This document shows, in pieces, positions 1 through 64,000 of a stretch of 64,000 nucleotides of DNA (position 1 is the stretch's first letter; every line of letters starts with the position of its first letter). The DNA is from an uncultured Chloroflexia bacterium. Lineage in GTDB: Bacteria; Chloroflexota; Limnocylindria; Limnocylindrales; CSP1-4. The translations under genes were made by a program, and so were the position numbers. Location: assembly GCA_963831745.1 (NCBI GenBank), contig CAWHRD010000005.1, forward strand, positions 20,341 through 84,340, given 5' to 3'. The notes below the pieces were generated by a model. The model was not told the origin of the DNA. It saw only the letters and a program-made list of their open reading frames with translations, and did not search any database.

Positions 1-477
1 GACGCGATCTGCGACCTGCTCCTCGCCGAGGACCTCCGGGTCAACCAGGTGACCCCGGGGCCCCATCGCGCGGGCATCGAGCGCTTCATCCGGCACCCCC
101 GGGCGATGATCGCCACCGACGGGGTGATGATCGGGGCGAAGCCGGCGCCGCGGACCTACGGGACCTACCCGCGCATCCTGGGCGAGCTCGTCCGCGACGC
201 GGGCGTCCTCGGCCTCGAGGAGGCGGTCCGCAAGATGACCGGGGCGTCGGCCGCCCGGCTGGGCCTCGCCGACCGGGGGATCGTCGCAGACGGCCTCAAG
301 GCGGACCTCGTCGTGTTCGACCCCGCCCGCGTGCGCGCGCTCGCGACGTACGACGAGCCGCGGCGCTTCCCCGAGGGGATCCCGTACGTGATCGTGAACG
401 GGGTGCCGGTGGTCGACGGCGGCGAGCACACGGGCGCGACCCCCGGACGGACCCTCCGGCGGGGGCGCGTCGCCTGA
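1..477 (+). CDS. N-acyl-D-amino-acid deacylase (D-aminoacylase/amidohydrolase-3) family, C-terminal fragment; 5' end lies outside the window
   Basis: Frame 1 is open from nt 1 to the TGA at 475-477. Peptide blocks RTYGTYPRILGELVRD, KADLVVFDP and YVIVNGV resemble the conserved C-terminal part of D-aminoacylases (recognised from memory, no search run). Confidence 0.65.
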   Translation, partial: DAICDLLLAEDLRVNQVTPGPHRAGIERFIRHPRAMIATDGVMIGAKPAPRTYGTYPRILGELVRDAGVLGLEEAVRKMTGASAARLGLADRGIVADGLKADLVVFDPARVRALATYDEPRRFPEGIPYVIVNGVPVVDGGEHTGATPGRTLRRGRVA

Positions 478-583
478 TCCCACGGCTCGGCGCCGGGACC
501 CACGACGGGCGCCGCCTGCCCTTGACACGCCGCACGGCCCACCCCACCCTAGCCCGACCCACCGAGGCACGAGGAGGGCGGGC

Positions 584-1425
584 GTGTTCGAGCTCGGCGA
601 GAACCGGTATGGCAAGCGGGCGATCCGGCTCGTCAAGGTCGTCCGCGAGCCCGCTGGCCACCGGGTCCGCGACCTCACGGTGGACGTCGCGCTCGAGGGC
701 GACTTCGGGGCCGCCCACACGGCCGGCGACAACACGCTAGTGGTCGCGACCGACACCATGAAGAACACCGTGTACGCCCTCGCAGCGGAGCACCTGGCGG
801 GCGCGGTCGAGGCGTTCGGGATGGTCCTGGCGACGCATTTCCTCGGCTTCCCCCAGGTCGGGCGAGCCACCGTCAGCCTCCGCGAGCACCGCTGGACGCC
901 GATCGCCGGCGCCCGCGGACCCGCGCGCGACGCGTTCGCTCGGGCCGGCGACGCCACCCGGACGGCGAGCGTGTCGGCGACCCCGGGTTCGACCGTCGTC
1001 GAGTCCGGCCTCGAGGACCTGGTGGTCATGAAGACGGCGAAGTCCGGCTTCGCGGGCTTCCCGCGCGACCGCTACACGACCCTTGGGGACGCCCGCGAGC
1101 GGATCATGGCGACCAGGCTCACCGCAATGTGGCGCCATGCCGTGGCCCCCCCGGACTGGGACGCTAGCCACGAGGCGATCTGCCGCACCCTGCTCGAGAC
1201 CTTCGCCGAGCACGCCAGCGAGTCGGTGCAGCATTCGATCTGGCTCATGGGCACCGCCATGCTGGAGCACCACGCCGAGATCGACGAGGTCCGGATGGCG
1301 CTCCCGAACCTCCATCACTGGGCGGTCGACCTCGCGCCGTTCGGCGGCGAGAGCCGGGGCGAGATCTTCGTCGCGACGACGGAGCCCCACGGCCTCATCG
1401 AGGCCACCGTCCGGCGTTCCGACCC

Positions 1426-1429
<4 letters not shown>
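584..1429 (+). CDS. uox: Urate oxidase (uricase)
   Basis: 281 aa. N-terminus [14 protein letters not shown] and [12 protein letters not shown] are classic uricase T-fold motifs. GTG start is preceded by GAGGAGG. The stop overlaps the next gene start (GTGA at 1426-1429). Confidence 0.9.
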
Positions 1430-2997
<1,568 letters not shown>

Positions 2998-3069
2998 GCC
3001 CGCCGCCGGCACCGGCGACGCCGGGCGCCCCGCGCGGCGCCCGCGTGGTGGAGGCGACGACTGGCCCGG

Positions 3070-4467
3070 TCAGGCCAACCGCTCGATCGATCGCTCCACG
3101 AACCTGCCGTACCCGCGCCGCCCGACGAACACGCCGTCGCGCACGACGAACGACCCGCGGACGATCGTCGAGCGGACCTCGCCGCGCACCTCGCGGCCCT
3201 CGAACGGCGTGTAGTCGCTCGAGTGGTGGAGGTCCGCCCCACGGATCGTCCGCCGGGCGGCCGGGTCGAACAGGACGAGGTCGGCATCGAGGCCCACCGC
3301 CACCGCGCCCTTCGTCGCGAAGCCGAAGAGGCGTGCCGGCGTCGTGGAGAGCAGGTCGACCATCCGCTCCAGCGTGATCCGCCCGGTGCGCACCCCCGCG
3401 TCGTAGACGAGCGCCAGGAGCGTCTCGATCCCGGGCGCGCCGTTCGAGATCCGGTCGAAGGACTCCCGCCAGCTTTGCTTCTCCACGCCGGCCCGGTCGG
3501 GCACGTGGTCGGTTGCGACGACCGACAGGTCTCCCTCCGCGAGCCCGGCCCACAGGGCGCCCGGATGATGGGCGGGCCGGAGCGGCGGCGAGATCACGTA
3601 GCGCGCCGCAGCCTCGGGATCGCCTTCGTAGCGGTCGTCGGTGAGGGTGAGGTAGACCGGGCAGGTCTCGGCGAACACCGGGAGCCCCTCGGCGCGGGCG
3701 CTCCGCACCTCGGCCAGCGCGTCCTCCGAGGACAGGTGGACGACGAACATCGGCGCCCGGGCGGCGCGGGCCAGGGCGACGGCCCGCCGCGTCGCCTCGG
3801 CCTCGACGTACGGCGGCCGCGACGACGCGTGGTACCGAGGCCCGGCCTCGCCCGCGGCGAGGTGGTGGGCGGTCAGCGCCTCCAGGATGGCCTTGTTCTC
3901 GCAGTGGACCTGCAGCATCCCGCCGCCGCGCCCGGCCGCCTCGAGCGCCCGGAGGATCGCGGCGTCATCGAGGCCGAAGTCATAGACCATGAAGGCCTTG
4001 AAGGTCGGCACGCCAAGCTCGATCGCGGCCGGGATCTCCTCCGCCAGGTCCTCGTGGGAGGCGGTGACCACGAGGCTGGGAGCCACGTCCACCGCGGCGT
4101 CGCTCGCGGTCGCGGCACGCCACTCGCGGAGGCCGGCCAGGAGCGAGCGGGTCGCCGCGATGGACGAGCCGGTCCCGGGGTTGTTGAACGCGAGGAACGT
4201 CGTCGTCCCGCCGAACGCCGCCGCGACCGAGTCGTCGAAGAAGCGGTCCGGGCGCTCGTCGGTCGCGACGCGCGTGTGGGTGTGGACGTCGACGACCCCT
4301 GGGAGGACGACCAGGCCCGTGGCGTCGACGACCTCGCCCGCCGACCCCGCGAGCGCGGAGAGGTCCGGCTCCACGGCCGCGATCCGGCCGCCGGCGACGG
4401 CGACGTCCGCCCGCGCCGACCCGCCGGCCGTCACGACGGTGCCGCCGCGGACCAGGAGGTCCGTCAC
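3070..4467 (-). CDS. Cyclic amidohydrolase of the dihydropyrimidinase/hydantoinase/allantoinase type
   Basis: The track ORF 3070..4767 was trimmed to a GTG (VTDLLVRGGTVV...) that overlaps the upstream stop (GTGA at 4464-4467). Metal-binding DVHTH, carboxylated-Lys context PTFKAFMVY, and HCEN are typical of DHPase/hydantoinase. Confidence 0.8.
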   Translation of the reverse strand: MTDLLVRGGTVVTAGGSARADVAVAGGRIAAVEPDLSALAGSAGEVVDATGLVVLPGVVDVHTHTRVATDERPDRFFDDSVAAAFGGTTTFLAFNNPGTGSSIAATRSLLAGLREWRAATASDAAVDVAPSLVVTASHEDLAEEIPAAIELGVPTFKAFMVYDFGLDDAAILRALEAAGRGGGMLQVHCENKAILEALTAHHLAAGEAGPRYHASSRPPYVEAEATRRAVALARAARAPMFVVHLSSEDALAEVRSARAEGLPVFAETCPVYLTLTDDRYEGDPEAAARYVISPPLRPAHHPGALWAGLAEGDLSVVATDHVPDRAGVEKQSWRESFDRISNGAPGIETLLALVYDAGVRTGRITLERMVDLLSTTPARLFGFATKGAVAVGLDADLVLFDPAARRTIRGADLHHSSDYTPFEGREVRGEVRSTIVRGSFVVRDGVFVGRRGYGRFVERSIERLA

Positions 4468-4892
4468 GCCACGTCGCCCTCGGTGATCTCGACCGCCTGG
4501 GCGCCCTCCCACAGGCAGCGGCGGCCGACCTCCCGGAGGCGATCCGCCCAGCCCGCGTCCGGCTCGATCGTCGCGAAGTGGTTGGCGGCCAGCTGGCCCA
4601 CCTTGGACGCCGTGGTGCAGGCCCCGTACGGCAGGAAGATCTCGCACTCGCTGATGCCGCCCGGGTACAGGGCGAGCTGGCCGGGCGCAGGGTGCGACGT
4701 GTGGTTCTCCCAGCCCACGTTCGGACGTAGGTCGCCGTACGGGATCCAGGTGGACTCGCCGCTCCACCGGCAGTGGATGAGCCGCGCCCGCAGGGGCAGC
4801 AGCGCGCGGACGGCGGTGATCGTCCGGGGTGCCTCGGGCTCCCAGCGGGCGCTAAAGTGGAAGTCACCAATTCGGATCGACAGATCGCTCAT
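4464..4892 (-). CDS. DUF3830-like (cyclophilin-like fold) protein of unknown function
   Basis: Track ORF 4464..5003 trimmed to ATG (MSDLSIRIGDFHFSARWE...). 142 aa. High GC3. Stop overlaps the start of the amidohydrolase. The family name is from memory of similar sequences. Confidence 0.65.
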   Translation of the reverse strand: MSDLSIRIGDFHFSARWEPEAPRTITAVRALLPLRARLIHCRWSGESTWIPYGDLRPNVGWENHTSHPAPGQLALYPGGISECEIFLPYGACTTASKVGQLAANHFATIEPDAGWADRLREVGRRCLWEGAQAVEITEGDVA

Positions 4893-4908
4893 CGGCGGAG
4901 GATAGCGC

Positions 4909-5259
4909 GTGACCGAGGGCCGGCCCACCGTCTCCACCCACGTCCTGGACACGGCCGCGGGCAGCCCGCGGGCCGGCGTCCACGTCCGCCTTCGGCGGCC
5001 CACGGACGGCGGCGCTGGGCCGATCGAAGGCGCCGCCCCGATCGTCGGCGAGGGCGTGACCGACGGGGACGGCCGGATCCGCGACCTCCTCGCAGGTCGG
5101 GCGCTGGAGGTGGGGACCTACCGGCTCGAGTTCGCCCTCGACGCGGGCGGCTTCTTCACCGGCCTGGCCGTCGATCTCCGCGTGGACGACGCCACGCGCG
5201 GCTACCACGTGCCCCTGCTGCTCGCGCCGTTCGGCCTCACCACCTACCGCGGCTCCTGA
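4909..5259 (+). CDS. uraH: 5-hydroxyisourate hydrolase (transthyretin-like)
   Basis: 116 aa. STHVLDTA N-terminus and the diagnostic C-terminal YRGS tetrapeptide. GGAGGA sits 8 nt upstream of the GTG. Confidence 0.9.
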   Translation: MTEGRPTVSTHVLDTAAGSPRAGVHVRLRRPTDGGAGPIEGAAPIVGEGVTDGDGRIRDLLAGRALEVGTYRLEFALDAGGFFTGLAVDLRVDDATRGYHVPLLLAPFGLTTYRGS

Positions 5260-5262
5260 GGG

Positions 5263-5799
5263 GTGGCGCTCCGCCCGCCGGCCATCCGGGAGCTCGACGC
5301 GCTCGACGACGTCGCCTGCCGGGCGGCGCTCGCGCCGCTGTTCGAGGGCGCGCCGCGGTTCCTGGCCCGGCTCTGCGCCGACCGGCCGTTCGGCGATGCC
5401 GCGCACCTGTTCGCGAGAGCGCGCGCGATCGCGGCGTCGATGCCGGAGCCCGAGCAGCTCGAGCTGATCGACGCGCATCCCCGGCTGGGCGCTCCCCGCG
5501 ACGCTGTGTCCGCGCTGTCGTTCGTCGAGCAGGGCTACGACCGCGAGGATGCCGAGGCGGCGGCCGACCTCGAGCGAGCGCGCCTCGCCGCCGAGCTCGA
5601 GCGGCTGAACGCGGCCTACGAGGCGCGCTTCGGGTTCCGGTACTGCGTCTTCGTCGCCGGGCGGTCGAGGCCGGAGATGTTGCCCGAGCTGGAGGCCGCC
5701 CTGGACGCGGAACGCGCGGCCGAGATCGCGCGGGCGCTCGACGCCGTCGTCGACATCGCCGCGGACCGGTATCGGAAGGTCGCGGCAGCCGGCGGCTGA
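5263..5799 (+). CDS. uraD: OHCU decarboxylase (2-oxo-4-hydroxy-4-carboxy-5-ureidoimidazoline decarboxylase)
   Basis: 178 aa. LFEGAPRF and AHPRLG motifs. Starts 4 nt after the uraH stop. Confidence 0.85.
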   Translation: MALRPPAIRELDALDDVACRAALAPLFEGAPRFLARLCADRPFGDAAHLFARARAIAASMPEPEQLELIDAHPRLGAPRDAVSALSFVEQGYDREDAEAAADLERARLAAELERLNAAYEARFGFRYCVFVAGRSRPEMLPELEAALDAERAAEIARALDAVVDIAADRYRKVAAAGG

Positions 5800-5838
5800 G
5801 GTGCGCGGACGAGGCTGGTCGGGGTGCCGAGCCTCGCA

Positions 5839-5865
5839 GGGACGGGGCGGGGGTCACCCCGTCCC
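5839..5865 (+). terminator. GC-rich hairpin downstream of uraD (putative intrinsic terminator, no U-tract)
   Basis: GGGACGGGG (5839-5847), a 9-nt loop, then CCCCGTCCC (5857-5865). Lies 40 nt after the stop codon. Confidence 0.4.
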
Positions 5866-6014
5866 CGAGGCGTTGACTTCGGTGCATGCCCCTCGGCGTC
5901 GTGCGTGCCCGCTCAACCCACCGAGCGGAGGACCAACGACGTCGTACGAGCATCTTCGTCCGCCCGTCATGACATTCCGTCATTCCGGTCGCAGCCGACG
6001 GCGCTCGGACCCGT

Positions 6015-6797
6015 CTAGGTGTGCGGGTGTCCCGCCTGGCCGGGAATGTCCCAGCCCTCGTTGGAGAAGGTGGGGACGAAGCGGTAGCCCTTGCCGGGCA
6101 CCGTGGCGATGAAGCGCGGACGGCGGTAGTCGTTCTGGAGCTTGCTGCGCAGGCTCCGGACATGGCGATCGACGATGTTGCTCTCGGCCACGAAGTCCGT
6201 GCCCCAGATGGCATCGATGATCTCGTCGCGCGTCACCACCCGGCCGGCCCGACTGGCAAGGAGGTAGAGCAGGCTCTGCTCGAGGCCGGTCAAGTGCACG
6301 ACGGAGCGGCCTGCCCGCACTTCCCGGTTGACGATATCGATCTCGATCTGGCCGATGGCGATGGTGGGCACGATGGGCAGATCCGTCCCCGTGGCTCGCC
6401 GGGTGATGACGACCGAGCGCGCCAGCAGCTCCTCGGGCGAGAACGGGACGGCGAGGACGTCGTCGACCCCGAGCTCGAACGCCCGCAGCTTCGTCCGCAG
6501 GTCGCCGCGACGGGTGAGACCGAGCACCGGGGTCCCGCTCGGGCGCCGCAGGTTGTTCGAGGCGCCCACCCGCTGCATGAACTCGGAGCTATCGTCATGG
6601 CTCATGTCCACGACGGCCATGTGGGGTCGCCAGCCGAGCAGGATCGGCTCTGCCTCCGCAAGGTCGAGCGCGACCCGCACGACGAACAGGCCATGGTTCA
6701 AGGTCAGCTCGATGAGGCCTGCGAGCACCGGGTCGTCGTGGAGCACCAGCGCCCGCCGCGCTACCGGTTCTTCGCCGTTCAGGTGCCCGCCTAACAT
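6015..6797 (-). CDS. OmpR/PhoB-family response regulator (atypical receiver, no adjacent kinase)
   Basis: Track ORF 6015..7598 trimmed to ATG (MLGGHLNG...). Receiver features are HDD, VVDM and LGLT. The winged-helix output carries LTGLEQSLLYLL and GKGYRF. Confidence 0.85.
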   Translation of the reverse strand: MLGGHLNGEEPVARRALVLHDDPVLAGLIELTLNHGLFVVRVALDLAEAEPILLGWRPHMAVVDMSHDDSSEFMQRVGASNNLRRPSGTPVLGLTRRGDLRTKLRAFELGVDDVLAVPFSPEELLARSVVITRRATGTDLPIVPTIAIGQIEIDIVNREVRAGRSVVHLTGLEQSLLYLLASRAGRVVTRDEIIDAIWGTDFVAESNIVDRHVRSLRSKLQNDYRRPRFIATVPGKGYRFVPTFSNEGWDIPGQAGHPHT

Positions 6798-6909
6798 CGC
6801 ATCCCCCCGTCCGCACGCTACACGCCGGACGCGCATCCCGCAAGCACGCCGCCGGCCGGCCCGCGGACGGACAGACTCGGGCTCCCGGAGGTGCTGCCGG
6901 GACGGGCGA

Positions 6910-8061
6910 TCATCCCTCGTCGGGCTCCGCCAGCCGGGCCGGCAGGCCGCGGAACGAGCCGTAGCAGCGCACCGCCGCAGCCAGCCCGTCGCGCGCCCCG
7001 GCGGGCAGGCGGCCGAACGGCTCCGCCGCGACCAGGATCTCGCCACGCCGGACGCTCTTGGCCCACGTGCCGACGACCTCGCCGTCGACGACGATCGTCG
7101 GCCGGAACATGCCGTTCCCGCCGGGCACGACGGCGTCGTGGTGCTCCGGCGCGAGGATCGCCGCTCGGTCCGCATATCCCAGCACGTACTCATCGAAGCC
7201 CGGGAGGAGATGGACCCGGGCGGCGGACGGCGTGGCGGACGAGGTGGCGGCCGATGCGGCGGCGGACGGCCCCGCGTCCAGCGCCTCGGGCGCGAGGTGA
7301 TGGGCGACCCCGTCCAGCTCGAGGCTCGCGATCCCGGCCGCGCCGGCCGCGATCCCCCGTCGAACGTCGGCCAGGGGCAGCCCCGACCAGCGGGCGAGGT
7401 CGGCGGCGGTCGCCGGGCCGTGGCTGCGGAAGAAGCGGAGCGCAAGCTCGGCCAGCGCCTCGTCGCGCTCGCGCCGTCGCGCGTTCGGCACCCATTCCTC
7501 GAGGAGGGAGAAGGACTGCTGGCGGCCGTCGGTCGGGCCGAGGACGAGCACGCCCGCCAGGGCCAGGTGCCAGAGCAGGTGGTAGCCCCGCTGGCCACCG
7601 ACGGGGATCCCGGCCGCCTCGATCACCGCCAGGAGGTCGTCGCGCGCCAGGACACGTCGGCCGGCGAGCGCCGCCTCGACCACCCCCCTGGCACGCTCGA
7701 GGTCGTCGGCCGCGAGCCCCAAGGCGGCTCGCCGGCCCGCGGCCGCGGCGATCGCCCGGGGCGCCGTGAGGTCGAGCAGCCACCGGAGGTCCTCGGCGGC
7801 GACGAGGTGCAGCGTCCCGCGCAGGGGCCACGACCGAACGATGTCGCCGGCGTCGAACGCGGCGTCGACCCGGGCCTCGGTCGCCCCAGCGTGCCGAAGG
7901 CCGACCGACCACTTGACGCCCGGCAGGTCCTGGCCCTGCAGGGCGAGCATCCAGCAAGCGGCTTCGAGCGGGCTCGAGAGGGCGCCCTCGTCGAGGCGCT
8001 GGGCGGCCAATCGGAGGGCGGCAAGGCGCCGGCGGTCGCGCGTGCGAGAGATCGAGGACAT
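6910..8061 (-). CDS. Winged-helix DNA-binding domain protein of the YcaQ/AlkZ (DUF1006) DNA-glycosylase family
   Basis: Track ORF trimmed to ATG (MSSISRTRDRRRLAALRL...). Blocks RSWPLRGTLHLV, FFRSHGPAT and LLPGFDEYVLGY match this family from memory. Confidence 0.7.
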   Translation of the reverse strand: MSSISRTRDRRRLAALRLAAQRLDEGALSSPLEAACWMLALQGQDLPGVKWSVGLRHAGATEARVDAAFDAGDIVRSWPLRGTLHLVAAEDLRWLLDLTAPRAIAAAAGRRAALGLAADDLERARGVVEAALAGRRVLARDDLLAVIEAAGIPVGGQRGYHLLWHLALAGVLVLGPTDGRQQSFSLLEEWVPNARRRERDEALAELALRFFRSHGPATAADLARWSGLPLADVRRGIAAGAAGIASLELDGVAHHLAPEALDAGPSAAASAATSSATPSAARVHLLPGFDEYVLGYADRAAILAPEHHDAVVPGGNGMFRPTIVVDGEVVGTWAKSVRRGEILVAAEPFGRLPAGARDGLAAAVRCYGSFRGLPARLAEPDEG

Positions 8062-8308
8062 CGGCCCAGTATCGCCGGGTGGGCGATCGAAAGGGTCGCG
8101 GACGATCGACCGGGTCGCGGACGCTCTCTCGTGATCCCGTCTGACCCGGGACGTCGCCGCGGCGCCGTCGGTCAGGCCCGACACCGGCCCGGCGTTCAGG
8201 CCCTGGACCGGTCCGAACCCGGCTGCGGTACCCTTGCCGCCCTTCGACGAGGCAGTCCGGCCGCCGAACCCCCATCGTCGAAGCTCCAGCGCGAGGCGGG
8301 CTCCTCCG

Positions 8309-8950
8309 ATGTCCTTCCCGATCAGCCGCGGCACCCGCCGACAGGGAGCGCTCCTGCTGGCCGACATCTCCGGCTACAGCGGCTTCCTGCAGGGAGTCGC
8401 GGACGCGCACCGCGACCTGATCGTGGAGGCCGACGAGCCGCCGGCGGCCTATTCGCTCGTCTCGAGCCTCCTCGACGCCATGGTCGCGAAGGTCGCGCCG
8501 CCGTTCCGGCTTGTCAAGTTCGAGGGCGACGCGCTGTTCGCGGTCGCCGACGATCCCGGGATGGACGCCCGCGGGCCGGCCGTCGTGGACTGCCTGCGAG
8601 CCTGCCACGACGCGTTCCGGAGCCTCCTCGCGGAGGCGGACACCCAGTGGACCTGCACCTGCGACGCCTGCGTGCGCGTCCACGACCTGGGCCTGAAGCT
8701 GATTCTCCACCACGGCAGCTTCGTCGCCCAGCCGATCGGCGGCCGCGAGGAGCTGGCCGGTCCCGACGTGATCGTCGCGCATCGGCTGCTGAAGAACCAC
8801 GCCCGCGAGCTCATCGGCGCGCGGCCGTACGCGATCGTGACCGACGCGGCGCTCACGGCGCTCGAGGTGCCGACGGACGGGATGTTCGCGAGCGAGGAAA
8901 CCTACGACGGCCTGCCGCCCGTCGCCGTCCACGTTCTCGCCCTGGCCTGA
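8309..8950 (+). CDS. DUF2652-like protein (nucleotidyl-cyclase-like fold)
   Basis: Trimmed to the ATG at 8309. LLLADISGYSGFL and KFEGDALFAV resemble the DUF2652 / class III cyclase-like core. Confidence 0.6.
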   Translation: MSFPISRGTRRQGALLLADISGYSGFLQGVADAHRDLIVEADEPPAAYSLVSSLLDAMVAKVAPPFRLVKFEGDALFAVADDPGMDARGPAVVDCLRACHDAFRSLLAEADTQWTCTCDACVRVHDLGLKLILHHGSFVAQPIGGREELAGPDVIVAHRLLKNHARELIGARPYAIVTDAALTALEVPTDGMFASEETYDGLPPVAVHVLALA

Positions 8951-9055
8951 CGCCGGACACGCCGCGCCCGCCACACGCCGCGCCCGACCGCGCAGCGACT
9001 ACGGGCCGGGCGCAGGTGCCCGGCCGCGTCGCGCGACCCCCGGCTATCCCGAGCG

Positions 9056-10936
9056 CTACCGCCTCGAGCCGACGAGCGTGAGGCCGTTCACCCGCGCGTA
9101 GTGCGAGACCCACGTGTTCTGGAGGATCCGCGCGCCCTTCTCCCAGACCGTGCGCACGACCGTGATGTCGAACCCGTCGTCCGGGTACTCCACGACCTTC
9201 ACGCTGCCCGGCCGCAGCGAGGGCGTCCGCACGACGCTGCTGGTCGCCCGGTTGTAGTTGCGCTTGGGCGAGGTCGCGAAGCTCACGGTTCGCCCGTTGG
9301 CGACGCGGTAGGTGACGTTCGCCGGCCCGGGCACGCGGGAGCCGCCCCCGACCGCCGGCCGGTTCTCGACCGCCACCGTCCACAGCGAGAACGACACCAC
9401 CCCGGGCTTCGCCGTCGACCGGATCATCACCGGGTACTCCGAGTCGTTCCTCCACGACATGGTTGTCACGGAGCCGCCCTCGATCGCCACCGTCGCGTCG
9501 AGGCCGGTCGGGTAGCGGGTGATGTAGTAGTAGTGGTTGTGCCGCGACCGCATCTCGTAGCCTGCCCGGGCCACGGCGTTGAACAGCGTGGTCGAGGTCG
9601 AGCAGATCCCGCCGGCGAAGGCCCCGGTCGGCTGGGACTTGCCGTTGATGATCGCGCCGCCGTAGCGGTACCCGCGGGCCGCGGTCACCGGCCCGATCGA
9701 GCTCCAGAAGTCGAAGACCGCCCCCGGGGCGACCACCACGCCGTCGAGGTCGCGCGCCGGGATCGAGATGTTGTTGCTGAAGCCGTTGCGCTCGCTGACC
9801 TCGTAGTAGGTGGTCCACGACGAGATCTTCCGCATGCGCGGGGCGAGCTTCTTGGCCTCGGCGGTCGACAGCTTCGGCTCGACGACCTTGATCGCGAGGG
9901 CGACCGGCACCGCGGTCGTCGCGGCGGCACGGTCGACGATCGCCTGCGCGATCACCGGGGCCGCCGCCTTCACGTCGACGGCGCGCCCGCTCCTGGCCGC
10001 GACGACGCCCAGCGCGCCGCCGGATCGCACGACGAAGGTCGCCTCCCTGGCCGGGGTGTCGATGCTCTTGGCGAGGGTGGTCAGGGCCTTCTGGGGTGCC
10101 GTCGGGACGACGCTCGCGTCGTATCCGTCGGTGGTGGTCGCGAAGCTGATCCAGCCGCGCACGGTCGGGGCCCCGATGGTCCAGCTCTCGGTGCCGGACG
10201 TCAGCACGAGCGGGGCTGCCATGCGCTCCGCGGCCGCGATCGCGCCGGCGACCTCGGCGTCGTCGATGAACGGCTCGACCGGGGTCGTCGCGTGCGCCAG
10301 CTCGAGCGTGCCCGGGGCGGCCGGGTCGGTGAGCCGGGCGATGAGCTCCTGCGCGATCTCGGACCGGGGTACCACCATCCCGGGCACTGCCGGGCGGGCG
10401 GTGAAGCCGGTCGGCGTGGCGGTGGCGGCGCCGCTCACCGGCGCCCGGTTGACGGCCAGGGCGACCGTGGTCAGCTCGCCCGCGACGGCCCCGGGATCGA
10501 CCGCGACGAGCGGCGCGATGGCGACGCCATCGACCAGGGTGCGCAGCCCGTTGGCGGCCCGCTCCAGCACGCCGTCCTCGCCGCGCCCGACCGCCCATGC
10601 GAGCTCCACCAGCGCCTCGACGTCGGCGCGCCGCCCGAGGGCCGAGTAGGGGATGCGGAACTCGCGTCCGTCGATCGCGAGGACCGCGGTGCCCTCCGCG
10701 TACCGGCCGAGCCGGTCCCGCAGCAGGGCCGTCGCGTCGGCCCGCGTGAGCCCGGAGACATCCACGCCGTCGACCGTCACGCCCGGGTAGATCCGGTCGG
10801 CGTACTCGCCGTCGTAGGCGAGCAGCGCGCCGGCGCCGAACGCGAGCGCGAGCGCCAGCCCGGCGAGGAAGCCGAGCAGGAGCTTCCCGAACGGGAAGCG
10901 CTGGCGTGCGGACAGGGTGCCTGGTGGGTTCGTCAT
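9056..10936 (-). CDS. VanW/YoaR-family protein with N-terminal membrane anchor
   Basis: 626 aa. N-terminal TM segment, then repeated PG-binding-like segments. VanW core: NISIPARDLDGVVVAPGAVFDFW...GGICSTSTTLFNA...HYYYITRYP. Confidence 0.85.
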   Translation of the reverse strand: MTNPPGTLSARQRFPFGKLLLGFLAGLALALAFGAGALLAYDGEYADRIYPGVTVDGVDVSGLTRADATALLRDRLGRYAEGTAVLAIDGREFRIPYSALGRRADVEALVELAWAVGRGEDGVLERAANGLRTLVDGVAIAPLVAVDPGAVAGELTTVALAVNRAPVSGAATATPTGFTARPAVPGMVVPRSEIAQELIARLTDPAAPGTLELAHATTPVEPFIDDAEVAGAIAAAERMAAPLVLTSGTESWTIGAPTVRGWISFATTTDGYDASVVPTAPQKALTTLAKSIDTPAREATFVVRSGGALGVVAARSGRAVDVKAAAPVIAQAIVDRAAATTAVPVALAIKVVEPKLSTAEAKKLAPRMRKISSWTTYYEVSERNGFSNNISIPARDLDGVVVAPGAVFDFWSSIGPVTAARGYRYGGAIINGKSQPTGAFAGGICSTSTTLFNAVARAGYEMRSRHNHYYYITRYPTGLDATVAIEGGSVTTMSWRNDSEYPVMIRSTAKPGVVSFSLWTVAVENRPAVGGGSRVPGPANVTYRVANGRTVSFATSPKRNYNRATSSVVRTPSLRPGSVKVVEYPDDGFDITVVRTVWEKGARILQNTWVSHYARVNGLTLVGSRR

Positions 10937-11095
10937 GGGGTGGCTCGTCAGCGGCGATGCCCGGCGCTGGGTGCGCGGGGTGGGGAGTCGTTCCTGAGAC
11001 GGTTCGACCGTTCGTCCTGTTTCAATGATGGACCGCCTGCTCGCCGCGTGTCACTCCCCCGTCGGTTACATGACGCCGGATGTGGTGCTACCCCG

Positions 11096-11908
11096 TCAGG
11101 CCGATCTCACGTCCCGCCGCGCGAACGCGACCCCGCCGGCGAGCGCCAGGGCGGCCGTCGCGATGGCGAGCGCCGCGTAACGGATCCCCTCCGTCGGGTT
11201 CGCCAGCGGGTCGCCGGCGAGCGCCCAGTCCCACGGGGAGAGCCACGCCCACGCCTTCAGCGGCCCGCTGACCGGGAACAGCGCGGCGACCAGGTACCCC
11301 GCGAGGGCCAGGCCCAGGCCCACCGCGAGCACGGGGCCGGGCCGACCGAGCGCCCCGGCGACGGCGAGCGCAACCGCGGCGTACAGGGCGCCGAGGAGCG
11401 TGCAGAGGGCAACCGTGGCGACGATCCGCGCTTCGGCGATCTCCAGGCCGAACGCGGCGTCGGACGCGAGCTGCGAGACAAGCGAGACGAGCGCAAGGAC
11501 GGCCAGCCAGCCGAGGACGGCAAGGATGCGTCCCGCGAACACGCCAGACCGCGTCACGGGCTGGCTCAGCCACAGCTCGAGGCGCCCCGAGTCCTCCTCG
11601 GCCGAGGTCATGCTGTTGGCGAACATGACCCCGGCGGCGGCGAACATCAGGGGGATGACGACGTCGTAGAGACCGCCCTTCAGGTAGCCGGCCGGGCTGC
11701 CGAAGTCCTCCAGGCCGAACGCCTCGAGGAGCGCCGGCGGCAGCTGCCCGAGGGCGTCCTGGAGCCCTCCGGAGCCCTCGAAGGCGGGCCAGAAGGCGAC
11801 CGTGCCGACGACCATGAAGGCGAAGGCGACCGCCCACCCGACGCCGGCGCGCCACGAGGCCCAGAACGGGGTGGCGACGAGCTGGAGGCCGCGGCGCGCG
11901 GCGGTCAT
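11096..11908 (-). CDS. ABC-2 type transporter permease
   Basis: 270 aa and about 6 predicted TM segments. Its start overlaps the stop of the upstream ATPase (11905-11908). Confidence 0.75.
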   Translation of the reverse strand: MTAARRGLQLVATPFWASWRAGVGWAVAFAFMVVGTVAFWPAFEGSGGLQDALGQLPPALLEAFGLEDFGSPAGYLKGGLYDVVIPLMFAAAGVMFANSMTSAEEDSGRLELWLSQPVTRSGVFAGRILAVLGWLAVLALVSLVSQLASDAAFGLEIAEARIVATVALCTLLGALYAAVALAVAGALGRPGPVLAVGLGLALAGYLVAALFPVSGPLKAWAWLSPWDWALAGDPLANPTEGIRYAALAIATAALALAGGVAFARRDVRSA

Positions 11909-12834
11909 GGCGTTCCCGCGTAGAGATCGAGGAACGTCTCCTCGAGATCGGGCTCCTCCACCACGAGGCTCTCGACGGGGTGCCGGGCGAGGACCTCGAG
12001 GAGCGGCTGGACCGGACCGGCCAGGACGGCGGTGAACCGGCGGCCGTCCGTCGTGGGCGCCTCGATGCCGGGCACGGCCGCGAGCTCGGCGGCCGGGGGT
12101 TCACCCGCGAACCAGGCCTCGACCCGCTGGCGAGCACGGCCCCGCAGCTCGTCGACCGTCCCGAGCCCGACGATCCGGCCGGCCCGCAGGACCGCGACCC
12201 GATCCGCCGCGCGCTGGACCTCGCTCAGGACGTGGGACGACAGGAACACCGTCACGCCGGCATCCCTCGCCTCGCGCACGAGACCCAGGAACTCGTGCTG
12301 CACAAGGGGATCCAGGCCGTTCGTCGGCTCGTCGAGGACCAGCAGCTCGGCGCCGGCCACGAACGCGAGGAGCAGGGCGACCTTGCGGCGATTGCCCGAC
12401 GACAGCTCCCGCATCCGACGGCCGAGGTCGAGGTCGAGGCGCTCGGCGAGCTCGTCGCGACGCCGGGTGTCCAGGCCGCCCCGGACGGTCCCGATCGAGG
12501 CCACCAGCTCTCCGACCGTCCCACGCTCGGGGAGCCGAAGCTCGCCCGGGACGTAGGCGACACGGGCTCGCAGCGCGGGCCCGTCGCGGCGCGGATCGAG
12601 GCCCAGGACCTCGAGGCTGCCGGCCGTCGGCCGAAGGAGGTCGAGAAGGCACCGGATCGTGGTCGTCTTGCCGGCACCGTTCGGGCCCAGGAACCCGAAC
12701 ACCTCGCCTCTGCGAACCTCGAGGTCGACGCCGGCGACGGCCCGGACCCGGCCGTAGTCCTTGACGAGCCCCGAGATGCGGATGGCGGGAGGGCCGCCGG
12801 CGATCATCCCCGCGGGTCCGACGAACGCGTTCAT
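11905..12834 (-). CDS. ABC transporter ATP-binding protein
   Basis: Track ORF trimmed to the ATG at 12834 (an alternative ATG is at 12807). Walker A GPNGAGKTTT, signature LSSGNRRK, Walker B LLVLDEP. Confidence 0.85.
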   Translation of the reverse strand: MNAFVGPAGMIAGGPPAIRISGLVKDYGRVRAVAGVDLEVRRGEVFGFLGPNGAGKTTTIRCLLDLLRPTAGSLEVLGLDPRRDGPALRARVAYVPGELRLPERGTVGELVASIGTVRGGLDTRRRDELAERLDLDLGRRMRELSSGNRRKVALLLAFVAGAELLVLDEPTNGLDPLVQHEFLGLVREARDAGVTVFLSSHVLSEVQRAADRVAVLRAGRIVGLGTVDELRGRARQRVEAWFAGEPPAAELAAVPGIEAPTTDGRRFTAVLAGPVQPLLEVLARHPVESLVVEEPDLEETFLDLYAGTP

Positions 12835-12997
12835 GGATCGTCCACTTCGGTGCAGGCCGTTCGCACGGGCGGCCCCGGCACCTGCGGAGTCTAGGCTCGT
12901 GGCCCCGGGCAGTGCCCGCTCCGGCGGCGCTCGAACGCCGCGGGAGCGGTCACGGCGGCCCGTGTCGGCGCTGGACGGCGTCCCTACACTCGGTTCC

Positions 12998-13768
12998 ATG
13001 CGCCATCGCCGCCTGGCATCGTTCGTCGTCGCCGCCCTGCTGGCGAGCGCGCTCGGGGTCGGATCGCCCGGGTTCGACGGCGGCGGAACGAGCGCCGGTG
13101 CCGCCGGGCTGCCCCTCGCGGGCGTGGTCGTCGCCGTGGACCCCGGCCACAACGGCGGCAACGCCGCGCACCCGGCGCAGATCGCGCGCCGGGTCTGGAC
13201 CGGCACCGGGTGGCGGGCGTGCGCCACGGTCGGCACGACGACGACCTCAGGCTACCCCGAGCATCGCTTCAACTTCGCCGTGGCGCTGCGGGTCAAGGCG
13301 CGCCTCGAGGCCCTCGGCGCGACGGTCTACCTGACCCGGCCGAGCGACGGCGGCGTCGGCCCGTGCGTGGACGTGCGCGGGAGGTTCGGCACGCGGATGC
13401 ACGCGGACCTGACCGTCGCCATCCACGCCGACGGCTCGGCCTCGTCCCACCGCGGCTTCTACGTCATGCGGCCGGGCCTCGTCCGCGGCCTCACCGACGA
13501 CATCCTCGGGCGCTCCGCCGCGCTCGCCCGGGCGATGCGGACGGGCCTCACCGGCGCCGGCCTGCCGATCGCGAACTACTACGCCAGCGCCGGGATCCGG
13601 ACGCGCACCGACTTCGCCACGTTCAACCTGTCGGACATCCCGGTGGTCATGCTGGAGCTCGGCAACATGAAGAACGCCGCCGACGCCGGCCGCATGAAGA
13701 GCGCGACGGGGCGCGATCGCTACGCGGCGGGGATCGTGGCGGGGATCCGCCTGTACCTGGACAGGTAG
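12998..13768 (+). CDS. N-acetylmuramoyl-L-alanine amidase (Amidase_3), secreted
   Basis: Trimmed to ATG (MRHRRLASFVVAALLASALG, signal-like). VAVDPGHNGG, AIHADG and ELGNMKN are Amidase_3 motifs. Confidence 0.85.
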   Translation: MRHRRLASFVVAALLASALGVGSPGFDGGGTSAGAAGLPLAGVVVAVDPGHNGGNAAHPAQIARRVWTGTGWRACATVGTTTTSGYPEHRFNFAVALRVKARLEALGATVYLTRPSDGGVGPCVDVRGRFGTRMHADLTVAIHADGSASSHRGFYVMRPGLVRGLTDDILGRSAALARAMRTGLTGAGLPIANYYASAGIRTRTDFATFNLSDIPVVMLELGNMKNAADAGRMKSATGRDRYAAGIVAGIRLYLDR

Positions 13769-13877
13769 GGAGCGTCGGCCGGCCCGATCGCGCACCAAGC
13801 TCGGCCGATCGCGTCGCTTGCGATCGCCGGCCCCCCGATGCCCGCGCGAACCGGCCGACGGGGTCGGGAGCGCCGGC

Positions 13878-14099
13878 TCAGGCGGTTCGTCGGGCAGCCG
13901 GGACCGGCTCGAGCACGAGCGCCTTCATCGGGCAGCAGTCGACCGCCCGCCGGGCGTCGTCGAGTTGCCGCCGGTCGACCGGCCCCGGTCGAACCACCGG
14001 GTACCGCCACTCGTCGAGGTCGACGAGGTCCGGGGCCAGGTCGCCGCACAGACCGTAGCCGTCGCACTTGATCCAGTCCACGCGCAGCCTGCGTTCCAC
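13878..14099 (-). CDS. Small ferredoxin
   Basis: 73 aa. CDGYGLC...CP cluster-binding pattern. GTG start lies 1 nt after the stop of the NuoF-like gene. Confidence 0.65.
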   Translation of the reverse strand: MERRLRVDWIKCDGYGLCGDLAPDLVDLDEWRYPVVRPGPVDRRQLDDARRAVDCCPMKALVLEPVPAARRTA

Positions 14100-14100
14100 C

Positions 14101-15348
14101 TCAGGCCACCGCGATGCGCGAGCCGGTGACGGAGCAGCGTCCCATACGGGCGTGGTGGGCGAACTCGTCGCCGAACACGTTCAGGGCGCTGACCATCAGC
14201 TGAGCGGCGCCGTCCGGGTGGCGGCACGCGCCGCGCCCGGGGAGCTGGGCGCTCCAGCGCTCGATGTCCGCGAGCTCCGAGGCGCCCGCGGCGCCGTCGG
14301 CGATCCTCCGCGTCGCATCGCCGATCGCCCGCAGCCCGAAGACGCAGGGACCACACTGGCCCGCGCTCTCGGCCGCCATGTAGCCCATGATCTCCGCGGT
14401 GACCACGACGCCGCAGGCGTCGGCCGGCAGCAGCCCGACGATCCCGCAGCCGAAGGCGAGCCCGCTCGCCTGCATCACCGCGGGATCGAGCGGGAACTCC
14501 CACGTGTCGCCGGCCGGGGCCCAGGTCCCGAAGTACCCGCCCAGCACGACGGCCTGGACCTCGCCGGTCAGGCCGCCGGCGCTGTCGACCACCTCCCCGA
14601 GCGTCGTGCCGAGCTCGATCTCGCGCACGCCGGGCCGTCCCACGGGCCCGCTTACCGTGACCAGGCCGGTGCCCTTCGACCCGAGGCGGCCGCTGGTCCG
14701 GTACCAGCGTTCGCCGAACCGGGCGACGAGGGCCGCGTAGGCCAGGCTCTCCACGTTCTGCACGAGCGTCGGGCGGCCGGCCACGCCCTGCTCGGAGACG
14801 CGGGGCGGCGACGTCGTCGGCCGAGCGTCCGTGCTGTCGATGTAGTGGACCGCCGCCGATGCCTCGCCGGCCACGTAGCCGACCGGCGCCGTCACGAGGC
14901 GCATCCGCTGGCGGACCTCCGCCCGCCGGTCCCCGATCGCCCGCTCGATCATGGCGACGGCCGCGCCGTGCTCGCTCCCGACGTAGAAGACGATCTCGTC
15001 GGCGCCGACGGCCTCGGCGGCGAGGACGGCGCCGTCGACGACGAGGTGCGGCCGGTGAGCCATCAGGACGCGGTCCTTCGCGCTGCCCGGCTCCCCCTCC
15101 GCGCCGTTGGCGACGACGACGGCCCGGCCGCCGCTGCGCTCGGCAACCGCTCGCCACTTGCGCCCGACGGGGAAGCCGGCGCCGCCGCGGCCGAGGAGGC
15201 CGCTCGCCTCGAGGCTGGCGATGAGATCGCCGCGGTCGGCGCGAGCCGGCAGGGCGCCGAGCCTGGCCAGGTGCCCACCGAGGGACTCGGGCTCCCCGGC
15301 GAGCGGCGGGCCGGCGAGGAGGCGGGAAGCGGACTGGTGCAGTGGCAT
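14101..15348 (-). CDS. Stand-alone NuoF-like flavoprotein (NADH dehydrogenase subunit F-type FMN/NADH/[4Fe-4S] domains)
   Basis: 415 aa. GRGGAGFPVGRKW (FMN site), ANGAEGEPGSAKD, and the C-terminal SAGQCGPCVFG...GACRHPDG cluster motif. Confidence 0.8.
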   Translation of the reverse strand: MPLHQSASRLLAGPPLAGEPESLGGHLARLGALPARADRGDLIASLEASGLLGRGGAGFPVGRKWRAVAERSGGRAVVVANGAEGEPGSAKDRVLMAHRPHLVVDGAVLAAEAVGADEIVFYVGSEHGAAVAMIERAIGDRRAEVRQRMRLVTAPVGYVAGEASAAVHYIDSTDARPTTSPPRVSEQGVAGRPTLVQNVESLAYAALVARFGERWYRTSGRLGSKGTGLVTVSGPVGRPGVREIELGTTLGEVVDSAGGLTGEVQAVVLGGYFGTWAPAGDTWEFPLDPAVMQASGLAFGCGIVGLLPADACGVVVTAEIMGYMAAESAGQCGPCVFGLRAIGDATRRIADGAAGASELADIERWSAQLPGRGACRHPDGAAQLMVSALNVFGDEFAHHARMGRCSVTGSRIAVA

Positions 15349-15529
15349 GGGGGCCCCGGGGCTGGCGGAGGGAGCGGACGGGGATCACGCCGAGGGGCCT
15401 GCCTCGCCCAAGAGGCTCGCGCCCACCGATCGACGATCGTCGTCACGCTGGTATGCCCTCCTGAGGCGCGGCCCGCGCGGAAGGTTTCACCCGCCCGCCG
15501 CGTGAGCGCGCCGGGATGGGCGAGCACGA

Positions 15530-15565
15530 CGAGGCCCCCGGCATCGGCGGATGACGGGGGCCTCG
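15530..15565 (-). terminator. Strong hairpin downstream of the htrA-like gene
   Basis: CGAGGCCCCCG (15530-15540), a 14-nt loop, then CGGGGGCCTCG (15555-15565). Perfect 11-bp stem about 50 nt after the stop at 15616. Confidence 0.5.
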
Positions 15566-15615
15566 TGCGCTGCCGCGTCTCGGCCGGGACGCATGGGCCG
15601 AGGGGCGGCTCGGGA

Positions 15616-17208
15616 CTACAGGTTCGCGGGACGCGTCCCCAGCGTGACGGTGATCTTGAGCGTCTGGCCGTTGCGGAGGACGTCGAGGGCCGCCTTCTGG
15701 CCCGGGGCGAGCTGGCTCACGACCATGTCGAGCGGGTGCGTGGCGTCGAGGGTCGTGCCGTCGACGGCCGTGATGATGTCGCCGGCGGCGAGGCCCGCCT
15801 TCTCGGCCGGGCTCCCCGCGACGATGGGATCCTGCGGCGCCGCCGCCTGGCCCTGGCCGGACTGGCCCTGGCCGAAGGGGTCGAACGGGTTCAGGCCCTG
15901 GCCGTTCGGGTCCTGGCTGGGAGCCGGGTTGGTGGTGCCACCGTTGCCCTGCGCGAGGGCCGCCGCGGACGGGATCCAGGCGCCGTTGTCGACGGGCAGG
16001 TTCGCCTCCGCTTTGAGCTGCGGATCGATCGTCTGGAACCGGATCCCGAGCCAGGCGCGGGCGAGCGGCTGGCCGGCGGACGCCTGGGCGAGCAGCGGGC
16101 GGGCGATGTTGATCGGGATGGCGAACCCGATCCCCTCCGCGTTGCCGGCGATGGCCGTGTTGATGCCGACGACCTTGCCGCTCCCGTCGAGGAGCGGTCC
16201 ACCGCTGTTGCCGGGGTTGATGGCCGTGTCGGTCTGGATCAGGTTCGTGAGTGCAGAGCCGTCCTGGACGTCGATGCTCCGGCCGAGCGCGGAGATGATC
16301 CCGGTGGTCACCGAGTCGGTGAACTCGCCGAGCGGGCTGCCGATCGCGATCGCCTGCTGGCCGACCTGGATCGTCGACGAGTCGCCGATGGCGGCCGTCG
16401 GCAGGCCGGTCTCGTTCACCTTGACGATGGCGAGGTCGGTGAGCGTGTCGATGCCGTAGATCGTCGCGTCGAGGGAGCGGCCGTCCTTGAGCTTGACGGT
16501 CAGCTTTGTCGGATCCCCGGCGACGACGTGGTGGTTCGTGAGGATCAGGCCGTTCGCGTCGAAGATCACGCCGGAGCCGGTCCCGGTCCCCTGGCTCGTC
16601 TCGGCGACGATCGTGACCACGGCGGGGCTGACGGCCTTGACGATGTCGACGACGGAGCCCTCGTTGGCGACGGGGGCGGGCGTGGCCTGGGCAGTGGGGG
16701 TGGGCGTGGCCTGGCTCCCGGTCTGGACGCCGGTCGGCGCGGACGGAGCCGGAGCATTGCCGTTGGCGGCCGTCACCGCGAGGTACGTCCCTCCCGAGGT
16801 GAGCAGCGCCGTGGCGAGGACGGCGCCCACGATCATGCCCGGGCCGACGGAGCGGCGGGCGCGGGGGGTCGGCGCGTTCTGCGGGGGCGAGGCCGGGGGT
16901 GCCCAGGAGGCCGGCGGAGGGGCGGCGGTCCACGCCGGCGGGGGCGTCGCCTGCGCGAAGGCGGTCGGCGGCGGCGCGGCAACGACGTGCGGCTCGGCGG
17001 CGGCGCGCGGCTCGGCGGCCTCGGCCGCGGGGGCCTCCGGCGTCCAGCGCACCGGCTGGGTGACCTCGGACGAACCCGCCGGAACGGTCGCGGCGGGGTC
17101 GCCCGCGGGCGGCGTCACCTGGGCGGCGAGCGCCGGGTCGAAGGTCGGGGAAGGGGCGGCGGGCGGCTGCGCCGGATCGGGTGCGGTCTGGAACGGCTGG
17201 TCTGTCAT
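15616..17208 (-). CDS. HtrA/DegP-family trypsin-like serine protease with Pro/Ala-rich N-terminus, TM anchor and C-terminal PDZ
   Basis: The 1182-aa track ORF was trimmed to ATG (MTDQPF...) with GGAAGGA 7 nt upstream. Triad contexts are TNHHVV, DLAIVKV and GNSGGPL. PDZ-like GSPAEKAGLAAGDII. Confidence 0.9.
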   Translation of the reverse strand: MTDQPFQTAPDPAQPPAAPSPTFDPALAAQVTPPAGDPAATVPAGSSEVTQPVRWTPEAPAAEAAEPRAAAEPHVVAAPPPTAFAQATPPPAWTAAPPPASWAPPASPPQNAPTPRARRSVGPGMIVGAVLATALLTSGGTYLAVTAANGNAPAPSAPTGVQTGSQATPTPTAQATPAPVANEGSVVDIVKAVSPAVVTIVAETSQGTGTGSGVIFDANGLILTNHHVVAGDPTKLTVKLKDGRSLDATIYGIDTLTDLAIVKVNETGLPTAAIGDSSTIQVGQQAIAIGSPLGEFTDSVTTGIISALGRSIDVQDGSALTNLIQTDTAINPGNSGGPLLDGSGKVVGINTAIAGNAEGIGFAIPINIARPLLAQASAGQPLARAWLGIRFQTIDPQLKAEANLPVDNGAWIPSAAALAQGNGGTTNPAPSQDPNGQGLNPFDPFGQGQSGQGQAAAPQDPIVAGSPAEKAGLAAGDIITAVDGTTLDATHPLDMVVSQLAPGQKAALDVLRNGQTLKITVTLGTRPANL

Positions 17209-17580
17209 CGGTATTCCTTCCATCCGGGCCACATGCCGCTGTGGCGTGTGCGCTGATGTCTCGCGTGTTCTGGGAGCCCGGGGCGTCAGGGCACAGCATT
17301 CCGGCGCCAGGTGAACGAACGCCGATCGAGGTGGTGAAGGTTCCTTGACGTTGCGGTTTCTTTGCCGCCGGCGGGTGCGATCGCAACCGGCGGGCCCGGC
17401 GCGGACCGACGGGCGCCGCGACCGACGGGCGCCTCCGGGGAGCCCTCGAGAGCGCCCGGGTCGTCCGATCCGGCGCCCTCGTTTGACGGAATCGCCCGCA
17501 GGCCCGATGGTGGGGAGACCAGTCGCCATGCGCCGGGCTCTCATTCGCCGGCCCGAAGCGCGCGACGGATCGGATCCAGC

Positions 17581-17868
17581 ATGGCTCGCACGTCCTTCAC
17601 GTCGCCACACGCCAACGTCGTCGTCTGCAGCGACGGCTACTTCGACGTCTATCCGCCGGTCGACCGGGCGAACGGCGACAAGCCCGCCTATCGCGGCGGT
17701 CTCGCCGAGCTGGGCTCCGGGATCCGGGGCATCGACGCCCGGCTCGCGATCCGCCCGGACTCCGCGGTGCTGGCGGATGCGGTGGAGGCCTGGTCGGCCG
17801 TCCACGGCGCAGAAGCGGTCCGGGGCGAGCTCGGCCGGGGCCGGGACGGCACCCAGCCGGAGGCGTAG
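17581..17868 (+). CDS. Hypothetical protein (95 aa)
   Basis: Only the ATG-initiated tail of track ORF 17362..17868 has high third-position GC and a non-repetitive composition. No family recognised and no clear RBS. Followed by a hairpin. Confidence 0.35.
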   Translation: MARTSFTSPHANVVVCSDGYFDVYPPVDRANGDKPAYRGGLAELGSGIRGIDARLAIRPDSAVLADAVEAWSAVHGAEAVRGELGRGRDGTQPEA

Positions 17869-17875
17869 AGGCACC

Positions 17876-17894
17876 GCGTCCGCGCTCCGGACGC
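17876..17894 (+). terminator. Short hairpin after the 95-aa ORF
   Basis: GCGTCCG, a 5-nt loop, then CGGACGC. Begins 8 nt after the TAG. Confidence 0.3.
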
Positions 17895-18088
17895 CCGAGC
17901 CCGGGAGCTGCCGTCGGCGCCCCGGGGTGGAGTTGCGTCCGGTTCCCAGCGTCGCGGGCTGGGACATCCCCGGGCGCTCCGGGCAGGTTGCGCCTATCAT
18001 CACCGCCTCCAGCCGGCGCGTCGCCGCCGGCTTCCACCCTGCCGCTCGGCCACCCCCGGCGGTCGCCCCACAGCGAGGCCCGCCGTCC

Positions 18089-19714
18089 GTGCCCAGCACC
18101 CCGGTCGCTCCAACCCTGCCGGCGACGCTTCCCGCGATGCTGGCCCGCGCCATCGCCACGCAGGGGGCCGCCCCGTTTCTCGGCGTGCGCACGTCGACCT
18201 CCCGTGAGCAGTCGCTGACCTTCGCCGAGTTCGGGGTGGCCGTCGAGCACGCTGCCGCGCGGCTCGCGGCAGCGCTCCAGCCGGGCGAACGCGTCCTGGT
18301 CCAGGGGGCGCCCGGCCCCGGGTTCGCGGCCGCGCTCTTCGCGGCCGCCCGGGCGAACGTGATCCTCGTGCCCCTCGACGCGCGGATGACGCCCGACACG
18401 GTCGAGCGGATCTCGGCGCTGACGGAGCCGGTGGCGATCCTGCTGGGCACCGGGGCGACGCTCGAGCCCGTGACGATCCCGGCACTCGCCCACCTGCCCG
18501 TCATGGATCTCGACGACATCGTCGACCCGCCCGGGCCCGCTGCGGTGGCAGCCCTGGCGGCCCGCGAGACCGCGGCGCCGGACGAGCCGATCGAGATCCT
18601 GTGCACGTCGGGCTCGACCGGCAACCCGAAGGGCGTCACGATCACCCAGGCCATGCTGCTGGCCTCGACCGAGCGCTGCCTGGCGACGATCCCGGCTGGG
18701 CCCAACCGCTTCGTCTCGATCCTGCCCCTCTCCCACATCATGGAGCAGGTCGCCGGCCTGGTGTACGCGGCCGCGGCCGGCGCCGAGACCGAGTACATCA
18801 CGACGCTCCGACCGGACGTGATCGCGGCGGCGATCAAGGGCCACCGGGCGACCGCGCTCGTCGTCGTCCCGCAGGTCCTGGAGCTCCTGTTCGGCGCCAT
18901 CCGGCGGGAGGCCGACCGCTCCGGCAGCGGCGCGACGTTCCGGCGGGCGCTCCGTCTCGCGCCGTACCTGCCGATGGAGCTGCGGCGGCGGCTCTTCAAG
19001 AAGGTGCACGCGGCGCTGGGCGGCGAGCTGCGCCTGGTGCTGTGCTCCGCCGCGCACCTGTCCCCGACGCTACAGCGCAGCTGGGAGGCGCTGGGTGTGG
19101 AGGTCGTCCAGGGATACGGCTCCACCGAGGCGGGTCTCGTCGCCACCAACTTCCGCGGACGCACGCCGCCGGGCCGCGTCGGCTGGGCGCTCCCGCCGCT
19201 GGAGCTGCGCGTCGAGCCCGACGGCGAGGTCGTCGTCCGGGGGCCGTCGGTCTTCGCGACCTACTGGCAGGACCCGGACGCGACGGCCGTGGCGTTCACG
19301 CCGGACGGCTGGTACCGGACGGGCGACGTCGGCGAGCTCGACGCGTCGGGCTCGCTCCGCCTGATCGGGCGGACGCGCTCGCTGATCGCGCTGCCGAACG
19401 GCATGAACGTCCACCCGGAGGACGTCGAGGCGGCGCTGATCGAACAGGGCCTGGTCGAGCCCGTCGTCTACGAGGCCGAGCCGGGCAGGATCGGGTTCGC
19501 GTATCGCGCGGGCGCCGCATTCAGCGAGCAGCCGTCGGACGAGGAGACGGCCCTGGCGGCCGCGGTGGGCGCGGCCAATCGCCGACTGGCCGTCCACCAG
19601 CGGATCACGGACCGCGCCGCGTTCCCGGAGGCGGACTTCCCGCGGACGCACACCCGCAAGGTCCGCCGCGGCGCCGTCGCCGAGCGGATGGCGGGCGTGC
19701 CGCTCGGCCGCTGA
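18089..19714 (+). CDS. AMP-dependent acyl-CoA synthetase/ligase (FadD-like)
   Basis: Track ORF 17345..19714 trimmed to the GTG at 18089 (alternative ATG at 18137). AMP-binding motif LCTSGSTGNPKGV, plus YGSTE and WYRTGD. Confidence 0.8.
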   Translation: MPSTPVAPTLPATLPAMLARAIATQGAAPFLGVRTSTSREQSLTFAEFGVAVEHAAARLAAALQPGERVLVQGAPGPGFAAALFAAARANVILVPLDARMTPDTVERISALTEPVAILLGTGATLEPVTIPALAHLPVMDLDDIVDPPGPAAVAALAARETAAPDEPIEILCTSGSTGNPKGVTITQAMLLASTERCLATIPAGPNRFVSILPLSHIMEQVAGLVYAAAAGAETEYITTLRPDVIAAAIKGHRATALVVVPQVLELLFGAIRREADRSGSGATFRRALRLAPYLPMELRRRLFKKVHAALGGELRLVLCSAAHLSPTLQRSWEALGVEVVQGYGSTEAGLVATNFRGRTPPGRVGWALPPLELRVEPDGEVVVRGPSVFATYWQDPDATAVAFTPDGWYRTGDVGELDASGSLRLIGRTRSLIALPNGMNVHPEDVEAALIEQGLVEPVVYEAEPGRIGFAYRAGAAFSEQPSDEETALAAAVGAANRRLAVHQRITDRAAFPEADFPRTHTRKVRRGAVAERMAGVPLGR

Positions 19715-19760
19715 CGCAGCCCCCGCGCGGCGACGGCCGGGGCCGGCAGCGGCGCTTTGC

Positions 19761-21057
19761 CTACCTCATCGGTTCGCCGGCGGCGAAGCGGGAGATGAGG
19801 TCCGTGTAGCCGGGCAGGCCGCGCTCGTAGCCGATGGCCCAGAAGCCGGCGCCCGCGAGCCCGCGCTCGTTGGCGAGCGCCAGCTTCGCCTCGAGGGTGG
19901 CAGGCGAGTCCACGTAGATGGCACGCCACGTGCGGTCGTCGGGCGTCGCCGACGGCGTCGCGGGGCTGGCTGATGGAGTCGCTCCGGGCCCAGGGGTCGC
20001 GCCGATCGACGGGGACGCCGATCCCGCCGCCGACGCCGGGGGATACGACGAGCCGTCGGACGCGAGCGCGTAGAGCTCGACCATCTCGACCGCGTCGCGG
20101 GCGGGGACGATCGACGGGTCCCGCAGGATCTCGAGGTTCCGGCGCGGAACCCACGTCTCGCCGCGGCCCGTCGCCGGTGCCCCGAGCAGCGGATCCGTGA
20201 CCGGCCACGAGCGGCCGTAGAGCGGCAGGCCCAGGAGCGTCCGCTCGACGGGGACCCCGAGCGCCTCGTAGAGGTCGAGCGACCAGACCAGGTCCTCTCT
20301 CCTCGCCGTCGCGCCGGTCGAGCGGCGCGATGGCTCCCGGCTCCGAGCCGTTCACCCGGTAGTCGTAGCCCATCAGGAAGATCCGGTCGGCGCCGGCCTG
20401 GGCGGCGGCGGCCGCCATCGCTGCGCCGCCGATGCTCGCCTGCGTGGCCGCCGACACCCGGTCCGAGGGATCGGCGGCCGCCAGCGCGTCGCCCAGGCGC
20501 CCAACGAACGCGCCGTACGCCGACACCTGCAGGGGGTCGAGGCCTTCCACGTCGACGTTGACGCCGTCGAGGCCGAGGTCGCCGACGAGGGTGACGAGCG
20601 AGGCGATCGTCGCGTTCTGGAGGTCGGCGTCCGCGAAGAAGCCGTCGTTCCGGTCGCGCCCGAAGCTGCTGAAGACGATCTCGACGCGGACGCCGCGCTC
20701 GCGCGCGTCGCCGACGAGCTGCCGGCCGACGTCGCCGACGATGCGCCGGTAGCCGACCTGCTTCGTGTCGAGCGCGCCAGTCCGCGTGTTCGTGACGCTG
20801 AAGAGGGCGAGGGTCGTCAGGTCGGTCGCCCGGACGTGCGCGGCGATCGCGTCGTCCATCTCCCAGTACGGCACGTAGCCGAAGACCTCGTGGCCGGGGG
20901 CCGGGCGCGGCGTCGGCTGCGGCGTGGCGGGGACGGCCGGCCCGGAGCCGGTCGGCGATGCTGCGGGCGTCGCGTCGGGTCCGGGCGCACAGGCGGCCAG
21001 CGTGGCGACGACGAGCGCGACGACGAGCGCGACCACGGCACGGGATCGGCGGGGCAT
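19761..21057 (-). pseudogene. GH18 (chitinase-like) lipoprotein, reading frame broken once
   Basis: The N-terminal 254 aa are in one frame: lipobox LAAC, then GYVPYWE, DGVNVDVE, FLMGYDY. The rest (DLVWSLDLYEALGVP...LPLYGRSWP...FWAIGYE) is in the +1 frame. The switch is at GAGGAGAGAGGAC, about nt 20294-20295. Total length is 3n+1. Confidence 0.75.
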
Positions 21058-21093
21058 GTGAGAAGCCTGACCGCGAACCGCTCGAACGGTCAA

Positions 21094-21189
21094 ACGCCCT
21101 CGCCCCAAGCCTCCCGGGACGACGCGCCCTCACCCCGGGGCGAGCCGCCCTCACCCTTGGGCAAGCCGCCCTCACCACGCGTGAGCCGC
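21094..21189. repeat. 20/21-nt tandem repeat, 3 good copies plus 1 degenerate copy
   Basis: Copies GCGCCCTCACCCCGGGGCGA, GCCGCCCTCACCCTTGGGCAA and GCCGCCCTCACCACGCGTGA span 21124-21184, preceded by a degenerate copy. The array fills most of the spacer between the TetR stop and the GH18 start. Confidence 0.7.
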
Positions 21190-21194
21190 TGGCC

Positions 21195-21839
21195 TTACCG
21201 CGCGGGGCGACATCCCAGCAGGCGCAGGGCCGCATCGCGCAGGCCGTCGGGCGGGATGGTCGGCGCGCTCCCGCCGGAGCCCAGGAGCAGGCCGTCGAAC
21301 AGGGCGCCGAACAGGGTCACGAGGTGATCGGGCTCCTCCGGGGCGATGGCGCCTTCCGATCGCGCCTCGGCGAGGACCCGGCGCACGTTCGCCCGGTTGC
21401 GTCGCTCGATCGCCGGCTGGTCGAAGCCGAGGGAGCCGACGAGCTCCCGCCCGCCGGGTCCGGCCAGGCCGGCGAGGATGACGAGTAGCTCGCGCTCCTC
21501 GTCGTGGAAGGCGATCATGCGATCGACGAGGATCTCCAGCTTGCGGCGCGCCGGCCCGTACTCGTCGGCCACGCCGGCGATCATCGCCTCGCGCGCGGCG
21601 AAGCCCTCGGCGAGGATCGCCCCGAGGACGGCTTCCTTCGAGTCGAAGTGCCAGTAGACGTTGCCGGCGCTCATGTGCGCTCGTCGCGCGACGTCTGCCA
21701 CGCGACAGGCGGCGAACCCGCGCTCGGCGAACAGCGACCGTGCCGCGGCAAGAACTCGCTCGCGACCGGCTGCCTTGGCGGCGCGGCGAGCCGTGCCCAC
21801 GGGGTGCGCGTGGAGACGTGCGGGTTCCTGAATCGTCAT
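21195..21839 (-). CDS. TetR/AcrR-family transcriptional regulator
   Basis: 214 aa. The HTH region RVLAAARSLFAERGFAACRVADVARRAHMSAGNVYWHFDSKEAV is canonical TetR_N. Confidence 0.9.
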   Translation of the reverse strand: MTIQEPARLHAHPVGTARRAAKAAGRERVLAAARSLFAERGFAACRVADVARRAHMSAGNVYWHFDSKEAVLGAILAEGFAAREAMIAGVADEYGPARRKLEILVDRMIAFHDEERELLVILAGLAGPGGRELVGSLGFDQPAIERRNRANVRRVLAEARSEGAIAPEEPDHLVTLFGALFDGLLLGSGGSAPTIPPDGLRDAALRLLGCRPAR

Positions 21840-21916
21840 TCAGGATGGATCCTATTCCTGAGCGCAGATTCAGTCAATGCGGCTCCGAGAGCTGGCTCCG
21901 CGGCAACCGCGCGCCG

Positions 21917-24586
21917 TCAGGGCAGGCGTCGCACCCAGACGGCGCCCGGCATGCCCCGACCGGCGTTCTCGTCCCACCCCGCGACGCCCAGGCCGACGGC
22001 GACCTCCAGCGTGTCCGACGCCGCGACGGCATACGGGCCGAAACCCGCGAACGCCGGATCCGTCGCCACGCACCGCCAGGCCCGGCCGTCGGTCGAGTCC
22101 CAGATGCCGCCGAGACAGCTCGAATCCCCGGACGGTCCCGCGGCCAGGAAGCCGGAGGGCGTCGCGGTCACGCTGAAGACCTGGCCGTTCGCGGGCGTCT
22201 CGACCGAGCCCTCGGACCACGTGGTGCCCGCGGTCGACCACCAGGCGCGCACACCTCGAGCGGCCTCGCCGGCGGAGATCCCCAGCACGGCGACGACGCC
22301 GTCGCGAGCCGCCACGCCGGTCGCCTGCGTCCCGAGCGCCGCCACGTCGCCGAACATCGGGTCGTCCGGGACGCGCGTCCAGGTCGACCCGTCGGGCGAC
22401 GTCCAGATCGCCGCGCGACCCGAGACCACGCCGGCCGCGACGAACTCGCCGTCCGTTCGGGCAACGGCCTCGATGCCCCCGCCCTCCAGCGGCGCCTGGT
22501 CGTCGAGCTTCGTCCACCGGGCACCGTCACTGGATGTCCAGACGTAGGCCCGGATCGGATCGAGCCCGCAGTTGAGCCGGCACGCGGGATCGCGGCGTCC
22601 CACCGCGAGCCAGCCGTCGTCCGTGGCGATCACGTCCGTGACCTCGATGTCGTCGGTCCCGAGGGCGGGCACGGGGAAGGCGTCGGCATGCTCAGTCCAC
22701 GCGAGCCCGTCGGAGGACGTCCAGCTCGCCGGCCGATCGTCGATGGTACCCACCGCCACGAGGCCCCCCGGTCCGGTGGCGAGCCGTCCCGGGGCGTCCG
22801 TCCCTCCGCCGCTCGCCTGCCGATGCCAGGTGAGCCCGTCCGGAGAATTGAGGAAGACGTGATCGCCGTCCAGCGCGCCGCCGACGGCGACGAAGCGGCT
22901 CCCCGTCCAGACCACGTCCTGGAGCTGCACGCCGCTCACCGCCTCCTGGGACGGGACCGGGGCCCAGGCTCCCGGCTCCGGCGATGCCGTCGGCACGGCC
23001 GCCGGAGCCTCCGGCGATCCCACGAGGGAGAACGCGCTGTAGCCGGCCGCCGAGTCGACCTCCGCGTAGCCGGCGATGACGACCCGAGTGCCGTTGGTGG
23101 CGAGGTCGACGTCGTGGAGCGCCGTCACGTCGGACGGTTGCGGGACGCCCTGGACCGCCGTCCATCCTTCGCCGTCCGCCGACGACCAGAGCGAGATCGC
23201 TTCGCCCTCGGTCGACAGCGCCAGGAAGCCCTCGCGGTACGCGATGACGCGGGAGAAGGACGGGACGCCCGCCGGCTCGACCACGCGCCAGTCGGCGCCG
23301 TCCCCGATGAGGACGGCCGGCTGGTCGCCGGGACCGGCGACCGCCACGAAGCGCGCTCCCGACGCGGCCGCCGCGGAGAACGCCGGGGAGCCTGCACCCG
23401 GCCGCGTGAGCGCGGGGACCGGGACGCTGGTCCACGTCTCGCCGTCCGTCGAGCCCACCGCGAACGGCCAGGCGGCCCATCGGTGTCGTTGACGCCGATC
23501 GCCTCGCAGCCGAGCCCCACGGCGAGCAGCACACCGTCCGGAGTTTGCGGTCACGTCGACCGGGCCGCATGCGCCCTGCCCGCCCGGGAGCGTGTGGTAC
23601 CCGCCGATGTCGAACGCGGCCGCGTCCGGCATCCGCCTCCAGGAGACGCCATCGGCCGAGAGCCAGACCGCAGCGCGCGGGGAATCCTCTTCGTACATCG
23701 TGCCGACGACGACATACGCGGACCCGCTCCACGTGACCGCCGCCAGGTGCGCGGCCGCCGTCCCAGGGAAGTCCGACCGTTCCCACGTCCTCGCATCCGG
23801 GGATCGCCACGCGCCGGCGACAATGGCGTCGCCATCCTCCACCCACCCGATGGCCACGAAGCCGGGCGGACCCCACGCCACGTCGATCATCCCGGGATTA
23901 GGCCCGTCCACGTAGATGGCGTTGCCGATCGAGAGGGCGGTGTTCTTCGTGGCCTGATCCCACGCGAGGCCGTCGGTCGAGCGCCAGGCACCGGCAGTGC
24001 CGCCCGATGGCGCCTGCATGTCTTCGAACTCACGGGCGCCGACCAGGGCGAACGTCGTCGGTCCGGCCGCGATCGCCACCGGGACCGCCATGCCCCCCTC
24101 GAACATCGGCGGGATCGCGCCGACCTGCCAGGCCGGCGCCGGGCTCGGCGCGGGCTCCGCGCTGGCGTCCGGCCCGGGGCTCACCGGCACCACGACCGCG
24201 GGAGCCGAGGGCGTCGGGACGACGACGGCGGGCAGCCGGTCGTGGAGCAGGAAGGCGCCGGCGGCGGCGAGCCCCAGGAGGGCCACCAGCAGGAGCGCGG
24301 TGGCGGCCACGAGGACCAGGGTCCGGCTGGCCGCCGGACGCCGGGCGGGCTGCCCCGCGATCGCCGCGGCGACCGCGGCGTCGAGCCGGGCCGAGGTGGC
24401 GAGCTCGGCCGGCCGGCGCAGGGCGGCCGCGTCGCCGCGCAGGCCGGCCACGCCGCGGGCGCAGGCCGGGCAGCCGGCGAGGTGGTCGGCGAGGAGGGCG
24501 TGCTCGGGCGGGGCGAGCCCGAAGTCGAGGGCCACCGCGGCGAGGGCCAGGACGCGCTCGTGGAGGCGCCGCTCGGTCGCGCTCAT
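21917..24586 (-). CDS. ZAS-type anti-sigma factor with one TM segment and a ~750-aa extracytoplasmic Asp-box (BNR-like) repeat domain
   Basis: Track ORF trimmed to the ATG at 24586, which overlaps the sigma-factor stop (ATGA). HLAGCPAC fits HxxxCxxC. TM segment LVLVAATALLLVALLGLAAAGAFLL. Eleven W/S-x-D-G-x-x-W repeats. One ~25-codon stretch looks out of frame (see findings). Confidence 0.75.
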   Translation of the reverse strand: MSATERRLHERVLALAAVALDFGLAPPEHALLADHLAGCPACARGVAGLRGDAAALRRPAELATSARLDAAVAAAIAGQPARRPAASRTLVLVAATALLLVALLGLAAAGAFLLHDRLPAVVVPTPSAPAVVVPVSPGPDASAEPAPSPAPAWQVGAIPPMFEGGMAVPVAIAAGPTTFALVGAREFEDMQAPSGGTAGAWRSTDGLAWDQATKNTALSIGNAIYVDGPNPGMIDVAWGPPGFVAIGWVEDGDAIVAGAWRSPDARTWERSDFPGTAAAHLAAVTWSGSAYVVVGTMYEEDSPRAAVWLSADGVSWRRMPDAAAFDIGGYHTLPGGQGACGPVDVTANSGRCAARRGARLRGDRRQRHRWAAWPFAVGSTDGETWTSVPVPALTRPGAGSPAFSAAAASGARFVAVAGPGDQPAVLIGDGADWRVVEPAGVPSFSRVIAYREGFLALSTEGEAISLWSSADGEGWTAVQGVPQPSDVTALHDVDLATNGTRVVIAGYAEVDSAAGYSAFSLVGSPEAPAAVPTASPEPGAWAPVPSQEAVSGVQLQDVVWTGSRFVAVGGALDGDHVFLNSPDGLTWHRQASGGGTDAPGRLATGPGGLVAVGTIDDRPASWTSSDGLAWTEHADAFPVPALGTDDIEVTDVIATDDGWLAVGRRDPACRLNCGLDPIRAYVWTSSDGARWTKLDDQAPLEGGGIEAVARTDGEFVAAGVVSGRAAIWTSPDGSTWTRVPDDPMFGDVAALGTQATGVAARDGVVAVLGISAGEAARGVRAWWSTAGTTWSEGSVETPANGQVFSVTATPSGFLAAGPSGDSSCLGGIWDSTDGRAWRCVATDPAFAGFGPYAVAASDTLEVAVGLGVAGWDENAGRGMPGAVWVRRLP

Positions 24587-25158
24587 GGCCGCACCTCCGT
24601 CGCCTCGAGGATCTCCCGCAGCTCGAGCCGCGCGCGGCACAGCAGGGTGCGGGTGGCGCCCTCGCTGCGTCCGAGGAGCGCCGCCACCTCGGCGCCAGAA
24701 AAGCCGCGGGCGGCGAGCAGGAGGGCGGCCCGCCGGTCGGCGCCCAGGCGTCCCAGGGCGGCGTGGAGCGCGGCGTCGCGCTCGACCCGCAGGGCCGCCC
24801 CCTCGGGGGGCTCGGGCTCGGAGCGCTCGAAGAGGCGCGGCAGGAGGCGCGCCAGGCTGGCCCCCCGGCGGCCCCGGTCGATCGCCGCGTTGGCCGCCGT
24901 CCGGTACAGCCAGGGCCGGACCTGCCCGGGCATGCGGCCCGCGCGGGCCTCCCGGACGAGGCGCAGGAACGTCTCCTGCAGGAGGTCCTCGGCGACCGAT
25001 CCGTCGCGGGTCATCCCGACGAGAAAGGCGAGGAGCTCGCCGCGGCGCTCGGCGTAGATCGCCCCGAGCTCGGCCTCGTCGGCGCACCCCGCGACCCGGG
25101 CCCGCTCGAGGGCGGGCGACGGCTCGTCGGGGGCGATCGGCGCCGATGCGCTGTCCAT
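24583..25158 (-). CDS. ECF (group IV) RNA polymerase sigma factor
   Basis: Trimmed to ATG (MDSASAP...). Region 2 is LLQETFLRLV...WLYRTAANAAID. Region 4 is LLLAARGFSGAEVAALLGRSEGATRTLLCRAR. Confidence 0.9.
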   Translation of the reverse strand: MDSASAPIAPDEPSPALERARVAGCADEAELGAIYAERRGELLAFLVGMTRDGSVAEDLLQETFLRLVREARAGRMPGQVRPWLYRTAANAAIDRGRRGASLARLLPRLFERSEPEPPEGAALRVERDAALHAALGRLGADRRAALLLAARGFSGAEVAALLGRSEGATRTLLCRARLELREILEATEVRP

Positions 25159-25345
25159 GCCGATGAAACGGATGACGGCCCAGGATGTTGCGCGCCCCGG
25201 GGCCGGGGCGTGCCATCTCCCTGCGAGTCTTGGCCGCCGGCGCCCCGCGGTCGAGGGCCGAACGGCCGGGTGCGCCGGGGCGCCGGGGGCGGGCGGGGGG
25301 AAGCCCGGCACCCCGGCGGTCCGCCGCCCGACCGTTCCGGTGCCG

Positions 25346-26829
25346 CCGTTGCGTTCAACTCCACACCCCGCACGCCTGGCCCGGTGTGCTGCACGCAACC
25401 GAACGTCGGACGCATCTATGAAGGAGCGGGTCGGGTCAAGGTGGCGGGCGGGGATTTATTCTCTTTCTCCTCGTTCGTCGGTCGGTCGTGCGGGGGCCGC
25501 TGGCACCAGGGTCGACCGGACGCTGCCGGTCAGTCATCTATTCGAGGGCGGTCCTCATGGTGGGCATGCGGCCGGGAGGCGGCTCAATCAAGGAGGCGGC
25601 CGTCGGGTGAGGCCATGACATGACAGCGAGCGCGCCGGGACCGGCCGGCGCGACGGACGGGGGAGCGCGCGGGTACGTCCCGGCAGCCCCGCTCGTCGCG
25701 GAGGGCATAGAAGGCGAGGATGAGGAGCCGGCGGGCGAGGGCGACCCGCGCGATCTTGGTCCCGCGGCGTCCCGCGATCGGGTCGGCGAAGCGGTGGAGC
25801 TGGGCCGACCGGGAGGACCCGATCTTGGTGGCGGCCTCGACCATCGCCCAGCGCAGCCAGCGGCTGCCCTGCTTGCTGATGTGGCCGCGCCGGACGTGGT
25901 CGGCCGAACTGCGCTCGGTGGGGGTCAGCCCGGCCCACGACGCGAGGTGGTCGGCGGAGGGGAAGCGGGTCACGTCGCCCACCTCGGCGATGATCGTGGC
26001 CGCGTTCAGGATCCCGATCCCCGGGATCGGCAGCAGCCGGCGCACCCGGTCGTCGCCCCGGAAGGCCCGGACGATCTCGCGGTCGGCCGCGATGATCTCG
26101 CGGGCGAGGTCGTCGATCGAGCCGCAGGCAGGCGGCCAGGCGCGCCGCGATGACCGGCGGCAGCTCGAGGGTCGCGAGCTGCTCGCGGCCCTGCCGGCCG
26201 AACAGGTCGCTCACCGGGACCGGGACCCCCGCGTCCGCGCAGAGCGCGTGGACCTGGCACTTGAGCCGGGAGCGGATCCGGACGAGCGAGGCCCGCATCC
26301 GGACGAGCCGGCGGAGCTCGCGGACCTCGGGCGGCGCGATCCAGGCCTCGGGCAGCAGGTTCGTGCGCAGGAGGTGGGCGAGGGTCGCGCGCGTCGACCG
26401 CGTCGTTCTTGACCCGCCCCGCGCCGATCGCCTTGGTCGCGAGGGGATGGGCCATGTGGGCCTCGATCCCGGCGTCGGCGAGGAGGTCGGCGAACCAGCC
26501 CCAGCCGTACGTCGCCTCGAAGGCGACCGAGACCGGCTCGGGCTCGAGCTCGCCGAAGACCCGCCGGAACGCGTCCGGGCTGTGCTCGAAGCGTCGCGAG
26601 AGGATCGTGTCGCCGGCCTCGTCGAGGGCCACCACGTGGCTGACCTTGCGGTGCAGGTCCACTCCGAGGTACACCATTGCCTGGGCCTCCCTTCTGATCG
26701 CTTGCGTCTGGCAGATCCTCATCAGGATCGCGCCATAAGCATCGGAGCGGAGGCCCGCTCCTTCATGGCATCAAGGAACCGGCACGCCGGACGGCCGGCA
26801 GCGCCGGATGTTGGTGCAACGCAAACCGG
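25346..26829 (-). mobile_element. IS110-family insertion sequence (ends approximate)
   Basis: Contains a DEDD-type IS110 transposase gene. Candidate imperfect terminal inverted motifs are CCGTTGCGTT (25346-25355) and the reverse complement of CAACGCAAACCGG (26817-26829). The ~1.48 kb length is in the usual IS110 range. Both flanks are locally less GC-rich. Confidence 0.5.
25584..26677 (-). pseudogene. IS110-family (DEDD) transposase, two frameshifts
   Basis: Three successive frames encode the protein: MVYLGVDLHRKV...KNDAVDAR, then TLAHLLRTNLLPEAWIAPPEVRELRRLVRMRASLVRIRSRLK...CLRL, then IDDLAREIIAADREIV...LLPIPGIGILNAATIIAEVGDVTRF...KQGSRWLRWAMVEAA. The shifts are near 26386-26393 (a CG repeat) and 26118. 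Length is 3n+2. GGGAGG lies upstream of the ATG. Confidence 0.85.
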
Positions 26830-26846
26830 GACCGGCACCCGGGGCG

Positions 26847-26894
26847 GGCGGGTCGGGTGACCCCGGGGGCGGCGGGTCGGGTGACCCCGGCGAC
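26847..26894. repeat. 24-nt tandem duplication just outside the IS
   Basis: GGCGGGTCGGGTGACCCCGG occurs at 26847-26866 and again at 26871-26890. Confidence 0.6.
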
Positions 26895-26982
26895 CCCAGG
26901 CCGGGTGGCGTGCCCGGCCGGGTGCCGACGGGTCCGCCGACCCAACCGCCACCCGGGCCGGGACTCCGGCCGCTCGGGCCGG

Positions 26983-28440
26983 CTAGAAGGTGACTCGCTC
27001 GAGGATCTTCACGAGGTAGCGGGAGCGCATCTGCTCGGTCGCCAGGATCTGCTTCGTCGGCGGCAGGCGCAGGATGACGCCGAGGATGGCCGCCATCGCC
27101 CGGTGGCTGAACAGCGCCCGGTTGTCGAAGATGCAGTCCTGGAGCCGGCCGCGCTCGATCGCCATCAGCACCGTGCGATGGAGCGTGTCCACCGGCGTGA
27201 CGACGCGTGCGGCGCGGGCCTCGAGCCAGAGCCCATTCGTCGGGCAGACCCGGGTGCACACGCCGCAGCCCAGGCAGGTCCCGGCGTCGAGCGCCGCCCG
27301 GCGCTTATGGGGCTTGGTGGGATCGTTCGCAGAGACGAGCGTCATCGCCTCGACCGGGCAGGCGTCGACGCACTTGCCGCAGCCGTTGCAGAGCTCGTCC
27401 GCGACGTGCGGCGAGAAGTTCGTGGTGTGCACGGGATCGAGCATCCCGAAGCGGCGGGCCGCGATCATCGCCTCGCAGCAGCAGCCGCAGCAATTGCAGA
27501 TGAAGTTGACCGAGCGCTGCACGTTCTCGCCGAACTGGACCAGGTTGTGGCCGTACGCCTCCTGGAGCAGGTTCGTTCCCTCGACCCGGTCGACCCGCCG
27601 GGCGTAGCCGTGGCGGATCAGCGCGTCGGCCGTGCCCCCGAAGGTCATGCAGATCCCAAGGGGAGCCGCGCAGGCGCGCCCGAGGTGTTGCATCTTGTGG
27701 CGGCAGTAGCAGGTGCCGACGCCCATGTGCTCGGCCGTGCCGATCACCTCGCTGGCACGCTCGTAGTCGAGGACATGGAGCCCGCCGTCCCGAACGTCGG
27801 CGCGCGGCGCCGGGCGGGACCCCTCGGTCGGGCGAGGCGCCCACGGGCCGGGTGCCGTCGGGTCAGGCGCCGTCGGGCGAGACGCGGCAGGGCCAGGCGC
27901 CGTCGGCCCACGGCCCGCCACCGTGCTGGCGCGCTTCGATCGCGCGGCCGAGCCTCGTTCCGCGCTCTCCGCCAGCGCCGGCTCGTTCACGAAGACGCGC
28001 CCGAGCTGGGTCTGGCCGTGGGTGAAGAGGTTGAGGATGAAGTCGTCCTCGACGGTGAGGTACTGGTAGAAGAGCTCGCTCAGCAGCTTCTGGTCGACGT
28101 CGTCGCGGACCCGCATCATCGAGAACTCGAAGAATCCGGCCATCGGCGGCGGCAGGATGTAGATGGGCCCGTCCGGGCCCTCCATGTCGAGCAGCACCGC
28201 GCGCGAGGCCAGCCCGTCGAGAACGCGGTGCGCCTCGGCCTCGCTCGTCTTCCAGATTCGGGCGGCGGCGGCCACCGTCACCGGCTTGATCGGAAGCCGG
28301 GCGACGAGCTCCGCCTCGCGCTCGCTGAAGAGCAGGGCGAGGATCCGGAAGAGGATGCCGGACGGGGGAGCTCCCTGGGGGAAGCGGTTCAGCCGGTTGG
28401 CGAGGTGCCCGTAGGCGCCCCGGGTCGTGACGTGGGCCAT
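26983..28440 (-). CDS. 4Fe-4S dicluster domain protein with a Cys-dense CNCCGCCC motif
   Basis: Track ORF trimmed to ATG (MAHVTTRGAYGHLANRLNRFPQG...). Motifs CYCRHK, FICNCCGCCCE, CNGCGKCVDACP and CLGCGVCTRVCP. Has an internal Pro/Ala-rich insert encoded by short DNA repeats (27851-27906). Confidence 0.7.
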   Translation of the reverse strand: MAHVTTRGAYGHLANRLNRFPQGAPPSGILFRILALLFSEREAELVARLPIKPVTVAAAARIWKTSEAEAHRVLDGLASRAVLLDMEGPDGPIYILPPPMAGFFEFSMMRVRDDVDQKLLSELFYQYLTVEDDFILNLFTHGQTQLGRVFVNEPALAESAERGSAARSKRASTVAGRGPTAPGPAASRPTAPDPTAPGPWAPRPTEGSRPAPRADVRDGGLHVLDYERASEVIGTAEHMGVGTCYCRHKMQHLGRACAAPLGICMTFGGTADALIRHGYARRVDRVEGTNLLQEAYGHNLVQFGENVQRSVNFICNCCGCCCEAMIAARRFGMLDPVHTTNFSPHVADELCNGCGKCVDACPVEAMTLVSANDPTKPHKRRAALDAGTCLGCGVCTRVCPTNGLWLEARAARVVTPVDTLHRTVLMAIERGRLQDCIFDNRALFSHRAMAAILGVILRLPPTKQILATEQMRSRYLVKILERVTF

Positions 28441-28620
28441 GCCATTCCTCGTCGGCTCCGCGGCCGCGGCCACGCCGCCCACGCCGGGCGGCGCGACCAC
28501 CCTCGCCGCCACACGAGGTGCTGGCAAGGGCGATTCCGCCAGCGTTCGCCCGTGCCGTCGGTCACCATCGGTGGTTGCATCGGTCCGGTACGTTTGGACC
28601 TTGGGGGAACGCGGCCGCGG

Positions 28621-28692
28621 CGCCATGCTGGCGTCGGGCAGGTGCGCCATGCTTGCGGCCGGCAGGTGCGCCATGCTGGTGGCGGCGGATGG
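28621..28692. repeat. 24-nt x3 tandem repeat in a divergent spacer
   Basis: CGCCATGCTGGCGTCGGGCAGGTG, CGCCATGCTTGCGGCCGGCAGGTG, CGCCATGCTGGTGGCGGCGGATGG. Confidence 0.7.
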
Positions 28693-28759
28693 GCCGTGCG
28701 GCGGCTCGCAGGCGCGCCGCGGACACGGGCCACGCGGGCCGTCGAGCAAGGCGCTGGGG

Positions 28760-29665
28760 GTGGTGATCACGAAGGACACGGGTCGTTGGGTGGGGGGGCT
28801 GCTTCGCCGCGAGGCCGCGGGCCTGGTGGCGGCCGTGGTCGTCCTGGTCCTCGTGCTCGCGTTCCGGGTGCCGTCGCAGCACGCCTGGCCGACGGGCCAG
28901 GAAGCGTACTGCTACTGGTTCCCGGGCCTCGCCGACCCCTACGCCCGGTCGAACTGGACCCAGCCGATCGCCTACGTCTACTCCCCGGCCTTTCTGCAGG
29001 CGATCGCCCCGCTGAAGGCGCTTCCGTGGGAGGCGTTCCTCGCCGCCTGGACCATGATCCTGCTGCTCGCCGTCCGCTACCTGGCCGGGGCACGCCTGTG
29101 GGCGGTCGCGATCGCCTTCGCCGTCCTCGAGGTGCTGGGCGGAAACATCCACCTGCTGCTCGCGGTCGCGATCGTGGCCGGGTTCCGGTGGCCCGCCGCG
29201 TGGTCGTTCGTGCTCCTGACGAAGGTGACGCCCGGCGTCGGCCTGCTCTGGTTCGCCGTGCGGCGGGAGTGGCGCAACCTCGGGATCGCGCTCGGGGCGA
29301 CCGCGGCGCTCGTGCTGGTGTCGTGGGCGGTCGCGCCGGCGGCGTGGGCCGACTGGCTGGACGTGCTCGCGGCGAGCACGACGAAGACCGTCGGCACCTG
29401 GGCGGCGATCCCGATCCCGGTCTGGCTGCGCCTCCCGTTCGCTGCCGCGGTGGTCATCTGGGGTGCCCGGACCGATCGCGCGTGGACCGTCCCGGTGGCC
29501 GCGATGCTGGCTCTGCCCGCCCTGTGGTTCGGTGGCGCCTCGATGCTCCTGGCAGCGGTGGCGCTGGCCAGCGGGCGCGTCCGCGGCGCGGCGCCGCCGC
29601 CCGCGGGCCCGGGTCGCTTCGGCTTCCCGTGGCGACCGCGTCGCCCGGCGTTCCGGACGGCCTGA
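28760..29665 (+). CDS. Polytopic membrane protein, GT87/DUF2029-like glycosyltransferase (start uncertain)
   Basis: The hydrophobic core starts after the GTG at 28760/28763. YVYSPAFLQAIAPL, GGNIHLLLA and LTKVTPG resemble GT87 signatures. The upstream part of the track ORF is the repeat region. Confidence 0.55.
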   Translation: MVITKDTGRWVGGLLRREAAGLVAAVVVLVLVLAFRVPSQHAWPTGQEAYCYWFPGLADPYARSNWTQPIAYVYSPAFLQAIAPLKALPWEAFLAAWTMILLLAVRYLAGARLWAVAIAFAVLEVLGGNIHLLLAVAIVAGFRWPAAWSFVLLTKVTPGVGLLWFAVRREWRNLGIALGATAALVLVSWAVAPAAWADWLDVLAASTTKTVGTWAAIPIPVWLRLPFAAAVVIWGARTDRAWTVPVAAMLALPALWFGGASMLLAAVALASGRVRGAAPPPAGPGRFGFPWRPRRPAFRTA

Positions 29666-29825
29666 GGAGCGTCGACCGCGCGAGCGGGCTCGAACGCGCG
29701 AGCGGGCGGGACAGGCGTCGGTCGTGGAGGCCCGGGCCAGGCGTCCCGAGACGAGCCGGCCGGCGGACGGCGCACGCGTCGGCGTCGCCGAAGTGCCGAC
29801 ATCGACAGACCTTCGATCGCGCATC

Positions 29826-30278
29826 ATGGGAGCCTCACAGGAGGCGCCGGTGAACAAGGACTCCAGGGCGTTCGCACGCGACCTTGGCGCGATCATCCTC
29901 GTGGCCGTCGCGTGTCCCGCCGCGCTCTTCGGCAGCACGCTCCTGGGAGGCGCGATCCTCGGCTGTGCCGCCGACGGCCTCACCCCGGAGTGCGCCCTCA
30001 ACGGCATCCTGATCTCGCCCTTCCTCCTCCTCGGCGCCGGGTTCCTCGCCGGGTTCCTGACGAGCGGGTGGCCGGGCCTGGGCTTCGTGGCGTTCGGGGT
30101 CATCGCCGGGCTGGTCGCCATCCCGCTCCTCACAGCGGCCGTCGGCAACCCCGTTCCGGTCGACCCGTTCAGCGGGTTCCTGGCGCTGTTCTTCTTCGGG
30201 CCGCCCGTGCTGCTCGGCTACGGTGCCGCCCGCGGCGTGGTGCGGCTGATCGCACGCAGGCGGGCCGCGGGCGACTGA
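29826..30278 (+). CDS. Hypothetical membrane protein (150 aa, about 4 TM)
   Basis: Track ORF trimmed to the ATG at 29826. Strongly hydrophobic with high GC3. Confidence 0.55.
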   Translation: MGASQEAPVNKDSRAFARDLGAIILVAVACPAALFGSTLLGGAILGCAADGLTPECALNGILISPFLLLGAGFLAGFLTSGWPGLGFVAFGVIAGLVAIPLLTAAVGNPVPVDPFSGFLALFFFGPPVLLGYGAARGVVRLIARRRAAGD

Positions 30279-30474
30279 CGGGGGGCACCTCACCGGCGTC
30301 GCTGCCGAGGCAACGGGCGTTGCCGCCAATCCGACGGGTGTCGCCACACCTCTCTACGACCGTCGGCCAACTTGATGGCCGACGTTGATGAGATCGCCTC
30401 CGGGCATGTCGTAGCCCGCCCGGCTCCGTGCCCCCAGATTCGACGCACGTCAGGCAGACCGAGCCCGGACGCGC

Positions 30475-30801
30475 ATGGGGACTTACGAGGACACGGACAT
30501 GGACAGCGTCGAAGTCCTGGGAGCGATCCTGATCTGGCTGCTCGTGGTCGGGATCTTCATGCTGCGTGCGCCCGGCGGCAGCACGCGCTCGCTGATCGCG
30601 CCGTGGCTCGCCCTGACCCTGCTGAGCATGGCCGTGCTCTTCATCGTCCTGTTCATCGCGACCTACGGCCTGCTCTTCGTCCTCGGGAAGGAAGCCGCGA
30701 CGGTGGGCGTGATCCTGAGCGCGATCGTCCTCGCCGCCACGCCGGTCGTGTGGGCCGTCGTGCTCCACCGGCGGGCGCACAGCGCCGCGACGCAGGGCTG
30801 A
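30475..30801 (+). CDS. Small membrane protein (108 aa, 3 TM)
   Basis: Hydrophobic segments ILIWLLVVGIFML, LALTLLSMAVLFIVLFIATYGLLFVL and VILSAIVLAATPVVWAVVL. Its stop lies 6 nt before the next start. Confidence 0.6.
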   Translation: MGTYEDTDMDSVEVLGAILIWLLVVGIFMLRAPGGSTRSLIAPWLALTLLSMAVLFIVLFIATYGLLFVLGKEAATVGVILSAIVLAATPVVWAVVLHRRAHSAATQG

Positions 30802-30807
30802 GCCCGG

Positions 30808-31527
30808 GTGCCGGCCAGGACGATGGGAGACCGCGGGCCCGGGCAGGGCAACGGCCGAAAGCTCGGCGTCTTCCTCGGCATCACCGCCTTCCCGGCGCTG
30901 GTCACCGGCTACCGCGCCGTCATCGACGCCCAGCCCGACCTGCAGGTCGTCGGCGCCGTCGACGATCCCGCCGCGCTGTGCGACGCGATTGCCCGGTCGA
31001 CGGCCGACGTCGTCATCACGGAGTGCCTCCCCTACGCCCGCAACGGCTGCGTGTCGTTCCAGGCGATCGAGACGATCCGTGCGGCCAAGCCGGCGGTCAA
31101 GATCCTGGCGGTGGAATGCCGCTGCGGCAGCGAGCAGTTCTCGCTCGCCATCAAGGCCGGGGCCGACGGCTTCCTGACCCGCGAGGCCCAGCCCTCGGAC
31201 GTCCTCGACGCCGTCCACCGGGTCGCGCGGGGCGAGACGTATGTGAGCCCCGCGATCGTCACCCGGATGGTCAACACCTACGTCCTCCGCGCGCCCGACA
31301 CCGCGGCCGAGGATGCCTTCGAGGCGCTGAGCGAGCGGTCGCGCGAGATCTTTCGTCTCGCCGCCTTCGGGCACACGAACCGCGAGATCGCGCGCACGCT
31401 CCACCTGTCGGAGCAGACGGTGCACAACCACCGCGCCGCGATCATGGAGAAGCTCGGCTTCCACGACCGGGTCGACCTGCTCAAGTACGCCCTGCGCACC
31501 GGCGTGATCCAGGCGGCAGACCTGTGA
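30808..31527 (+). CDS. LuxR/NarL-type regulator with degenerate, Cys-containing receiver domain (paralogue 1)
   Basis: C-terminal HTH: LSERSREIFRLAAFGHTNREIARTLHLSEQTVHNHRAAIMEKLG. The receiver-like N-domain reads DVVITECLPY where DxxxxD(phospho-Asp)LxMP is expected, AVECRC at the T/S position, and FLTRE where a Lys is expected. Confidence 0.8.
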   Translation: MPARTMGDRGPGQGNGRKLGVFLGITAFPALVTGYRAVIDAQPDLQVVGAVDDPAALCDAIARSTADVVITECLPYARNGCVSFQAIETIRAAKPAVKILAVECRCGSEQFSLAIKAGADGFLTREAQPSDVLDAVHRVARGETYVSPAIVTRMVNTYVLRAPDTAAEDAFEALSERSREIFRLAAFGHTNREIARTLHLSEQTVHNHRAAIMEKLGFHDRVDLLKYALRTGVIQAADL

Positions 31528-32189
31528 CGCGCCTCCGAGCGGCGGCCCGGCGCCTGCGCCCGACGACTGGCCGGGGCGCGGTCGGGCTGGGCATCGCGGG
31601 CGTCGCCCTGGTCGCCGTCCTCGTGGTCGGGATCGCCGGCTTCGCGGCGGCGTTCTCCTGGGCCTACGCCGCGTTCGGGTTCCACCCGACCGAGAGCGCC
31701 CAGTCCTGGGCGGCACTCCCGCCGCAGTACGCCGTGCCGGCGGCCTGCCAGAGCTGCCACGCCCCCGAGTACACGCCCTGGCAGGCGTCGGCCCACGCCG
31801 CGGTCGCCTGCGACACGTGCCACGGGCCGCTCGCGAAGCACGCCGCCACCGCCACCACCGTGTCGGCCGCGGCCGCCGCGGCGACCGAGATCACGACACC
31901 GACGTCCGACCTGTGCGTGCTCTGCCACGCCCAGGTCCCGGGGCGCCCGCTGGGCTTCCCCGCCGTGGACCTGACCCTGCATTACCCGGGTGGGCCGTGC
32001 CTGGGCTGCCACGACAGCCACGCCGCGACGGCCCTCCGGCCGCCCGAGATCTCGCACGCGCTGGACAACCTGCCGGCGTGCATCACCTGCCACAAGCCGG
32101 CCGGCCTCAAGCCGGTCCCCGTGGGCCACGAGGAGGCGGCCGACTCGGTCTGCCGCTCCTGCCACCTGCGGCCAACGGCCAGCCAGTAG
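31524..32189 (+). CDS. Membrane-anchored hexahaem c-type cytochrome
   Basis: The GTG at 31524 overlaps the regulator stop (GTGA). N-terminal TM segment GLGIAGVALVAVLVVGIAGFAAAF. Six CXXCH sites: CQSCH, CDTCH, CVLCH, CLGCH, CITCH, CRSCH. Confidence 0.8.
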   Translation: MTRLRAAARRLRPTTGRGAVGLGIAGVALVAVLVVGIAGFAAAFSWAYAAFGFHPTESAQSWAALPPQYAVPAACQSCHAPEYTPWQASAHAAVACDTCHGPLAKHAATATTVSAAAAAATEITTPTSDLCVLCHAQVPGRPLGFPAVDLTLHYPGGPCLGCHDSHAATALRPPEISHALDNLPACITCHKPAGLKPVPVGHEEAADSVCRSCHLRPTASQ

Positions 32190-32199
32190 GAGCGTCCCG

Positions 32200-33072
32200 A
32201 TGAGCGAGACCGGCACGGCCGGCGCGGAAGACCAGGCGGGCGGCATGACGCTGTCGCGGCGACGCGTGCTGCAGGCCGGGCTGGCCGCCGTCCCCGCCCT
32301 GTGCGGCGCGAGGCTGCTCTCGGCGGCCCTCGGCGCACCCGCGGAGGACGCCCGGGCGGCCGAGCCCGCGCCGATCGAGCCGGTCCCGCCCGTGCCGGAC
32401 TACGACCCGTCGGCCCACGACTGGGCGTTCGTCATCGACACGACCACCTGCATCGGCTGCGGCCGCTGTGTCGAGGCCTGCAAGCTCGAGAACCACGTCC
32501 CCGAGGAACCCGAGATCAACCGGACCTGGGTGGAGCTCCACGTGCTCGCCCAGGACGGGACGGTCACCATCACCTCCCCGGACGGCGGCCGCGAGGGCTT
32601 CCCGGCGGACGGGACCGACGTGCCGGCCGACATCCGCGACGCCTACTTCGTCCCGCGGACGTGCATGCAGTGCGAGAACCCGCCCTGTACCTGGGTCTGC
32701 CCGGTGAGCGCCACCTTCCGGAGCGAGGACGGGGTCGTCTTCGTCGACGAGGGCCGGTGCATCGGCTGCGGGTACTGCATCGTCGCCTGCCCGTACGGCG
32801 CCCGCTACATCGTTCCCGCCGGCGAGACGACGCCCAAGGGCGTCGCCGGCGTCGTCGACAAGTGCACCTTCTGCTACCACCGCATCACGCGCGGCCTGGA
32901 GCCCGCCTGCGCGGAGGTCTGCCCGGTCAACGCGCGGATCTTCGGCGACCTCCGGGACGCCGGCAGCCCGGTGAGCATCGCCCTCCGCGAGAACCGGGTG
33001 CGGCAGATGAAGCCGGGCCTCGGCACCCGGCCGCGGGTCTGGTACACCGGCCTCGAAGGCGAGGTGATCTGA
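32200..33072 (+). CDS. Tat-exported 4x[4Fe-4S] ferredoxin subunit (NrfC/PsrB/DsrO/ActB2-like)
   Basis: Twin-arginine signal LSRRRVLQAG. Cluster motifs CIGCGRCVEAC, CMQCENPPCTWVCP, CIGCGYCIVACP and CTFCYHR...CAEVCP. Confidence 0.85.
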   Translation: MSETGTAGAEDQAGGMTLSRRRVLQAGLAAVPALCGARLLSAALGAPAEDARAAEPAPIEPVPPVPDYDPSAHDWAFVIDTTTCIGCGRCVEACKLENHVPEEPEINRTWVELHVLAQDGTVTITSPDGGREGFPADGTDVPADIRDAYFVPRTCMQCENPPCTWVCPVSATFRSEDGVVFVDEGRCIGCGYCIVACPYGARYIVPAGETTPKGVAGVVDKCTFCYHRITRGLEPACAEVCPVNARIFGDLRDAGSPVSIALRENRVRQMKPGLGTRPRVWYTGLEGEVI

Positions 33073-34599
33073 TGACGGCCCACGTCGCAGAGCGCCGGCT
33101 GACCCTCGACCCGCGAGCAGCCGCGCGGGCCGCCGCCCACGACATCGCGAGCATGCCGCGCGCGCTCAAGGCGTGGCTCGCCTTCCTGCTGGTGCTCTGC
33201 GCGGTCGGTGCCGTCGGCGCGCTCCTCGCCCTTCCCCGGCTGGGAGGTCCTCGGCACCAGTCCCAGCTTCGAGTGGGGCATCCTCATCACGGCCTACGTC
33301 TTCTTCGCGATCACCACGAGCGGCCTGTGCTTGGCGTCGTCGCTGGGCACGGTGTTCGGGATCGAGATGTTCCTGCCGCTCGAGAAGCGTCACGCGGTGC
33401 TGGCGCTGCTGACCCTGATCACCGCCTTCGGGATCATCGCCCTCGACCTGCACTACCCGGTCAGCATGGTCTTCGGCGCGGTGCTCAGCCCGTCGCCGTT
33501 CTCGCCGATGTGGTGGATGGGCGTCTTCTACGGCATCTACCTCGTCTTCCTCATGGTCGAGGTCTGGAGCATCTTCTCCAACCACTGGGGCATCCACCGC
33601 TGGGCGTGCGTGTGCTCGTCCGCGACCGCGGTCATCGCGCCGACCACGCTGGGCGCCGTCTTCGCGGTCCTCGGGGCCCGCCCCTACTGGCACGGCGCCT
33701 TCACGCCGCCGGTCATGGTCACGATGGCCGTCCTCTCCGGGACCGCCCTGCTGGGGATCGTCTTCTACTGCGTCCACCGCTACCGGCTGGCGGGCCACGA
33801 GCGGGCGCTGACGCTGGCGATCCCCGCGATCCGCCTGCTCATGTCGATCGGGCTGGTCGTCGCCGGGCTCGTCATCGTCTGGCAGATCCTGTGGGGGATG
33901 TACGGGGTCATCCCGGGTCTCTGCCGACGCGAACCGGGCGATCTTCGCCGGGCCGCTCGCGCCCTGGTTCTGGCTGGTCCGGGTCGGCCTCGGGCTGGTC
34001 GATCCCGCTGCTCCTCCTCGCTGATCCCGCGGACGCGCACGCCGGCCGGCCTCTTCGTCACCTGCTGCCTCGTCTTCCTGGGCATCTTCGCGGACAGGGC
34101 GATCTTCGTGAGCGCCGGCCAGATCGTCCCCGGGACGGCGGTCGGCGGCGTCGTCTCGAGCCCCTATGCCGAGTACGTGCCGTCGCTCGTCGAGGCCGCC
34201 ATCGTCATGGGCGCGTTCGGCTTCTTCGGGCTCGCCTACACGCTCGCCGAGCGGTACCTGCCGATGGGCGAGCACACGGGGCACCTCGCCGGCGGGTTCC
34301 TGGCCGGAAGCCACCCGGCACCCGCGATGGTCGACGCCGGCGTGGCCTGGGTGGCCGAGGAGGACGAGGAGGTCAGGACGGACGGGGAGCCCGAACGGCC
34401 GGCATGCCGCGGCGCGCACGCGCACGCCGCCGCTCCGGCCCCGGCGCCGAGCCTCGCATCGCCAGCCGTCGATCCGCCGACGCCGCCACGGCCGAGTCGA
34501 CGTCCGCGACCCGGGCTCGATGCGACCGCCGTCCGGCGGACCCGACCGCCGTCGACGGCCATGCCAGGCCGGCCGCCAGATCGACGGAGGGCCCCGCTG
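33072..34599 (+). pseudogene. NrfD/PsrC-type polytopic membrane (quinone-interacting) subunit; frame broken at least 4 times as sequenced; 3' end uncertain
   Basis: The ATG at 33072 overlaps the FeS-subunit stop (TGATG). The membrane-protein-like sequence has to be read in frames 0, 1, 2, 0 and 1 in turn, switching near 33234-33237, 33915-33918, 34001 and 34020 (for example GPLAPWFWLVRVGLGLV, IPLLLL, LIPRTRTPAGLFV). The last TM ends near 34270. The frame then stays open into the next gene. Confidence 0.65.
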
Positions 34600-35370
34600 A
34601 TGGCCCGCCGGATCGGACGCCTCGTCCTCGTCCTCGCGGCCGTCGGGGTCGTGATCGGCATCGGCGTCGGGATCGGGCTCGCCGTCATCAACATCGGGCT
34701 CGAGAAGCAGGAGGCTGCGGTCCCGTCGCCGACCGCCACCCCGCTGGCCACCGCCACGCCGCTGCCGACGCCGGTCGCCTCGAGCGGCCCGGGCAACCTG
34801 ATCGCCGTGATGCCGACGAGCGACTGCGCGGCCTGCCACAAGACGCCGGGCGCCGCCGTCAACGTGCCGCCGATCGGCCACCCGCTCGAGGGCTGGGGCA
34901 GCTGCACCTCATGCCACGCGAACGACCGCCTCGTGAAGACGGCGCCGGGCCACTCGGGGATCCACGCGGAACAGTGCCTGGTTTGCCACACGGCGACGAC
35001 CCCCGCGGCCGAGGACCGCCCGCACTCCCTGGCCGCCAACTCGAAGTGCCTCTCGTGCCACGGCTCGCTCGCCCCGCTGCCGGCCAGCATGAAGGGCCGC
35101 TCGGAGAGCACCTGCTTCCTGTGCCACCAGGGGACGTCGCAGCCTGCCGTCGCCTTCCCGCACCCGCTGCCGGCCGACGGCAAGTGCCTCACCTGTCACG
35201 TCGCGGGGAAGGTGGGGGCGGTGCCGGCAGACCACGCGACGCGCACGGACAAGCAGTGCACCGCGTGCCACCTGCCGTCGCCCGACCAGCCGCGGGTGGC
35301 TCCGCACGACCTCAAGGCGTACGAGGGCATGTGCGCGTTCTGCCACGGGAAGACCGGCCAGACGGACTGA
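34600..35370 (+). CDS. Membrane-anchored octahaem c-type cytochrome
   Basis: ATG at 34600 (MARRIGRLVLVLAAVGVVIGIGVGIGLAV, a TM anchor). Eight CXXCH sites: CAACH, CTSCH, CLVCH, CLSCH, CFLCH, CLTCH, CTACH, CAFCH. In frame with upstream sequence, so a fusion cannot be excluded. Confidence 0.75.
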   Translation: MARRIGRLVLVLAAVGVVIGIGVGIGLAVINIGLEKQEAAVPSPTATPLATATPLPTPVASSGPGNLIAVMPTSDCAACHKTPGAAVNVPPIGHPLEGWGSCTSCHANDRLVKTAPGHSGIHAEQCLVCHTATTPAAEDRPHSLAANSKCLSCHGSLAPLPASMKGRSESTCFLCHQGTSQPAVAFPHPLPADGKCLTCHVAGKVGAVPADHATRTDKQCTACHLPSPDQPRVAPHDLKAYEGMCAFCHGKTGQTD

Positions 35371-35495
35371 CGGATCGACCGCGCCGACCGGCGGCAACCG
35401 CAATCGGCGCCCACCGGGACGCGCCCGGGCGGCAGCACCGCCTGGGTCGACCGACGGCGCCCTGGACTGACGGATCGACCGCGTCGACCGGCGGC
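35364..35495. repeat. 32-nt direct repeat, two copies exactly 100 nt apart
   Basis: GGACTGACGGATCGACCGCG(C/T)CGACCGGCGGC at 35364-35395 and 35464-35495, with 1 mismatch. Copy 1 contains the stop codon of the octahaem gene. Confidence 0.75.
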
Positions 35496-35725
35496 GCCCG
35501 GACCCTCGTCCGGACCGGTTGGCGATCATCTCGGGTCCCCTCGCCCGCGGCGCCCTCGACTCCGTGTCCATCGTTCGCGTGCCCCTCGTCCCGGCCGCAA
35601 GGGGCCACAGGGATCGCCGGAAGCGACGGATGGCCCTACGCCGACCCCCCCGCCGTTGACCGATAGTGATACGCGCGTCGCGAGCGTCCGACGAAGGACG
35701 CCCTGCGCGAGGTGACGAGGTCGGC

Positions 35726-36430
35726 GTGAGCACGAACGGGAACGTACCGGGGGGCGGCAGGCGGCTGGGCGTGCTCCTGGCCATCTTCGACTTCCCGATG
35801 CTCAACGTCGGGCTGCGCGAGGTCATCGACGCCGAGCCGGACATGGAGGTGGTCGGCGAGCTCCACGACCGGGATACGATGCGCGAGGATGTCCTCCGCT
35901 CGCCTGCCGACGCCGTGATCACCGAGTGCCTGCCGTACGACCGGTCCGGCTGCAGCTCGTTCCAGATGATCGAGTCGGTCCGCGCCGCCAAGCCGTCGAT
36001 GAAGATCCTGGCCGTGGAGTGCCGCTGCACGAGCGAGCAGTTCTCGCTGGCGATCAAGGCCGGTGCCGACGGCTTCCTCACCCGCGAGGCCCAGGCCTCC
36101 GACTTCGTGACGGCCCTGCGCTCGATCAGCCGCGGCCAGACCTACGTGAGCCCGTCGATCGTCACCCGGATGGTCAACACCTACGTGCTCAAGACGCCGG
36201 GCGGGGCGCTCGAGGATCCGTACGAGACCCTGAGCGAGCGCGAGCGCGAGGTGATGCTGCTCGCCGCGGTCGGCCACACGAACCGGGAGATCGCCCGCAC
36301 GCTCCATCTCTCGGAGCAGACGGTCCACAACTACCGGGCCAACGTGATGGAGAAGCTCGGCTTCCACGACCGGGTCGAGCTCCTCAAGTACGCCATCCGC
36401 CGCGGCCTCATCGACGTCGCCGACCTGTAG
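35726..36430 (+). CDS. LuxR/NarL-type regulator with degenerate, Cys-containing receiver domain (paralogue 2)
   Basis: GTG at 35726 was chosen by alignment with paralogue 1. Identical blocks include VITECLPY, KILAVECRC, SEQFSLAIKAGADGFLTREAQ, IVTRMVNTYVL and HTNREIARTLHLSEQTVHN. Confidence 0.8.
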   Translation: MSTNGNVPGGGRRLGVLLAIFDFPMLNVGLREVIDAEPDMEVVGELHDRDTMREDVLRSPADAVITECLPYDRSGCSSFQMIESVRAAKPSMKILAVECRCTSEQFSLAIKAGADGFLTREAQASDFVTALRSISRGQTYVSPSIVTRMVNTYVLKTPGGALEDPYETLSEREREVMLLAAVGHTNREIARTLHLSEQTVHNYRANVMEKLGFHDRVELLKYAIRRGLIDVADL

Positions 36431-36591
36431 GGCGCCTCGCGGCGGATCAGCGCGCGACCGCGATCGCGAATTCGGCGGCGGCGGCGGCGGGAACGCCGCG
36501 CCGTAGGGCGCCATGGGCCGACCGGCGCCGCCGAGGGCGACCTCCGGCACTCACGTGTCGTCGCGCCGACGGGTGACCATGCGGGGCGGAG

Positions 36592-37461
36592 GTGCCCTCG
36601 ATGCTCCGCGCGCTCTACCGACTCTTCCTGATCAAGCTGGCGGCCCTCGCGGGCCTGGCCGCAGTCGTCGTCGTGGCCGCCCGGCGGTTCGATCGGTCGG
36701 TCGCCGCCGATCGCCGCCGCCTCCTCGACGCGCCCCGGCCGGCCCACCCACCGCTCGTGACCGCGGAGATGCTGGCTCCCCTGCCCGAGCCCGCCCAGCG
36801 ATACCTGCGGTACGCCGGCGTCGTCGGCCGGCCCATGGTCGACACGGTGCGGATCCGCCAGGCCTGCCGCATGCGGCCCTCACCCGGAGGGATGAGCTTC
36901 CCCCTCACGGCCGAGCAGTGGTACACGGTCGAGCCGCCCGGCTTCATCTGGGACGCGACCGTGGGAGCGGCCGGGATCCCGGTCGTCCGCGGGCGGGACG
37001 GCTACCTCGAGGGGGGCGGCCTGATGACGATCCGGGTCGGGGCGCTCGTCCCGATCGTCAACGCCGCCGGGCCGGAGATGGACCAGGCGTCGCTCCTTCG
37101 CCACCTGTCCGAGATGCCCTGGTTCCCCAGCGCGTTCCTGCGGGAGCGGGTGACCTGGGAGGCGATCGACGACACGAACGTCCGGGTCTCGATCACGGAC
37201 GGGGACCTGCGGGCAACGGGCGTCCTGGAGATCGACGCCGAGGGCCGGCTCGCGACGTTCCGCTCGGAGCGGTATGCGATGGTGGGCAAGGGCTTCGAGC
37301 TCCGGCCGTGGACCGCCCCGACGTACGCCTACGGCGAGTTCGAAGGCCTGCGCCTGCCGATCCGAGGCGCAGCGGTCTGGACGCTCCCCGACGGGAGCGA
37401 GCTGCCGTACATCGAGGTGGAGCTCACCGAGCTCGAGTACGACCCGCCGCTCCCCGCCTGA
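36592..37461 (+). CDS. Hypothetical membrane-anchored protein, DUF6544-like
   Basis: 289 aa. N-terminal TM segment. Blocks RYLRYAGVVG, AEQWYTVEPPGFIWDA, RGRDGYLEGGG and LSEMPWFPSAFL recall DUF6544 (from memory). An alternative ATG is at 36601. Confidence 0.6.
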   Translation: MPSMLRALYRLFLIKLAALAGLAAVVVVAARRFDRSVAADRRRLLDAPRPAHPPLVTAEMLAPLPEPAQRYLRYAGVVGRPMVDTVRIRQACRMRPSPGGMSFPLTAEQWYTVEPPGFIWDATVGAAGIPVVRGRDGYLEGGGLMTIRVGALVPIVNAAGPEMDQASLLRHLSEMPWFPSAFLRERVTWEAIDDTNVRVSITDGDLRATGVLEIDAEGRLATFRSERYAMVGKGFELRPWTAPTYAYGEFEGLRLPIRGAAVWTLPDGSELPYIEVELTELEYDPPLPA

Positions 37462-37503
37462 GGCCTGGCGGGCGCGCGACTCTGCGGTCGTCATCCGGGG
37501 CGT

Positions 37504-37628
37504 CGTCGGGGGTGCGTGGCGGGCACGTCGGGGGTGCGTGGCGGGCACGCCGGGGGTGCGTGGCGGGCACGCCGGGGGTGCGTGGCGGGCACGTCGGGGG
37601 TGCGTGGCGGGCGCGTCGCGGGCGCGTC
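37504..37628. repeat. 22-nt x5 tandem repeat plus a partial sixth copy
   Basis: CG(T/C)CGGGGGTGCGTGGCGGGC(A/G) repeated head-to-tail with no spacers. Starts 43 nt after the stop at 37461. Confidence 0.85.
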
Positions 37629-38018
37629 TTGAGTTCTACTCAACACCGGGCCTCCTGGACACGCCAGATGGCAGGGAATCGTCGGTCAGACGCAAGGAAC
37701 CGGCTGTTTCGGCCCATGTGTGCCCAAAGACCGACGTCCAACGCAAAACACCGACGCGAGAGGGCGCCGAAGACGCCCGACGTGTAGTTCAACGCAAACG
37801 GGCCGGCCGCGAGGCTGTGACCGCGCTACCTGCCGCGTCGGGCGCGCGCGGCCCTTCGTCGGCTTGAGCCCAGGGGGCCGCGGACGCCCCTGGGCCGGCG
37901 CGGCTCGCAACCTACACCCGAGAACCAGCGATCAGCTGCCGGATGTCCCTCCACGGGATTCGATGCGCGGCAGGCCGTGGTGGTTTGCGGCGCCGGTCGA
38001 CCGGTGGCGACGCCGATG

Positions 38019-39401
38019 TCAGGCGGCGCGCATCCCGACCGGCACGCGCCCGCCCAGCCACCACAGGCCGCCGGCGACCAGGCCGCAGGCCACGGCCGCG
38101 CCCAGCCAGACGGCGGGGCCCGGCGCCACGTCGAGGACGGCGCCCGCCAACGCCGGCGCCATCGCCGAGCCGAGGCCGGTCGCGGCGCCGAGGTATCCCT
38201 GGTACCGCCCCCGGACGGCGACCGGGGAGAGGTCCGAGACGAACGACGGCGCGACAGGGAAGAACGACATCTCCCCGAACGTGACGAGGACGATCGCCAC
38301 GGCGAGGAATGGCAGCACGAGGGCCGCGCCGGGCATCCCGGCCACGACGAGGTAGGCGAGCCCCGAGCACAGGGCGCCCACCGCCATGAATCGCGGCCTC
38401 GAGCGACGCTCCGACAGCGAGCTGATCCGGAGCTGGAACAGCAGGATGAGGACCCCGTTGAGGGCGAACAGCAGGCCCCAGGTGGCCGTGGACACGCCGA
38501 GGTCGTAGGCGAAGATCGGCAGGATGGCGACCCACAGGAACTGCACGCCGTGGAAGGCCGCCGCCAGGACGAGGAACGAGGCGAAGACGCGCCGAACGCC
38601 GAGCGGGCGCCGGTTCGTCGCCGCGCCGGGCGCCACGGGATCGCCACCGGGCAGCGGCGCCACCGGCTCGGCACCGGGCAGCGGCGCCATGGGCTCGCCA
38701 CCGGCAACCGGCCCGGCGGCCATGTTGGCAGCCACCGCATCGACGAGCGCGACCCCCGCTGCCACGGGCATCGTCGGCGCCGGCCCCGCGGTCGGCCGCG
38801 TCTCCCGCAGCCCCACCAGGAGGATCACCGCGTAGCCGGCGACGATCACGCCGGCGGCGACGAACAGGACGCCGAAGCCGAGGCTGGAGAGGCCCGCTCC
38901 CACCGAGGGTCCCACGATCCAGCCGACGCTGGCCGCCATCCCGAGCAGGCCGTAGGCGCGCGGTCGCCGCTCGGGAGCGACCACGTCGGCGACGGCGGCG
39001 CGGGCCGCCGGGACGAACGGCGGGTCGACGAGGCCGAGGAGCATCGTCAGGCCGGCCACCCAGGCCAGTTCGCGCACGAGGCCCATGGCGGCGATCACGA
39101 CGGCCGTGCAGATGATCGAGACCACCATGACCGGCTTCCGCCCGACGCGATCCGCGAGCACTCCTCCGAGTGCCGTCGAGACGATCGAAACGATCGAGTA
39201 GAGGCCGAGGACGAGGCCGGCCTCGGCCGCGCTGGCGCCCAGCTCGGCCGTCAAGTAGATGGTCAGGAACGGGAAGACGAGGCTGAACCCGAAGCTGGCG
39301 ACGAGGTCGCCGAGCGCAAGGACGAAGATCGCGCGGTCGAACTCCTCGCGGAGCGCCCGCAGCCTCCGGGCGGGAGAGAGTCGAGCCCCGAAGCCGCTCA
39401 C
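38019..39401 (-). CDS. MFS transporter
   Basis: The 1159-aa track ORF was trimmed to the GTG at 39401 (VSGFGARLSPARRLRAL...). 12-TM-like profile. DRVGRKP motif between TM2 and TM3. The central loop carries a 27-nt x3 in-frame repeat. Confidence 0.8.
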   Translation of the reverse strand: MSGFGARLSPARRLRALREEFDRAIFVLALGDLVASFGFSLVFPFLTIYLTAELGASAAEAGLVLGLYSIVSIVSTALGGVLADRVGRKPVMVVSIICTAVVIAAMGLVRELAWVAGLTMLLGLVDPPFVPAARAAVADVVAPERRPRAYGLLGMAASVGWIVGPSVGAGLSSLGFGVLFVAAGVIVAGYAVILLVGLRETRPTAGPAPTMPVAAGVALVDAVAANMAAGPVAGGEPMAPLPGAEPVAPLPGGDPVAPGAATNRRPLGVRRVFASFLVLAAAFHGVQFLWVAILPIFAYDLGVSTATWGLLFALNGVLILLFQLRISSLSERRSRPRFMAVGALCSGLAYLVVAGMPGAALVLPFLAVAIVLVTFGEMSFFPVAPSFVSDLSPVAVRGRYQGYLGAATGLGSAMAPALAGAVLDVAPGPAVWLGAAVACGLVAGGLWWLGGRVPVGMRAA

Positions 39402-39761
39402 CCGTCGAGTATGGCGCGCCGCCCGGGCACTCGAAGCACCCTCGCCGGTCGCTTCGCCCTGCGTCGGATGGCCGGCGGAGGACGTTCCAGCCCAGCCTGA
39501 CGCACAGGTCGGCGCGCGGCGATCCGTCGTGCGATCGCCCTGGCGACAGCCGCGCACGGTCAGGGCCCCACCGAGCGGGCATCCGCTGCCGTCCATGCTC
39601 CGCTGTCGCCAAACCGATCGCGGGGCCGATCCGGGTGGCGGCCGGACGGGGCACCCGGAGACGGGGCCCGGCGGGCACCCAAGCAGCTCCCACTCGACGG
39701 GCGCCCGCGGTGTTGGCGCCGGGCGGTTGACATGCCGGGCGGGATGCGCGACAAACGCCGC

Positions 39762-41117
39762 ATGGCCAGCCACCGCGTCGTGATCGTCGGCGGCGGGTTC
39801 GGGGGGCTCAACGTCGCGCGCGAGCTCGGCCGCGACCCGCGCGTGGCGGTGACGCTCGTCGACCGCCGCAACTTCCACCTCTTCCAGCCGCTGCTCTACC
39901 AGGTGGCCACCGGGGCCCTCTCGCCAGGCGACATCGCCCAGCCGCTGCGCTCGGTCCTGCGGCGCAACCGGAACACGACGGTGCTCCTCGGCGAGGCCGT
40001 GGGGATCGACCTCGAGCGCCGCGAGGTGCTCATGTCGGACGGCGGCCCGATCCCCTACGACACCCTCGTCGTCGCGACCGGCGCGCGCCACTCCTACTTC
40101 GGCCGCGACGAATGGGCGGCGTACGCTCCCGGCCTCAAGTCGATCGACGACGCGCTCGAGATCCGGCGCCGGATCCTCATCGCCTTCGAGGCCGCCGAGC
40201 GCGAGCAGAACCCGGAGCGCCGGGCCGAGTGGATGACCTTCGTGGTGGTCGGCGGCGGGCCGACGGGCGTCGAGCTGGCCGGCGCGCTCGGCGAGATCTC
40301 GAACGACACCCTGCGCCGCGACTTCCGCTCCATCCACCCTCCCGACGCCCGGATCATCCTCGTCGAGGCGCTCGACCGGGTGCTCCCGCCCTACCCGCCC
40401 GACCGCTCGGCCTCGGCGAAGCGCCAGCTGGAGCGGCTCGGCGTCGAGGTCCGCACCGGGACGCGCGTCGTCGATCTCGACGAGCGGAGCGTCCGGGTCC
40501 AGGTCGGCGACGCCGTGGAGGAGATCCCGGCCCGGACCATCCTGTGGGCGGCCGGGGTGCAGGCGTCGAGCTTCGCCCGGGCCGTCGCGGCGGCGACGGG
40601 GGCAGAGACGGATCGGGCCGGGCGGATCGTCGTCGGGCGGGACCTGCGGATCCCCGGCCACCCGGAGATCTTCGCGATCGGCGACGCGGCCGTGCAGCCT
40701 TGGCGCCGGGACCGGCCCACGCCGGGCGTCGCGCAGGGCGCGATCCAGCCCGGCCAGCACGTCGGGAAAGCGATCCGGCGACGCCTCTCCGGCGAGCCGG
40801 TCCTGCCGTTCCGCTACCGGGACAAGGGCGACGTCGCGGTCATCGGCCGGCTGGCGGGGGTGACGAACATCGGGTGGCTCGGGCCGTTCGGGCGCCAAGG
40901 GGGCTTCACGGCGTGGCTGATGTGGCTGGTCATCCACATCTTCTACCTGATCGGCTTCGCCAACCGCATCGTCGTCGTGGTCCGCTGGGCGTGGAGCTTC
41001 TTCACCAGCGGCCGCGGGACACGGCTCATCACCGGCTCGCCGCTGCTGCCGCCGATCGAGGAGCCGGCGCCGCCGGCGACGTCGATCACCTCGGGCGCGT
41101 ACCGGCCGCCGGGCTGA
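39762..41117 (+). CDS. ndh: Type II NADH:quinone oxidoreductase (NDH-2)
   Basis: Two dinucleotide-binding motifs, VVIVGGGFGG and VVVGGGPTGVE. FHLFQPLLYQVATG. C-terminal membrane-association helix. Alternative start at 39732. Confidence 0.85.
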   Translation: MASHRVVIVGGGFGGLNVARELGRDPRVAVTLVDRRNFHLFQPLLYQVATGALSPGDIAQPLRSVLRRNRNTTVLLGEAVGIDLERREVLMSDGGPIPYDTLVVATGARHSYFGRDEWAAYAPGLKSIDDALEIRRRILIAFEAAEREQNPERRAEWMTFVVVGGGPTGVELAGALGEISNDTLRRDFRSIHPPDARIILVEALDRVLPPYPPDRSASAKRQLERLGVEVRTGTRVVDLDERSVRVQVGDAVEEIPARTILWAAGVQASSFARAVAAATGAETDRAGRIVVGRDLRIPGHPEIFAIGDAAVQPWRRDRPTPGVAQGAIQPGQHVGKAIRRRLSGEPVLPFRYRDKGDVAVIGRLAGVTNIGWLGPFGRQGGFTAWLMWLVIHIFYLIGFANRIVVVVRWAWSFFTSGRGTRLITGSPLLPPIEEPAPPATSITSGAYRPPG

Positions 41118-41197
41118 CGGCGCTCCGCTCTGCGGCCGCCCTCGGCCAGTAGCCCCGCGCGGGCCGCCAGCGGCGGCGGTGCCGCAGCGGCGCCCGG

Positions 41198-41920
41198 TCA
41201 ATGCCGGCCGATCGCCACCAGTTGCGTGGCGCCCCGCACGCCGACCGTGCGCAGGCGGGCACGCAGCTCCTCGCCGCGAGCCTGGAGCGCCGGGTGTCCC
41301 TCCGCGAGGACGACGTAGCGGTCGATCGCCGCCTCCAGGTCGGCGATGGCTGAAGGGTCGTGCGGGTCCTCGTCCGCGTCGGAGAGGTCGACGAGGCGCA
41401 GGTCCTCGAGGCCGAGGCTCTCGACGATCTCCACGATCTCGGCGCGCCGGTACGTCTCGCGGTGGACCTCGCCGCGGACCGTGCCGACCGCGGCCCACCA
41501 GTGGTGCAGCAGCACGTGGGTCATCTGCTCGTCGGACTGGCCGTCGCGGTACATCTCGTTGACGATCACGTGGCCGCCCGGGCGCACGACGCGCAGCATC
41601 TCAGCGAGGACCGGGGCGGGGTCCGCGAAGTGGTGCAGCGAGTTCGAGACGCAGACGGTGTCGAACGAGACATCGGCGAACGCGAGCCGGTGGGCGTCCA
41701 TCTCCAGGAACCGAACCTCCGGCCGGTCCCCGAAGGCCTCCTCGAACGCCGCGGCGCGCGCCGCGTTCGTGTCGATGCCCACGATCTCGACGTGATCCCT
41801 GAGCCCGTCGAGGAGCAAGCGGACGAAGTCGCCGGTCCCGGTGGCGACGTCGAGGACGTGGCCGCCGGACACGTCGCCGAGAACCGCCTTCGGATCGGTG
41901 GCCGTCATGGCCGACAGCAT
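41198..41920 (-). CDS. Class I SAM-dependent methyltransferase
   Basis: Track ORF trimmed to the ATG at 41920 (alternative at 41908). Motif I is VLDVATGTGDF. Also FDTVCVSNSLHH and VRPGGHVIV. Confidence 0.8.
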   Translation of the reverse strand: MLSAMTATDPKAVLGDVSGGHVLDVATGTGDFVRLLLDGLRDHVEIVGIDTNAARAAAFEEAFGDRPEVRFLEMDAHRLAFADVSFDTVCVSNSLHHFADPAPVLAEMLRVVRPGGHVIVNEMYRDGQSDEQMTHVLLHHWWAAVGTVRGEVHRETYRRAEIVEIVESLGLEDLRLVDLSDADEDPHDPSAIADLEAAIDRYVVLAEGHPALQARGEELRARLRTVGVRGATQLVAIGRH

Positions 41921-41978
41921 GCCATGCGGCGGGACGGACCTCTCCGGGGACCCGCGAACGGCGACCGGGAACCGCGCC

Positions 41979-42046
41979 CGCGCCGGGTGGCTCGGTCCCG
42001 TGCCGGGTGGCTCGGCGCCGTGGCGGGTAGCTCGGCCCCGTACCGC
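41979..42046. repeat. 20-nt x3 tandem repeat in a divergent spacer
   Basis: CGCGCCGGGTGGCTCGGTCC, CGTGCCGGGTGGCTCGGCGC, CGTGGCGGGTAGCTCGGCCC, then a partial copy. Confidence 0.75.
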
Positions 42047-42058
42047 TATCCTGCCCGG

Positions 42059-42562
42059 ATGCGCGACCCCGCTCCCGAGCCCCTCGAGACGCCGGCCCTT
42101 CGCGCGATCGCGCGCGCGGGCGTCCCGTTCACGGTCGTGCGGACGGTCCCGGCCCGCGACGCCGAGGAGAGCGCGAGGCTCCAGGGGATCGAGCTGTCGT
42201 CGCTCCTGCGCACGATCGTCGTGCGGCGCGGGACCGACGATTACGTGTTCGTGCTCGTCCCGGCGGGCCGGCGGTTCGACTGGCCGAAGCTGCGCGCCCA
42301 TCTCGGCGTGAGCCGGCTCTCCCTGCCGGACCAGGACGAGGCGAAGGAGGTCACCGGGTACGAGCGCGGGGCGATCACGCCGTTCGGGGCCGATCGCGCC
42401 TGGCCGGTGATCGCGGACGGCTCGCTGCTGGCGAACGAGCGCGTCGCGATCGGCGGCGGGGTCCGCGGCGTCAACCTCCACCTGGCGCCCGACGATCTCG
42501 TGGCGGCGCTCGCGGCCGAGGTTGCCGACGTGACCGTCGTCGAGGAGCAGCCCCCGGGCTGA
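42059..42562 (+). CDS. YbaK/EbsC-type aminoacyl-tRNA editing (deacylase) domain protein
   Basis: Trimmed to the ATG at 42059. 167 aa. The LLRTIVVR...FVLVPAGRRFDWPKL...TGYERGAITPFG pattern is typical of YbaK/ProX. Confidence 0.75.
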   Translation: MRDPAPEPLETPALRAIARAGVPFTVVRTVPARDAEESARLQGIELSSLLRTIVVRRGTDDYVFVLVPAGRRFDWPKLRAHLGVSRLSLPDQDEAKEVTGYERGAITPFGADRAWPVIADGSLLANERVAIGGGVRGVNLHLAPDDLVAALAAEVADVTVVEEQPPG

Positions 42563-42624
42563 CCACTTCCGCTCCCCCGCGGATTTCGGCTACGCTCCCG
42601 CCCCAACGGAGCCGAGGAGCGCAC

Positions 42625-45600
42625 GTGACCTGTCCCGCCTGCGGGCACCAGAACCCGGCCGGCATGAAGTTCTGCGGCGAGTGCGGAACCCGCCTGGCGA
42701 GCGGGTGCCGCGCGTGCGGCTTCCAGAACCCGCCGGGTATGAAGTTCTGCGGCGAGTGCGGAACGCTGCTCGCGACGACCTCGGGAGGCGCTCCGGGCGG
42801 CGCAGCGGGCGGAGCGGCGGGGGTTGCCCAGCCTTTGGCGGCCGACCCCTCGGCGGCGTCGGGCGCGGTTCCCGCATCGATCCCGACGGCCGCGGCCGTC
42901 ACCGAGCGGCGCCTCGTCAGCGTGCTGTTCGCGGACCTCGTCGGCTTCACGAGCCGCTCCGACAGCACCGATCCCGAGCAGGTCCGCGAGTTCCTGGCGC
43001 GCTACTTCGAGCTGTGCCGGGAGATCGTGGAGCGCTACGGCGGCACGGTCGAGAAGTTCATCGGCGACGCCGTGATGGCCGTCTGGGGCACGCCGGTGGC
43101 CCAGGAGGACGACGCCGAGCGGGCCGTGCGAACGGCCCTGGACCTCGTCGACGCGGTGCGCCACCTCGGCCGCCAGGCCGGCGACGAGGCGCTGGAGCTG
43201 CGGGCCGGCGTCCTCACCGGCGAAGCGGCGGTAACCCTGGGCGCCGTCGGTCACGGGATGATCGCGGGCGACCTCGTCAACACGGCGTCGCGGCTCCAGT
43301 CGGTGGCACCGCCGGGGACCGTGCTCGTGGGCGAGACCACCAAGCGCGCGGCGTCGGGCGCCATCGCGTTCGAGGCCGCCGGCGACCAGCTCCTGAAGGG
43401 CAAGCCCGCCCCGGTGCCGGCGTGGCGGGCGCTCCGGGTGGTGGCCGAGCGCGGCGGCGCCGGCCGCGCCGAGGGCGTCGAAGCCCCGTTCGTCGGCCGC
43501 GACGACGAGCTGCGACTGCTGAAGGACTTCCTCCACGCCACCTCGCGCGAGCGACGCGTCCGGCTCCTCTCCGTGACGGGCCAGGGCGGCATCGGGAAGA
43601 GCCGTCTCGCCTGGGAGTTCCTCAAGTACATCGACGGCGTCAGCGAGACGATCTACTGGCACCAGGGCCGCTCCCCGTCCTTCGGGGAGGGCCTCACGTT
43701 CTGGGCGCTCGGCGAGATGGTCCGCCGGCGCGCGGGGCTCCGGGAGGGCGACGACGCCGCGACCACCCACGAGCGGATCGCCGCGACCCTCACCGAGTTC
43801 GTCGACGACGAGGACGAGCGGCGCCGGCTGGAGCCCGCGCTGCTGTCCCTCCTCGGCGTCGGCGACGCCCCGACCGGCGGGCGCGCTGAGCTGTTCAACG
43901 CCTGGCGGACGTTCTTCGAGCGGATCGCGCTGCAGGGCACGACCGTGCTCGTCTTCGAGGATCTCCAGTGGGCCGACGCGGGGCTCATGGAGTTCATCGA
44001 CCACCTGCTCGAGTGGTCGATCGGCTACCCGATCCTCGTGATCACGCTGGCGCGGCCCGACCTCCTGGAGCGGCGACCCGACTGGGGCGCCGGCCGACGG
44101 AACTTCGTGGCGCTCGCGCTCGGGCCCCTGTCCGACGGGGCGATGCGGGAGCTGCTCGCCGGGCTCGTCCCGGGTCTGCCGTCGACGACGGTGCGGGCGA
44201 TCCTCCAGCGCGCCGACGGGATCCCCCTGTACGCCGTCGAGACGATCCGGATGCTCGTGGAGGACGGGCGCCTGGAGGAGTCGGACGGAGTCTACCGCCC
44301 GGTTGGCGACCTCGGCGAGCTGCAGGTCCCCGACACGCTCCACGCCCTCATCGCGGCCCGCCTCGATGCCGTCGAACCGGCCGATCGCGCGCTCCTGCAG
44401 GACGGCTCGGTGCTCGGCCAGTCGTTCTCGGTGGCCGCGCTCGCGGCCCTGACCGGCGAGCCGGAGGACGTCCTGGAGCCGCGCCTCCGCGGCCTGGTCC
44501 ACCGCGAGATCCTCCACCTCGACACCGACCCGCGGTCGCCCGAGCGCGGGCAGTTCGGCTTCACGCAGGCCCTGGTCCGCGAGGTTGCCTACTCGACGCT
44601 GGCGAAGCGGGACCGGCGGGCGAAGCACCTCGCCGCCGCTCGGTACTACGAGAGCCTGGGCGACGAGGAGGTCGCCGGCGTCCTGGCCACGCACTACGTG
44701 GACGCCTACCAGGCGGCTCCCGACGGGGCCGAGGGCGACGCCGTCGCGGCCCAGGCGCGCATCGCGCTCCGCGCCGCCGCCGACCGCGCCACCGCGCTGG
44801 GCGCCCACGAGAGCGCCATCGGCTACTGGGAGCGTGCCCGAACGGTCACCGCGGACCCCGCCGACGAGGCCGACCTGCTCGAGAAGATTGGACTCGCCAA
44901 CCGGAACCTCGGCCACTTCGTGGCCGCCGAGGCGGCCTTCCGCGACGCGCTGGAGCGCTACCGCGGGCTGGGCGATCGCGTGGGCGCCGCGAGGGCCTCG
45001 TACGGCCTCGGGCGCTCGCTCGGCTCGGCCGGCCGGCTCCTCGAGGGGATGCCCGTCGCCGAGGCCGCCGCCGCCGACATCGCGGACCTCGCGCCCCACC
45101 GGGTGCTGGTCGAGCTCTGGCTCGCGCTGGCCTCTGGCCACAGCCAGGTCGGCGACCAGCCCAGGGCCCTCGACCTCTGCGACCGGGCGCTGACCGACGC
45201 GGAGCGGCTGCGGCTGCCGGACCTCGTGATGGACGGTCTGCAGCTCAAGGGCGGCATCTACTGGCTGATGGCCCGCCCGACCGAAGGCCGAGCGCTCACC
45301 GAGTCGTCCCTGCGACTGGCCGAGCGGGCCGGCGCCGGGCCCCAGACGGCCCGGGCCGCCTTCGGCCTGTCGCTGTCGCTGTTCGACGAGGACCCCCGGG
45401 CGGCGGCCGAGCTGGGCCGGCGCACCGTCGAGCTGTGCCGGCGCTTCGGCCTCGGGCCGATGCGCCTGACCACGCTGATGAACACCGCCGAGGTGTCGCT
45501 GGAGGTCGGCGACTGGGCCTGGCTGGAGGCCGAGCTCGATGCCGTCGATCGCGACGAGCTCGAGCCGTCGGATCGGGTGACGTTCGACGTGGCGCGGGTC

Positions 45601-46254
45601 GAGATCGCCTCGATGCGCGGCCGCGACGTGGCGACGACGACGGAGGAGATCCGCCTGGCCGCCGCCAGGTTGCAGGATCCCCAGGTCGCGGCCGGCACGG
45701 GGATCGGCCTGGGCCTCGTCGCGTTCGCAGAGGGCCGCTTCGAGGACGCCATCCGGGAGGTCGCGGCGGCCGAGCACGACGACCTCAACGCCCCGTTCGC
45801 ACGGATCATCGCCGGGCGCTCCGCCGTGCGGCTGGGCGATGCGGCCCGGGCACGGGTCGCGCTGGACGCGCTCGACGCGAGCGGCCCGCGGGGCGCCGCC
45901 GGCGCGGTCCACCGCGACGTGCTGGCCGCAGGCGTCGCGACGCTCGAGGGCCGCTGGCGGGAGGGCGCGGCCGCCTTCAACGACGCCTGGCGCCGGTACC
46001 GCGAGCTCCGGATGGACGTCGCGCTCGCCGCGAGCGCCCTCGACTGCCTGGCCGTCGCGCCGCCGGGCGACCCGCTGGCGGAGGTGGCCGCACGGGACGC
46101 GCGGCCGATCCTGGAGCGGGAGGGGGCGACCGCCTACCTGGCGCAGCTCGATCGGCTGCTGGCCGCGCGGGGTGCGGCGGGTGCCGCGCCGGCGCGCGGG
46201 TCGACGCAGGCGTCGGCGGGCGGCGTGGCTGCTCCCGGACGGCCAACCGCCTGA
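42625..46254 (+). CDS. Double zinc-ribbon / class III adenylate-guanylate cyclase / STAND AAA ATPase / TPR-like multidomain protein
   Basis: 1209 aa. Two CPxCG...KFCGECG zinc ribbons. Cyclase core VSVLFADLVGFT...KFIGDAVMAVWG. P-loop GQGGIGKSRL. Long helical-repeat C-terminus. Confidence 0.85.
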   Translation: MTCPACGHQNPAGMKFCGECGTRLASGCRACGFQNPPGMKFCGECGTLLATTSGGAPGGAAGGAAGVAQPLAADPSAASGAVPASIPTAAAVTERRLVSVLFADLVGFTSRSDSTDPEQVREFLARYFELCREIVERYGGTVEKFIGDAVMAVWGTPVAQEDDAERAVRTALDLVDAVRHLGRQAGDEALELRAGVLTGEAAVTLGAVGHGMIAGDLVNTASRLQSVAPPGTVLVGETTKRAASGAIAFEAAGDQLLKGKPAPVPAWRALRVVAERGGAGRAEGVEAPFVGRDDELRLLKDFLHATSRERRVRLLSVTGQGGIGKSRLAWEFLKYIDGVSETIYWHQGRSPSFGEGLTFWALGEMVRRRAGLREGDDAATTHERIAATLTEFVDDEDERRRLEPALLSLLGVGDAPTGGRAELFNAWRTFFERIALQGTTVLVFEDLQWADAGLMEFIDHLLEWSIGYPILVITLARPDLLERRPDWGAGRRNFVALALGPLSDGAMRELLAGLVPGLPSTTVRAILQRADGIPLYAVETIRMLVEDGRLEESDGVYRPVGDLGELQVPDTLHALIAARLDAVEPADRALLQDGSVLGQSFSVAALAALTGEPEDVLEPRLRGLVHREILHLDTDPRSPERGQFGFTQALVREVAYSTLAKRDRRAKHLAAARYYESLGDEEVAGVLATHYVDAYQAAPDGAEGDAVAAQARIALRAAADRATALGAHESAIGYWERARTVTADPADEADLLEKIGLANRNLGHFVAAEAAFRDALERYRGLGDRVGAARASYGLGRSLGSAGRLLEGMPVAEAAAADIADLAPHRVLVELWLALASGHSQVGDQPRALDLCDRALTDAERLRLPDLVMDGLQLKGGIYWLMARPTEGRALTESSLRLAERAGAGPQTARAAFGLSLSLFDEDPRAAAELGRRTVELCRRFGLGPMRLTTLMNTAEVSLEVGDWAWLEAELDAVDRDELEPSDRVTFDVARVEIASMRGRDVATTTEEIRLAAARLQDPQVAAGTGIGLGLVAFAEGRFEDAIREVAAAEHDDLNAPFARIIAGRSAVRLGDAARARVALDALDASGPRGAAGAVHRDVLAAGVATLEGRWREGAAAFNDAWRRYRELRMDVALAASALDCLAVAPPGDPLAEVAARDARPILEREGATAYLAQLDRLLAARGAAGAAPARGSTQASAGGVAAPGRPTA

Positions 46255-46256
46255 CG

Positions 46257-47555
46257 TCAGGCCACCGGCTCGGGCGCCCGGTTCGCCGGGTAGACGTAGC
46301 GGCGCAGCTCCGGGAACTGGCGCACGACGGCCGCGAGGCCGACCAGGCACAGGATGCCGCCCGAGAGCACGGAGAACTGGACGCTGGCAAGCGCCGCGAC
46401 GGCGGCGGCTTCCGCGTCCCCGAGCCGCGGCCCGCTCGTCACGACGAGGATGTGGATCGAAGCGACCCTGCCGCGCAGCTCGTCCGGTGTGTCCAGCTGC
46501 ACGATCGCCGAGCGGAGCACGGCGCTGAACACGTCGGCGCCTCCCGCGATCGCGAGGAAGAGCAGGGCCACGGCGAAGCTGAAGGCCGAGAGCCCGACCG
46601 TCGTGAGCCCGAAGCCCGTGATCGCCAAGCCCCAGGCCGCCACTGCGACGATGACCGCCCGCCCGGGGTGGACGATCCGTCCGACCCATCCCGACACCGC
46701 GGCGCCGACCAACGCGCCGGCAGCCGGTGCCGCGGCCAGGAAGCCGACGCCTGCCGGACCGACCCCGAAGACGTCGAGCGCGAGCGCCGGGAACAGCGAG
46801 GACGGCATCCCGAAGACCATCGCGACCAGGTCGATCACGAAGGTCGAGAGGACGATCCGCCGGCGACGCACGAACCGGAGCCCCTCCTTCACGGTGGTGA
46901 GGCTGGGTCGCGCGGCGCCCGGGTGGGGCGGGATCGGGGCGATCAGGAGGAGCGCCACGATCGCGGCAAGGAAGGTCACCGCGTCGAAGAAGAAGGCCGC
47001 CGCCACGCCCACCCACGCCAGCAGGATCCCGCCGAGGGCCGGCCCGGCGATCGCCATGACCTGAAACCCCAGCTGGTTGAGCGCGATCGCGGCCGGCAGC
47101 CGCTCGGTCGGAACCAGCCGGGGCACCGCCGACGTGCGCGCCGGCTGGTCGACGGACCCCACGCCCGCCGCCACGAACGCCACGACGTAGTAGCCCCAGA
47201 TCGGCGCACCCGGGGTAATCGCGAGTCCGAACAGCGCCGCGCTCGCCCCGGCCAGGCCGAGCTGCGTCACCAGGAGCAGGCGCCGCCGGTCCACCGCGTC
47301 GGCCACGGCGCCGCCTCCCAGGGCGAAGATGAGGATCGGGACGAGCTGGACGAGCGCCAGGAGGCCGACGGCCAGCGTCGACCCGGTGAGCACGTAGAGC
47401 TGGAACGGCAGCGCGACAACCGTCACCTGGCGGCCGACGCCGCTGATCACCTGGCCGATCCAGAGCATCCGGAAGTCGCGATCGCGCCGCAGCGGCTCGA
47501 CGTCGACGAGGATCCCGCGCAGGCGCCCGCGCCGGCGCGCGGGATCGGAGGTCAT
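46257..47555 (-). CDS. MFS transporter (EntS/MFS_3-like)
   Basis: 432 aa. N-terminal RDFRMLWIGQVISGVG is typical of this MFS subgroup. 12-TM profile. Confidence 0.8.
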   Translation of the reverse strand: MTSDPARRRGRLRGILVDVEPLRRDRDFRMLWIGQVISGVGRQVTVVALPFQLYVLTGSTLAVGLLALVQLVPILIFALGGGAVADAVDRRRLLLVTQLGLAGASAALFGLAITPGAPIWGYYVVAFVAAGVGSVDQPARTSAVPRLVPTERLPAAIALNQLGFQVMAIAGPALGGILLAWVGVAAAFFFDAVTFLAAIVALLLIAPIPPHPGAARPSLTTVKEGLRFVRRRRIVLSTFVIDLVAMVFGMPSSLFPALALDVFGVGPAGVGFLAAAPAAGALVGAAVSGWVGRIVHPGRAVIVAVAAWGLAITGFGLTTVGLSAFSFAVALLFLAIAGGADVFSAVLRSAIVQLDTPDELRGRVASIHILVVTSGPRLGDAEAAAVAALASVQFSVLSGGILCLVGLAAVVRQFPELRRYVYPANRAPEPVA

Positions 47556-47582
47556 GGCCGCAAGGATAGGCGCCGGACGGGC

Positions 47583-47670
47583 CGCGCCACCGTCCTCCGT
47601 GGGCGCGGCGATGGCCGGGGTCGCGCCACCGTCCCCCGCGGGCGCGGCGATGGCCGGGGCCGCGCCGACG
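47583..47670. repeat. 39-nt x2.3 tandem repeat in a divergent spacer
   Basis: CGCGCCACCGTCC(T/C)CCG(T/C)GGGCGCGGCGATGGCCGGGG(T/C) at 47583-47621 and 47622-47660, plus a 10-nt partial copy. Confidence 0.8.
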
Positions 47671-47682
47671 TACCCTTCGGCG

Positions 47683-49083
47683 ATGGACCGCTACGCCGAC
47701 GTCTCGTACTGGCTGGAGACCGCCGGCGACCTGGCGCCCCGGCCGCCGCTCGACGGGACCACCGACTGCGACGTCGCCGTCCTTGGCGCAGGCTATACGG
47801 GGCTCTGGACCGCCTACTACCTGCTGAAGCGCCGGCCCGGCCTGCGGGTCGTCGTCGCGGAGGGCGAGATCGCCGGGTTCGGCGCCTCGGGACGCAACGG
47901 CGCCTGGTGCGCCCCGGACCTCAACATCTCGATGGAGCGCCTTGCACGGCTGCACGGCGAGGACGCGGCGCGGCGAATCCAGCAGGCGACGTACGACGCG
48001 GTCGACGAGATCGGCCGCGTCACCGAGGCCGAGGGCCTCGACGCCGGCTTCCACAAGGGCGGCGAGCTGCTCGTCGCGCGCGGCCCGCACCACGTCCCGG
48101 CGATCGAGGCGAGCCTCCGCGAGTACGAGCGGTTCGGCTTCGGCGAGCATTACCGGCTCCTCGACGCGGCAGGAGTGGCCGAGAAGGTCCGGATCGCCGG
48201 CGCGGTCGCCGGCCTCTGGACCGGCACGGCGGCGGTCGTCCACCCCGGGCGCCTCGTCCGCGGCCTCGCCGCGCTCGTGGAGCGGCTGGGCGCCCGGATC
48301 GTCGAGCGCACGCCCGTCTCCGACGTCCGGGCGGCCGTGAGCGGTCCGGCCGGTGGGGCGCCCGCGGCGCTGATCACGCCGCGGGGCGAGATCCGGGCGC
48401 CCGTCGTCGTCCTCGCCGGGGAGGCCTACCTCGTGCGCCTCGCGAAGCTCCACCGGCAGCTCGTCCCGATGTACTCGCTGATCGTGCTGACGGAGCCCGT
48501 CGACGACGCCCGCTGGGCCGAGATCGGCTGGGCCGGCCGCGAGGTGGTGGCCTCCGCCCGCCTCTCGATCGACTACTTGTCGCGGACGGAGGACGGCCGG
48601 ATCCTGTTCGGCGGCCGCGGCGCCCCGTACCGCCTGGGCTCGCCGATCAAGGACGCCTATGACCGCCATGACCCGACCCACGAGATGCTCCGCGGCTTCG
48701 TGCGGACATGGTTCCCGATGCTCCGCGACGTCCGCTTCACGCACGCCTGGGGCGGCCCCCTGGGCATGCCGCGCGACTGGCACCCCTCGTTCGCCTTCGA
48801 CCCGCGCAGCGGCATCGCGAGCGCCCGCGGCTATGTCGGCCACGGAGTCTCGACGGCGAACCTGGCCGGTCGCACGCTCGCCGACCTCATCGGCGGGGAG
48901 CGGACGCCGCTGACGGAGCTGCCCCTGGCGAACCACCGCAGCCCGGACTGGGAGGTCGAGCCGCTCCGCTGGCTGGGCATCCGGTACACGCAGGGCGCGA
49001 TCGCGCGCCTCGACCGGCGGTCCGAGGCGACCGGGACGCCGCCGACCGGTCGCTCGCTCGCCGAGCGGATCGCGAGCCACTGA
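47683..49083 (+). CDS. FAD-dependent oxidoreductase (DAO family, PuuB-like)
   Basis: Trimmed to the ATG at 47683. FAD motif DVAVLGAGYTGL. GASGRNGAW. Confidence 0.75.
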   Translation: MDRYADVSYWLETAGDLAPRPPLDGTTDCDVAVLGAGYTGLWTAYYLLKRRPGLRVVVAEGEIAGFGASGRNGAWCAPDLNISMERLARLHGEDAARRIQQATYDAVDEIGRVTEAEGLDAGFHKGGELLVARGPHHVPAIEASLREYERFGFGEHYRLLDAAGVAEKVRIAGAVAGLWTGTAAVVHPGRLVRGLAALVERLGARIVERTPVSDVRAAVSGPAGGAPAALITPRGEIRAPVVVLAGEAYLVRLAKLHRQLVPMYSLIVLTEPVDDARWAEIGWAGREVVASARLSIDYLSRTEDGRILFGGRGAPYRLGSPIKDAYDRHDPTHEMLRGFVRTWFPMLRDVRFTHAWGGPLGMPRDWHPSFAFDPRSGIASARGYVGHGVSTANLAGRTLADLIGGERTPLTELPLANHRSPDWEVEPLRWLGIRYTQGAIARLDRRSEATGTPPTGRSLAERIASH

Positions 49084-49180
49084 CCGTCGCGGCGTCCGGC
49101 CGTTCGCCGAGGCCGCGAGGCAGCCGACCCCGGCCGTGACCACCGAGCGGGCGCTGCCGGCCGTCGGGTAGGGTCCGCAC

Positions 49181-50389
49181 GTGGATCCATCGGGCCTCAT
49201 CGCCGCCGAGTGGCTCTTCGTCGGCCTGCTCGCCGTCGCGTCGGTGGTCGCGCTCCTGACGCGACGGACGAACCTCCCGTACTCGGTGGCGCTCGTCCTG
49301 GCGGGTCTCGCGCTGACGGCCGTCCTGCCGGCCGCCGACGTCGAGGTCTCGCCGGACGTCCTCCTGGCGATCCTCCTCCCGGGCCTCGTCTTCGAGGCAG
49401 CCCTGAAGACCGACCTGGGGCAGCTGAAGCCGGCCGCCGGGGCGGTGACGCTGCTCGCGGCGCCGGGGGTGCTCATCACGGCGGCCGTCGTGACGCTGAT
49501 CCTGCACGTGGCGACGGGACTCGACCTGGGCCTGGCGCTCGTCGTCGGCGCGATCGTGTCGGCGACGGATCCCGTCGCGGTCATCGCCATCTTCCGCCGG
49601 GTGGGAGCTCCCCCGCGTCTCGCCACGACGGTGGAAGCCGAGAGCCTCTTCAACGACGGCACGGGGATCGTCCTCTTCGCCATCGCCGTGGAGGCGGTCG
49701 GGACCCCGCTCGACCCCGGCGCCGGGGCGATTGCCTTCGTGACCACGGTCGCCTTCAGCGGGCTGATCGGAGGTCTCGCCGGCTTCCTGGCGTCGCGGGT
49801 GATCGCGACGGTGGACGATCACCTCGTCGAGCTCACGATCTCCGTCCTGGTCGCGTACGGGACCTACCTCCTCGCCGGGTACCTCCACGAGTCGGGCGTC
49901 ATCGCGACCGTCGTCGCCGGGATCGTCATCGGGAGCTACGGCCGGCGGATCGGGATGAGCGCCCGGACGGCCGAGGCGCTCGACACGGTCTGGGAGTTCC
50001 TGGCCTTCCTCCTGACGGCACTCACGTTCCTCCTGGTCGGGCTCGCGATCAGCCTCGACCAGCTCGCCGGGGCGGCCGTCTCCATCGCCTGGGCCTTCGT
50101 GGCGGTCACCATCGGCCGCGCAATCGTCGTCTACGGCCTCCTCGGCGGGGCAAGCCGGCTGATCCGGCGGGGCGACCGGATCCCGGGCGCCTGGCTCCAC
50201 GTCCTGTTCTGGGCCGGGCTCCGCGGGGCCGTCGCAACGGCCCTCGCGCTGTCGCTGCCGCTCGACCTGCCGCAGCGCGAGCTCATCGCGGGCACCGCCT
50301 TCGGGGTCGTGGTCCTGACCCTCGTGATCCAGGGGACGACGGCCGGGGCGGTGATCCGGCGGGCCGGCCTCGCGCGGCCCACGCCGTAG
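49181..50389 (+). CDS. Na+/H+ (cation/proton) antiporter, CPA1/NhaP-type
   Basis: 402 aa, polytopic. SATDPVAV and ESLFNDGTGIVLF are conserved CPA1 motifs. Confidence 0.85.
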   Translation: MDPSGLIAAEWLFVGLLAVASVVALLTRRTNLPYSVALVLAGLALTAVLPAADVEVSPDVLLAILLPGLVFEAALKTDLGQLKPAAGAVTLLAAPGVLITAAVVTLILHVATGLDLGLALVVGAIVSATDPVAVIAIFRRVGAPPRLATTVEAESLFNDGTGIVLFAIAVEAVGTPLDPGAGAIAFVTTVAFSGLIGGLAGFLASRVIATVDDHLVELTISVLVAYGTYLLAGYLHESGVIATVVAGIVIGSYGRRIGMSARTAEALDTVWEFLAFLLTALTFLLVGLAISLDQLAGAAVSIAWAFVAVTIGRAIVVYGLLGGASRLIRRGDRIPGAWLHVLFWAGLRGAVATALALSLPLDLPQRELIAGTAFGVVVLTLVIQGTTAGAVIRRAGLARPTP

Positions 50390-50533
50390 CGGCACCGGGG
50401 ATGCCCGGCACGCGCCGGTGGACGGGGCACGACGCGGCAGTGCCGGGGCACGCTGCGGCGGGGGTGCCGGCGCACGACGTGGCGGACGACGGCCGCCCAT
50501 ACTGGAGCGGTCGCCCACCGATGGAGGACCCAC

Positions 50534-51403
50534 GTGGACACGATCCGGGAGATCCTGGCGGCGCACGAGTCGGGCATCTCACGCGACGGCCTTCTCGCCT
50601 GGGCGCGCCTCCGGGCCGACCCGACCATGACGGACGCACAGCTGGAGGCCGCGCTCGTGGCGCTGGGCGACGAGGTCGTCGACGTGCAGGGCTTCCTCTA
50701 CCTGCGCCGGCATGCGCCGGCCTCCGCCTTGGGCGACGCCGGCGCATTCGCCACGCCCCCGCCGCCGCCCGTCGAGGGCCAGGCATGGGGCGCGCCGCCG
50801 CCGCCCGTCGAGGGCCAGGCATGGGGCGCGCCCGACGGATCGCTTTCGCCGCCCTCGTCCCCGGGTGGCCGCCGCACGATGGTCCTCGCGACCGTCGGCG
50901 TCCTCGGGTTCGTCGTCGCCGCCGGCATCGGCGCCTTCATCCTCCGCGCCGGCGACCGCGGCGCGGCGCTCGAGAGCCCGCCGGTCGACGCAACGCCGGC
51001 CGAGGAGACGCCCGCCGTGCCGACGCCCACCTCCGGCTCGGTCGTGGATGCGTTCACCATCGAGCTGGGCGACTGCCTGATCGTCCCGTCGGAGGACCAG
51101 TTCGAGGAGATTCGTCGCCTCGCCTGCACCGAGCCGCACGACGGCGAGGTCTTCTTCGTCGCCGACTACCCCGGCTCCGACCTGCCGTCGGACGACGACT
51201 TCAGCACCTTCGTCGAGGAGCAGTGTCTCCCGGCCTTCGCCGAGTTCACCGGCAGCCCCTACGAGGACCAGGACGTCCTCGACGTCGGCTGGTTCACGCC
51301 GACCGAGGGCTCGTGGGGCAACGGGGACCGCGAGGTCGTCTGCTACCTCACGCCGGTGGACGGCAGCCAGACGAGCCAGTCGTACCACGACGCGAAGCCC
51401 TGA
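50534..51403 (+). CDS. Bitopic protein: conserved ~60-aa cytoplasmic N-domain, TM segment, extracytoplasmic Cys-rich Septum_form-like domain (paralogue A)
   Basis: GTG start (MDTIREILAAH...). TM segment MVLATVGVLGFVVAAGIGAFIL. The C-domain GDCL...CTEPHDGEVF...C...W...GDREVVCYL resembles Pfam Septum_form. Confidence 0.65.
   Translation: MDTIREILAAHESGISRDGLLAWARLRADPTMTDAQLEAALVALGDEVVDVQGFLYLRRHAPASALGDAGAFATPPPPPVEGQAWGAPPPPVEGQAWGAPDGSLSPPSSPGGRRTMVLATVGVLGFVVAAGIGAFILRAGDRGAALESPPVDATPAEETPAVPTPTSGSVVDAFTIELGDCLIVPSEDQFEEIRRLACTEPHDGEVFFVADYPGSDLPSDDDFSTFVEEQCLPAFAEFTGSPYEDQDVLDVGWFTPTEGSWGNGDREVVCYLTPVDGSQTSQSYHDAKP
50759..50830 (+). repeat. Perfect 36-nt tandem duplication inside a CDS
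   Basis: CCGCCGCCGCCCGTCGAGGGCCAGGCATGGGGCGCG occurs twice, encoding PPPPVEGQAWGA twice. Confidence 0.9.
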
Positions 51404-51568
51404 TCCCGGGGGCGCGAGCGCAACCCTGGTCCGGACCGGAGCGGCCGCGGACGCGCCCACCGGCGACCGATGAGCGCCGCGCCGTGGGCCCGATCGGGCC
51501 GAACGTCCCTCGACCGGACGTCCCGACGGCGGAATACTCGGGACGTCCCGACCCGCACGGGGTTCGTC

Positions 51569-52447
51569 ATGGAGACCGTCCGCGGCATCCTCGCAGCCCA
51601 CCGCCTGGGCATCTCGAGGCCCGGCCTCCTGGCGTGGGCGCGCCTCCGGATCGACACCGCGATGACCGAGGCACAGCTCGAGGAGGAGCTCGCCCGCCTC
51701 GGCGACGAGGTCGTCGACGTCGACGGCTTCCTCTACCTGCGCGAGTACGTGACCTCGTCACGCCAGCCGGCCCGGACCGCCGCTCCCGCCCGCTCGGCGT
51801 CGCCGGCACCGCCGCCGACGAACAGCGGGGTCACCCTGCCGTCGGACACGTGGACCTGGCTGCGGGACGCCCCGGCCAACGCCGGCGCGCCGCGCCCGAT
51901 CGGACGCGGCGGCATCGGCAAGGCGATCGGGGTCGGCGTCTTCCTGTGGTGGCTCGTTTCGTTCGTCGGCGGGTTCGTCCAGGGCGGCGCAGAGACGCCG
52001 CCGGAGCTCGCGGCATCGACCACGCCCGGCGCACCGGCCACCGCCACGCCGCTGCGCATGCCGACGCCCTCCATCGGCGACGTCGTCCCGTGGCGGGCCG
52101 TCGGCGTCGGGGACTGCATCGTCGTCCCCGAGGAGGCGACGGTCGGAGAGCTGCGCCGGGTGCCCTGCGACACGCGGCACGGCGGCGAGGTCTTCGCCTT
52201 GGTCGATCACCCTGGTCCGCTGGCGGCGTTCCCCGACGACGGCTTCGCCGCGTTCGTCGCGGCGCGCTGTGGGCCCGCATTCGAGGCGTGGACCGGGACC
52301 GGGATCGCCGACCAGGACGTTCTCAACATGGCGTGGTTCTCCCCGACCTGGGACGGCTGGGTTGAAGGCGACCGGCAGGTCACCTGCTACCTGGTCCAGG
52401 TCGACGGGACCAACATGTACTCGTCCTACCGGGCCGCCGGCTCCTGA
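51569..52447 (+). CDS. Bitopic Septum_form-like protein (paralogue B)
   Basis: Trimmed to the ATG at 51569 (METVRGILAAH...). Same architecture and the same conserved blocks as paralogue A. Confidence 0.65.
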   Translation: METVRGILAAHRLGISRPGLLAWARLRIDTAMTEAQLEEELARLGDEVVDVDGFLYLREYVTSSRQPARTAAPARSASPAPPPTNSGVTLPSDTWTWLRDAPANAGAPRPIGRGGIGKAIGVGVFLWWLVSFVGGFVQGGAETPPELAASTTPGAPATATPLRMPTPSIGDVVPWRAVGVGDCIVVPEEATVGELRRVPCDTRHGGEVFALVDHPGPLAAFPDDGFAAFVAARCGPAFEAWTGTGIADQDVLNMAWFSPTWDGWVEGDRQVTCYLVQVDGTNMYSSYRAAGS

Positions 52448-52467
52448 TCCGAGCCGCCCGCGCCTGA

Positions 52468-53961
52468 TCAGGCCAAGGCGGCCGCCACCCCCGGGAGCTC
52501 CTCGGCCAGGCCGAACGGCGCGCCGGCCGCCCGCACGAGCTCGACCATCGCCGCCTCCACGGACGCGTCGAGCGCCGGCCGGACGTACGCCGCCAGCAGC
52601 TGCTCCACCCGGTCGTGCGCCCGGGAGGCAGCATCCGGCCGTCCCGCGTCCTCCCAGGCCCGCAGGGAGGCCCGGTCGATGACCGCCGACGGCAGCGCCT
52701 GCTCCGAGCGGAACAGCCGTCGCGTCTCGGGCAGCTCGAGGAAGCGGGCCTCCGGGCCGGCCGACCGGATCATCGCCGTGGCCAGCGTCTCGGTCGGCGT
52801 GGCGATGCCCCGCAGGAGGCGCTGGGCCATGGCGATCCCCTCGGCGTCGAGGACGAGCTTCTCGGCGCTCTGGCAGCGCAGCGAGTCGAGCATCCCCGCG
52901 CCCGAGATCATGTCGATCCCGGCGAGGGCCCCGGCGAGGGCGGACATCCCGCTCTCGAGGCCGGCCTGGTAGTCGACCACCTTGCCGTCGGTCGCGGAGA
53001 GGTAGCCGTGCGTCGGCAGGTTGAGGTCCTTGCCGACCTGGGCGTACGCCGCGTCGAGCATCGCCGTCTCGATCGCCCCCATGGGCGTGACGCCGGTCCG
53101 CATGTCGACGATCGCCGGGGCGCCGCCCCACACGATCGGCGCGCCGGGGCGGGCGAGCTGGTGGATGGCGATGCCGGACAGGCACTCCGCCGCGTGCTGC
53201 ACGACCGACCCGACGAGCGTGACGGGCGCGGCCCCGCCCGCGAGCGGCATCGAGACCATCTCGGCCGGGACGCGGGCCCGGGCAAGGTCGACGAGGTTCC
53301 GGGCGCCGAACGCCGTCCAGGTGAGCGGCGGCGAGGGGCAGACGTCGAAGACCGCGCGCGGCCGGTCCGCCAGCGCCTCGCGGCCACCGGCGTCGAGGGC
53401 CAGGAGGTCGATCATCGCCGCCGACCCCAGCGGGCTGAAGGCGCCGGTCACGATCGGCTTCGCCGACCCGAGGAGGACCAGGAACAAGCGGTACAGGTCG
53501 CCGATCTCGGCCGGGACGTCTCCGCACACGATCGCCGTCGACTGGGCGGCGTAGGCCGGGAGCATCTCGGCGACGCGCACGAGGCGGACCAGGTCGCCGG
53601 CGGTGGACGGGCGATGGTCGCCCGTGACCGGGTCGAGCATGTTCACGCCCGACGAACCGGGGTCGAACTGGACGATCCCGGCCCCGTAGCGGACGGCCGG
53701 CGCGCCGGACCGGTCGAACAGGTCGAACGACGCGGGCACCGTCGCGAGCGCGCCCTCGACGAGGGCCGTCGGGATGCGGACGACCTCGCCCTCGACCTCG
53801 GCGCCGGCGTCGCGGAGCAGCGCCACGGCCTCGGCGTCCTGGACCCGGACGCCGGGGTCGCGCAGCAGCTCGAAGGCCTCCTCGAGGATCCGGCCCACGA
53901 GGTCCGGCCCGAGGAGGCGGAGGACGGGGCGCAGGGCCTCCTCGCCGGCGGGCCGGCTCAT
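52468..53961 (-). CDS. MttB-superfamily (trimethylamine methyltransferase-like) methyltransferase, non-Pyl, copy 1
   Basis: 497 aa, an uninterrupted ORF. MttB-like TIM-barrel blocks. The start overlaps the upstream stop (ATGA at 53958-53961). Confidence 0.75.
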   Translation of the reverse strand: MSRPAGEEALRPVLRLLGPDLVGRILEEAFELLRDPGVRVQDAEAVALLRDAGAEVEGEVVRIPTALVEGALATVPASFDLFDRSGAPAVRYGAGIVQFDPGSSGVNMLDPVTGDHRPSTAGDLVRLVRVAEMLPAYAAQSTAIVCGDVPAEIGDLYRLFLVLLGSAKPIVTGAFSPLGSAAMIDLLALDAGGREALADRPRAVFDVCPSPPLTWTAFGARNLVDLARARVPAEMVSMPLAGGAAPVTLVGSVVQHAAECLSGIAIHQLARPGAPIVWGGAPAIVDMRTGVTPMGAIETAMLDAAYAQVGKDLNLPTHGYLSATDGKVVDYQAGLESGMSALAGALAGIDMISGAGMLDSLRCQSAEKLVLDAEGIAMAQRLLRGIATPTETLATAMIRSAGPEARFLELPETRRLFRSEQALPSAVIDRASLRAWEDAGRPDAASRAHDRVEQLLAAYVRPALDASVEAAMVELVRAAGAPFGLAEELPGVAAALA

Positions 53962-55469
53962 CGGGCGGGCCCCGCGGCCACCAGGGCGTCGACCGCCGTC
54001 GGTGCCGGCCCCTCGCCGGCCTCGCGCTCGACCGCGCCAACGACCCGGGCGAGCTCCGCCGCAAGGGCCGGCTCCAACGGCTCGGGGACATGCGTCGCCA
54101 GGAGCTCACGCGCCTTCGCGTTGGCCCACGCGCGCGGCCCGCCGCCCTCGGCCTCCACGACGCCCATGGGACGCCGGTCCATGAAGCGCGAGCGCCACAT
54201 CGAGCGCATGTGGCGCCGCGTGTGGGGCGCGGTCAGGTAATCACCGCCCGGTCCGACCTCGGCGATCGTGTCGAGCGCGAGCGACTCGTCGTCGACGGGG
54301 ATTCCCTTGAGGGTGGCGCGGACGACCGAGTAGATCTCGGCGTCGAGGAGGAGCTGCTCGTGGGACCAGATCCGGCTCCCGTTGAGGAGCCCAAGGCCCA
54401 GGAGCATGTCCGAGCCGGACGCCGAGGCGACGAACGACGAGAGGGCGTTCTCGACGCCGGCCTGCCAGTCGGGCGCCTTGGCGCCGGTGGCGAACGCGCC
54501 CATGGACAGCGGGACGCCGTAGAAGTCGGCCAGGGCGTTCGTCGCCGCGCCGAACAGGAAGTCCTCGGGACCGCCGCCCGTGTAGGCGCCCGAGCGAAGG
54601 TCGATCGCCGTCTGGGCCGCCGCGTAGTAGACGGGACAGCCGGGGTACGTGACCTGCATCAGCGCGAGGGCGGCGACGACCTCGGCGTTGCCGACGACCA
54701 GCGAGCCGGCCACCGTGGCCGGGCCGGTGAAGGCTGCCGACGCCATCGTCATGTAGCCGACCGGGATCCCGGCCTCGGCGGCGACGAGACCGGCGTCGAT
54801 GCTGCCGCCGTCGTGGCCCAGCGGGCTCGTGGTGCACTGCATCATCGAGAGGACCGGGCGGACCCGGAGGGCGTCCCGGCCTCCGGCGATCGCGGCGGCC
54901 ATCTCGACCGCGGCGCGCGCCTCGCGCTCGGTGACGATCGACTCGGTCTGGACGTGCTTGGTGCTGTTGGCCCAGCAGGCCAGCAGCTCGTGGAGCGAAC
55001 GCGAGGCGGCCGGGCGGTCCTGCGCGGAGACGGGGATCCAGTGGAAGGCGACCTCGTCGAGGGCGTCCGCGAGGCGGGCGATCTCGGCGACGTCGGCCAG
55101 GCGCGACGGGCGCCGCTCGCCGGTCTCGAGGTCGGCGACCTCGATCCCGCAGCCGTCGGTCGCGGCATAGACGTGCTCGCCGTCGAGCGACAGGTCGAGG
55201 GCCGGGTCGCGCGCGGCCAGCGGGTAGACCGGCGGGGCGGTCGCGAGGGCGGCCTCGATCGTCGCCCGCGGGACCTTGACGATGCTGGTGGCGCGGTCGA
55301 CGTCCGCGCCGGCCGCGGCCCAGATGTCGAGGGCGCGCTCGGACGGGAAGCGGACGCCGACGTGCTCGATCACGTGGAGCGTCGCCTCGTGGATCCGGGC
55401 GATCGCCTCGGCGTCGAGCACCTCGAGGCGCAGGCCGCGCGTGGCGATCGGGTCGAGGGGGGCGCTCAC
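53958..55469 (-). CDS. MttB-superfamily methyltransferase, non-Pyl, copy 2
   Basis: Trimmed to the GTG at 55469, which overlaps the corrinoid-protein stop (GTGA). 503 aa. IHEATLHVIEHVGV..., MMQCTTSPLGHD, DYLTAPHTRRHMR. Confidence 0.75.
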   Translation of the reverse strand: MSAPLDPIATRGLRLEVLDAEAIARIHEATLHVIEHVGVRFPSERALDIWAAAGADVDRATSIVKVPRATIEAALATAPPVYPLAARDPALDLSLDGEHVYAATDGCGIEVADLETGERRPSRLADVAEIARLADALDEVAFHWIPVSAQDRPAASRSLHELLACWANSTKHVQTESIVTEREARAAVEMAAAIAGGRDALRVRPVLSMMQCTTSPLGHDGGSIDAGLVAAEAGIPVGYMTMASAAFTGPATVAGSLVVGNAEVVAALALMQVTYPGCPVYYAAAQTAIDLRSGAYTGGGPEDFLFGAATNALADFYGVPLSMGAFATGAKAPDWQAGVENALSSFVASASGSDMLLGLGLLNGSRIWSHEQLLLDAEIYSVVRATLKGIPVDDESLALDTIAEVGPGGDYLTAPHTRRHMRSMWRSRFMDRRPMGVVEAEGGGPRAWANAKARELLATHVPEPLEPALAAELARVVGAVEREAGEGPAPTAVDALVAAGPAR

Positions 55470-56143
55470 CGGGCCGCTCCTTCCGGCGCCGCGTCGGCCG
55501 CGCCGACCAGCTGCTTGGCGAGCTCCACGGCGCCCATGGCGTCTTCCGAGTAGCCGTCGGCGCCGATCTCGGCGGCCCACTGGCCGGTCACCGGCGCGCC
55601 GCCGACCATCACCTTGACGGGCGGCCGGAGACCGGCCTCCGTCAGGGCCGCGATGACGGCCCGCTGGCCGGTCATCGTCGTGGTCAGGAGCGCCGAGAGG
55701 CCGACGATGTCGGCGCGATGCTCGCGGGCCGCCTCGACGAAGCGCTCCGGCGCCACGTTGACGCCGAGGTCGTGGACCTCGAAGCCGGAGGTCGAGAGGA
55801 GCATCCCGACCAGGTTCTTCCCGATCTCGTGGATGTCGCCGGCGACCGTGCCGATGACAACCCGGCCGGCCACCGTCCGCTCGACGGCGGCGGCCTTCAG
55901 CTCGGGCTCCAGCACGCTCAGGGCGCGCTGCATGGCGCGGGCCGCCAGCATCATGTCGGGGAGGAACAGGTCGCCCGCGGCGAACCCCGCCCCGACCTCC
56001 TTCATGCCGGGCATGAAGCCCTCGTCGATCGCGACGAGGGGCGGGATCCCGGCCGCGACGGCGGCCTTCGCGGCGGCCTCGGCGGCATCGGCGTCGCCGT
56101 CGACGACGGCCTGGCGCATCGCCTGGAACTCGGTGTCGCTCAT
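55466..56143 (-). CDS. Cobalamin-binding corrinoid protein (B12-binding_2 plus B12-binding domains)
   Basis: The 1072-aa track ORF was trimmed to the ATG at 56143, with GAGGAG upstream. DxHxxG motif GDIHEIGKN. SALLTTT. VMVGGAP. Confidence 0.85.
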   Translation of the reverse strand: MSDTEFQAMRQAVVDGDADAAEAAAKAAVAAGIPPLVAIDEGFMPGMKEVGAGFAAGDLFLPDMMLAARAMQRALSVLEPELKAAAVERTVAGRVVIGTVAGDIHEIGKNLVGMLLSTSGFEVHDLGVNVAPERFVEAAREHRADIVGLSALLTTTMTGQRAVIAALTEAGLRPPVKVMVGGAPVTGQWAAEIGADGYSEDAMGAVELAKQLVGAADAAPEGAAR

Positions 56144-56256
56144 CGGGGCCGCTCCTCGGTGCGTTGGTGCTGACGGTAGGTGGAAGGTGACGGTGGTGGG
56201 AAGGGGCCGTTGGCGCTCGGCGGGTGGTGCCGCCGGCCGGGCGTCGGGACCGGACG

Positions 56257-57690
56257 TCAGAGGCCGGCTGTGGCCTCGGCGCGCTCGACCACCGCCCGCA
56301 CGGCCTTCTCGACGTCGGGGTCGAGCGGCGTGGGGAGGTGGCTGCCGAGCAGTTCGTCCACGCGGACCGCGGCCCGCTGGGCAAGGGTGGTCGCGCCGGC
56401 CGAGCGCCACGGCTCGTACCCCCGGCGGTCGAACAGCGTCGGGTACCACCGGTCGCGGTAGTGCGCGAACGTGTGGTCGAGCTCGAGGTACGACCCGTCG
56501 ACGCCGTGAGCCTCCACGAGGTCCAGGGCCAGCGCCTCGTCGGAGACGTCGACGGGGCGGACCAGGGCGTTGATCCAGCCGGCCAGCTCGTCGCAGATCA
56601 CGAGCTGCACGAGCGAGCCCGTGAGGCCGGACTCCAGGTAGCCGCAGTCGTGGATGAGGTGGCCGCCGGCCAGGGCGTCGGCGAGCATCGTCATGCCCGC
56701 CTCGGCCGCGGCCTGCTCGTCGACGACCTTCGAGTCGCTGCCGGCGCCGAGGCTGAACATGGGCAGGCCCCAGCGGTGGGCCAGGGATGCGGCGACTCCC
56801 TTGGGCTCGGGGCCGGCGTACGGGTCGACCATCGTCCGCAGGTCGAGCGAGTCGCCGCCGAAACCCGGGACCACGACGGGCGTGCCCTCGCGCGCGAGCT
56901 GTGCCAGGACGACGCCCGCGAGGACGCCGGCCGTGTTGATGGCCATCGTCCCGGCGAGGGTGACCGGGCCGGTCGTGCCGCCGGACGTGACCGGGATCCA
57001 GAGGGCCGGCACACCGCGCTCGGCGCAGGCGAGGAGCTTGCGGACGGAGTCCTCGTTGAAGAGGAGGCCGCGCGTGACGTTGATGTAGACCGCCACCCGG
57101 GGACGGTCGGCGTGCTCCCGGCGGCCGCCGGCCACCGCCTCGGCCATCTCCAGGCCGTCGAGCATGCCCGCGAGGTCGTAGGTGACGAGGACGATCGGCT
57201 TGCGGGTCAGCTCGAGCATCGCCGCGGCCTGGTGGCGGTCGGCGAGGGCCTGGTCGACGTCCTCGGGCAGGAACATCGACATCACGAAGTCGATGTCGGG
57301 GAGGGCGTCGGCGAGCGTGAGGCCCTCCGCGAGGTCGCTGGAGGTGGCGCGGCGTCGCTCGCCGGTCCGGTGGTCGAGGACGTTGAGGCAGTCCGAGCCG
57401 GTCCCGAAGTAGTGGCGCCGTCCCGCCAGGCGGATCGCCGGCGCCCCCGCGCGATCGTGGAGCGTGACCTCCTTCGGCGCCTGCTCGATCGCCCAGGTGA
57501 CGAGCCGCTCCGGGATGCGAACCCGCGACCCGTCGACGAGGGCACCGGAGTCGCGCAGCAGGTCGAGCGCCTCCGGGACCGGGATCTCGACGCCTGTCCG
57601 CTCGAGGATCTCGAGGGCGGCCGACTCGAGGCGAGCGGCCGTCGCCGGCGCCAGCCGGTCCCAGCGCGGCGTCTCGCGCGCGTCCGTCAT
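56257..57690 (-). CDS. MttB-superfamily methyltransferase, non-Pyl, copy 3
   Basis: Trimmed to the ATG at 57690, with GGAGGAGG upstream. 477 aa. LEILERTGVEI..., TSGGTTGPVTLAG, DHTFAHYRDRWYP. Confidence 0.75.
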   Translation of the reverse strand: MTDARETPRWDRLAPATAARLESAALEILERTGVEIPVPEALDLLRDSGALVDGSRVRIPERLVTWAIEQAPKEVTLHDRAGAPAIRLAGRRHYFGTGSDCLNVLDHRTGERRRATSSDLAEGLTLADALPDIDFVMSMFLPEDVDQALADRHQAAAMLELTRKPIVLVTYDLAGMLDGLEMAEAVAGGRREHADRPRVAVYINVTRGLLFNEDSVRKLLACAERGVPALWIPVTSGGTTGPVTLAGTMAINTAGVLAGVVLAQLAREGTPVVVPGFGGDSLDLRTMVDPYAGPEPKGVAASLAHRWGLPMFSLGAGSDSKVVDEQAAAEAGMTMLADALAGGHLIHDCGYLESGLTGSLVQLVICDELAGWINALVRPVDVSDEALALDLVEAHGVDGSYLELDHTFAHYRDRWYPTLFDRRGYEPWRSAGATTLAQRAAVRVDELLGSHLPTPLDPDVEKAVRAVVERAEATAGL

Positions 57691-57921
57691 CGAGCCTCCT
57701 CCACGCCGCCCGTGCGCCGGGCACGCCGCCCCACCCTGCGAGGGTGGACGGCGCGACCCGTCCCGCGACAGGGACCTTCGGCCCGAATCCGGCACGGTTC
57801 GGGCGGTGCTCGGCCTCCGCGCCCGGGCTCCGCGCGTGGGGCGGCGGGCGGGCCCGGGTTGCGCGCGTGGGGCGGGCCCGGGCCCGGCGCGGCCGGGCGG
57901 GGGAGGCGCGGTCGGCCGCCG

Positions 57922-59040
57922 TCAGGAGGCCGCCGTGAGAGCGCCCAGCGTCGAGTCCTCGCCGGCGACCGTCGGCAGGTCGCCCCGGGGATTGGCACAG
58001 CACCCGGCGGCGCACACGGCCGGCCACGGCCCCAGCGGGCTGAGCGCCGTCGGAGCGCCGCCGGAGATGCGCTCGAGCACGAGGTCGACGATCCCGGACA
58101 CGAACGCCGTGGCCGTGCCCGGCGTCGCCACCCGGAGCATGCGGACCCCGAGCTCGTCGCAGGTCTCCCGGGCCTCGTGATCGAGGTCCCAGGCAACCTC
58201 CACGTGATCGCTGACGAAGCCGATCGGCACGACCACGGCGGCCCGCATCCCGTCGGCGTGGGCCTCGCGGAGCGCGTCGTTCACGTCGGGCTCGAGCCAC
58301 GGCACGTGCGGCGAGCCGCTCCGGGACTGGTAGACCAGCGAGGACGCCGGCACGTCCACGCCGCGCGCCCGGACCCCCGCAACGACGAGGTCGATCGCCG
58401 CCAGGTGCTGGGCCACGTAGGCCCCGCCGGCGTCGAAGCGTCCCGGGGGGCCGGACGCGGACGCCATCGACACTGGGATCGAGTGGGTCGTGAACAGCAC
58501 CCTGACGTCCGCCGGGAGGTAGCCCACGCCGGCCAGGATCCCGAGCGCCTCGGCGAGCCCGTCGGCAAAGGGGGTGACGAAGCCGGGATGGTCGAAGAAG
58601 TGGCGGACCTTGTCGATGGCGAGACGCCCGCCCAGGCCCGCCTCGTCCAGGCTCCGGGCAAGGTCCTCCCGGTACTGGCGACACCCGGAGTACGACGCGT
58701 AGGCGCTGGTGGCGAGGGCGAGGACGCGGCGGTGGCCGTCCGCGTGGATCCGGGCCAGCTCGGGAGCCAGGTACGGAGCCCAGTTGCGGTTGCCCCAGTA
58801 CACGGGGAGGTCGACGCCGCGCGCGGCCAGCTCGGTTCGGAGGGCGGCGAGCAGTGCCCGGTTCTGGTCGTTGATGGGGCTCACCCCGCCGAACGCGAGG
58901 TAGTGGTGCGCGACGTCCTCGAGCCGCTCCCGCGGGATGCCCCGGCCCCGAGTGACGTTCTCGAGGAAGGGCATCACGTCGGCCGGCCCCTCCGGGCCCC
59001 CGAAGGAGACGAGGAGGAAGGCGTCGTACGCCGTGCTCAT
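57922..59040 (-). CDS. cpfC: Coproporphyrin ferrochelatase, actinobacterial type with C-terminal Cys cluster
   Basis: Trimmed to the ATG at 59040, which overlaps the chdC stop (ATGA). FLLVSFGGPEG, THSIP and GFVSDHVEV motifs. C-terminal CAAGCC. Confidence 0.85.
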   Translation of the reverse strand: MSTAYDAFLLVSFGGPEGPADVMPFLENVTRGRGIPRERLEDVAHHYLAFGGVSPINDQNRALLAALRTELAARGVDLPVYWGNRNWAPYLAPELARIHADGHRRVLALATSAYASYSGCRQYREDLARSLDEAGLGGRLAIDKVRHFFDHPGFVTPFADGLAEALGILAGVGYLPADVRVLFTTHSIPVSMASASGPPGRFDAGGAYVAQHLAAIDLVVAGVRARGVDVPASSLVYQSRSGSPHVPWLEPDVNDALREAHADGMRAAVVVPIGFVSDHVEVAWDLDHEARETCDELGVRMLRVATPGTATAFVSGIVDLVLERISGGAPTALSPLGPWPAVCAAGCCANPRGDLPTVAGEDSTLGALTAAS

Positions 59041-59732
59041 CGGAGCACCTCGACCGCCTCGGCGAGGCCGATCCGTCGCCCGGTATGGAACGGCACTTCC
59101 TCGCGCACGTGGCGCCGGGCCTGGGTCGCCCGCAGGTCGCGCATGAGGTCGACCAGGTCGTGGAGGTCGTCCGACTCCAGGGCGAGGATCCACTCCCAGT
59201 CGTTGAGGGCGAACGACGCCACGGTGTTCGCCTGGACGCCGGTGAAAGCCCGCCCTGCCAGCCCGTGCTCGTGAAGCATGGCGCCCCGCTCGGCCTCCGG
59301 GAGCAGGTACCACTCGTAGGACCGCACGAACGGGTAGACGCAGAGCCAGCTGCGGGGCTCGGAGCCCAGCATGAACGACGGCACGTGGTCGCGGCTGAAC
59401 TCGGCCGGACGGTGCGTCCCCATGGCCGACCAGGCGAACGACGTCCGGCTGCCGGCCTCGGTGCGCCGGAACCCGCGGAGCGCAGCCTGGAGCGACTCGG
59501 CGCTCGGGCCGTGGAGCCAGAGCATGAGGTCGGTCCCGGCGCGGAAGCCCGACACGTCGTAGCAGCCGCGCAGGACGACGTCCTCGCCGGCGAGGGCGGC
59601 AGCCCATGCCTCGAGGCCGGCTGCCGCGCCCTCGTCGATCGTCGCGCCGGTCCGCCCGAACACCGACCAGAGGGCGTACCGGACGGTGCGGTTCGGGTCG
59701 AGCTGCTTCGCCGGGTCGACCAGGTCGGTCAT
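59037..59732 (-). CDS. chdC: Coproheme decarboxylase (HemQ, chlorite-dismutase family)
   Basis: Trimmed to the ATG at 59732, with GAGGAG upstream. 231 aa. YPFVRSYEWYLL and WEWILALESDD blocks are typical of HemQ. Confidence 0.85.
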   Translation of the reverse strand: MTDLVDPAKQLDPNRTVRYALWSVFGRTGATIDEGAAAGLEAWAAALAGEDVVLRGCYDVSGFRAGTDLMLWLHGPSAESLQAALRGFRRTEAGSRTSFAWSAMGTHRPAEFSRDHVPSFMLGSEPRSWLCVYPFVRSYEWYLLPEAERGAMLHEHGLAGRAFTGVQANTVASFALNDWEWILALESDDLHDLVDLMRDLRATQARRHVREEVPFHTGRRIGLAEAVEVLR

Positions 59733-59875
59733 CGGTTCTCCTCGAATGTGCCGGTCCGACCGCTGCGAACCCGGCTGTCGTGCCTCGACCGGGCGCGGTC
59801 CGGGCGTGCTCACGCCGTCGCCCCATACGATACCGGCGACCCGCTCCCGGCGGGTCCGCCGCCGTCGGCGGCATC

Positions 59876-59887
59876 TATCGTTCGATA
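59876..59887. promoter_or_regulatory. AT-rich inverted repeat TATCG-TT-CGATA in the divergent chdC / regulator-hemA spacer (candidate operator)
   Basis: Arms are 5+5 bp, extendable to a 14/18 palindrome (ATCTATCGTTCGATACAT). It stands out in otherwise GC-rich DNA. Confidence 0.25.
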
Positions 59888-60109
59888 CATCCTCGCGCCG
59901 GAGACCGGACCGATGCGCACGGTCGAGGGCTCGGTTATTGTGCCCGGGGGCGGATGGGGCCGCTGGGGGCTCACGGGCAGAATCCCGTTCAGGTGTCAGG
60001 CTGCGGGGCTCGCCCGCGGCAACGAGGGCCGGTCGAGGCGAACCGGAAGGCCGCGTCGAAGTGCGACCTCGAGGCTGGGAGATATGAGCGAATTGACAAG
60101 GTTCGAGCG

Positions 60110-60904
60110 ATGGGGCTCGCAGGGGCCGGCAGCGTGACGCCCGCCGCCCCGCCGGCCGGCGCCGCCGACTGGATCTCGATCCGGGAGGCCAGCGCCATGC
60201 TCGGCGTCTCGCCTGCCACGCTCCGCCGATGGGCCGAGGCCGGCGTCGTCCCGGCGTTCACCACCCCCGGCGGCCATCGCCGCTTCAGCCGGTCCGCGAT
60301 CTCGGCACGCCTGCCGGGCGCACGGGCCTCGCGGCGCAACCTGGCCGGCCTCGGCACGACCACCGAGGGGATGGCCGAGCGCTATCGGCGCCAGGCCCAC
60401 GGCGCAGCCGCGGCCGCCCCGTGGCTCGCGGCGGTCCCGGAGTCGTCGCGCGAGCTCCTGCGGGAGCACGGTCGGGCGATCGCCGCCGCGCTCATCGGGA
60501 CGGTGGAGGCGACGAGCGAGCGAGAGCGCGCCGCGACCCTCGCCGGCGCGATGGCGGCTGCCGCCGACTATGGCCGGCTCGCGGCGATGCTCGGGGCGAG
60601 CATGCGCCAGACCGTGGCCACGTTCCTCCAGTTCCGGCGGCCCTTCGTCGAGGAGATGGCCGCCGTCGCCCGGCGCGGCGAGCTCGACGGCGCCGAGACG
60701 GCCGCCCTGCTGGCGGTGGCGGGCGAGGCGATCGACCGCCTGCTCGACGCCACGCTCGAGGCGCACGAGGCCGCCTCCGCCGAAGCCGCGGCCGCCGCCT
60801 TCGCCGGAGAGTCCGCAGCTCCCGCCGAAGCCGCGGCTCCCGCCGAGGAGTCCGCAGCTCCCGCCGACGCCGCGGCCGACGCCCTTGCGGGAGCCCGCCG
60901 ATGA
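60110..60904 (+). CDS. Excisionase/MerR-like HTH (HTH_17-type) regulator with an all-helical C-terminal domain
   Basis: ISIREASAMLGVSPATLRRWAEAGVVPAFTTPGGHRRF is an HTH_17-like motif. Start is the ATG at 60110 or the GTG at 60134. The stop overlaps the hemA start (ATGA). Confidence 0.65.
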   Translation: MGLAGAGSVTPAAPPAGAADWISIREASAMLGVSPATLRRWAEAGVVPAFTTPGGHRRFSRSAISARLPGARASRRNLAGLGTTTEGMAERYRRQAHGAAAAAPWLAAVPESSRELLREHGRAIAAALIGTVEATSERERAATLAGAMAAAADYGRLAAMLGASMRQTVATFLQFRRPFVEEMAAVARRGELDGAETAALLAVAGEAIDRLLDATLEAHEAASAEAAAAAFAGESAAPAEAAAPAEESAAPADAAADALAGARR

Positions 60905-62124
60905 GCCTCGACCTCGCCGCGCGACGCGACGCGACGCCCGGGCTGGATCGACAGGCCGGTGACGGTGCCGGCCCGGGCGTGCCCGTCGTGGAGGCACTCC
61001 TCCTCCACGCGCGCCGGGTGCCTAGCCTCGAGCGCGAGGCATTCGTCGCGCGGCTGGCCGGCCTGCCCGTCGACGAGCGCTGGGTCCTCCTTCACACCTG
61101 CCACCGGGTGGAGCTGTATGTCGCACCGGGCGCCCGCGGCCTGCCCGAGCTCCCGGAGCTCCCCGACGGCACGCAGCGGCTTGCCGACGTCGAGGCGGTG
61201 CGGCACCTGATCACCGTCGCGTGCGGCCTCGACAGCGCCGTCCTCGGCGAGGACCAGATCCTGCACCAGGTGCGAACCTGCCTCGCCGAGCGCCACGTCG
61301 CGGGACCGCTCGACCCCGTCCTCGACCGGCTCTTCCACGCCGCCCTGCGCGCCGGTCGCAAGGCCCACGCGTGGTTCGACGGGCCGCCCCGCTCGCTGGC
61401 TGACGTCGCCCTGGACCGGGTCGCGCGGACCGGCGGGACGCTCGACGACCGCGCGATCCTCGTCGTGGGCGCCGGCCGGATGGGCCGGCTCGCGGCGCTG
61501 GCGGCCCATCGTCGCGGCGCGCGGGTGGTCGTCGTCAACCGGACCGACGAGCGGGCGGCAGCTCTCGCGACCGAGCTCGGAGGCATCGCCGTCCCCTACG
61601 CGAGCGACGGTCTCCTGCCACCCGTCGCCGGCGCCATCGTCGCCCTCGGCGGCCCATGGGAGCCCGGTCCGCTCGATGCGACGGCCCTGGTCGAGGCCGG
61701 GATCGAGGTGGTGGACCTCTCCTCGCCAACCTCGGTGGAGGCCGGTCTGCGGGGGCGGCTCGGGGCGCGCTTCACCTCCGTCGACGACCTGGTCGTTGGG
61801 CCGGAGTTCGAGCCGCACGATCGCCTCCGGCGGCGCCTAGAGTCCCTGGTCGCCGAGGCCGGCCGCGACTACTGCGCCTGGCTCCGCGGCCGCGACGCCG
61901 TGCCGGTCGTCCAGGCCCTCACGGCCGGCGCCGAGAGCCTTCGGCAGGTCGAGATGGAGTGGCTCCTGCGCCGCCTGCCCGATCTCACGGAGGAGGAGCG
62001 CGCGCGCGTGGAGCAGATGAGCCACCGCCTCGTCGCGGCGCTCCTCCACGCGCCGCTGGCGGCGCTGCACCAGGACGATACCGGGACTCTGGAGCGACCG
62101 GCCCGCGACCTCTTCGGGGTCTGA
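60901..62124 (+). CDS. hemA: Glutamyl-tRNA reductase
   Basis: Trimmed to the ATG at 60901. Active-site context LLHTCHRVELY. GLDSAVLGEDQILHQV. NADPH site VVGAGRMG. Confidence 0.85.
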   Translation: MSLDLAARRDATPGLDRQAGDGAGPGVPVVEALLLHARRVPSLEREAFVARLAGLPVDERWVLLHTCHRVELYVAPGARGLPELPELPDGTQRLADVEAVRHLITVACGLDSAVLGEDQILHQVRTCLAERHVAGPLDPVLDRLFHAALRAGRKAHAWFDGPPRSLADVALDRVARTGGTLDDRAILVVGAGRMGRLAALAAHRRGARVVVVNRTDERAAALATELGGIAVPYASDGLLPPVAGAIVALGGPWEPGPLDATALVEAGIEVVDLSSPTSVEAGLRGRLGARFTSVDDLVVGPEFEPHDRLRRRLESLVAEAGRDYCAWLRGRDAVPVVQALTAGAESLRQVEMEWLLRRLPDLTEEERARVEQMSHRLVAALLHAPLAALHQDDTGTLERPARDLFGV

Positions 62125-62127
62125 CCG

Positions 62128-63939
62128 TTGCCGCCGGCGTCCGCCCCGCTCCGCCTCGGCACGCGGGGCAGCGCGCTCGCCCTCGCTCAGTCGGGCATGG
62201 TCGCCGACGCCCTGCGCGCCCTTGGCGCCTCCGTCGAGCTCGTCGTCATCCGGACCGCCGGGGACGACCGGCCTCCGTCCACGACGTGGGGCGAGGGCGC
62301 GTTCGTGATGGCCCTCGAGGCGGCCCTCCTCGACGGGCGGATCGACCTCGCCGTCCACAGCGCGAAGGACGTGCCGACGGCCGAGGACCCGCGACTCGCG
62401 ATCGCCGCCTACCCGACGCGCGAGGACCCGCGGGACGCGCTCGTGTGCCGCGAGCCCGGGGCGACGCTCGCGACGCTCCCCGAGGGCGCCGTGATCGGCA
62501 CCGACAGCCCGCGGCGGGCGGCCTTCCTCCGGGCGCACCGGCCCGACCTGCGGACGCGTCCGCTGCACGGCAACGTCGACACGCGGCTGCGCAAGCTGGC
62601 CGACGGCGACGCCGACGCGCTGGTCCTCGCCGTCGCCGGGCTGCGACGCCTCGGCCTGAGCGGGCGGATCAGCGAGGTCCTGCCGGCGTCGATCACGCTC
62701 CCCGCCCCGGGCCAGGGCGCGCTCGCGATCGAGGTGCGCGCGGACGACGACGCGGTCCGCGCCGTCGTCGGGGTGCTCGACGACCCCGCGACGCGCGCGG
62801 CGGTGGAGACCGAGCGGGCCTTCCTGCGCGCGACCGGCGGCGGGTGCCGGGCTCCGATCGGGGCGCTGGCCCGGGTGGCCGACGGTGTCGTGTCGATCCG
62901 CGGCGCCGCCGCCCCGGAGCAGGCTGTGCCGGCCGGCGACGCTCCGGCGACGAACGCCGCGGCGGCGCCGGGGAAGACCTTCACGACGGTGGCCGGCGCC
63001 GACCTGCCCGCGCCGCCGGTCGCCTGGGCCGAGCGCCACGGCCCGGTCGCCGACGGCCCGCGGCTGGCACGAGCGCTCGCCGAGGACCTCGCCGCGGCGC
63101 TGGCCGGGGAGGCGGCACGGTCCGTGAGCCGGCGGCCCGCCGGCCCGCCGCGGGTCCTCGTGACGCGCGAGCCCGGCCGGCCCGGCGCGTTGGCGGCGGC
63201 GCTGGCGGCACGCGAGCTCGAGCCGGTCGTCGTCCCCACGATCGAGCTCCGGCCGGTCATGCCGGGCGGGCCGCTCGACGCGGCCGCGGCGGACCTCGCG
63301 CGATACGCCTGGTCCGTCGTGACCAGCGCCGGCGGGGCGACGGCCCTCGCCGACGCGGCCGCGCGCACCGGCGCCGACTTCCCCGCGACCCGGATCGGGG
63401 CCGTGGGACCCGCCACCGCGGAGGCCGTGGCGGCCCGCGGCGGGCGGGTGGCCTTCGTCCCGAGCCGCGCCGGAGGTGCGGCCCTGGGCGACGAGCTCCC
63501 CGTGCGGCCCGGCGAGCGCGTCCTCCTGGCCCGCGCCGACGCCGCCGACGACGTGCTGCCGGCGCGCCTGCGCGCCCGCGGGGCGATCGTCGACGACATG
63601 GTGGCCTACCACACGGTCGAGGCGCCGGAGGCCGGCCGCCGACCGGCGCGCGACGCCGTGCGGGACGGCCTCGCGGCAGTGGTGTTCACCAGCGGCTCCA
63701 CGGTGCGCGGCCTCCTCGCCCTCCTCCCGCCGGCCGAGCGCCGCGCCGTCCTCGCCGTCCCGGCCTGCTGCATCGGGCCCTCCACCGCAGGCGTCGCCCG
63801 CGAGGCGGGGTTCGCCCGCGTCGAGACGGCCGACGCCCAGGCGATCGACGCCGTCGTCGAGCTCGTCGCGACCGTCGTCGCGAGCTCCCCCCAGGGTGCC
63901 GTCCTCGCGGCCGGCGCCGCCAACGAGGTCCAGCCATGA
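62128..63939 (+). CDS. hemC: Fused hydroxymethylbilane synthase (HemC) / uroporphyrinogen-III synthase (HemD)
   Basis: 603 aa in a single ORF with a TTG start. The N-half has LRLGTRGSALALAQ, HSAKDVP, GNVDTRL and GGGCRAPIGA. The C-half has RVLVTREPG...VVTSAGG...VVFTSGSTV, typical of HemD. Confidence 0.8.
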   Translation: MPPASAPLRLGTRGSALALAQSGMVADALRALGASVELVVIRTAGDDRPPSTTWGEGAFVMALEAALLDGRIDLAVHSAKDVPTAEDPRLAIAAYPTREDPRDALVCREPGATLATLPEGAVIGTDSPRRAAFLRAHRPDLRTRPLHGNVDTRLRKLADGDADALVLAVAGLRRLGLSGRISEVLPASITLPAPGQGALAIEVRADDDAVRAVVGVLDDPATRAAVETERAFLRATGGGCRAPIGALARVADGVVSIRGAAAPEQAVPAGDAPATNAAAAPGKTFTTVAGADLPAPPVAWAERHGPVADGPRLARALAEDLAAALAGEAARSVSRRPAGPPRVLVTREPGRPGALAAALAARELEPVVVPTIELRPVMPGGPLDAAAADLARYAWSVVTSAGGATALADAAARTGADFPATRIGAVGPATAEAVAARGGRVAFVPSRAGGAALGDELPVRPGERVLLARADAADDVLPARLRARGAIVDDMVAYHTVEAPEAGRRPARDAVRDGLAAVVFTSGSTVRGLLALLPPAERRAVLAVPACCIGPSTAGVAREAGFARVETADAQAIDAVVELVATVVASSPQGAVLAAGAANEVQP

Positions 63940-64000
63940 GCGCCGTCACGGACGCCCGGCACGTCCCGCCCCCGGCCGTCGATCCCGAGGCCGTCCCGGC
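63936..64000 (+). CDS. 5' end of an unidentified CDS (by synteny possibly porphobilinogen synthase), truncated by the window edge
   Basis: ATG at 63936 overlaps the hemC-hemD stop (ATGA). Only 21 codons are visible. Confidence 0.3.
   Translation, partial: MSAVTDARHVPPPAVDPEAVP

Follow-up and report, generated by a model that had tools for sequence, protein, structure and literature searches.

We describe an uncharacterised, conserved operon that encodes two multihaem cytochromes c, a four-cluster FeS protein and an NrfD-type membrane protein. Its products probably connect the quinones of the membrane with the cell exterior via 14 haems. On balance, the data favour a four-subunit, respiratory-type membrane complex, conserved across the Limnocylindria, that would pass electrons between the quinone pool and a partner outside the cytoplasm, with quinol oxidation as the preferred direction.

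Gene order, host and conservation

The window is the whole 64-kb stretch of DNA that was analysed. All features described here lie on the plus strand, the structural genes in the order hexahaem cytochrome (31524–32189), FeS protein (32200–33072), NrfD-type protein (33072–34600) and octahaem cytochrome (34600–35370). A six-frame scan of the window finds 14 CXXCH motifs, six in the hexahaem and eight in the octahaem gene and none elsewhere, the number given in the earlier note. The four components named there (anchored hexahaem cytochrome, Tat-exported 4x[4Fe-4S] protein, NrfD-type protein and anchored octahaem cytochrome) are real as judged by motifs and profile matches; the Pfam searches it proposed matched Fer4_11, NrfD and the multihaem families. 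The genes had also been described as translationally coupled. Both reported junctions are present: the GTGA at 31524, where the hexahaem gene starts with a GTG that overlaps the stop codon of the upstream LuxR-type gene, and the TGATG at 33070, where the NrfD start overlaps the FeS stop. A second TGATG at 34598 overlaps the TGA at 34598–34600 with the ATG of the octahaem gene at 34600. The hexahaem and FeS genes, however, are separated by a 10-nt gap that includes an AGGAG 7 nt 5' of the FeS ATG.

The cpfC/chdC genes noted previously are present in the window, but the actinobacterium-like host deduced from them is wrong. The near relatives are Limnocylindria, and by sequence the host is a member of this class of the Chloroflexota, with the operon coming from soil and freshwater lineages. 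A search of a collection of species-level genomes confirmed relatives at 173 stretches, of which the best 80 loci were compared. Among these best 80 the cassette is syntenic in every one (atypical LuxR regulator, hexahaem cytochrome, FeS, NrfD, then a cytochrome with five, seven or eight haems), and all but one carry a Chloroflexota/Limnocylindria label. In more distant cassettes a pentahaem partner takes the place of the octahaem protein. Orthologous copies of the operon are intact and evolve under purifying selection: dN/dS is 0.12–0.24 across the four structural genes, and the upstream regulator has a value of 0.29. As had been claimed, the operon itself encodes no catalytic protein, whether of the molybdopterin, the NrfA-like or another kind, and none of the approximately 80 syntenic loci has a catalytic subunit within 8 kb of the cassette. 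Only two neighbour families recur in these loci, that of the regulator and that of a small membrane protein. The 64-kb window contains no cytochrome c maturation genes.

The small membrane protein (30484–30801, ~105 residues, coding according to the codon model) precedes the first regulator. Its hydrophobic stretches suggest three to four membrane helices, and 54 of 81 related loci have a homologue in the same place; the protein has no match in Pfam or NCBIfam, and its membership of the complex is uncertain. Regulator 1 (30808–31527) is of the LuxR/NarL type, with a GerE DNA-binding domain (1.4e-17) and an atypical receiver-like domain. Regulator 2 (35666–36430, approximate start), of the same type and 69% identical to regulator 1, also has the GerE domain and is found downstream of the cassette in the closer relatives. 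Neither has a canonical NarL/LuxR receiver: the Response_reg scores (27.7 bits for regulator 1 and 23.9 bits for regulator 2) are below the cut-off of 30.2, and of 92 homologues 85 have Glu in place of the phospho-acceptor Asp and 88 have Arg in place of the conserved Lys. Since the Asp is lost and the domain has four conserved Cys, redox-dependent control of the operon is suggested by these sequences. The operon would be co-transcribed with regulator 1 and followed by regulator 2.

The four subunits

The hexahaem cytochrome has an N-terminal membrane anchor, a short linker and Pfam matches to Paired_CXXCH_1, Cytochrom_c3_2 and Cytochrome_C7. A protein on a 162-kb public contig (P0241) is 100% identical to it. 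The six CXXCH are kept in 64 of 71 orthologues, and the orthologue alignment has six further invariant His. The haems therefore appear to be bis-His ligated, which fits electron transfer rather than a catalytic site. The earlier note had both cytochromes built from one H-x(6-9)-CXXCH unit. This describes the octahaem protein, which repeats H-x7-CXXCH with a period of ~24 residues; the spacings of the hexahaem protein vary (x4, x5, x7 and x7).

The octahaem cytochrome, delimited by its eight CXXCH, alignment and linker statistics, consists of an N-terminal anchor, a Pro/Thr/Ala-rich tether of 40 residues and eight haem units. Its hydrophobic anchor, like that of the hexahaem protein, is visible in the sequence, and the predicted model (low confidence; pLDDT 70, pTM 0.44) places an N-terminal helix at residues 2–34. 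A structural search with this low-confidence model gave no match. The sequence profile weakly matches MtrC, MtrA (6r2q_A, 2.5e-6), NrfB and ActA (6btm_A, 1e-3). Orthologues carry eight, seven or five haems. Neither cytochrome belongs to the MtrA/DmsE decahaem family (30–31 bits, TIGR03508 cut-off 192).

The FeS protein has 290 residues and contains only Fer4 domains (Fer4_11, 2.8e-20). A twin-arginine signal, SRRRVLQ, is read directly from the N terminus (MTLSRRRVLQAGLAAVPAL...). The four Cys groups (CxxCxxCxxxC, CxxCx4CxxxCP, CxxCxxCxxxCP and CxxCxnCxxxCP) provide for four cubane clusters, and all 16 Cys are 96–100% conserved in 72 sequences. With these groups and the signal, the protein has the features of a CISM-type FeS subunit. 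In a PDB profile search the best similarity is to PsrB (2vpw_B, 3e-44), and the matches also include ActB from four structures of ACIII (6f0k_B, 6lod_B, 8k9e_B and 6btm_B). Of the equivalog profiles, DsrO scores 190 bits, just under its cut-off of 200; TtrB and NrfC were also matched. By sequence the subunit is PsrB/DsrO-like, within the PsrB/NrfC/DsrO type.

The NrfD gene is frame-broken as written (see below). After correction the product scores 78.4 bits against PF03916 (cut-off 25.8, 9.5e-22) over profile positions 2–311 of 313, compared with 45.9 bits (7.9e-12) over positions 2–233 for the uncorrected ORF. The AF2 model of an intact orthologue (P0001, pLDDT 76.7) has 10 long transmembrane helices; the subunit also has a disordered C-terminal tail of ~100 residues. 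The full-domain match and the fold of the orthologue model, within the 8–10 helices of the family, place the subunit in the NrfD/PsrC superfamily. In Foldseek the nearest matches to the model are the ActC subunits in four structures of ACIII (E 5e-10 to 4e-8, TM 0.67–0.71), followed by ActF and PsrC, all three spanning TM 0.64–0.72. The model thus points to a 10-helix, ActC-like fold. A search of the NrfD profile against the PDB gave no sequence-level match even at E = 10, and none of the curated equivalog families was matched, so that by these profiles neither this subunit nor the FeS protein falls within a characterised family. More distant NrfD relatives score weakly to DsrP, HmcC and QrcD, below the cut-offs.

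Proposed function of the putative complex

The earlier note had proposed a quinol:multihaem-cytochrome conduit for extracytoplasmic or extracellular electron transfer. The FeS/NrfD architecture is indeed of the quinone-interacting kind, and cytochromes stand in place of the catalytic subunit; extracellular transfer, however, is only one possible reading, and the data do not discriminate between it and at least two others. As the module contains no catalytic subunit, an electron conduit that links the quinone pool with an extracytoplasmic partner is probable. By analogy with homologues that are only 14–18% identical at NrfD, the 10-helix subunit would have a binding site for (mena)quinone or quinol on the outer side of the membrane, and the Tat-exported FeS subunit with its four [4Fe-4S] clusters would dock on it. 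The two anchored cytochromes, with apparently His-ligated haems, would lengthen the redox chain on that side. Of the two, the hexahaem protein would stay near the membrane and the octahaem protein would hang from its flexible tether. Electrons would then be taken from quinol and exported.

A housekeeping quinol:cytochrome c oxidoreductase of an aerobic chain, similar to ACIII, would use the same parts without extracellular transfer; the tethered octahaem or pentahaem protein would be an anchored carrier to a terminal haem-copper oxidase, in monoderm style. The nearest structural neighbours of NrfD are ActC subunits, including that of Chloroflexus (Chloroflexota), and the ActB matches of the FeS protein, the ActA match of the octahaem profile and the position of the hexahaem gene, which is that of actA (marginal match to 8k9e_A), point the same way. 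The wide occurrence of the cassette, with the best 80 of 173 loci almost all in Limnocylindria, fits a core function, and the pentahaem partner of the more distant members is also in keeping with it. In ACIII, ActB bears a molybdopterin-like domain at its N terminus, and the complex also includes two NrfD-like subunits (ActC and ActF), ActD and the monohaem ActE. The present NrfD resembles ActC in structure, but there is one NrfD gene per locus and no ActB1 molybdopterin-like domain, ActF, ActD or ActE. No oxidase genes are found near the cassette in any locus, 11–14 haems exceed the needs of a simple quinol:cytochrome c link, and the dedicated regulators suggest conditional expression. We regard this explanation as unlikely.

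Operation in reverse, as in Qrc, Nhc and Hmc, would gather electrons outside the membrane and reduce menaquinone; the donors would be cytochromes reduced by hydrogenase or formate dehydrogenase, Fe(II) or reduced humics. The FeS protein scores closest to DsrO, the distant NrfD relatives lean weakly to DsrP, HmcC and QrcD, and the description of Nhc, with the same cytochrome, FeS and NrfD composition, is that of a TpIc3:quinone oxidoreductase (PMC8076601). Every equivalog score, however, is under its cut-off, no periplasmic hydrogenase or formate dehydrogenase is located nearby in the window or in the approximately 80 loci, and direction cannot be read from sequence data. Reverse operation seems distinctly improbable, and electron export from quinol is the direction that we favour.

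Reading frame of the NrfD gene

The earlier note implied an intact NrfD gene and missed that its frame is broken. In the sequence as written, one ORF (33208–35370) runs from the middle of NrfD through the octahaem protein. Four indels were mapped: a 2-nt deletion in a C run at ~33233 (33228–33240, by comparison with the related loci L061 and L004) and three 1-nt insertions at 33922, 34001 and 34019, within ~100 nt (33918–34022). A fifth break must be placed in the variable tail (34395–34598, site approximate), because the gene should end at the TGA 34598–34600 as it does in the orthologues; a drop of GC3 in the open frame and the TGATG junction point to it. In the orthologues the NrfD and octahaem genes are separate and overlapping, and NrfD ends P-x-G-G-x-x. 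A true fusion of the two proteins is possible. Intact proteins of 441–520 residues match the reconstructed protein with 80–88% identity and 100% coverage.

GC3 is near 100% throughout each corrected segment, and the dN/dS of the corrected gene (0.12) is the lowest of the operon. Other genes in the window are also broken (a GH18 gene, an IS110 transposase gene and two others). Of 48 long-read loci, 10 have breaks, compared with none of 35 short-read loci (Fisher p = 0.004). The frame breaks are, from these sequence comparisons, most likely consensus errors of the long-read metagenome assembly, and the gene is thus probably intact in the organism. Five breaks in a gene of 1.5 kb are nevertheless far above the average rate of the window (Poisson p ~4e-5), so a real, very recent pseudogene is possible. 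That the operon is a decaying relic in this genome, its NrfD inactivated by real indels and the module non-functional, would account for the clustering in NrfD, improbable under a uniform error rate, for the three intact partner genes and for the three indels outside homopolymers, but it is very improbable given the lack of in-frame stops, the retention of all invariant residues, the GC3 and dN/dS values, the other broken genes and the restriction of breaks to long-read relatives.

Comparison with known systems

Membership of several characterised systems was rejected. For DsrMKJOP, DsrO is under its cut-off as given above, DsrP is not matched and no locus contains DsrMKJ-like genes. Qrc is excluded by the QrcC score (111 bits, cut-off 400), with no QrcD match and no QrcB-like gene. 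NrfABCD fails on NrfC (138 bits, cut-off 378) and NrfB (21 bits, cut-off 167), with no TIGR03148 match and no NrfA-like gene. For Hmc/Nhc, HmcB reaches 96 bits (cut-off 420), HmcC is not matched and the present cytochromes are anchored. The molybdoenzyme anchors of the PsrBC type have the FeS subunit most similar to the one described here, but the present loci (~80) contain no molybdopterin subunit or chaperone, and NrfD has 10 helices rather than eight. A distant NrfD relative (P0328) sits in a classical operon with molybdopterin, FeS, NrfD and TorD-like genes.

Hmc follows the logic of a cytochrome joined to FeS and NrfD subunits. So do Nhc and ACIII (PMC8076601) and, with an integral membrane subunit, Cbc4 (10.1101/2025.04.14.648717); the statement in the earlier note that FeS/NrfD pairs are normally found with a catalytic subunit was overstated. 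NhcABCD of Desulfovibrio and Hmc also lack a catalytic subunit; they combine a cytochrome c of the multihaem type with a 4x[4Fe-4S] protein and a 10-helix NrfD-like protein, and link extracytoplasmic cytochromes to the menaquinone pool (PMC8076601). They differ in phylum and in having one soluble cytochrome of nine or sixteen haems, where the present operon has two anchored ones with six and eight, and the operon has no NhcD equivalent.

In Gram-positive multihaem chains, quinol-oxidising units related to CISM anchors have been proposed (PMC7829351, PMC6703420). Thermincola potens and Carboxydothermus ferrireducens similarly use anchored or wall-associated multihaem cytochromes to cross a monoderm envelope (PMC7829351, PMC6703420), but they are thermophilic, anaerobic Firmicutes in which reduction of metals or electrodes has been demonstrated, and no homology between their cytochromes and ours was found beyond generic multihaem families.

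Cbc4 of Geobacter sulfurreducens (CbcS, CbcT and CbcU), compared by architecture only, joins an integral membrane subunit to a 4x[4Fe-4S] protein and to an anchored multihaem cytochrome whose linker is unstructured, and is proposed to be a quinone-cytochrome c oxidoreductase that feeds extracellular electron transfer (10.1101/2025.04.14.648717). Here there are two cytochromes, hexahaem and octahaem, of the MtrA/NrfB-like repeat type, and the host is of the monoderm type, without periplasmic Ppc partners. ACIII (ActABCDEF) has the structurally nearest NrfD subunit, related FeS chains and an anchored multihaem gene 5' of the FeS gene, and it occurs in Chloroflexota; it differs in subunits as set out above, in having six haems compared with 14 and in an ActC that is only 14–17% identical to the present NrfD. 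The best reading, by analogy, is that the operon encodes a conduit comparable to Nhc, Cbc4 and ACIII.

Organisation of the cassette

The cassette lies on the forward strand and consists of a LuxR/NarL-type regulator (regulator 1, 30808-31527), a hexahaem cytochrome of 221 aa (31524-32189) that has six CXXCH motifs behind a hydrophobic N-terminal anchor, an FeS protein of 290 aa (32200-33072) that carries a twin-arginine signal and four clusters of Cys, an NrfD-type polytopic protein (ATG at 33072, overlapping the stop of the FeS gene) and an octahaem cytochrome of 256 aa (34600-35370) in which an anchor and a Pro/Thr/Ala-rich linker precede eight CXXCH motifs. A second NarL/LuxR-type regulator (35666-36430, +), 69% identical to the first, flanks the operon on the other side. 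Both stop/start overlaps that the earlier note had read as coupling within a four-gene set are present on this strand, but the GTGA at 31524 is the stop of the regulator on the start of the hexahaem gene; in the TGATG at 33070, the stop of the FeS gene overlaps the start of NrfD. Between the hexahaem and FeS genes lies a gap of 10 nt that includes AGGAG. The six frames of the 64-kb window contain 14 CXXCH motifs, all located within the two cytochrome genes; as there are no others, their number here is far beyond chance. Pfam matches on the cassette are Fer4_11 (2.8e-20), NrfD, Paired_CXXCH_1, Cytochrom_c3_2 and Cytochrome_C7. The G+C content of the window is 74%, and a scan of the cassette region at this composition found no promoters or terminators.

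Two small hydrophobic proteins without family assignment are encoded upstream, at 29836-30278 (+) and 30484-30801 (+). The latter, a small membrane protein upstream of regulator 1, is conserved in this place in 54 of 81 related loci and may be an additional subunit. Elsewhere, the window encodes purine catabolism (518-5796; uricase, HIU hydrolase, OHCU decarboxylase and amidohydrolases, adjoined by malate synthase), a Cys-rich 4Fe-4S dicluster protein (26983-28779, -; low-complexity Pro/Ala insert at about 27790-27966) with a homologue by tblastn in 23 related loci, and a large signalling protein (42583-46251, +) with a zinc ribbon, an adenylate/guanylate cyclase domain, an AAA_16 domain and TPR repeats. 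Three MttB-family methyltransferase genes and a gene for a B12-binding corrinoid protein (52471-57759, -) suggest methylamine or glycine betaine demethylation. Intergenic tandem repeats are located at 28620-28718 (24 nt, 4.2 copies) and 37504-37627 (22 nt, 5.6 copies, 95% matches).

Frame changes in the NrfD gene

The NrfD gene had been taken as intact, which missed four mapped frame changes and, probably, a fifth. Translation and a GC3 frame plot place the four at ~33233, ~33922, ~34001 and ~34019, and independent codon-model decoding (Viterbi, used for calling frame changes) recovered the same switches; GC3 sliding-window and ORF filters are noisy because antisense frames show high GC3 too. 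In DNA alignment with the two closest relatives, the first change proves to be the loss of 2 nt from a C run, and each of the other three the insertion of a single base. Once joined, the segments match intact proteins of 441-520 aa over the full length (100% coverage, 80-88% identity). Before correction, the Pfam NrfD match covers two thirds of the profile and scores 45.9 bits; after it, the score is 78.4 bits and positions 2-311 of 313 are covered. Annotated relatives encode NrfD and the cytochrome that follows it in two genes with abutting or overlapping ends; the TGATG at 34598 is the same junction, but in a different frame here. Because this junction is out of frame and the relatives' genes are separate, a fifth change would be expected in the variable tail, placed no more exactly than ~34395-34598. 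The uncorrected sequence reads as one ORF from mid-NrfD into the octahaem protein (33208-35370). The C-terminal tail (~34290-34598, +) is disordered, rich in Pro, Ala and acidic residues, and probably faces the cytoplasm; in relatives, it adds up to ~140 aa, for a total length of 421-545 aa.

Long-read assembly errors are the likeliest cause of the breaks, on four grounds. First, other genes in the window are broken: a GH18 glycosidase has three frame changes, an IS110 transposase has two, and one each is found at ~50530 and ~57700. Such changes, free of stop codons, lie at 19771-21039 (-), 25690-26688 (-), ~50530 (+), ~57700 (-) and possibly 23476-23541 (-), and suggest indel errors throughout the contig. 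Second, most of the relatives stem from a single long-read metagenome project (isolates named MFD...) and the others mostly from short-read assemblies, and at least one of the four cassette genes is broken at 10 of 48 loci from the long-read project against none of 35 from other assemblies (Fisher p = 0.004). Third, the corrected gene shows no decay: it has no stop codons, a GC3 near 100% in each segment and all family-invariant residues, and its dN/dS against the closest relative (0.12) is the lowest in the operon. Fourth, P0241, a protein 100% identical to the hexahaem protein, is encoded on one public contig of 162 kb, from which the window probably derives.

The density of the breaks, five in 1.5 kb and far above the window average (Poisson p about 4e-5), and the location of three of them outside homopolymers would fit a very recent pseudogene, with the operon dead in this genome; the first three grounds above speak against this reading, and we regard it as very unlikely. 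A true fusion of NrfD with the octahaem protein is also unlikely and was set aside, since the annotated orthologues have separate genes and the TGATG junction is present in the other frame. Programmed frameshifting was rejected: the events number four or five, orthologues share none of them, and a slippery motif is missing at each. The practical lesson is that frame breaks in long-read assemblies can make a functional gene appear fused or dead.

Relatives and conservation of the subunits

The 16 cysteines of the FeS protein are conserved at 96-100%. In NCBIfam, it scores 190 bits with DsrO, just below the cut-off of 200, and its matches to TtrB, NrfC, ArrB, HybA and QrcC are all far below the cut-offs; among solved structures, it matches PsrB (3e-44), ArrB and the ActB chains of alternative complex III (ACIII). 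The NrfD subunit has no NCBIfam match, and its profile matched no chain among the PDB sequences, even at E = 10. The AlphaFold model of an orthologue (P0001, 86% identical; pLDDT 76.7) shows ten long helices, with ~100 disordered residues as a tail. The closest Foldseek matches of this model are ActC of four ACIII structures (E 5e-10 to 4e-8, TM 0.67-0.71, identity 14-17%), followed by ActF and then PsrC. A profile search of 1.84 billion representatives gave 177 clusters at E <= 1e-30 and 1637 at E <= 1e-3; for the relatives next in line, scores with the DsrP, HmcC, QrcD or NrfD models are weak and fall well short of the cut-offs. The distant relatives have mixed contexts: P0328 is part of a classical operon with molybdopterin, FeS, NrfD and TorD-like proteins, P0320 adjoins a small cytochrome and a LuxR regulator, and P0338 adjoins an FeS protein and a c7-like cytochrome. 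The NrfD lineage of the window is therefore placed among 10-helix anchors serving either molybdoenzymes or cytochromes.

Both cytochromes match generic multihaem families only, and their database names are 'hypothetical protein' or a generic label throughout. Weak NCBIfam matches are shared by the two (DmsE/MtrA, GSU2203 and NrfH), with ExtKL in addition for the hexahaem protein and NrfB for the octahaem protein; the profile of the latter matches MtrC, MtrA, NrfB and ActA at 1e-6 to 1e-3. Similarity between the two proteins is only remote (26% identity, E 1e-6). Besides its CXXCH motifs, the hexahaem protein has an invariant His for each of the six haems, a pattern as expected for bis-His electron-transfer haems, which its haems appear to be. 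A catalytic role for this protein was rejected, every haem having a candidate distal His. In the octahaem protein, H-x7-CXXCH units of ~24 residues each follow one another regularly, and the linker of 40 residues (31-59 in relatives) is ~60% Pro, Thr, Ser or Ala. An open catalytic site is unlikely here, with five His invariant and one nearly so for seven or eight haems. The AF2 model of the octahaem protein (pLDDT 70, pTM 0.44) is too poor to use, and Foldseek with this low-confidence model gave only noise against known structures.

Scanning one genome per species gave 173 stretches that encode relatives, of which the best 80 were analysed as loci. These 80 carry Chloroflexota, Chloroflexia or Limnocylindria/Limnocylindrales labels, with the exception of one contig binned as Sulfomarinibacteraceae, and NCBI taxonomy lists Candidatus Limnocylindria as a class of Chloroflexota. 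For these reasons, the window is not actinobacterium-like, contrary to what the earlier note had suggested from its haem pathway. The genes on which that was based, cpfC and chdC, are indeed present, together with hemA and hemC-hemD. The haem biosynthesis cluster (57925-63936) encodes ferrochelatase, a chlorite-dismutase-family (ChdC-like) protein, glutamyl-tRNA reductase and a fused HemC-HemD, and a MerR-type regulator gene sits within it. Chloroflexota are, according to a recent preprint, increasingly regarded as monoderm (10.1101/2025.08.19.671072).

The order hexahaem–FeS–NrfD–second cytochrome is held at every locus where the contig permits, and a LuxR-type gene is located directly upstream in most loci. 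Among the genomes with the cassette, OY970218.1, OY969796.1 and CAVTPA010000001.1 are closed or near-closed. Identity to the window across the loci is 54-91% for NrfD, 47-88% for the FeS protein and 33-81% for the two cytochromes; the cassette is under purifying selection and its synteny is conserved. The first cytochrome has six CXXCH motifs in 64 of 71 loci, and the second has eight haems in 27 loci, seven in 11 and five in 39. When all predicted proteins at the loci were clustered, the regulator and the small membrane protein were the only two recurrent neighbours; no molybdopterin protein, NrfA/HAO-type enzyme, oxidase or hydrogenase was recurrent. A NapC/NirT-like multihaem protein (526 aa, ~10 CXXCH) is located a few kb from the cassette in seven loci (6391-7971, -, in the related locus L018) and is a possible partner; it is absent from the window, which has no CXXCH beyond the 14.

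In the receiver domain of the regulators, the position of the phospho-acceptor Asp is Glu in 85 of 92 homologues and that of the conserved Lys is Arg in 88 of 92; four Cys (ECLPY..GC, ECRC) are found in about 80-90%. Judged by these residues, the domain looks as if it can no longer be phosphorylated. The regulators may be redox or metal-cluster sensors, and redox-dependent control is our guess.

Proposed function and known systems

The data support the proposal of the earlier note that the cassette is a quinone-to-cytochrome conduit free of a catalytic subunit, as no catalytic partner is encoded in or near the operon at the loci. In the predicted topology, the Tat signal and the N-terminal anchors would put the FeS protein and both haem domains outside. 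By analogy with PsrABC, ACIII, Nhc and Cbc4, the NrfD subunit would have a binding site for menaquinol or menaquinone close to the outer face, the four FeS clusters would link it to the membrane-proximal hexahaem protein, and the tethered octahaem protein may pass electrons on to a partner encoded elsewhere than nearby. Quinol oxidation, that is, electron export, is the favoured direction.

A core quinol:cytochrome c oxidoreductase of an aerobic chain, similar to ACIII, would agree with the ActC-like fold of the NrfD subunit and the class-wide distribution, but the cassette has no ActB1, ActD, ActE or ActF and no oxidase genes nearby, which makes this role rather unlikely. We consider an electron entry module of the Qrc/Nhc type still less probable; the DsrO-like FeS subunit points towards it, and entry and export are directions that sequence cannot separate.

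Limnocylindria (formerly Ellin6529) are reported in soils, sediments and fresh waters, and to our knowledge no cultured member has been studied physiologically. The literature searched contained no description of the cassette in Limnocylindria or Ellin6529. A class-wide cassette under purifying selection, with 11-14 haems outside a probably single-membrane cell, points to a means of respiration that metabolic reconstructions do not yet include. Candidates are an unrecognised 'complex III' and electron exchange with minerals, humics or partner cells; the cassette would also give one more lineage with a Psr-type module whose molybdoenzyme has been replaced by cytochromes, and a candidate family of redox-sensing regulators. 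A bolder reading, a speculation that we regard as rather improbable, gives the cassette one of two roles: the main complex for quinol oxidation in Limnocylindria (a minimal ACIII relative free of the molybdopterin domain, with a tethered multihaem wire for soluble carriers) or a wall-spanning conduit for mineral or humic respiration, in both cases switched by a new kind of LuxR regulator whose Cys4 pseudo-receiver senses redox directly.

The premise that FeS/NrfD pairs normally need a catalytic subunit overlooked Nhc, Cbc4 and ACIII. Hmc is a further FeS/NrfD system lacking such a subunit. Nhc and ACIII are precedents for a quinone-interacting design of cytochrome, FeS protein and NrfD (PMC8076601), and Cbc4 for one of cytochrome, FeS protein and membrane subunit (10.1101/2025.04.14.648717). 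Membership tests for known families (e.g. DsrMKJOP, ACIII, Hmc/Nhc, Qrc, NrfABCD and MtrA/DmsE) placed the cassette in none of them. Its likeness to known systems is one of architecture and fold. This abundant class without cultured members thereby has a conserved, putative respiratory module that is as yet unstudied and built on a familiar design principle.

Follow-up and report, generated by a model that had tools for sequence, protein, structure and literature searches.

The window analysed here is a 64 kb stretch of DNA from a high-GC Chloroflexota (Limnocylindria-type) soil bacterium whose genome also encodes a haem-copper oxidase. An actinobacterial origin, at first assumed from the GC content, was dropped, as the relatives are Chloroflexota/Limnocylindrales MAGs. 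The minus strand of the window carries an operon of four genes encoding three methyltransferases of the MttB superfamily and one corrinoid protein (Table 1). A first-pass annotation had placed these genes in the order MttB-3, corrinoid protein, MttB-2 and MttB-1, and both the order and the coordinates were reproduced. The GTGA and ATGA overlaps that it reported for the last three genes are also present: MttB-2 starts on the stop codon of the corrinoid gene and MttB-1 on that of MttB-2, so that both are translationally coupled to the preceding gene. As it further stated, the MttB frames are uninterrupted (none of the three contains a stop codon). The ATG start of MttB-3 is preceded by GGAGGAGG, and the DxHxxG motif of the corrinoid protein reads D-I-H-E-I-G. 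Since the whole genome contains only four MTTB genes, and at least ~25 other genomes show this gene order too, the clustering of the MttB genes goes beyond chance.

Table 1. Features of the operon, other genes in the window and the distal partner locus
Feature	Position	Strand	Description
Conserved non-coding element	57731..57795	-	Operon head; invariant blocks in 17 loci
MttB-3	56257..57690	-	477 aa, ATG start, operon gene 1; non-Pyl MttB-superfamily methyltransferase
C-rich spacer	56144..56256	-	MttB-3 to corrinoid gene; 113 nt, sequence variable
Corrinoid (cobalamin-binding) carrier protein (CoP1)	55466..56143	-	225 aa, MtgC/MttC type
MttB-2	53958..55469	-	503 aa, GTG start; non-Pyl MttB-superfamily methyltransferase
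MttB-1	52468..53961	-	497 aa; non-Pyl MttB-superfamily methyltransferase
HemQ/ChdC	59037-59732		In window
NDH-2-like gene	39732-41117		In window
Uricase	584-1429		In window
Partner locus	C6:1053384-1060711		~1 Mb into another contig; RACo/RamA activase, MTHFR fusion, pterin-binding methyltransferase, second corrinoid protein (CoP2)

All three MttB proteins matched PF06253 over the full length (288–305 bits against a Pfam gathering score of 25, with ~465 of the 500 profile positions covered by each), the E-values being 7e-91 for MttB-3, 3e-90 for MttB-2 and 1e-85 for MttB-1. Their scores against TIGR02369 (338, 431.5 and 342 bits for MttB-3, MttB-2 and MttB-1, respectively) all lie below the equivalog cut-off of 525, indicating that they are members of the MttB superfamily and not the true trimethylamine methyltransferase MttB. 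MttB-2 aligned end to end with solved members of the family (239 bits to PDB 7XCL, 233 bits to 2QNE/9YCE), MttB-1 and MttB-3 showed 28–31% identity to solved members, and the identity of the paralogues to MtgB was 28–34%. The corrinoid protein contains the domains PF02607 (B12-binding_2, 78 bits) and PF02310 (B12-binding, 106 bits) and passes the generic model TIGR02370 (218.7 bits, cut-off 215.3). The next-best NCBIfam models are of the MtgC type, and the MtgC-specific models fall short of their cut-offs (210 bits for a cut-off of 370, 204 bits for one of 310). Its gene lies inside the operon; in 36 of 43 loci it immediately precedes MttB-2. The family matches and the operon content thus uphold the earlier description of non-Pyl MttB enzymes with one common, dedicated corrinoid protein; the proteins do not cluster with non-methyltransferase members of the fold, and a cobalamin route and a partner methyltransferase are both encoded in the genome (see below).

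The mutual identity of the three paralogues is only 30–34%, and judged by their sequences they are ancient. In a tree whose references were three characterised or structurally solved members (MtcB, MtpB, MtyB and MthB being left out), the proteins formed four well-separated orthologue groups, MttB-4 and MttB-2 being sisters (99% support). Pocket residues were compared at the positions corresponding to Y97, R312, the pyrrolysine 334 equivalent, H348 and F356, and were found to be invariant within the groups but different between them. MttB-1 reads S/H/A/S/L, invariant in 42 orthologues except that the residue equivalent to pyrrolysine varies (34 A, 7 G, 1 T). MttB-2 reads G(C)/S/L/S at Y97/R312/H348/F356, with Ala at the pyrrolysine position, and both this Ala and the Ser replacing Arg312 are invariant, like the rest, in 46 orthologues; MttB-3 reads S(D)/F/G/H/G, without variation among 28 orthologues. 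In MtgB, Y97 and F356 provide cation-pi contacts while R312 and H348 bind the carboxylate; the enzyme is inactivated by the R312L substitution, and MtcB, MtpB, MthB and MtyB share R312 (PMC13080624). When aligned to MtgB, none of the three paralogues has kept Y97, R312 or F356, and H348 is found in MttB-3 only. No UAG is present at position 334, where Ala (MttB-1 and MttB-2) or Gly (MttB-3) is aligned, and the equivalent of Tyr364, which activates pyrrolysine in MttB (PMC9842639), is replaced by Ser, Leu or His in all three. Pyrrolysine was also considered for the relatives and rejected, since what few in-frame stops occur mark the C-terminal end or stem from assembly errors, and the pyrrolysine position is free of them.

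Because Arg312 is missing from all three paralogues, glycine betaine and similar quaternary amines appear unlikely as substrates, and the pockets also speak against phosphocholine and against trimethylamine chemistry of the pyrrolysine-dependent kind. They argue instead for three different, uncharacterised specificities. The betaine-type substrates listed initially (glycine betaine, proline betaine, carnitine and gamma-butyrobetaine) are thus unlikely, given the loss of Arg312 and of most other residues of the glycine-betaine site. The accompanying idea of a multi-substrate hub fits the deep divergence and the different, fixed pockets in so far as several specificities are meant. Since Arg312 is the residue shared by all characterised quaternary-amine members, even the demethylation chemistry may not be the known one.

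Comparison of related loci shows which parts of the operon are constant. Of 43 testable loci, 39 have MttB-1 directly after MttB-2, and one locus (L050) has MttB-2 without MttB-1. An upstream gene of the MttB3 type is present in 25 of 41 loci, so that MttB-3, found in ~60% of related loci, is accessory. In at least 11 relatives (~70% identity), a block of genes for DUF1638, Pterin_bind, MTHFR and RACo directly precedes MttB3-CoP-MttB2-MttB1 in divergent orientation, and this adjacency in the sister clade was confirmed by independent gene calls with precomputed Pfam assignments. Among 101 genomes sampled in the class, RACo was present in all 22 MTTB-positive genomes and in 2 of the 79 MTTB-negative ones. 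In seven close relatives the gene directly upstream of MttB-3 encodes a homocysteine S-methyltransferase, whose orthologue in the present genome lies ~14 kb upstream of the operon. A functional tie to the adjoining haem genes (cpfC, chdC, hemA and hemCD) was considered and rejected as synteny only, since their place is taken by the homocysteine methyltransferase in close relatives and by RACo in farther ones, and since CbiC and CobS are also missing. No substrate clue was obtained from nearby transporters, none being consistently linked across the loci, of which those of lower GC content were poorly parsed by the gene caller. MFS and Beta_elim_lyase genes recur 4–6 kb away in two loci only.

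The conserved non-coding element that heads the operon has the core GGGCCGGA(A/T)TCGGGCCRAAGGTCNCTGTC, followed by CCACCCTCGCA, and its blocks are invariant despite differing upstream genes. It occurs once in the genome, and all 14 testable metagenome matches lie ahead of a gene of the MttB3 type. The element has no Rfam match, and its reading as a structured RNA was abandoned, as RNAalifold gave just -8.9 kcal/mol with covariation nearly nil. We regard it as a candidate operon-specific promoter/operator or leader. Of the spacer that separates MttB-3 from the corrinoid gene, only the ribosome-binding region is conserved across 27 loci. A cobalamin riboswitch, for which a scan of this spacer and of positions 57691–57921 had been suggested, was not found in either (no Rfam match at E≤1). 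A scan for consensus promoters and terminators detected none and is uninformative at 74% GC.

Neither an activase nor a second methyltransferase was seen among the genes scanned from 42.9 kb to the window end at 64 kb (~6 kb past the cluster). The observation that these partners are missing thus holds for the neighbourhood but not for the genome: a genome-wide search recovered both a pterin-binding methyltransferase and a RamA-type activase on contig C6, and in relatives they adjoin the operon. The MTHFR at the C6 locus is fused to DUF5981, and DUF1638 is encoded nearby. CoP2 is 49% identical to CoP1, and since the C6 methyltransferase shares an operon with CoP2, its use of CoP1 is only assumed. 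With regard to cobalamin, the search revealed an uptake route, namely BtuF/FecCD/ABC genes preceded by a candidate AdoCbl riboswitch (47.8 bits, E 1e-6), indicating that the cofactor is probably imported via a BtuFCD-like transporter. CbiC and CobS were not found in the genome, but as this is 89% complete their absence is no proof of auxotrophy. The first-pass annotation had called the aerobic neighbourhood (uricase, HemQ, NDH-2) unusual. However, uricase is hardly a neighbour at a distance of 50 kb, and a matching component set has been shown in the aerobic Ruegeria pomeroyi (PMC12478193).

Taken together, we consider it likely that this four-gene operon provides the substrate-activating half of a three-component, cobalamin-dependent system for methyl transfer (demethylation), the other parts of which are encoded elsewhere in the genome. 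Each MttB would take its own methylated small molecule and pass one methyl group to the Co(I) of the common corrinoid protein. The pterin-binding methyltransferase from the other contig would transfer the methyl group to tetrahydrofolate (THF), and the adjoining MTHFR-DUF5981 fusion would convert methyl-THF to methylene-THF, to be oxidised or assimilated. Accidentally oxidised Co(II) would be re-reduced by the RACo/RamA-type activase, probably together with DUF1638, while cobalamin would be taken up rather than synthesised. The direction of methyl flow in this scheme is, like the acceptor and the distinctness of the substrates, what we infer from the gene content and the pockets. It is also conceivable, though tentative and on balance rather doubtful, that the paralogues represent three new MttB specificity classes (with non-acidic, S-methyl or unprecedented donors), that MttB-2 and MttB-1 function as a constant pair and that the operon is switched by a substrate-responsive upstream element.

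The tight coupling of the genes, the adjacency of MttB-2 and MttB-1 and the single carrier for three enzymes would also be expected if the paralogues demethylated a single polymethylated substrate step by step. Such sequential demethylation seems unlikely, as ~40% of the loci lack MttB-3 yet otherwise contain CoP-MttB2-MttB1, the family offers no precedent for demethylation of tertiary or secondary amines without pyrrolysine, and neither dimethylglycine nor sarcosine is a substrate of MtgB (PMC13080624). The near-universal adjacency and ATGA coupling of MttB-2 and MttB-1 could likewise reflect an obligate heteromer, for instance of a catalytic and a structural or regulatory subunit, the more so as known members are dimeric with the C-terminus of one subunit lining the active site of its partner (PMC13080624, PMC9842639). 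This arrangement we hold to be very unlikely: both proteins retain invariant pocket residues, the locus L050 has MttB-2 alone, and MttB-4 occurs without an MttB-1-type partner in this genome as well as in Actinomycetota and Acidobacteriota loci.

The fate and the source of the methyl groups could also differ from the scheme above. Their use for methionine synthesis, with homocysteine as the acceptor in place of THF-linked oxidation, would resemble the dual-use MtgBCDE system, in which MtgC and MtgD serve both functions in R. pomeroyi (PMC12478193), and the homocysteine S-methyltransferase gene next to MttB-3 in close relatives points in this direction. However, that neighbour looks like a stand-alone enzyme of the MmuM type, the adjacency is limited to one closely related clade (farther clades having RACo/MTHFR/Pterin_bind at this place) and the genome contains a classical MetH-like gene, so we regard the methionine route as improbable. 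Little probability is also given to the enzymes being ordinary methyltransferases for glycine betaine or other known quaternary amines that bind their substrate via different residues. Family precedent, the degree of identity to MtgB and the MtgC-type models ranking next for the corrinoid protein speak for it, but the substitutions at Y97, R312 and F356 in every paralogue, the effect of R312L together with the conservation of R312 in the other enzymes, and the wide margin by which the MtgC-specific models miss their cut-offs speak against it.

Genes of this type routinely carry the annotation 'trimethylamine--corrinoid protein Co-methyltransferase', and such annotations have been taken as evidence for methylotrophy on methylamines in metagenomes from soil and sediment (e.g. 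PMC11264602). Given that pyrrolysine and Arg312 are absent and that the known substrate-site residues are mostly lost, methylamine inferences from such annotations are unsafe. Members of the MttB-1 orthologue group are frequent in environmental sequence data (among the matches listed, 120 of 120 clusters were at least 66% identical to MttB-1), and the substrate of this group may therefore be an abundant methyl compound of soil. In aerobic Chloroflexota that are auxotrophic for B12, such a substrate may tie C1 flow to the supply of cobalamin. The substrate question is tractable, since a cultured relative, Levilinea saccharolytica KIBI-1, possesses the core CoP-MttB2-MttB1.

Among known systems, MttB/MttC of Methanosarcina barkeri (7XCL; PMC9842639) belongs to the same superfamily and likewise has the cognate corrinoid protein gene beside the enzyme gene. 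It differs in having pyrrolysine and Tyr364, and its methyl acceptor is coenzyme M, whereas here it is presumably THF. In Eubacterium limosum, the quaternary-amine enzymes MtpB, MtcB and MtyB with MtqC/MtqA/RamQ, as well as MthB/MthC/MthA, show how many MttB-superfamily specificities can feed common corrinoid, THF-methyltransferase and activase parts, as is proposed here (PMC8604678, PMC12155760). All these enzymes retain Arg312 and take substrates with an acidic group, in contrast to the His, Ser or Phe found here, and the host is an acetogen. The MtgB/MtgC/MtgA system of Desulfitobacterium hafniense for glycine betaine and THF (2QNE, 9YCE; PMC13080624) shares the fold family, the lack of pyrrolysine and the combination of a corrinoid carrier with a THF methyltransferase, but it serves a single substrate in an anaerobe, and its site residues are replaced here apart from H348 in MttB-3. 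By comparison, 4YYC, a solved Sinorhizobium-type homologue, retains Y97, R312 and H348 in the alignment.

The component list is identical to that of R. pomeroyi DSS-3 (MtgB-MtgC-MtgD with MetF2, RamA and DUF1638), for which the architecture, the aerobic setting and the use of one carrier by many MttBs were published in 2025 (PMC12478193). The genome studied here encodes every part of this list: a pfam06253 MT1, a corrinoid protein, a pterin-binding MT2, a RamA-type activase, DUF1638 and a further MTHFR. Since it also has a classical MetH-like gene, a second role of the system in methionine synthesis does not follow. The present system belongs to another phylum, its MTHFR is fused to DUF5981 and its paralogues lack the glycine-betaine-site residues. 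In both cases the host is an oxygen-respiring bacterium, the component genes are dispersed over the genome but lie together in relatives, and several pfam06253 paralogues are proposed to act on one corrinoid protein (MtgC in R. pomeroyi); systems of the R. pomeroyi type also occur in B12 auxotrophs with uptake systems (PMC12478193).

Genes in the window, whose GC content is 73-80%, were called by third-position GC and cross-checked against a six-frame ORF list. The stretch 52468-57690 is filled by four genes, all on the minus strand, encoding three MttB-superfamily proteins (MttB-1, MttB-2 and MttB-3) and one corrinoid protein (CoP1). In profile searches the three large proteins matched PF06253 over their whole length, with E values from 1e-86 to 1e-91. 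On the equivalog model for pyrrolysine-MttB, with a cut-off of 525, they reached 338, 431.5 and 342 bits. For CoP1, the score was just above the cut-off of the generic model 'methyltransferase cognate corrinoid protein' and below those of the MtgC-specific models. Gene calls and profiles thus confirm the gene order, overlaps and families as described in the first-pass annotation.

Features of the MttB operon and of other loci in the same genome (C6, a second contig)
Feature	Coordinates	Strand	Details
Non-coding element	window 57731-57795	minus	upstream of MttB-3, about 40-105 nt before the start codon
MttB-3	window 56257-57690	minus	PF06253 match
Spacer, 113 nt		minus	in the operon, between MttB-3 and corrinoid gene
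Corrinoid protein (CoP1)	window 55466-56143	minus	B12-binding cap and Rossmann domains, D-I-H-E-I-G
MttB-2	window 53958-55469	minus	GTG start; GTGA overlap with upstream stop
MttB-1	window 52468-53961	minus	ATGA overlap
MttB-4 (fourth MttB paralogue)	C6:558739-560208		adjoins class-II-aldolase-like gene; without corrinoid gene
MTHFR+DUF5981 fusion		plus	541 aa; after RACo, one C6 run
Pterin-binding methyltransferase		plus	342 aa; same C6 run; closest NCBIfam model methyl-THF:corrinoid methyltransferase, 181 bits
Second corrinoid protein (CoP2)		plus	same C6 run
DUF1638 gene			1.5 kb beyond C6 run

The operon is real, conserved and under selection. When the operon and partner proteins were mapped by tblastn onto 73 related loci, the order MttB3-CoP-MttB2-MttB1 was found in about 25 of them, at 60-94% identity. 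Relatives collected with MttB-2 are nearly all soil or sediment Chloroflexota MAGs ('uncultured Chloroflexia', Candidatus Limnocylindrales), the farther ones being Anaerolineae. MttB-1 directly follows MttB-2 in 39 of the 43 loci with enough sequence, the corrinoid gene directly precedes MttB-2 in 36 of 43, and MttB-3 occurs in 25 of 41; the conserved core is therefore CoP-MttB2-MttB1, to which MttB-3 has been added at the operon head. Levilinea saccharolytica KIBI-1, a cultured member of the Anaerolineae, also has this core (L048).

The three operon enzymes share 30-34% identity among themselves and 28-34% with both MtgB and MttB, and MttB-2 is 50% identical to MttB-4. A maximum-likelihood tree of 144 sequences separated four orthologue groups and placed MttB-2 as sister to MttB-4 (SH-aLRT 99%); the paralogues therefore go back to ancient duplications. 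For MtgB, mutagenesis and a structure with bound ligand have shown that the quaternary nitrogen is held by Y97 and F356 and the carboxylate by R312 and H348, that R312L abolishes activity, and that R312 is kept in MtcB, MtpB, MthB and MtyB (PMC13080624). At the positions Y97/R312/Pyl334(MttB)/H348/F356, aligned locally on the flanking conserved (L/V)P and GxG motifs, MttB-1 has S/H/A/S/L, MttB-2 G(C)/S/A/L/S and MttB-3 S(D)/F/G/H/G. Across the 42, 46 and 28 orthologues of the respective groups, four of these five sites never change. At the site equivalent to pyrrolysine, MttB-1 orthologues carry A (34), G (7) or T (1), and no relative has a TAG codon there. Pockets that are fixed within groups and different between them look as would be expected of distinct specificities under purifying selection. 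Taken together with the model scores, these proteins therefore belong to the superfamily but do not satisfy any of the defining features tested for true MttB, MtgB or the acidic quaternary-amine group, and the betaine-type substrates first proposed are probably wrong. Among the matches listed, MttB-1 orthologues (P0001-P0120) carry the public name 'trimethylamine--corrinoid protein Co-methyltransferase', yet lack pyrrolysine; this naming is likely a systematic over-annotation, which affects surveys of methylotrophy.

MttB-4 forms a pair with a class-II fructose-bisphosphate-aldolase-like protein of 477 aa (L015 4415-8208 = G000:C6:556414-560207), and seven Limnocylindria-type loci (L071-L075, L081, L086) repeat this pairing. 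Its orthologue in MAGs of Actinomycetota and Acidobacteriota instead comes first in MttB-CoP-Pterin_bind-RACo clusters.

Other roles for the paralogues were also weighed. Sequential removal of several methyl groups from one compound is unlikely, as MttB-3 is dispensable and the MttB family is not known to demethylate tertiary or secondary amines without pyrrolysine. That MttB-1 and MttB-2 form an obligate heteromer is very improbable, considering that MttB-4, of the sister group of MttB-2, does without an MttB-1-type neighbour. We also give little credence to the idea that known betaines are bound in a novel way. Delivery of the methyl groups to methionine synthesis could be suspected from a homocysteine S-methyltransferase gene that, in seven close relatives, is the immediate upstream neighbour of MttB-3, but this adjacency is limited to one shallow clade and the enzyme looks, by its sequence, like a stand-alone MmuM type, making such a role quite improbable. 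In these relatives (L017, L018, L023, L027, L030, L054 and L057, at about 6.6-7.6 kb) the MmuM-like gene is accompanied by a 156-aa ORF. In the present genome the orthologues lie outside the window (C5:91750-92769, minus), about 14 kb upstream and beyond a haem-biosynthesis block.

With regard to partner functions, the first-pass annotation was right that neither an activase nor a second methyltransferase lies within 5 kb; genome-wide, however, they are not missing, but encoded at C6:1053384-1060711. There the only RACo/RamA-type activase of the genome (524 aa, Fer2 + Raco_middle + RACo_C_ter) is followed by the plus-strand run. Linkage and co-occurrence in other genomes indicate that this locus and the operon are one system. 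In one clade of about 70% identity (L036-L044, L049, L065), DUF1638, Pterin_bind, the MTHFR fusion and RACo lie directly upstream of, and divergent from, the MttB operon, and the same eight-gene block occurs on two further contigs of complete-genome size, where the genes had been called independently and the Pfam hits precomputed. Among 101 sampled genomes of the class, 22 have MTTB and 24 have RACo, the latter being present in 22/22 MTTB-positive and 2/79 MTTB-negative genomes (Fisher's test 3e-20, ignoring kinship, with nearly all positives from one family). In a same-genus genome a single contig carries operon and partner locus, separated by about 0.5 Mb, and the split arrangement is therefore a genus trait. 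We infer that the distal pterin-binding methyltransferase, which has its own CoP2 beside it, also serves CoP1.

An XRE-type HTH-like ORF, read from translation, lies between the CoP2 gene and DUF1638 (L014 10844-11851, minus); these two genes are closer together in relatives. A URO-D/MtaA-CmuA-like methyltransferase gene adjoins the second corrinoid protein in relatives (L039 412-1575, L042 8-1147), and a paralogue of 41% identity lies about 26 kb past the window end (L091 1357-2493; C5:110357-111493). It may represent a further corrinoid methyltransferase module.

The source assembly (3.86 Mb, 10 contigs, 89% complete; the window is C5:20341-84340) encodes a haem-copper oxidase subunit I (550 bits), and the window encodes ChdC/HemQ, a coproporphyrin-type ferrochelatase, an NDH-2-like flavoprotein and uricase; these genes indicate a capability for aerobic respiration, bearing out the aerobic-type host proposed earlier. 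At three related loci a chdC-like gene sits just upstream of the MttB operon (L020 6941-7633, L024 6993-7664, L022 about 8295), 32-34% identical to that of the window though the MttB proteins share 85-92%, and cpfC is absent from this junction, where haem genes may have been replaced or rearranged. A DAO-family FAD oxidoreductase (window 47683-49083, +; best NCBIfam match 'putative aminophosphonate oxidoreductase', 239 bits, well under cut-off) is found downstream of the operon, at a distance of a few kb, in most of the close relatives, maybe through shared ancestry only.

Neither CbiC (corrin-ring enzyme) nor CobS (cobalamin synthase) was found in the 89% complete assembly. The cobalamin-riboswitch scan suggested for the operon spacers was negative over window 50000-64000, even at E<=1. 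A full-length AdoCbl riboswitch candidate (RF01482; C2:532625-532770, minus; L090 4625-4770; E 1e-6, 47.8 bits where the gathering score is 50) directly precedes a BtuF-like Peripla_BP_2/FecCD/ABC-ATPase operon, and the genome encodes a MetH-like frame with several domains as well as further B12-binding proteins. With the incompleteness of the assembly as a caveat, the simplest reading is a B12 auxotroph importing the cofactor. The combination named as telling against the original proposal, no cobalamin route together with no partner methyltransferase, was looked for and is not what this genome presents.

Upstream of MttB-3 lies a conserved element with the core GGGCCGGA(A/T)TCGGGCCRAAGGTCNCTGTC, then CCACCCTCGCA. 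It occurs once in this genome and is invariant in 17 loci despite differing upstream genes. An exact-match scan of metagenome contigs gave 17 hits; in all 14 testable ones an MttB3-type gene follows in matching orientation. The element also stands at the operon head in two loci without an intact MttB-3, and diverged versions occur in farther clades. Rfam holds nothing resembling it, and its consensus fold is weak. The core combines the imperfect palindrome GGCCgGAAtCgGGCC with a GGAAT-N16-GTC arrangement, which we take to recall ECF-sigma promoters; a promoter with operator is more likely than a riboswitch. One complete relative (L109 11490-13525) has an ECF-type sigma factor gene between two uncharacterised ORFs directly downstream of the operon, which is of interest because of the ECF-like look of the element.

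Most likely, each MttB enzyme would transfer a methyl group to Co(I) of the common carrier, the pterin-binding enzyme would pass it on to THF, the MTHFR fusion would convert methyl-THF to methylene-THF, and RACo with DUF1638 would repair oxidised cofactor. Genes annotated as mttB in Limnocylindria MAGs have been published previously (PMC11264602). Apart from its probably wrong substrates, the earlier interpretation as a multi-substrate hub was right in kind but is not new: up to seven pfam06253 paralogues per genome, presumably with one common MtgC, have been described, and B12-auxotrophic lineages carry an MtgBCD-type system plus transporter (PMC12478193). Nor is the aerobic setting unusual, as had been thought, since the aerobic Ruegeria pomeroyi, with MtgB, MtgC, MtgD, MetF2, RamA and DUF1638, provides a direct precedent for every part of the scheme (PMC12478193).
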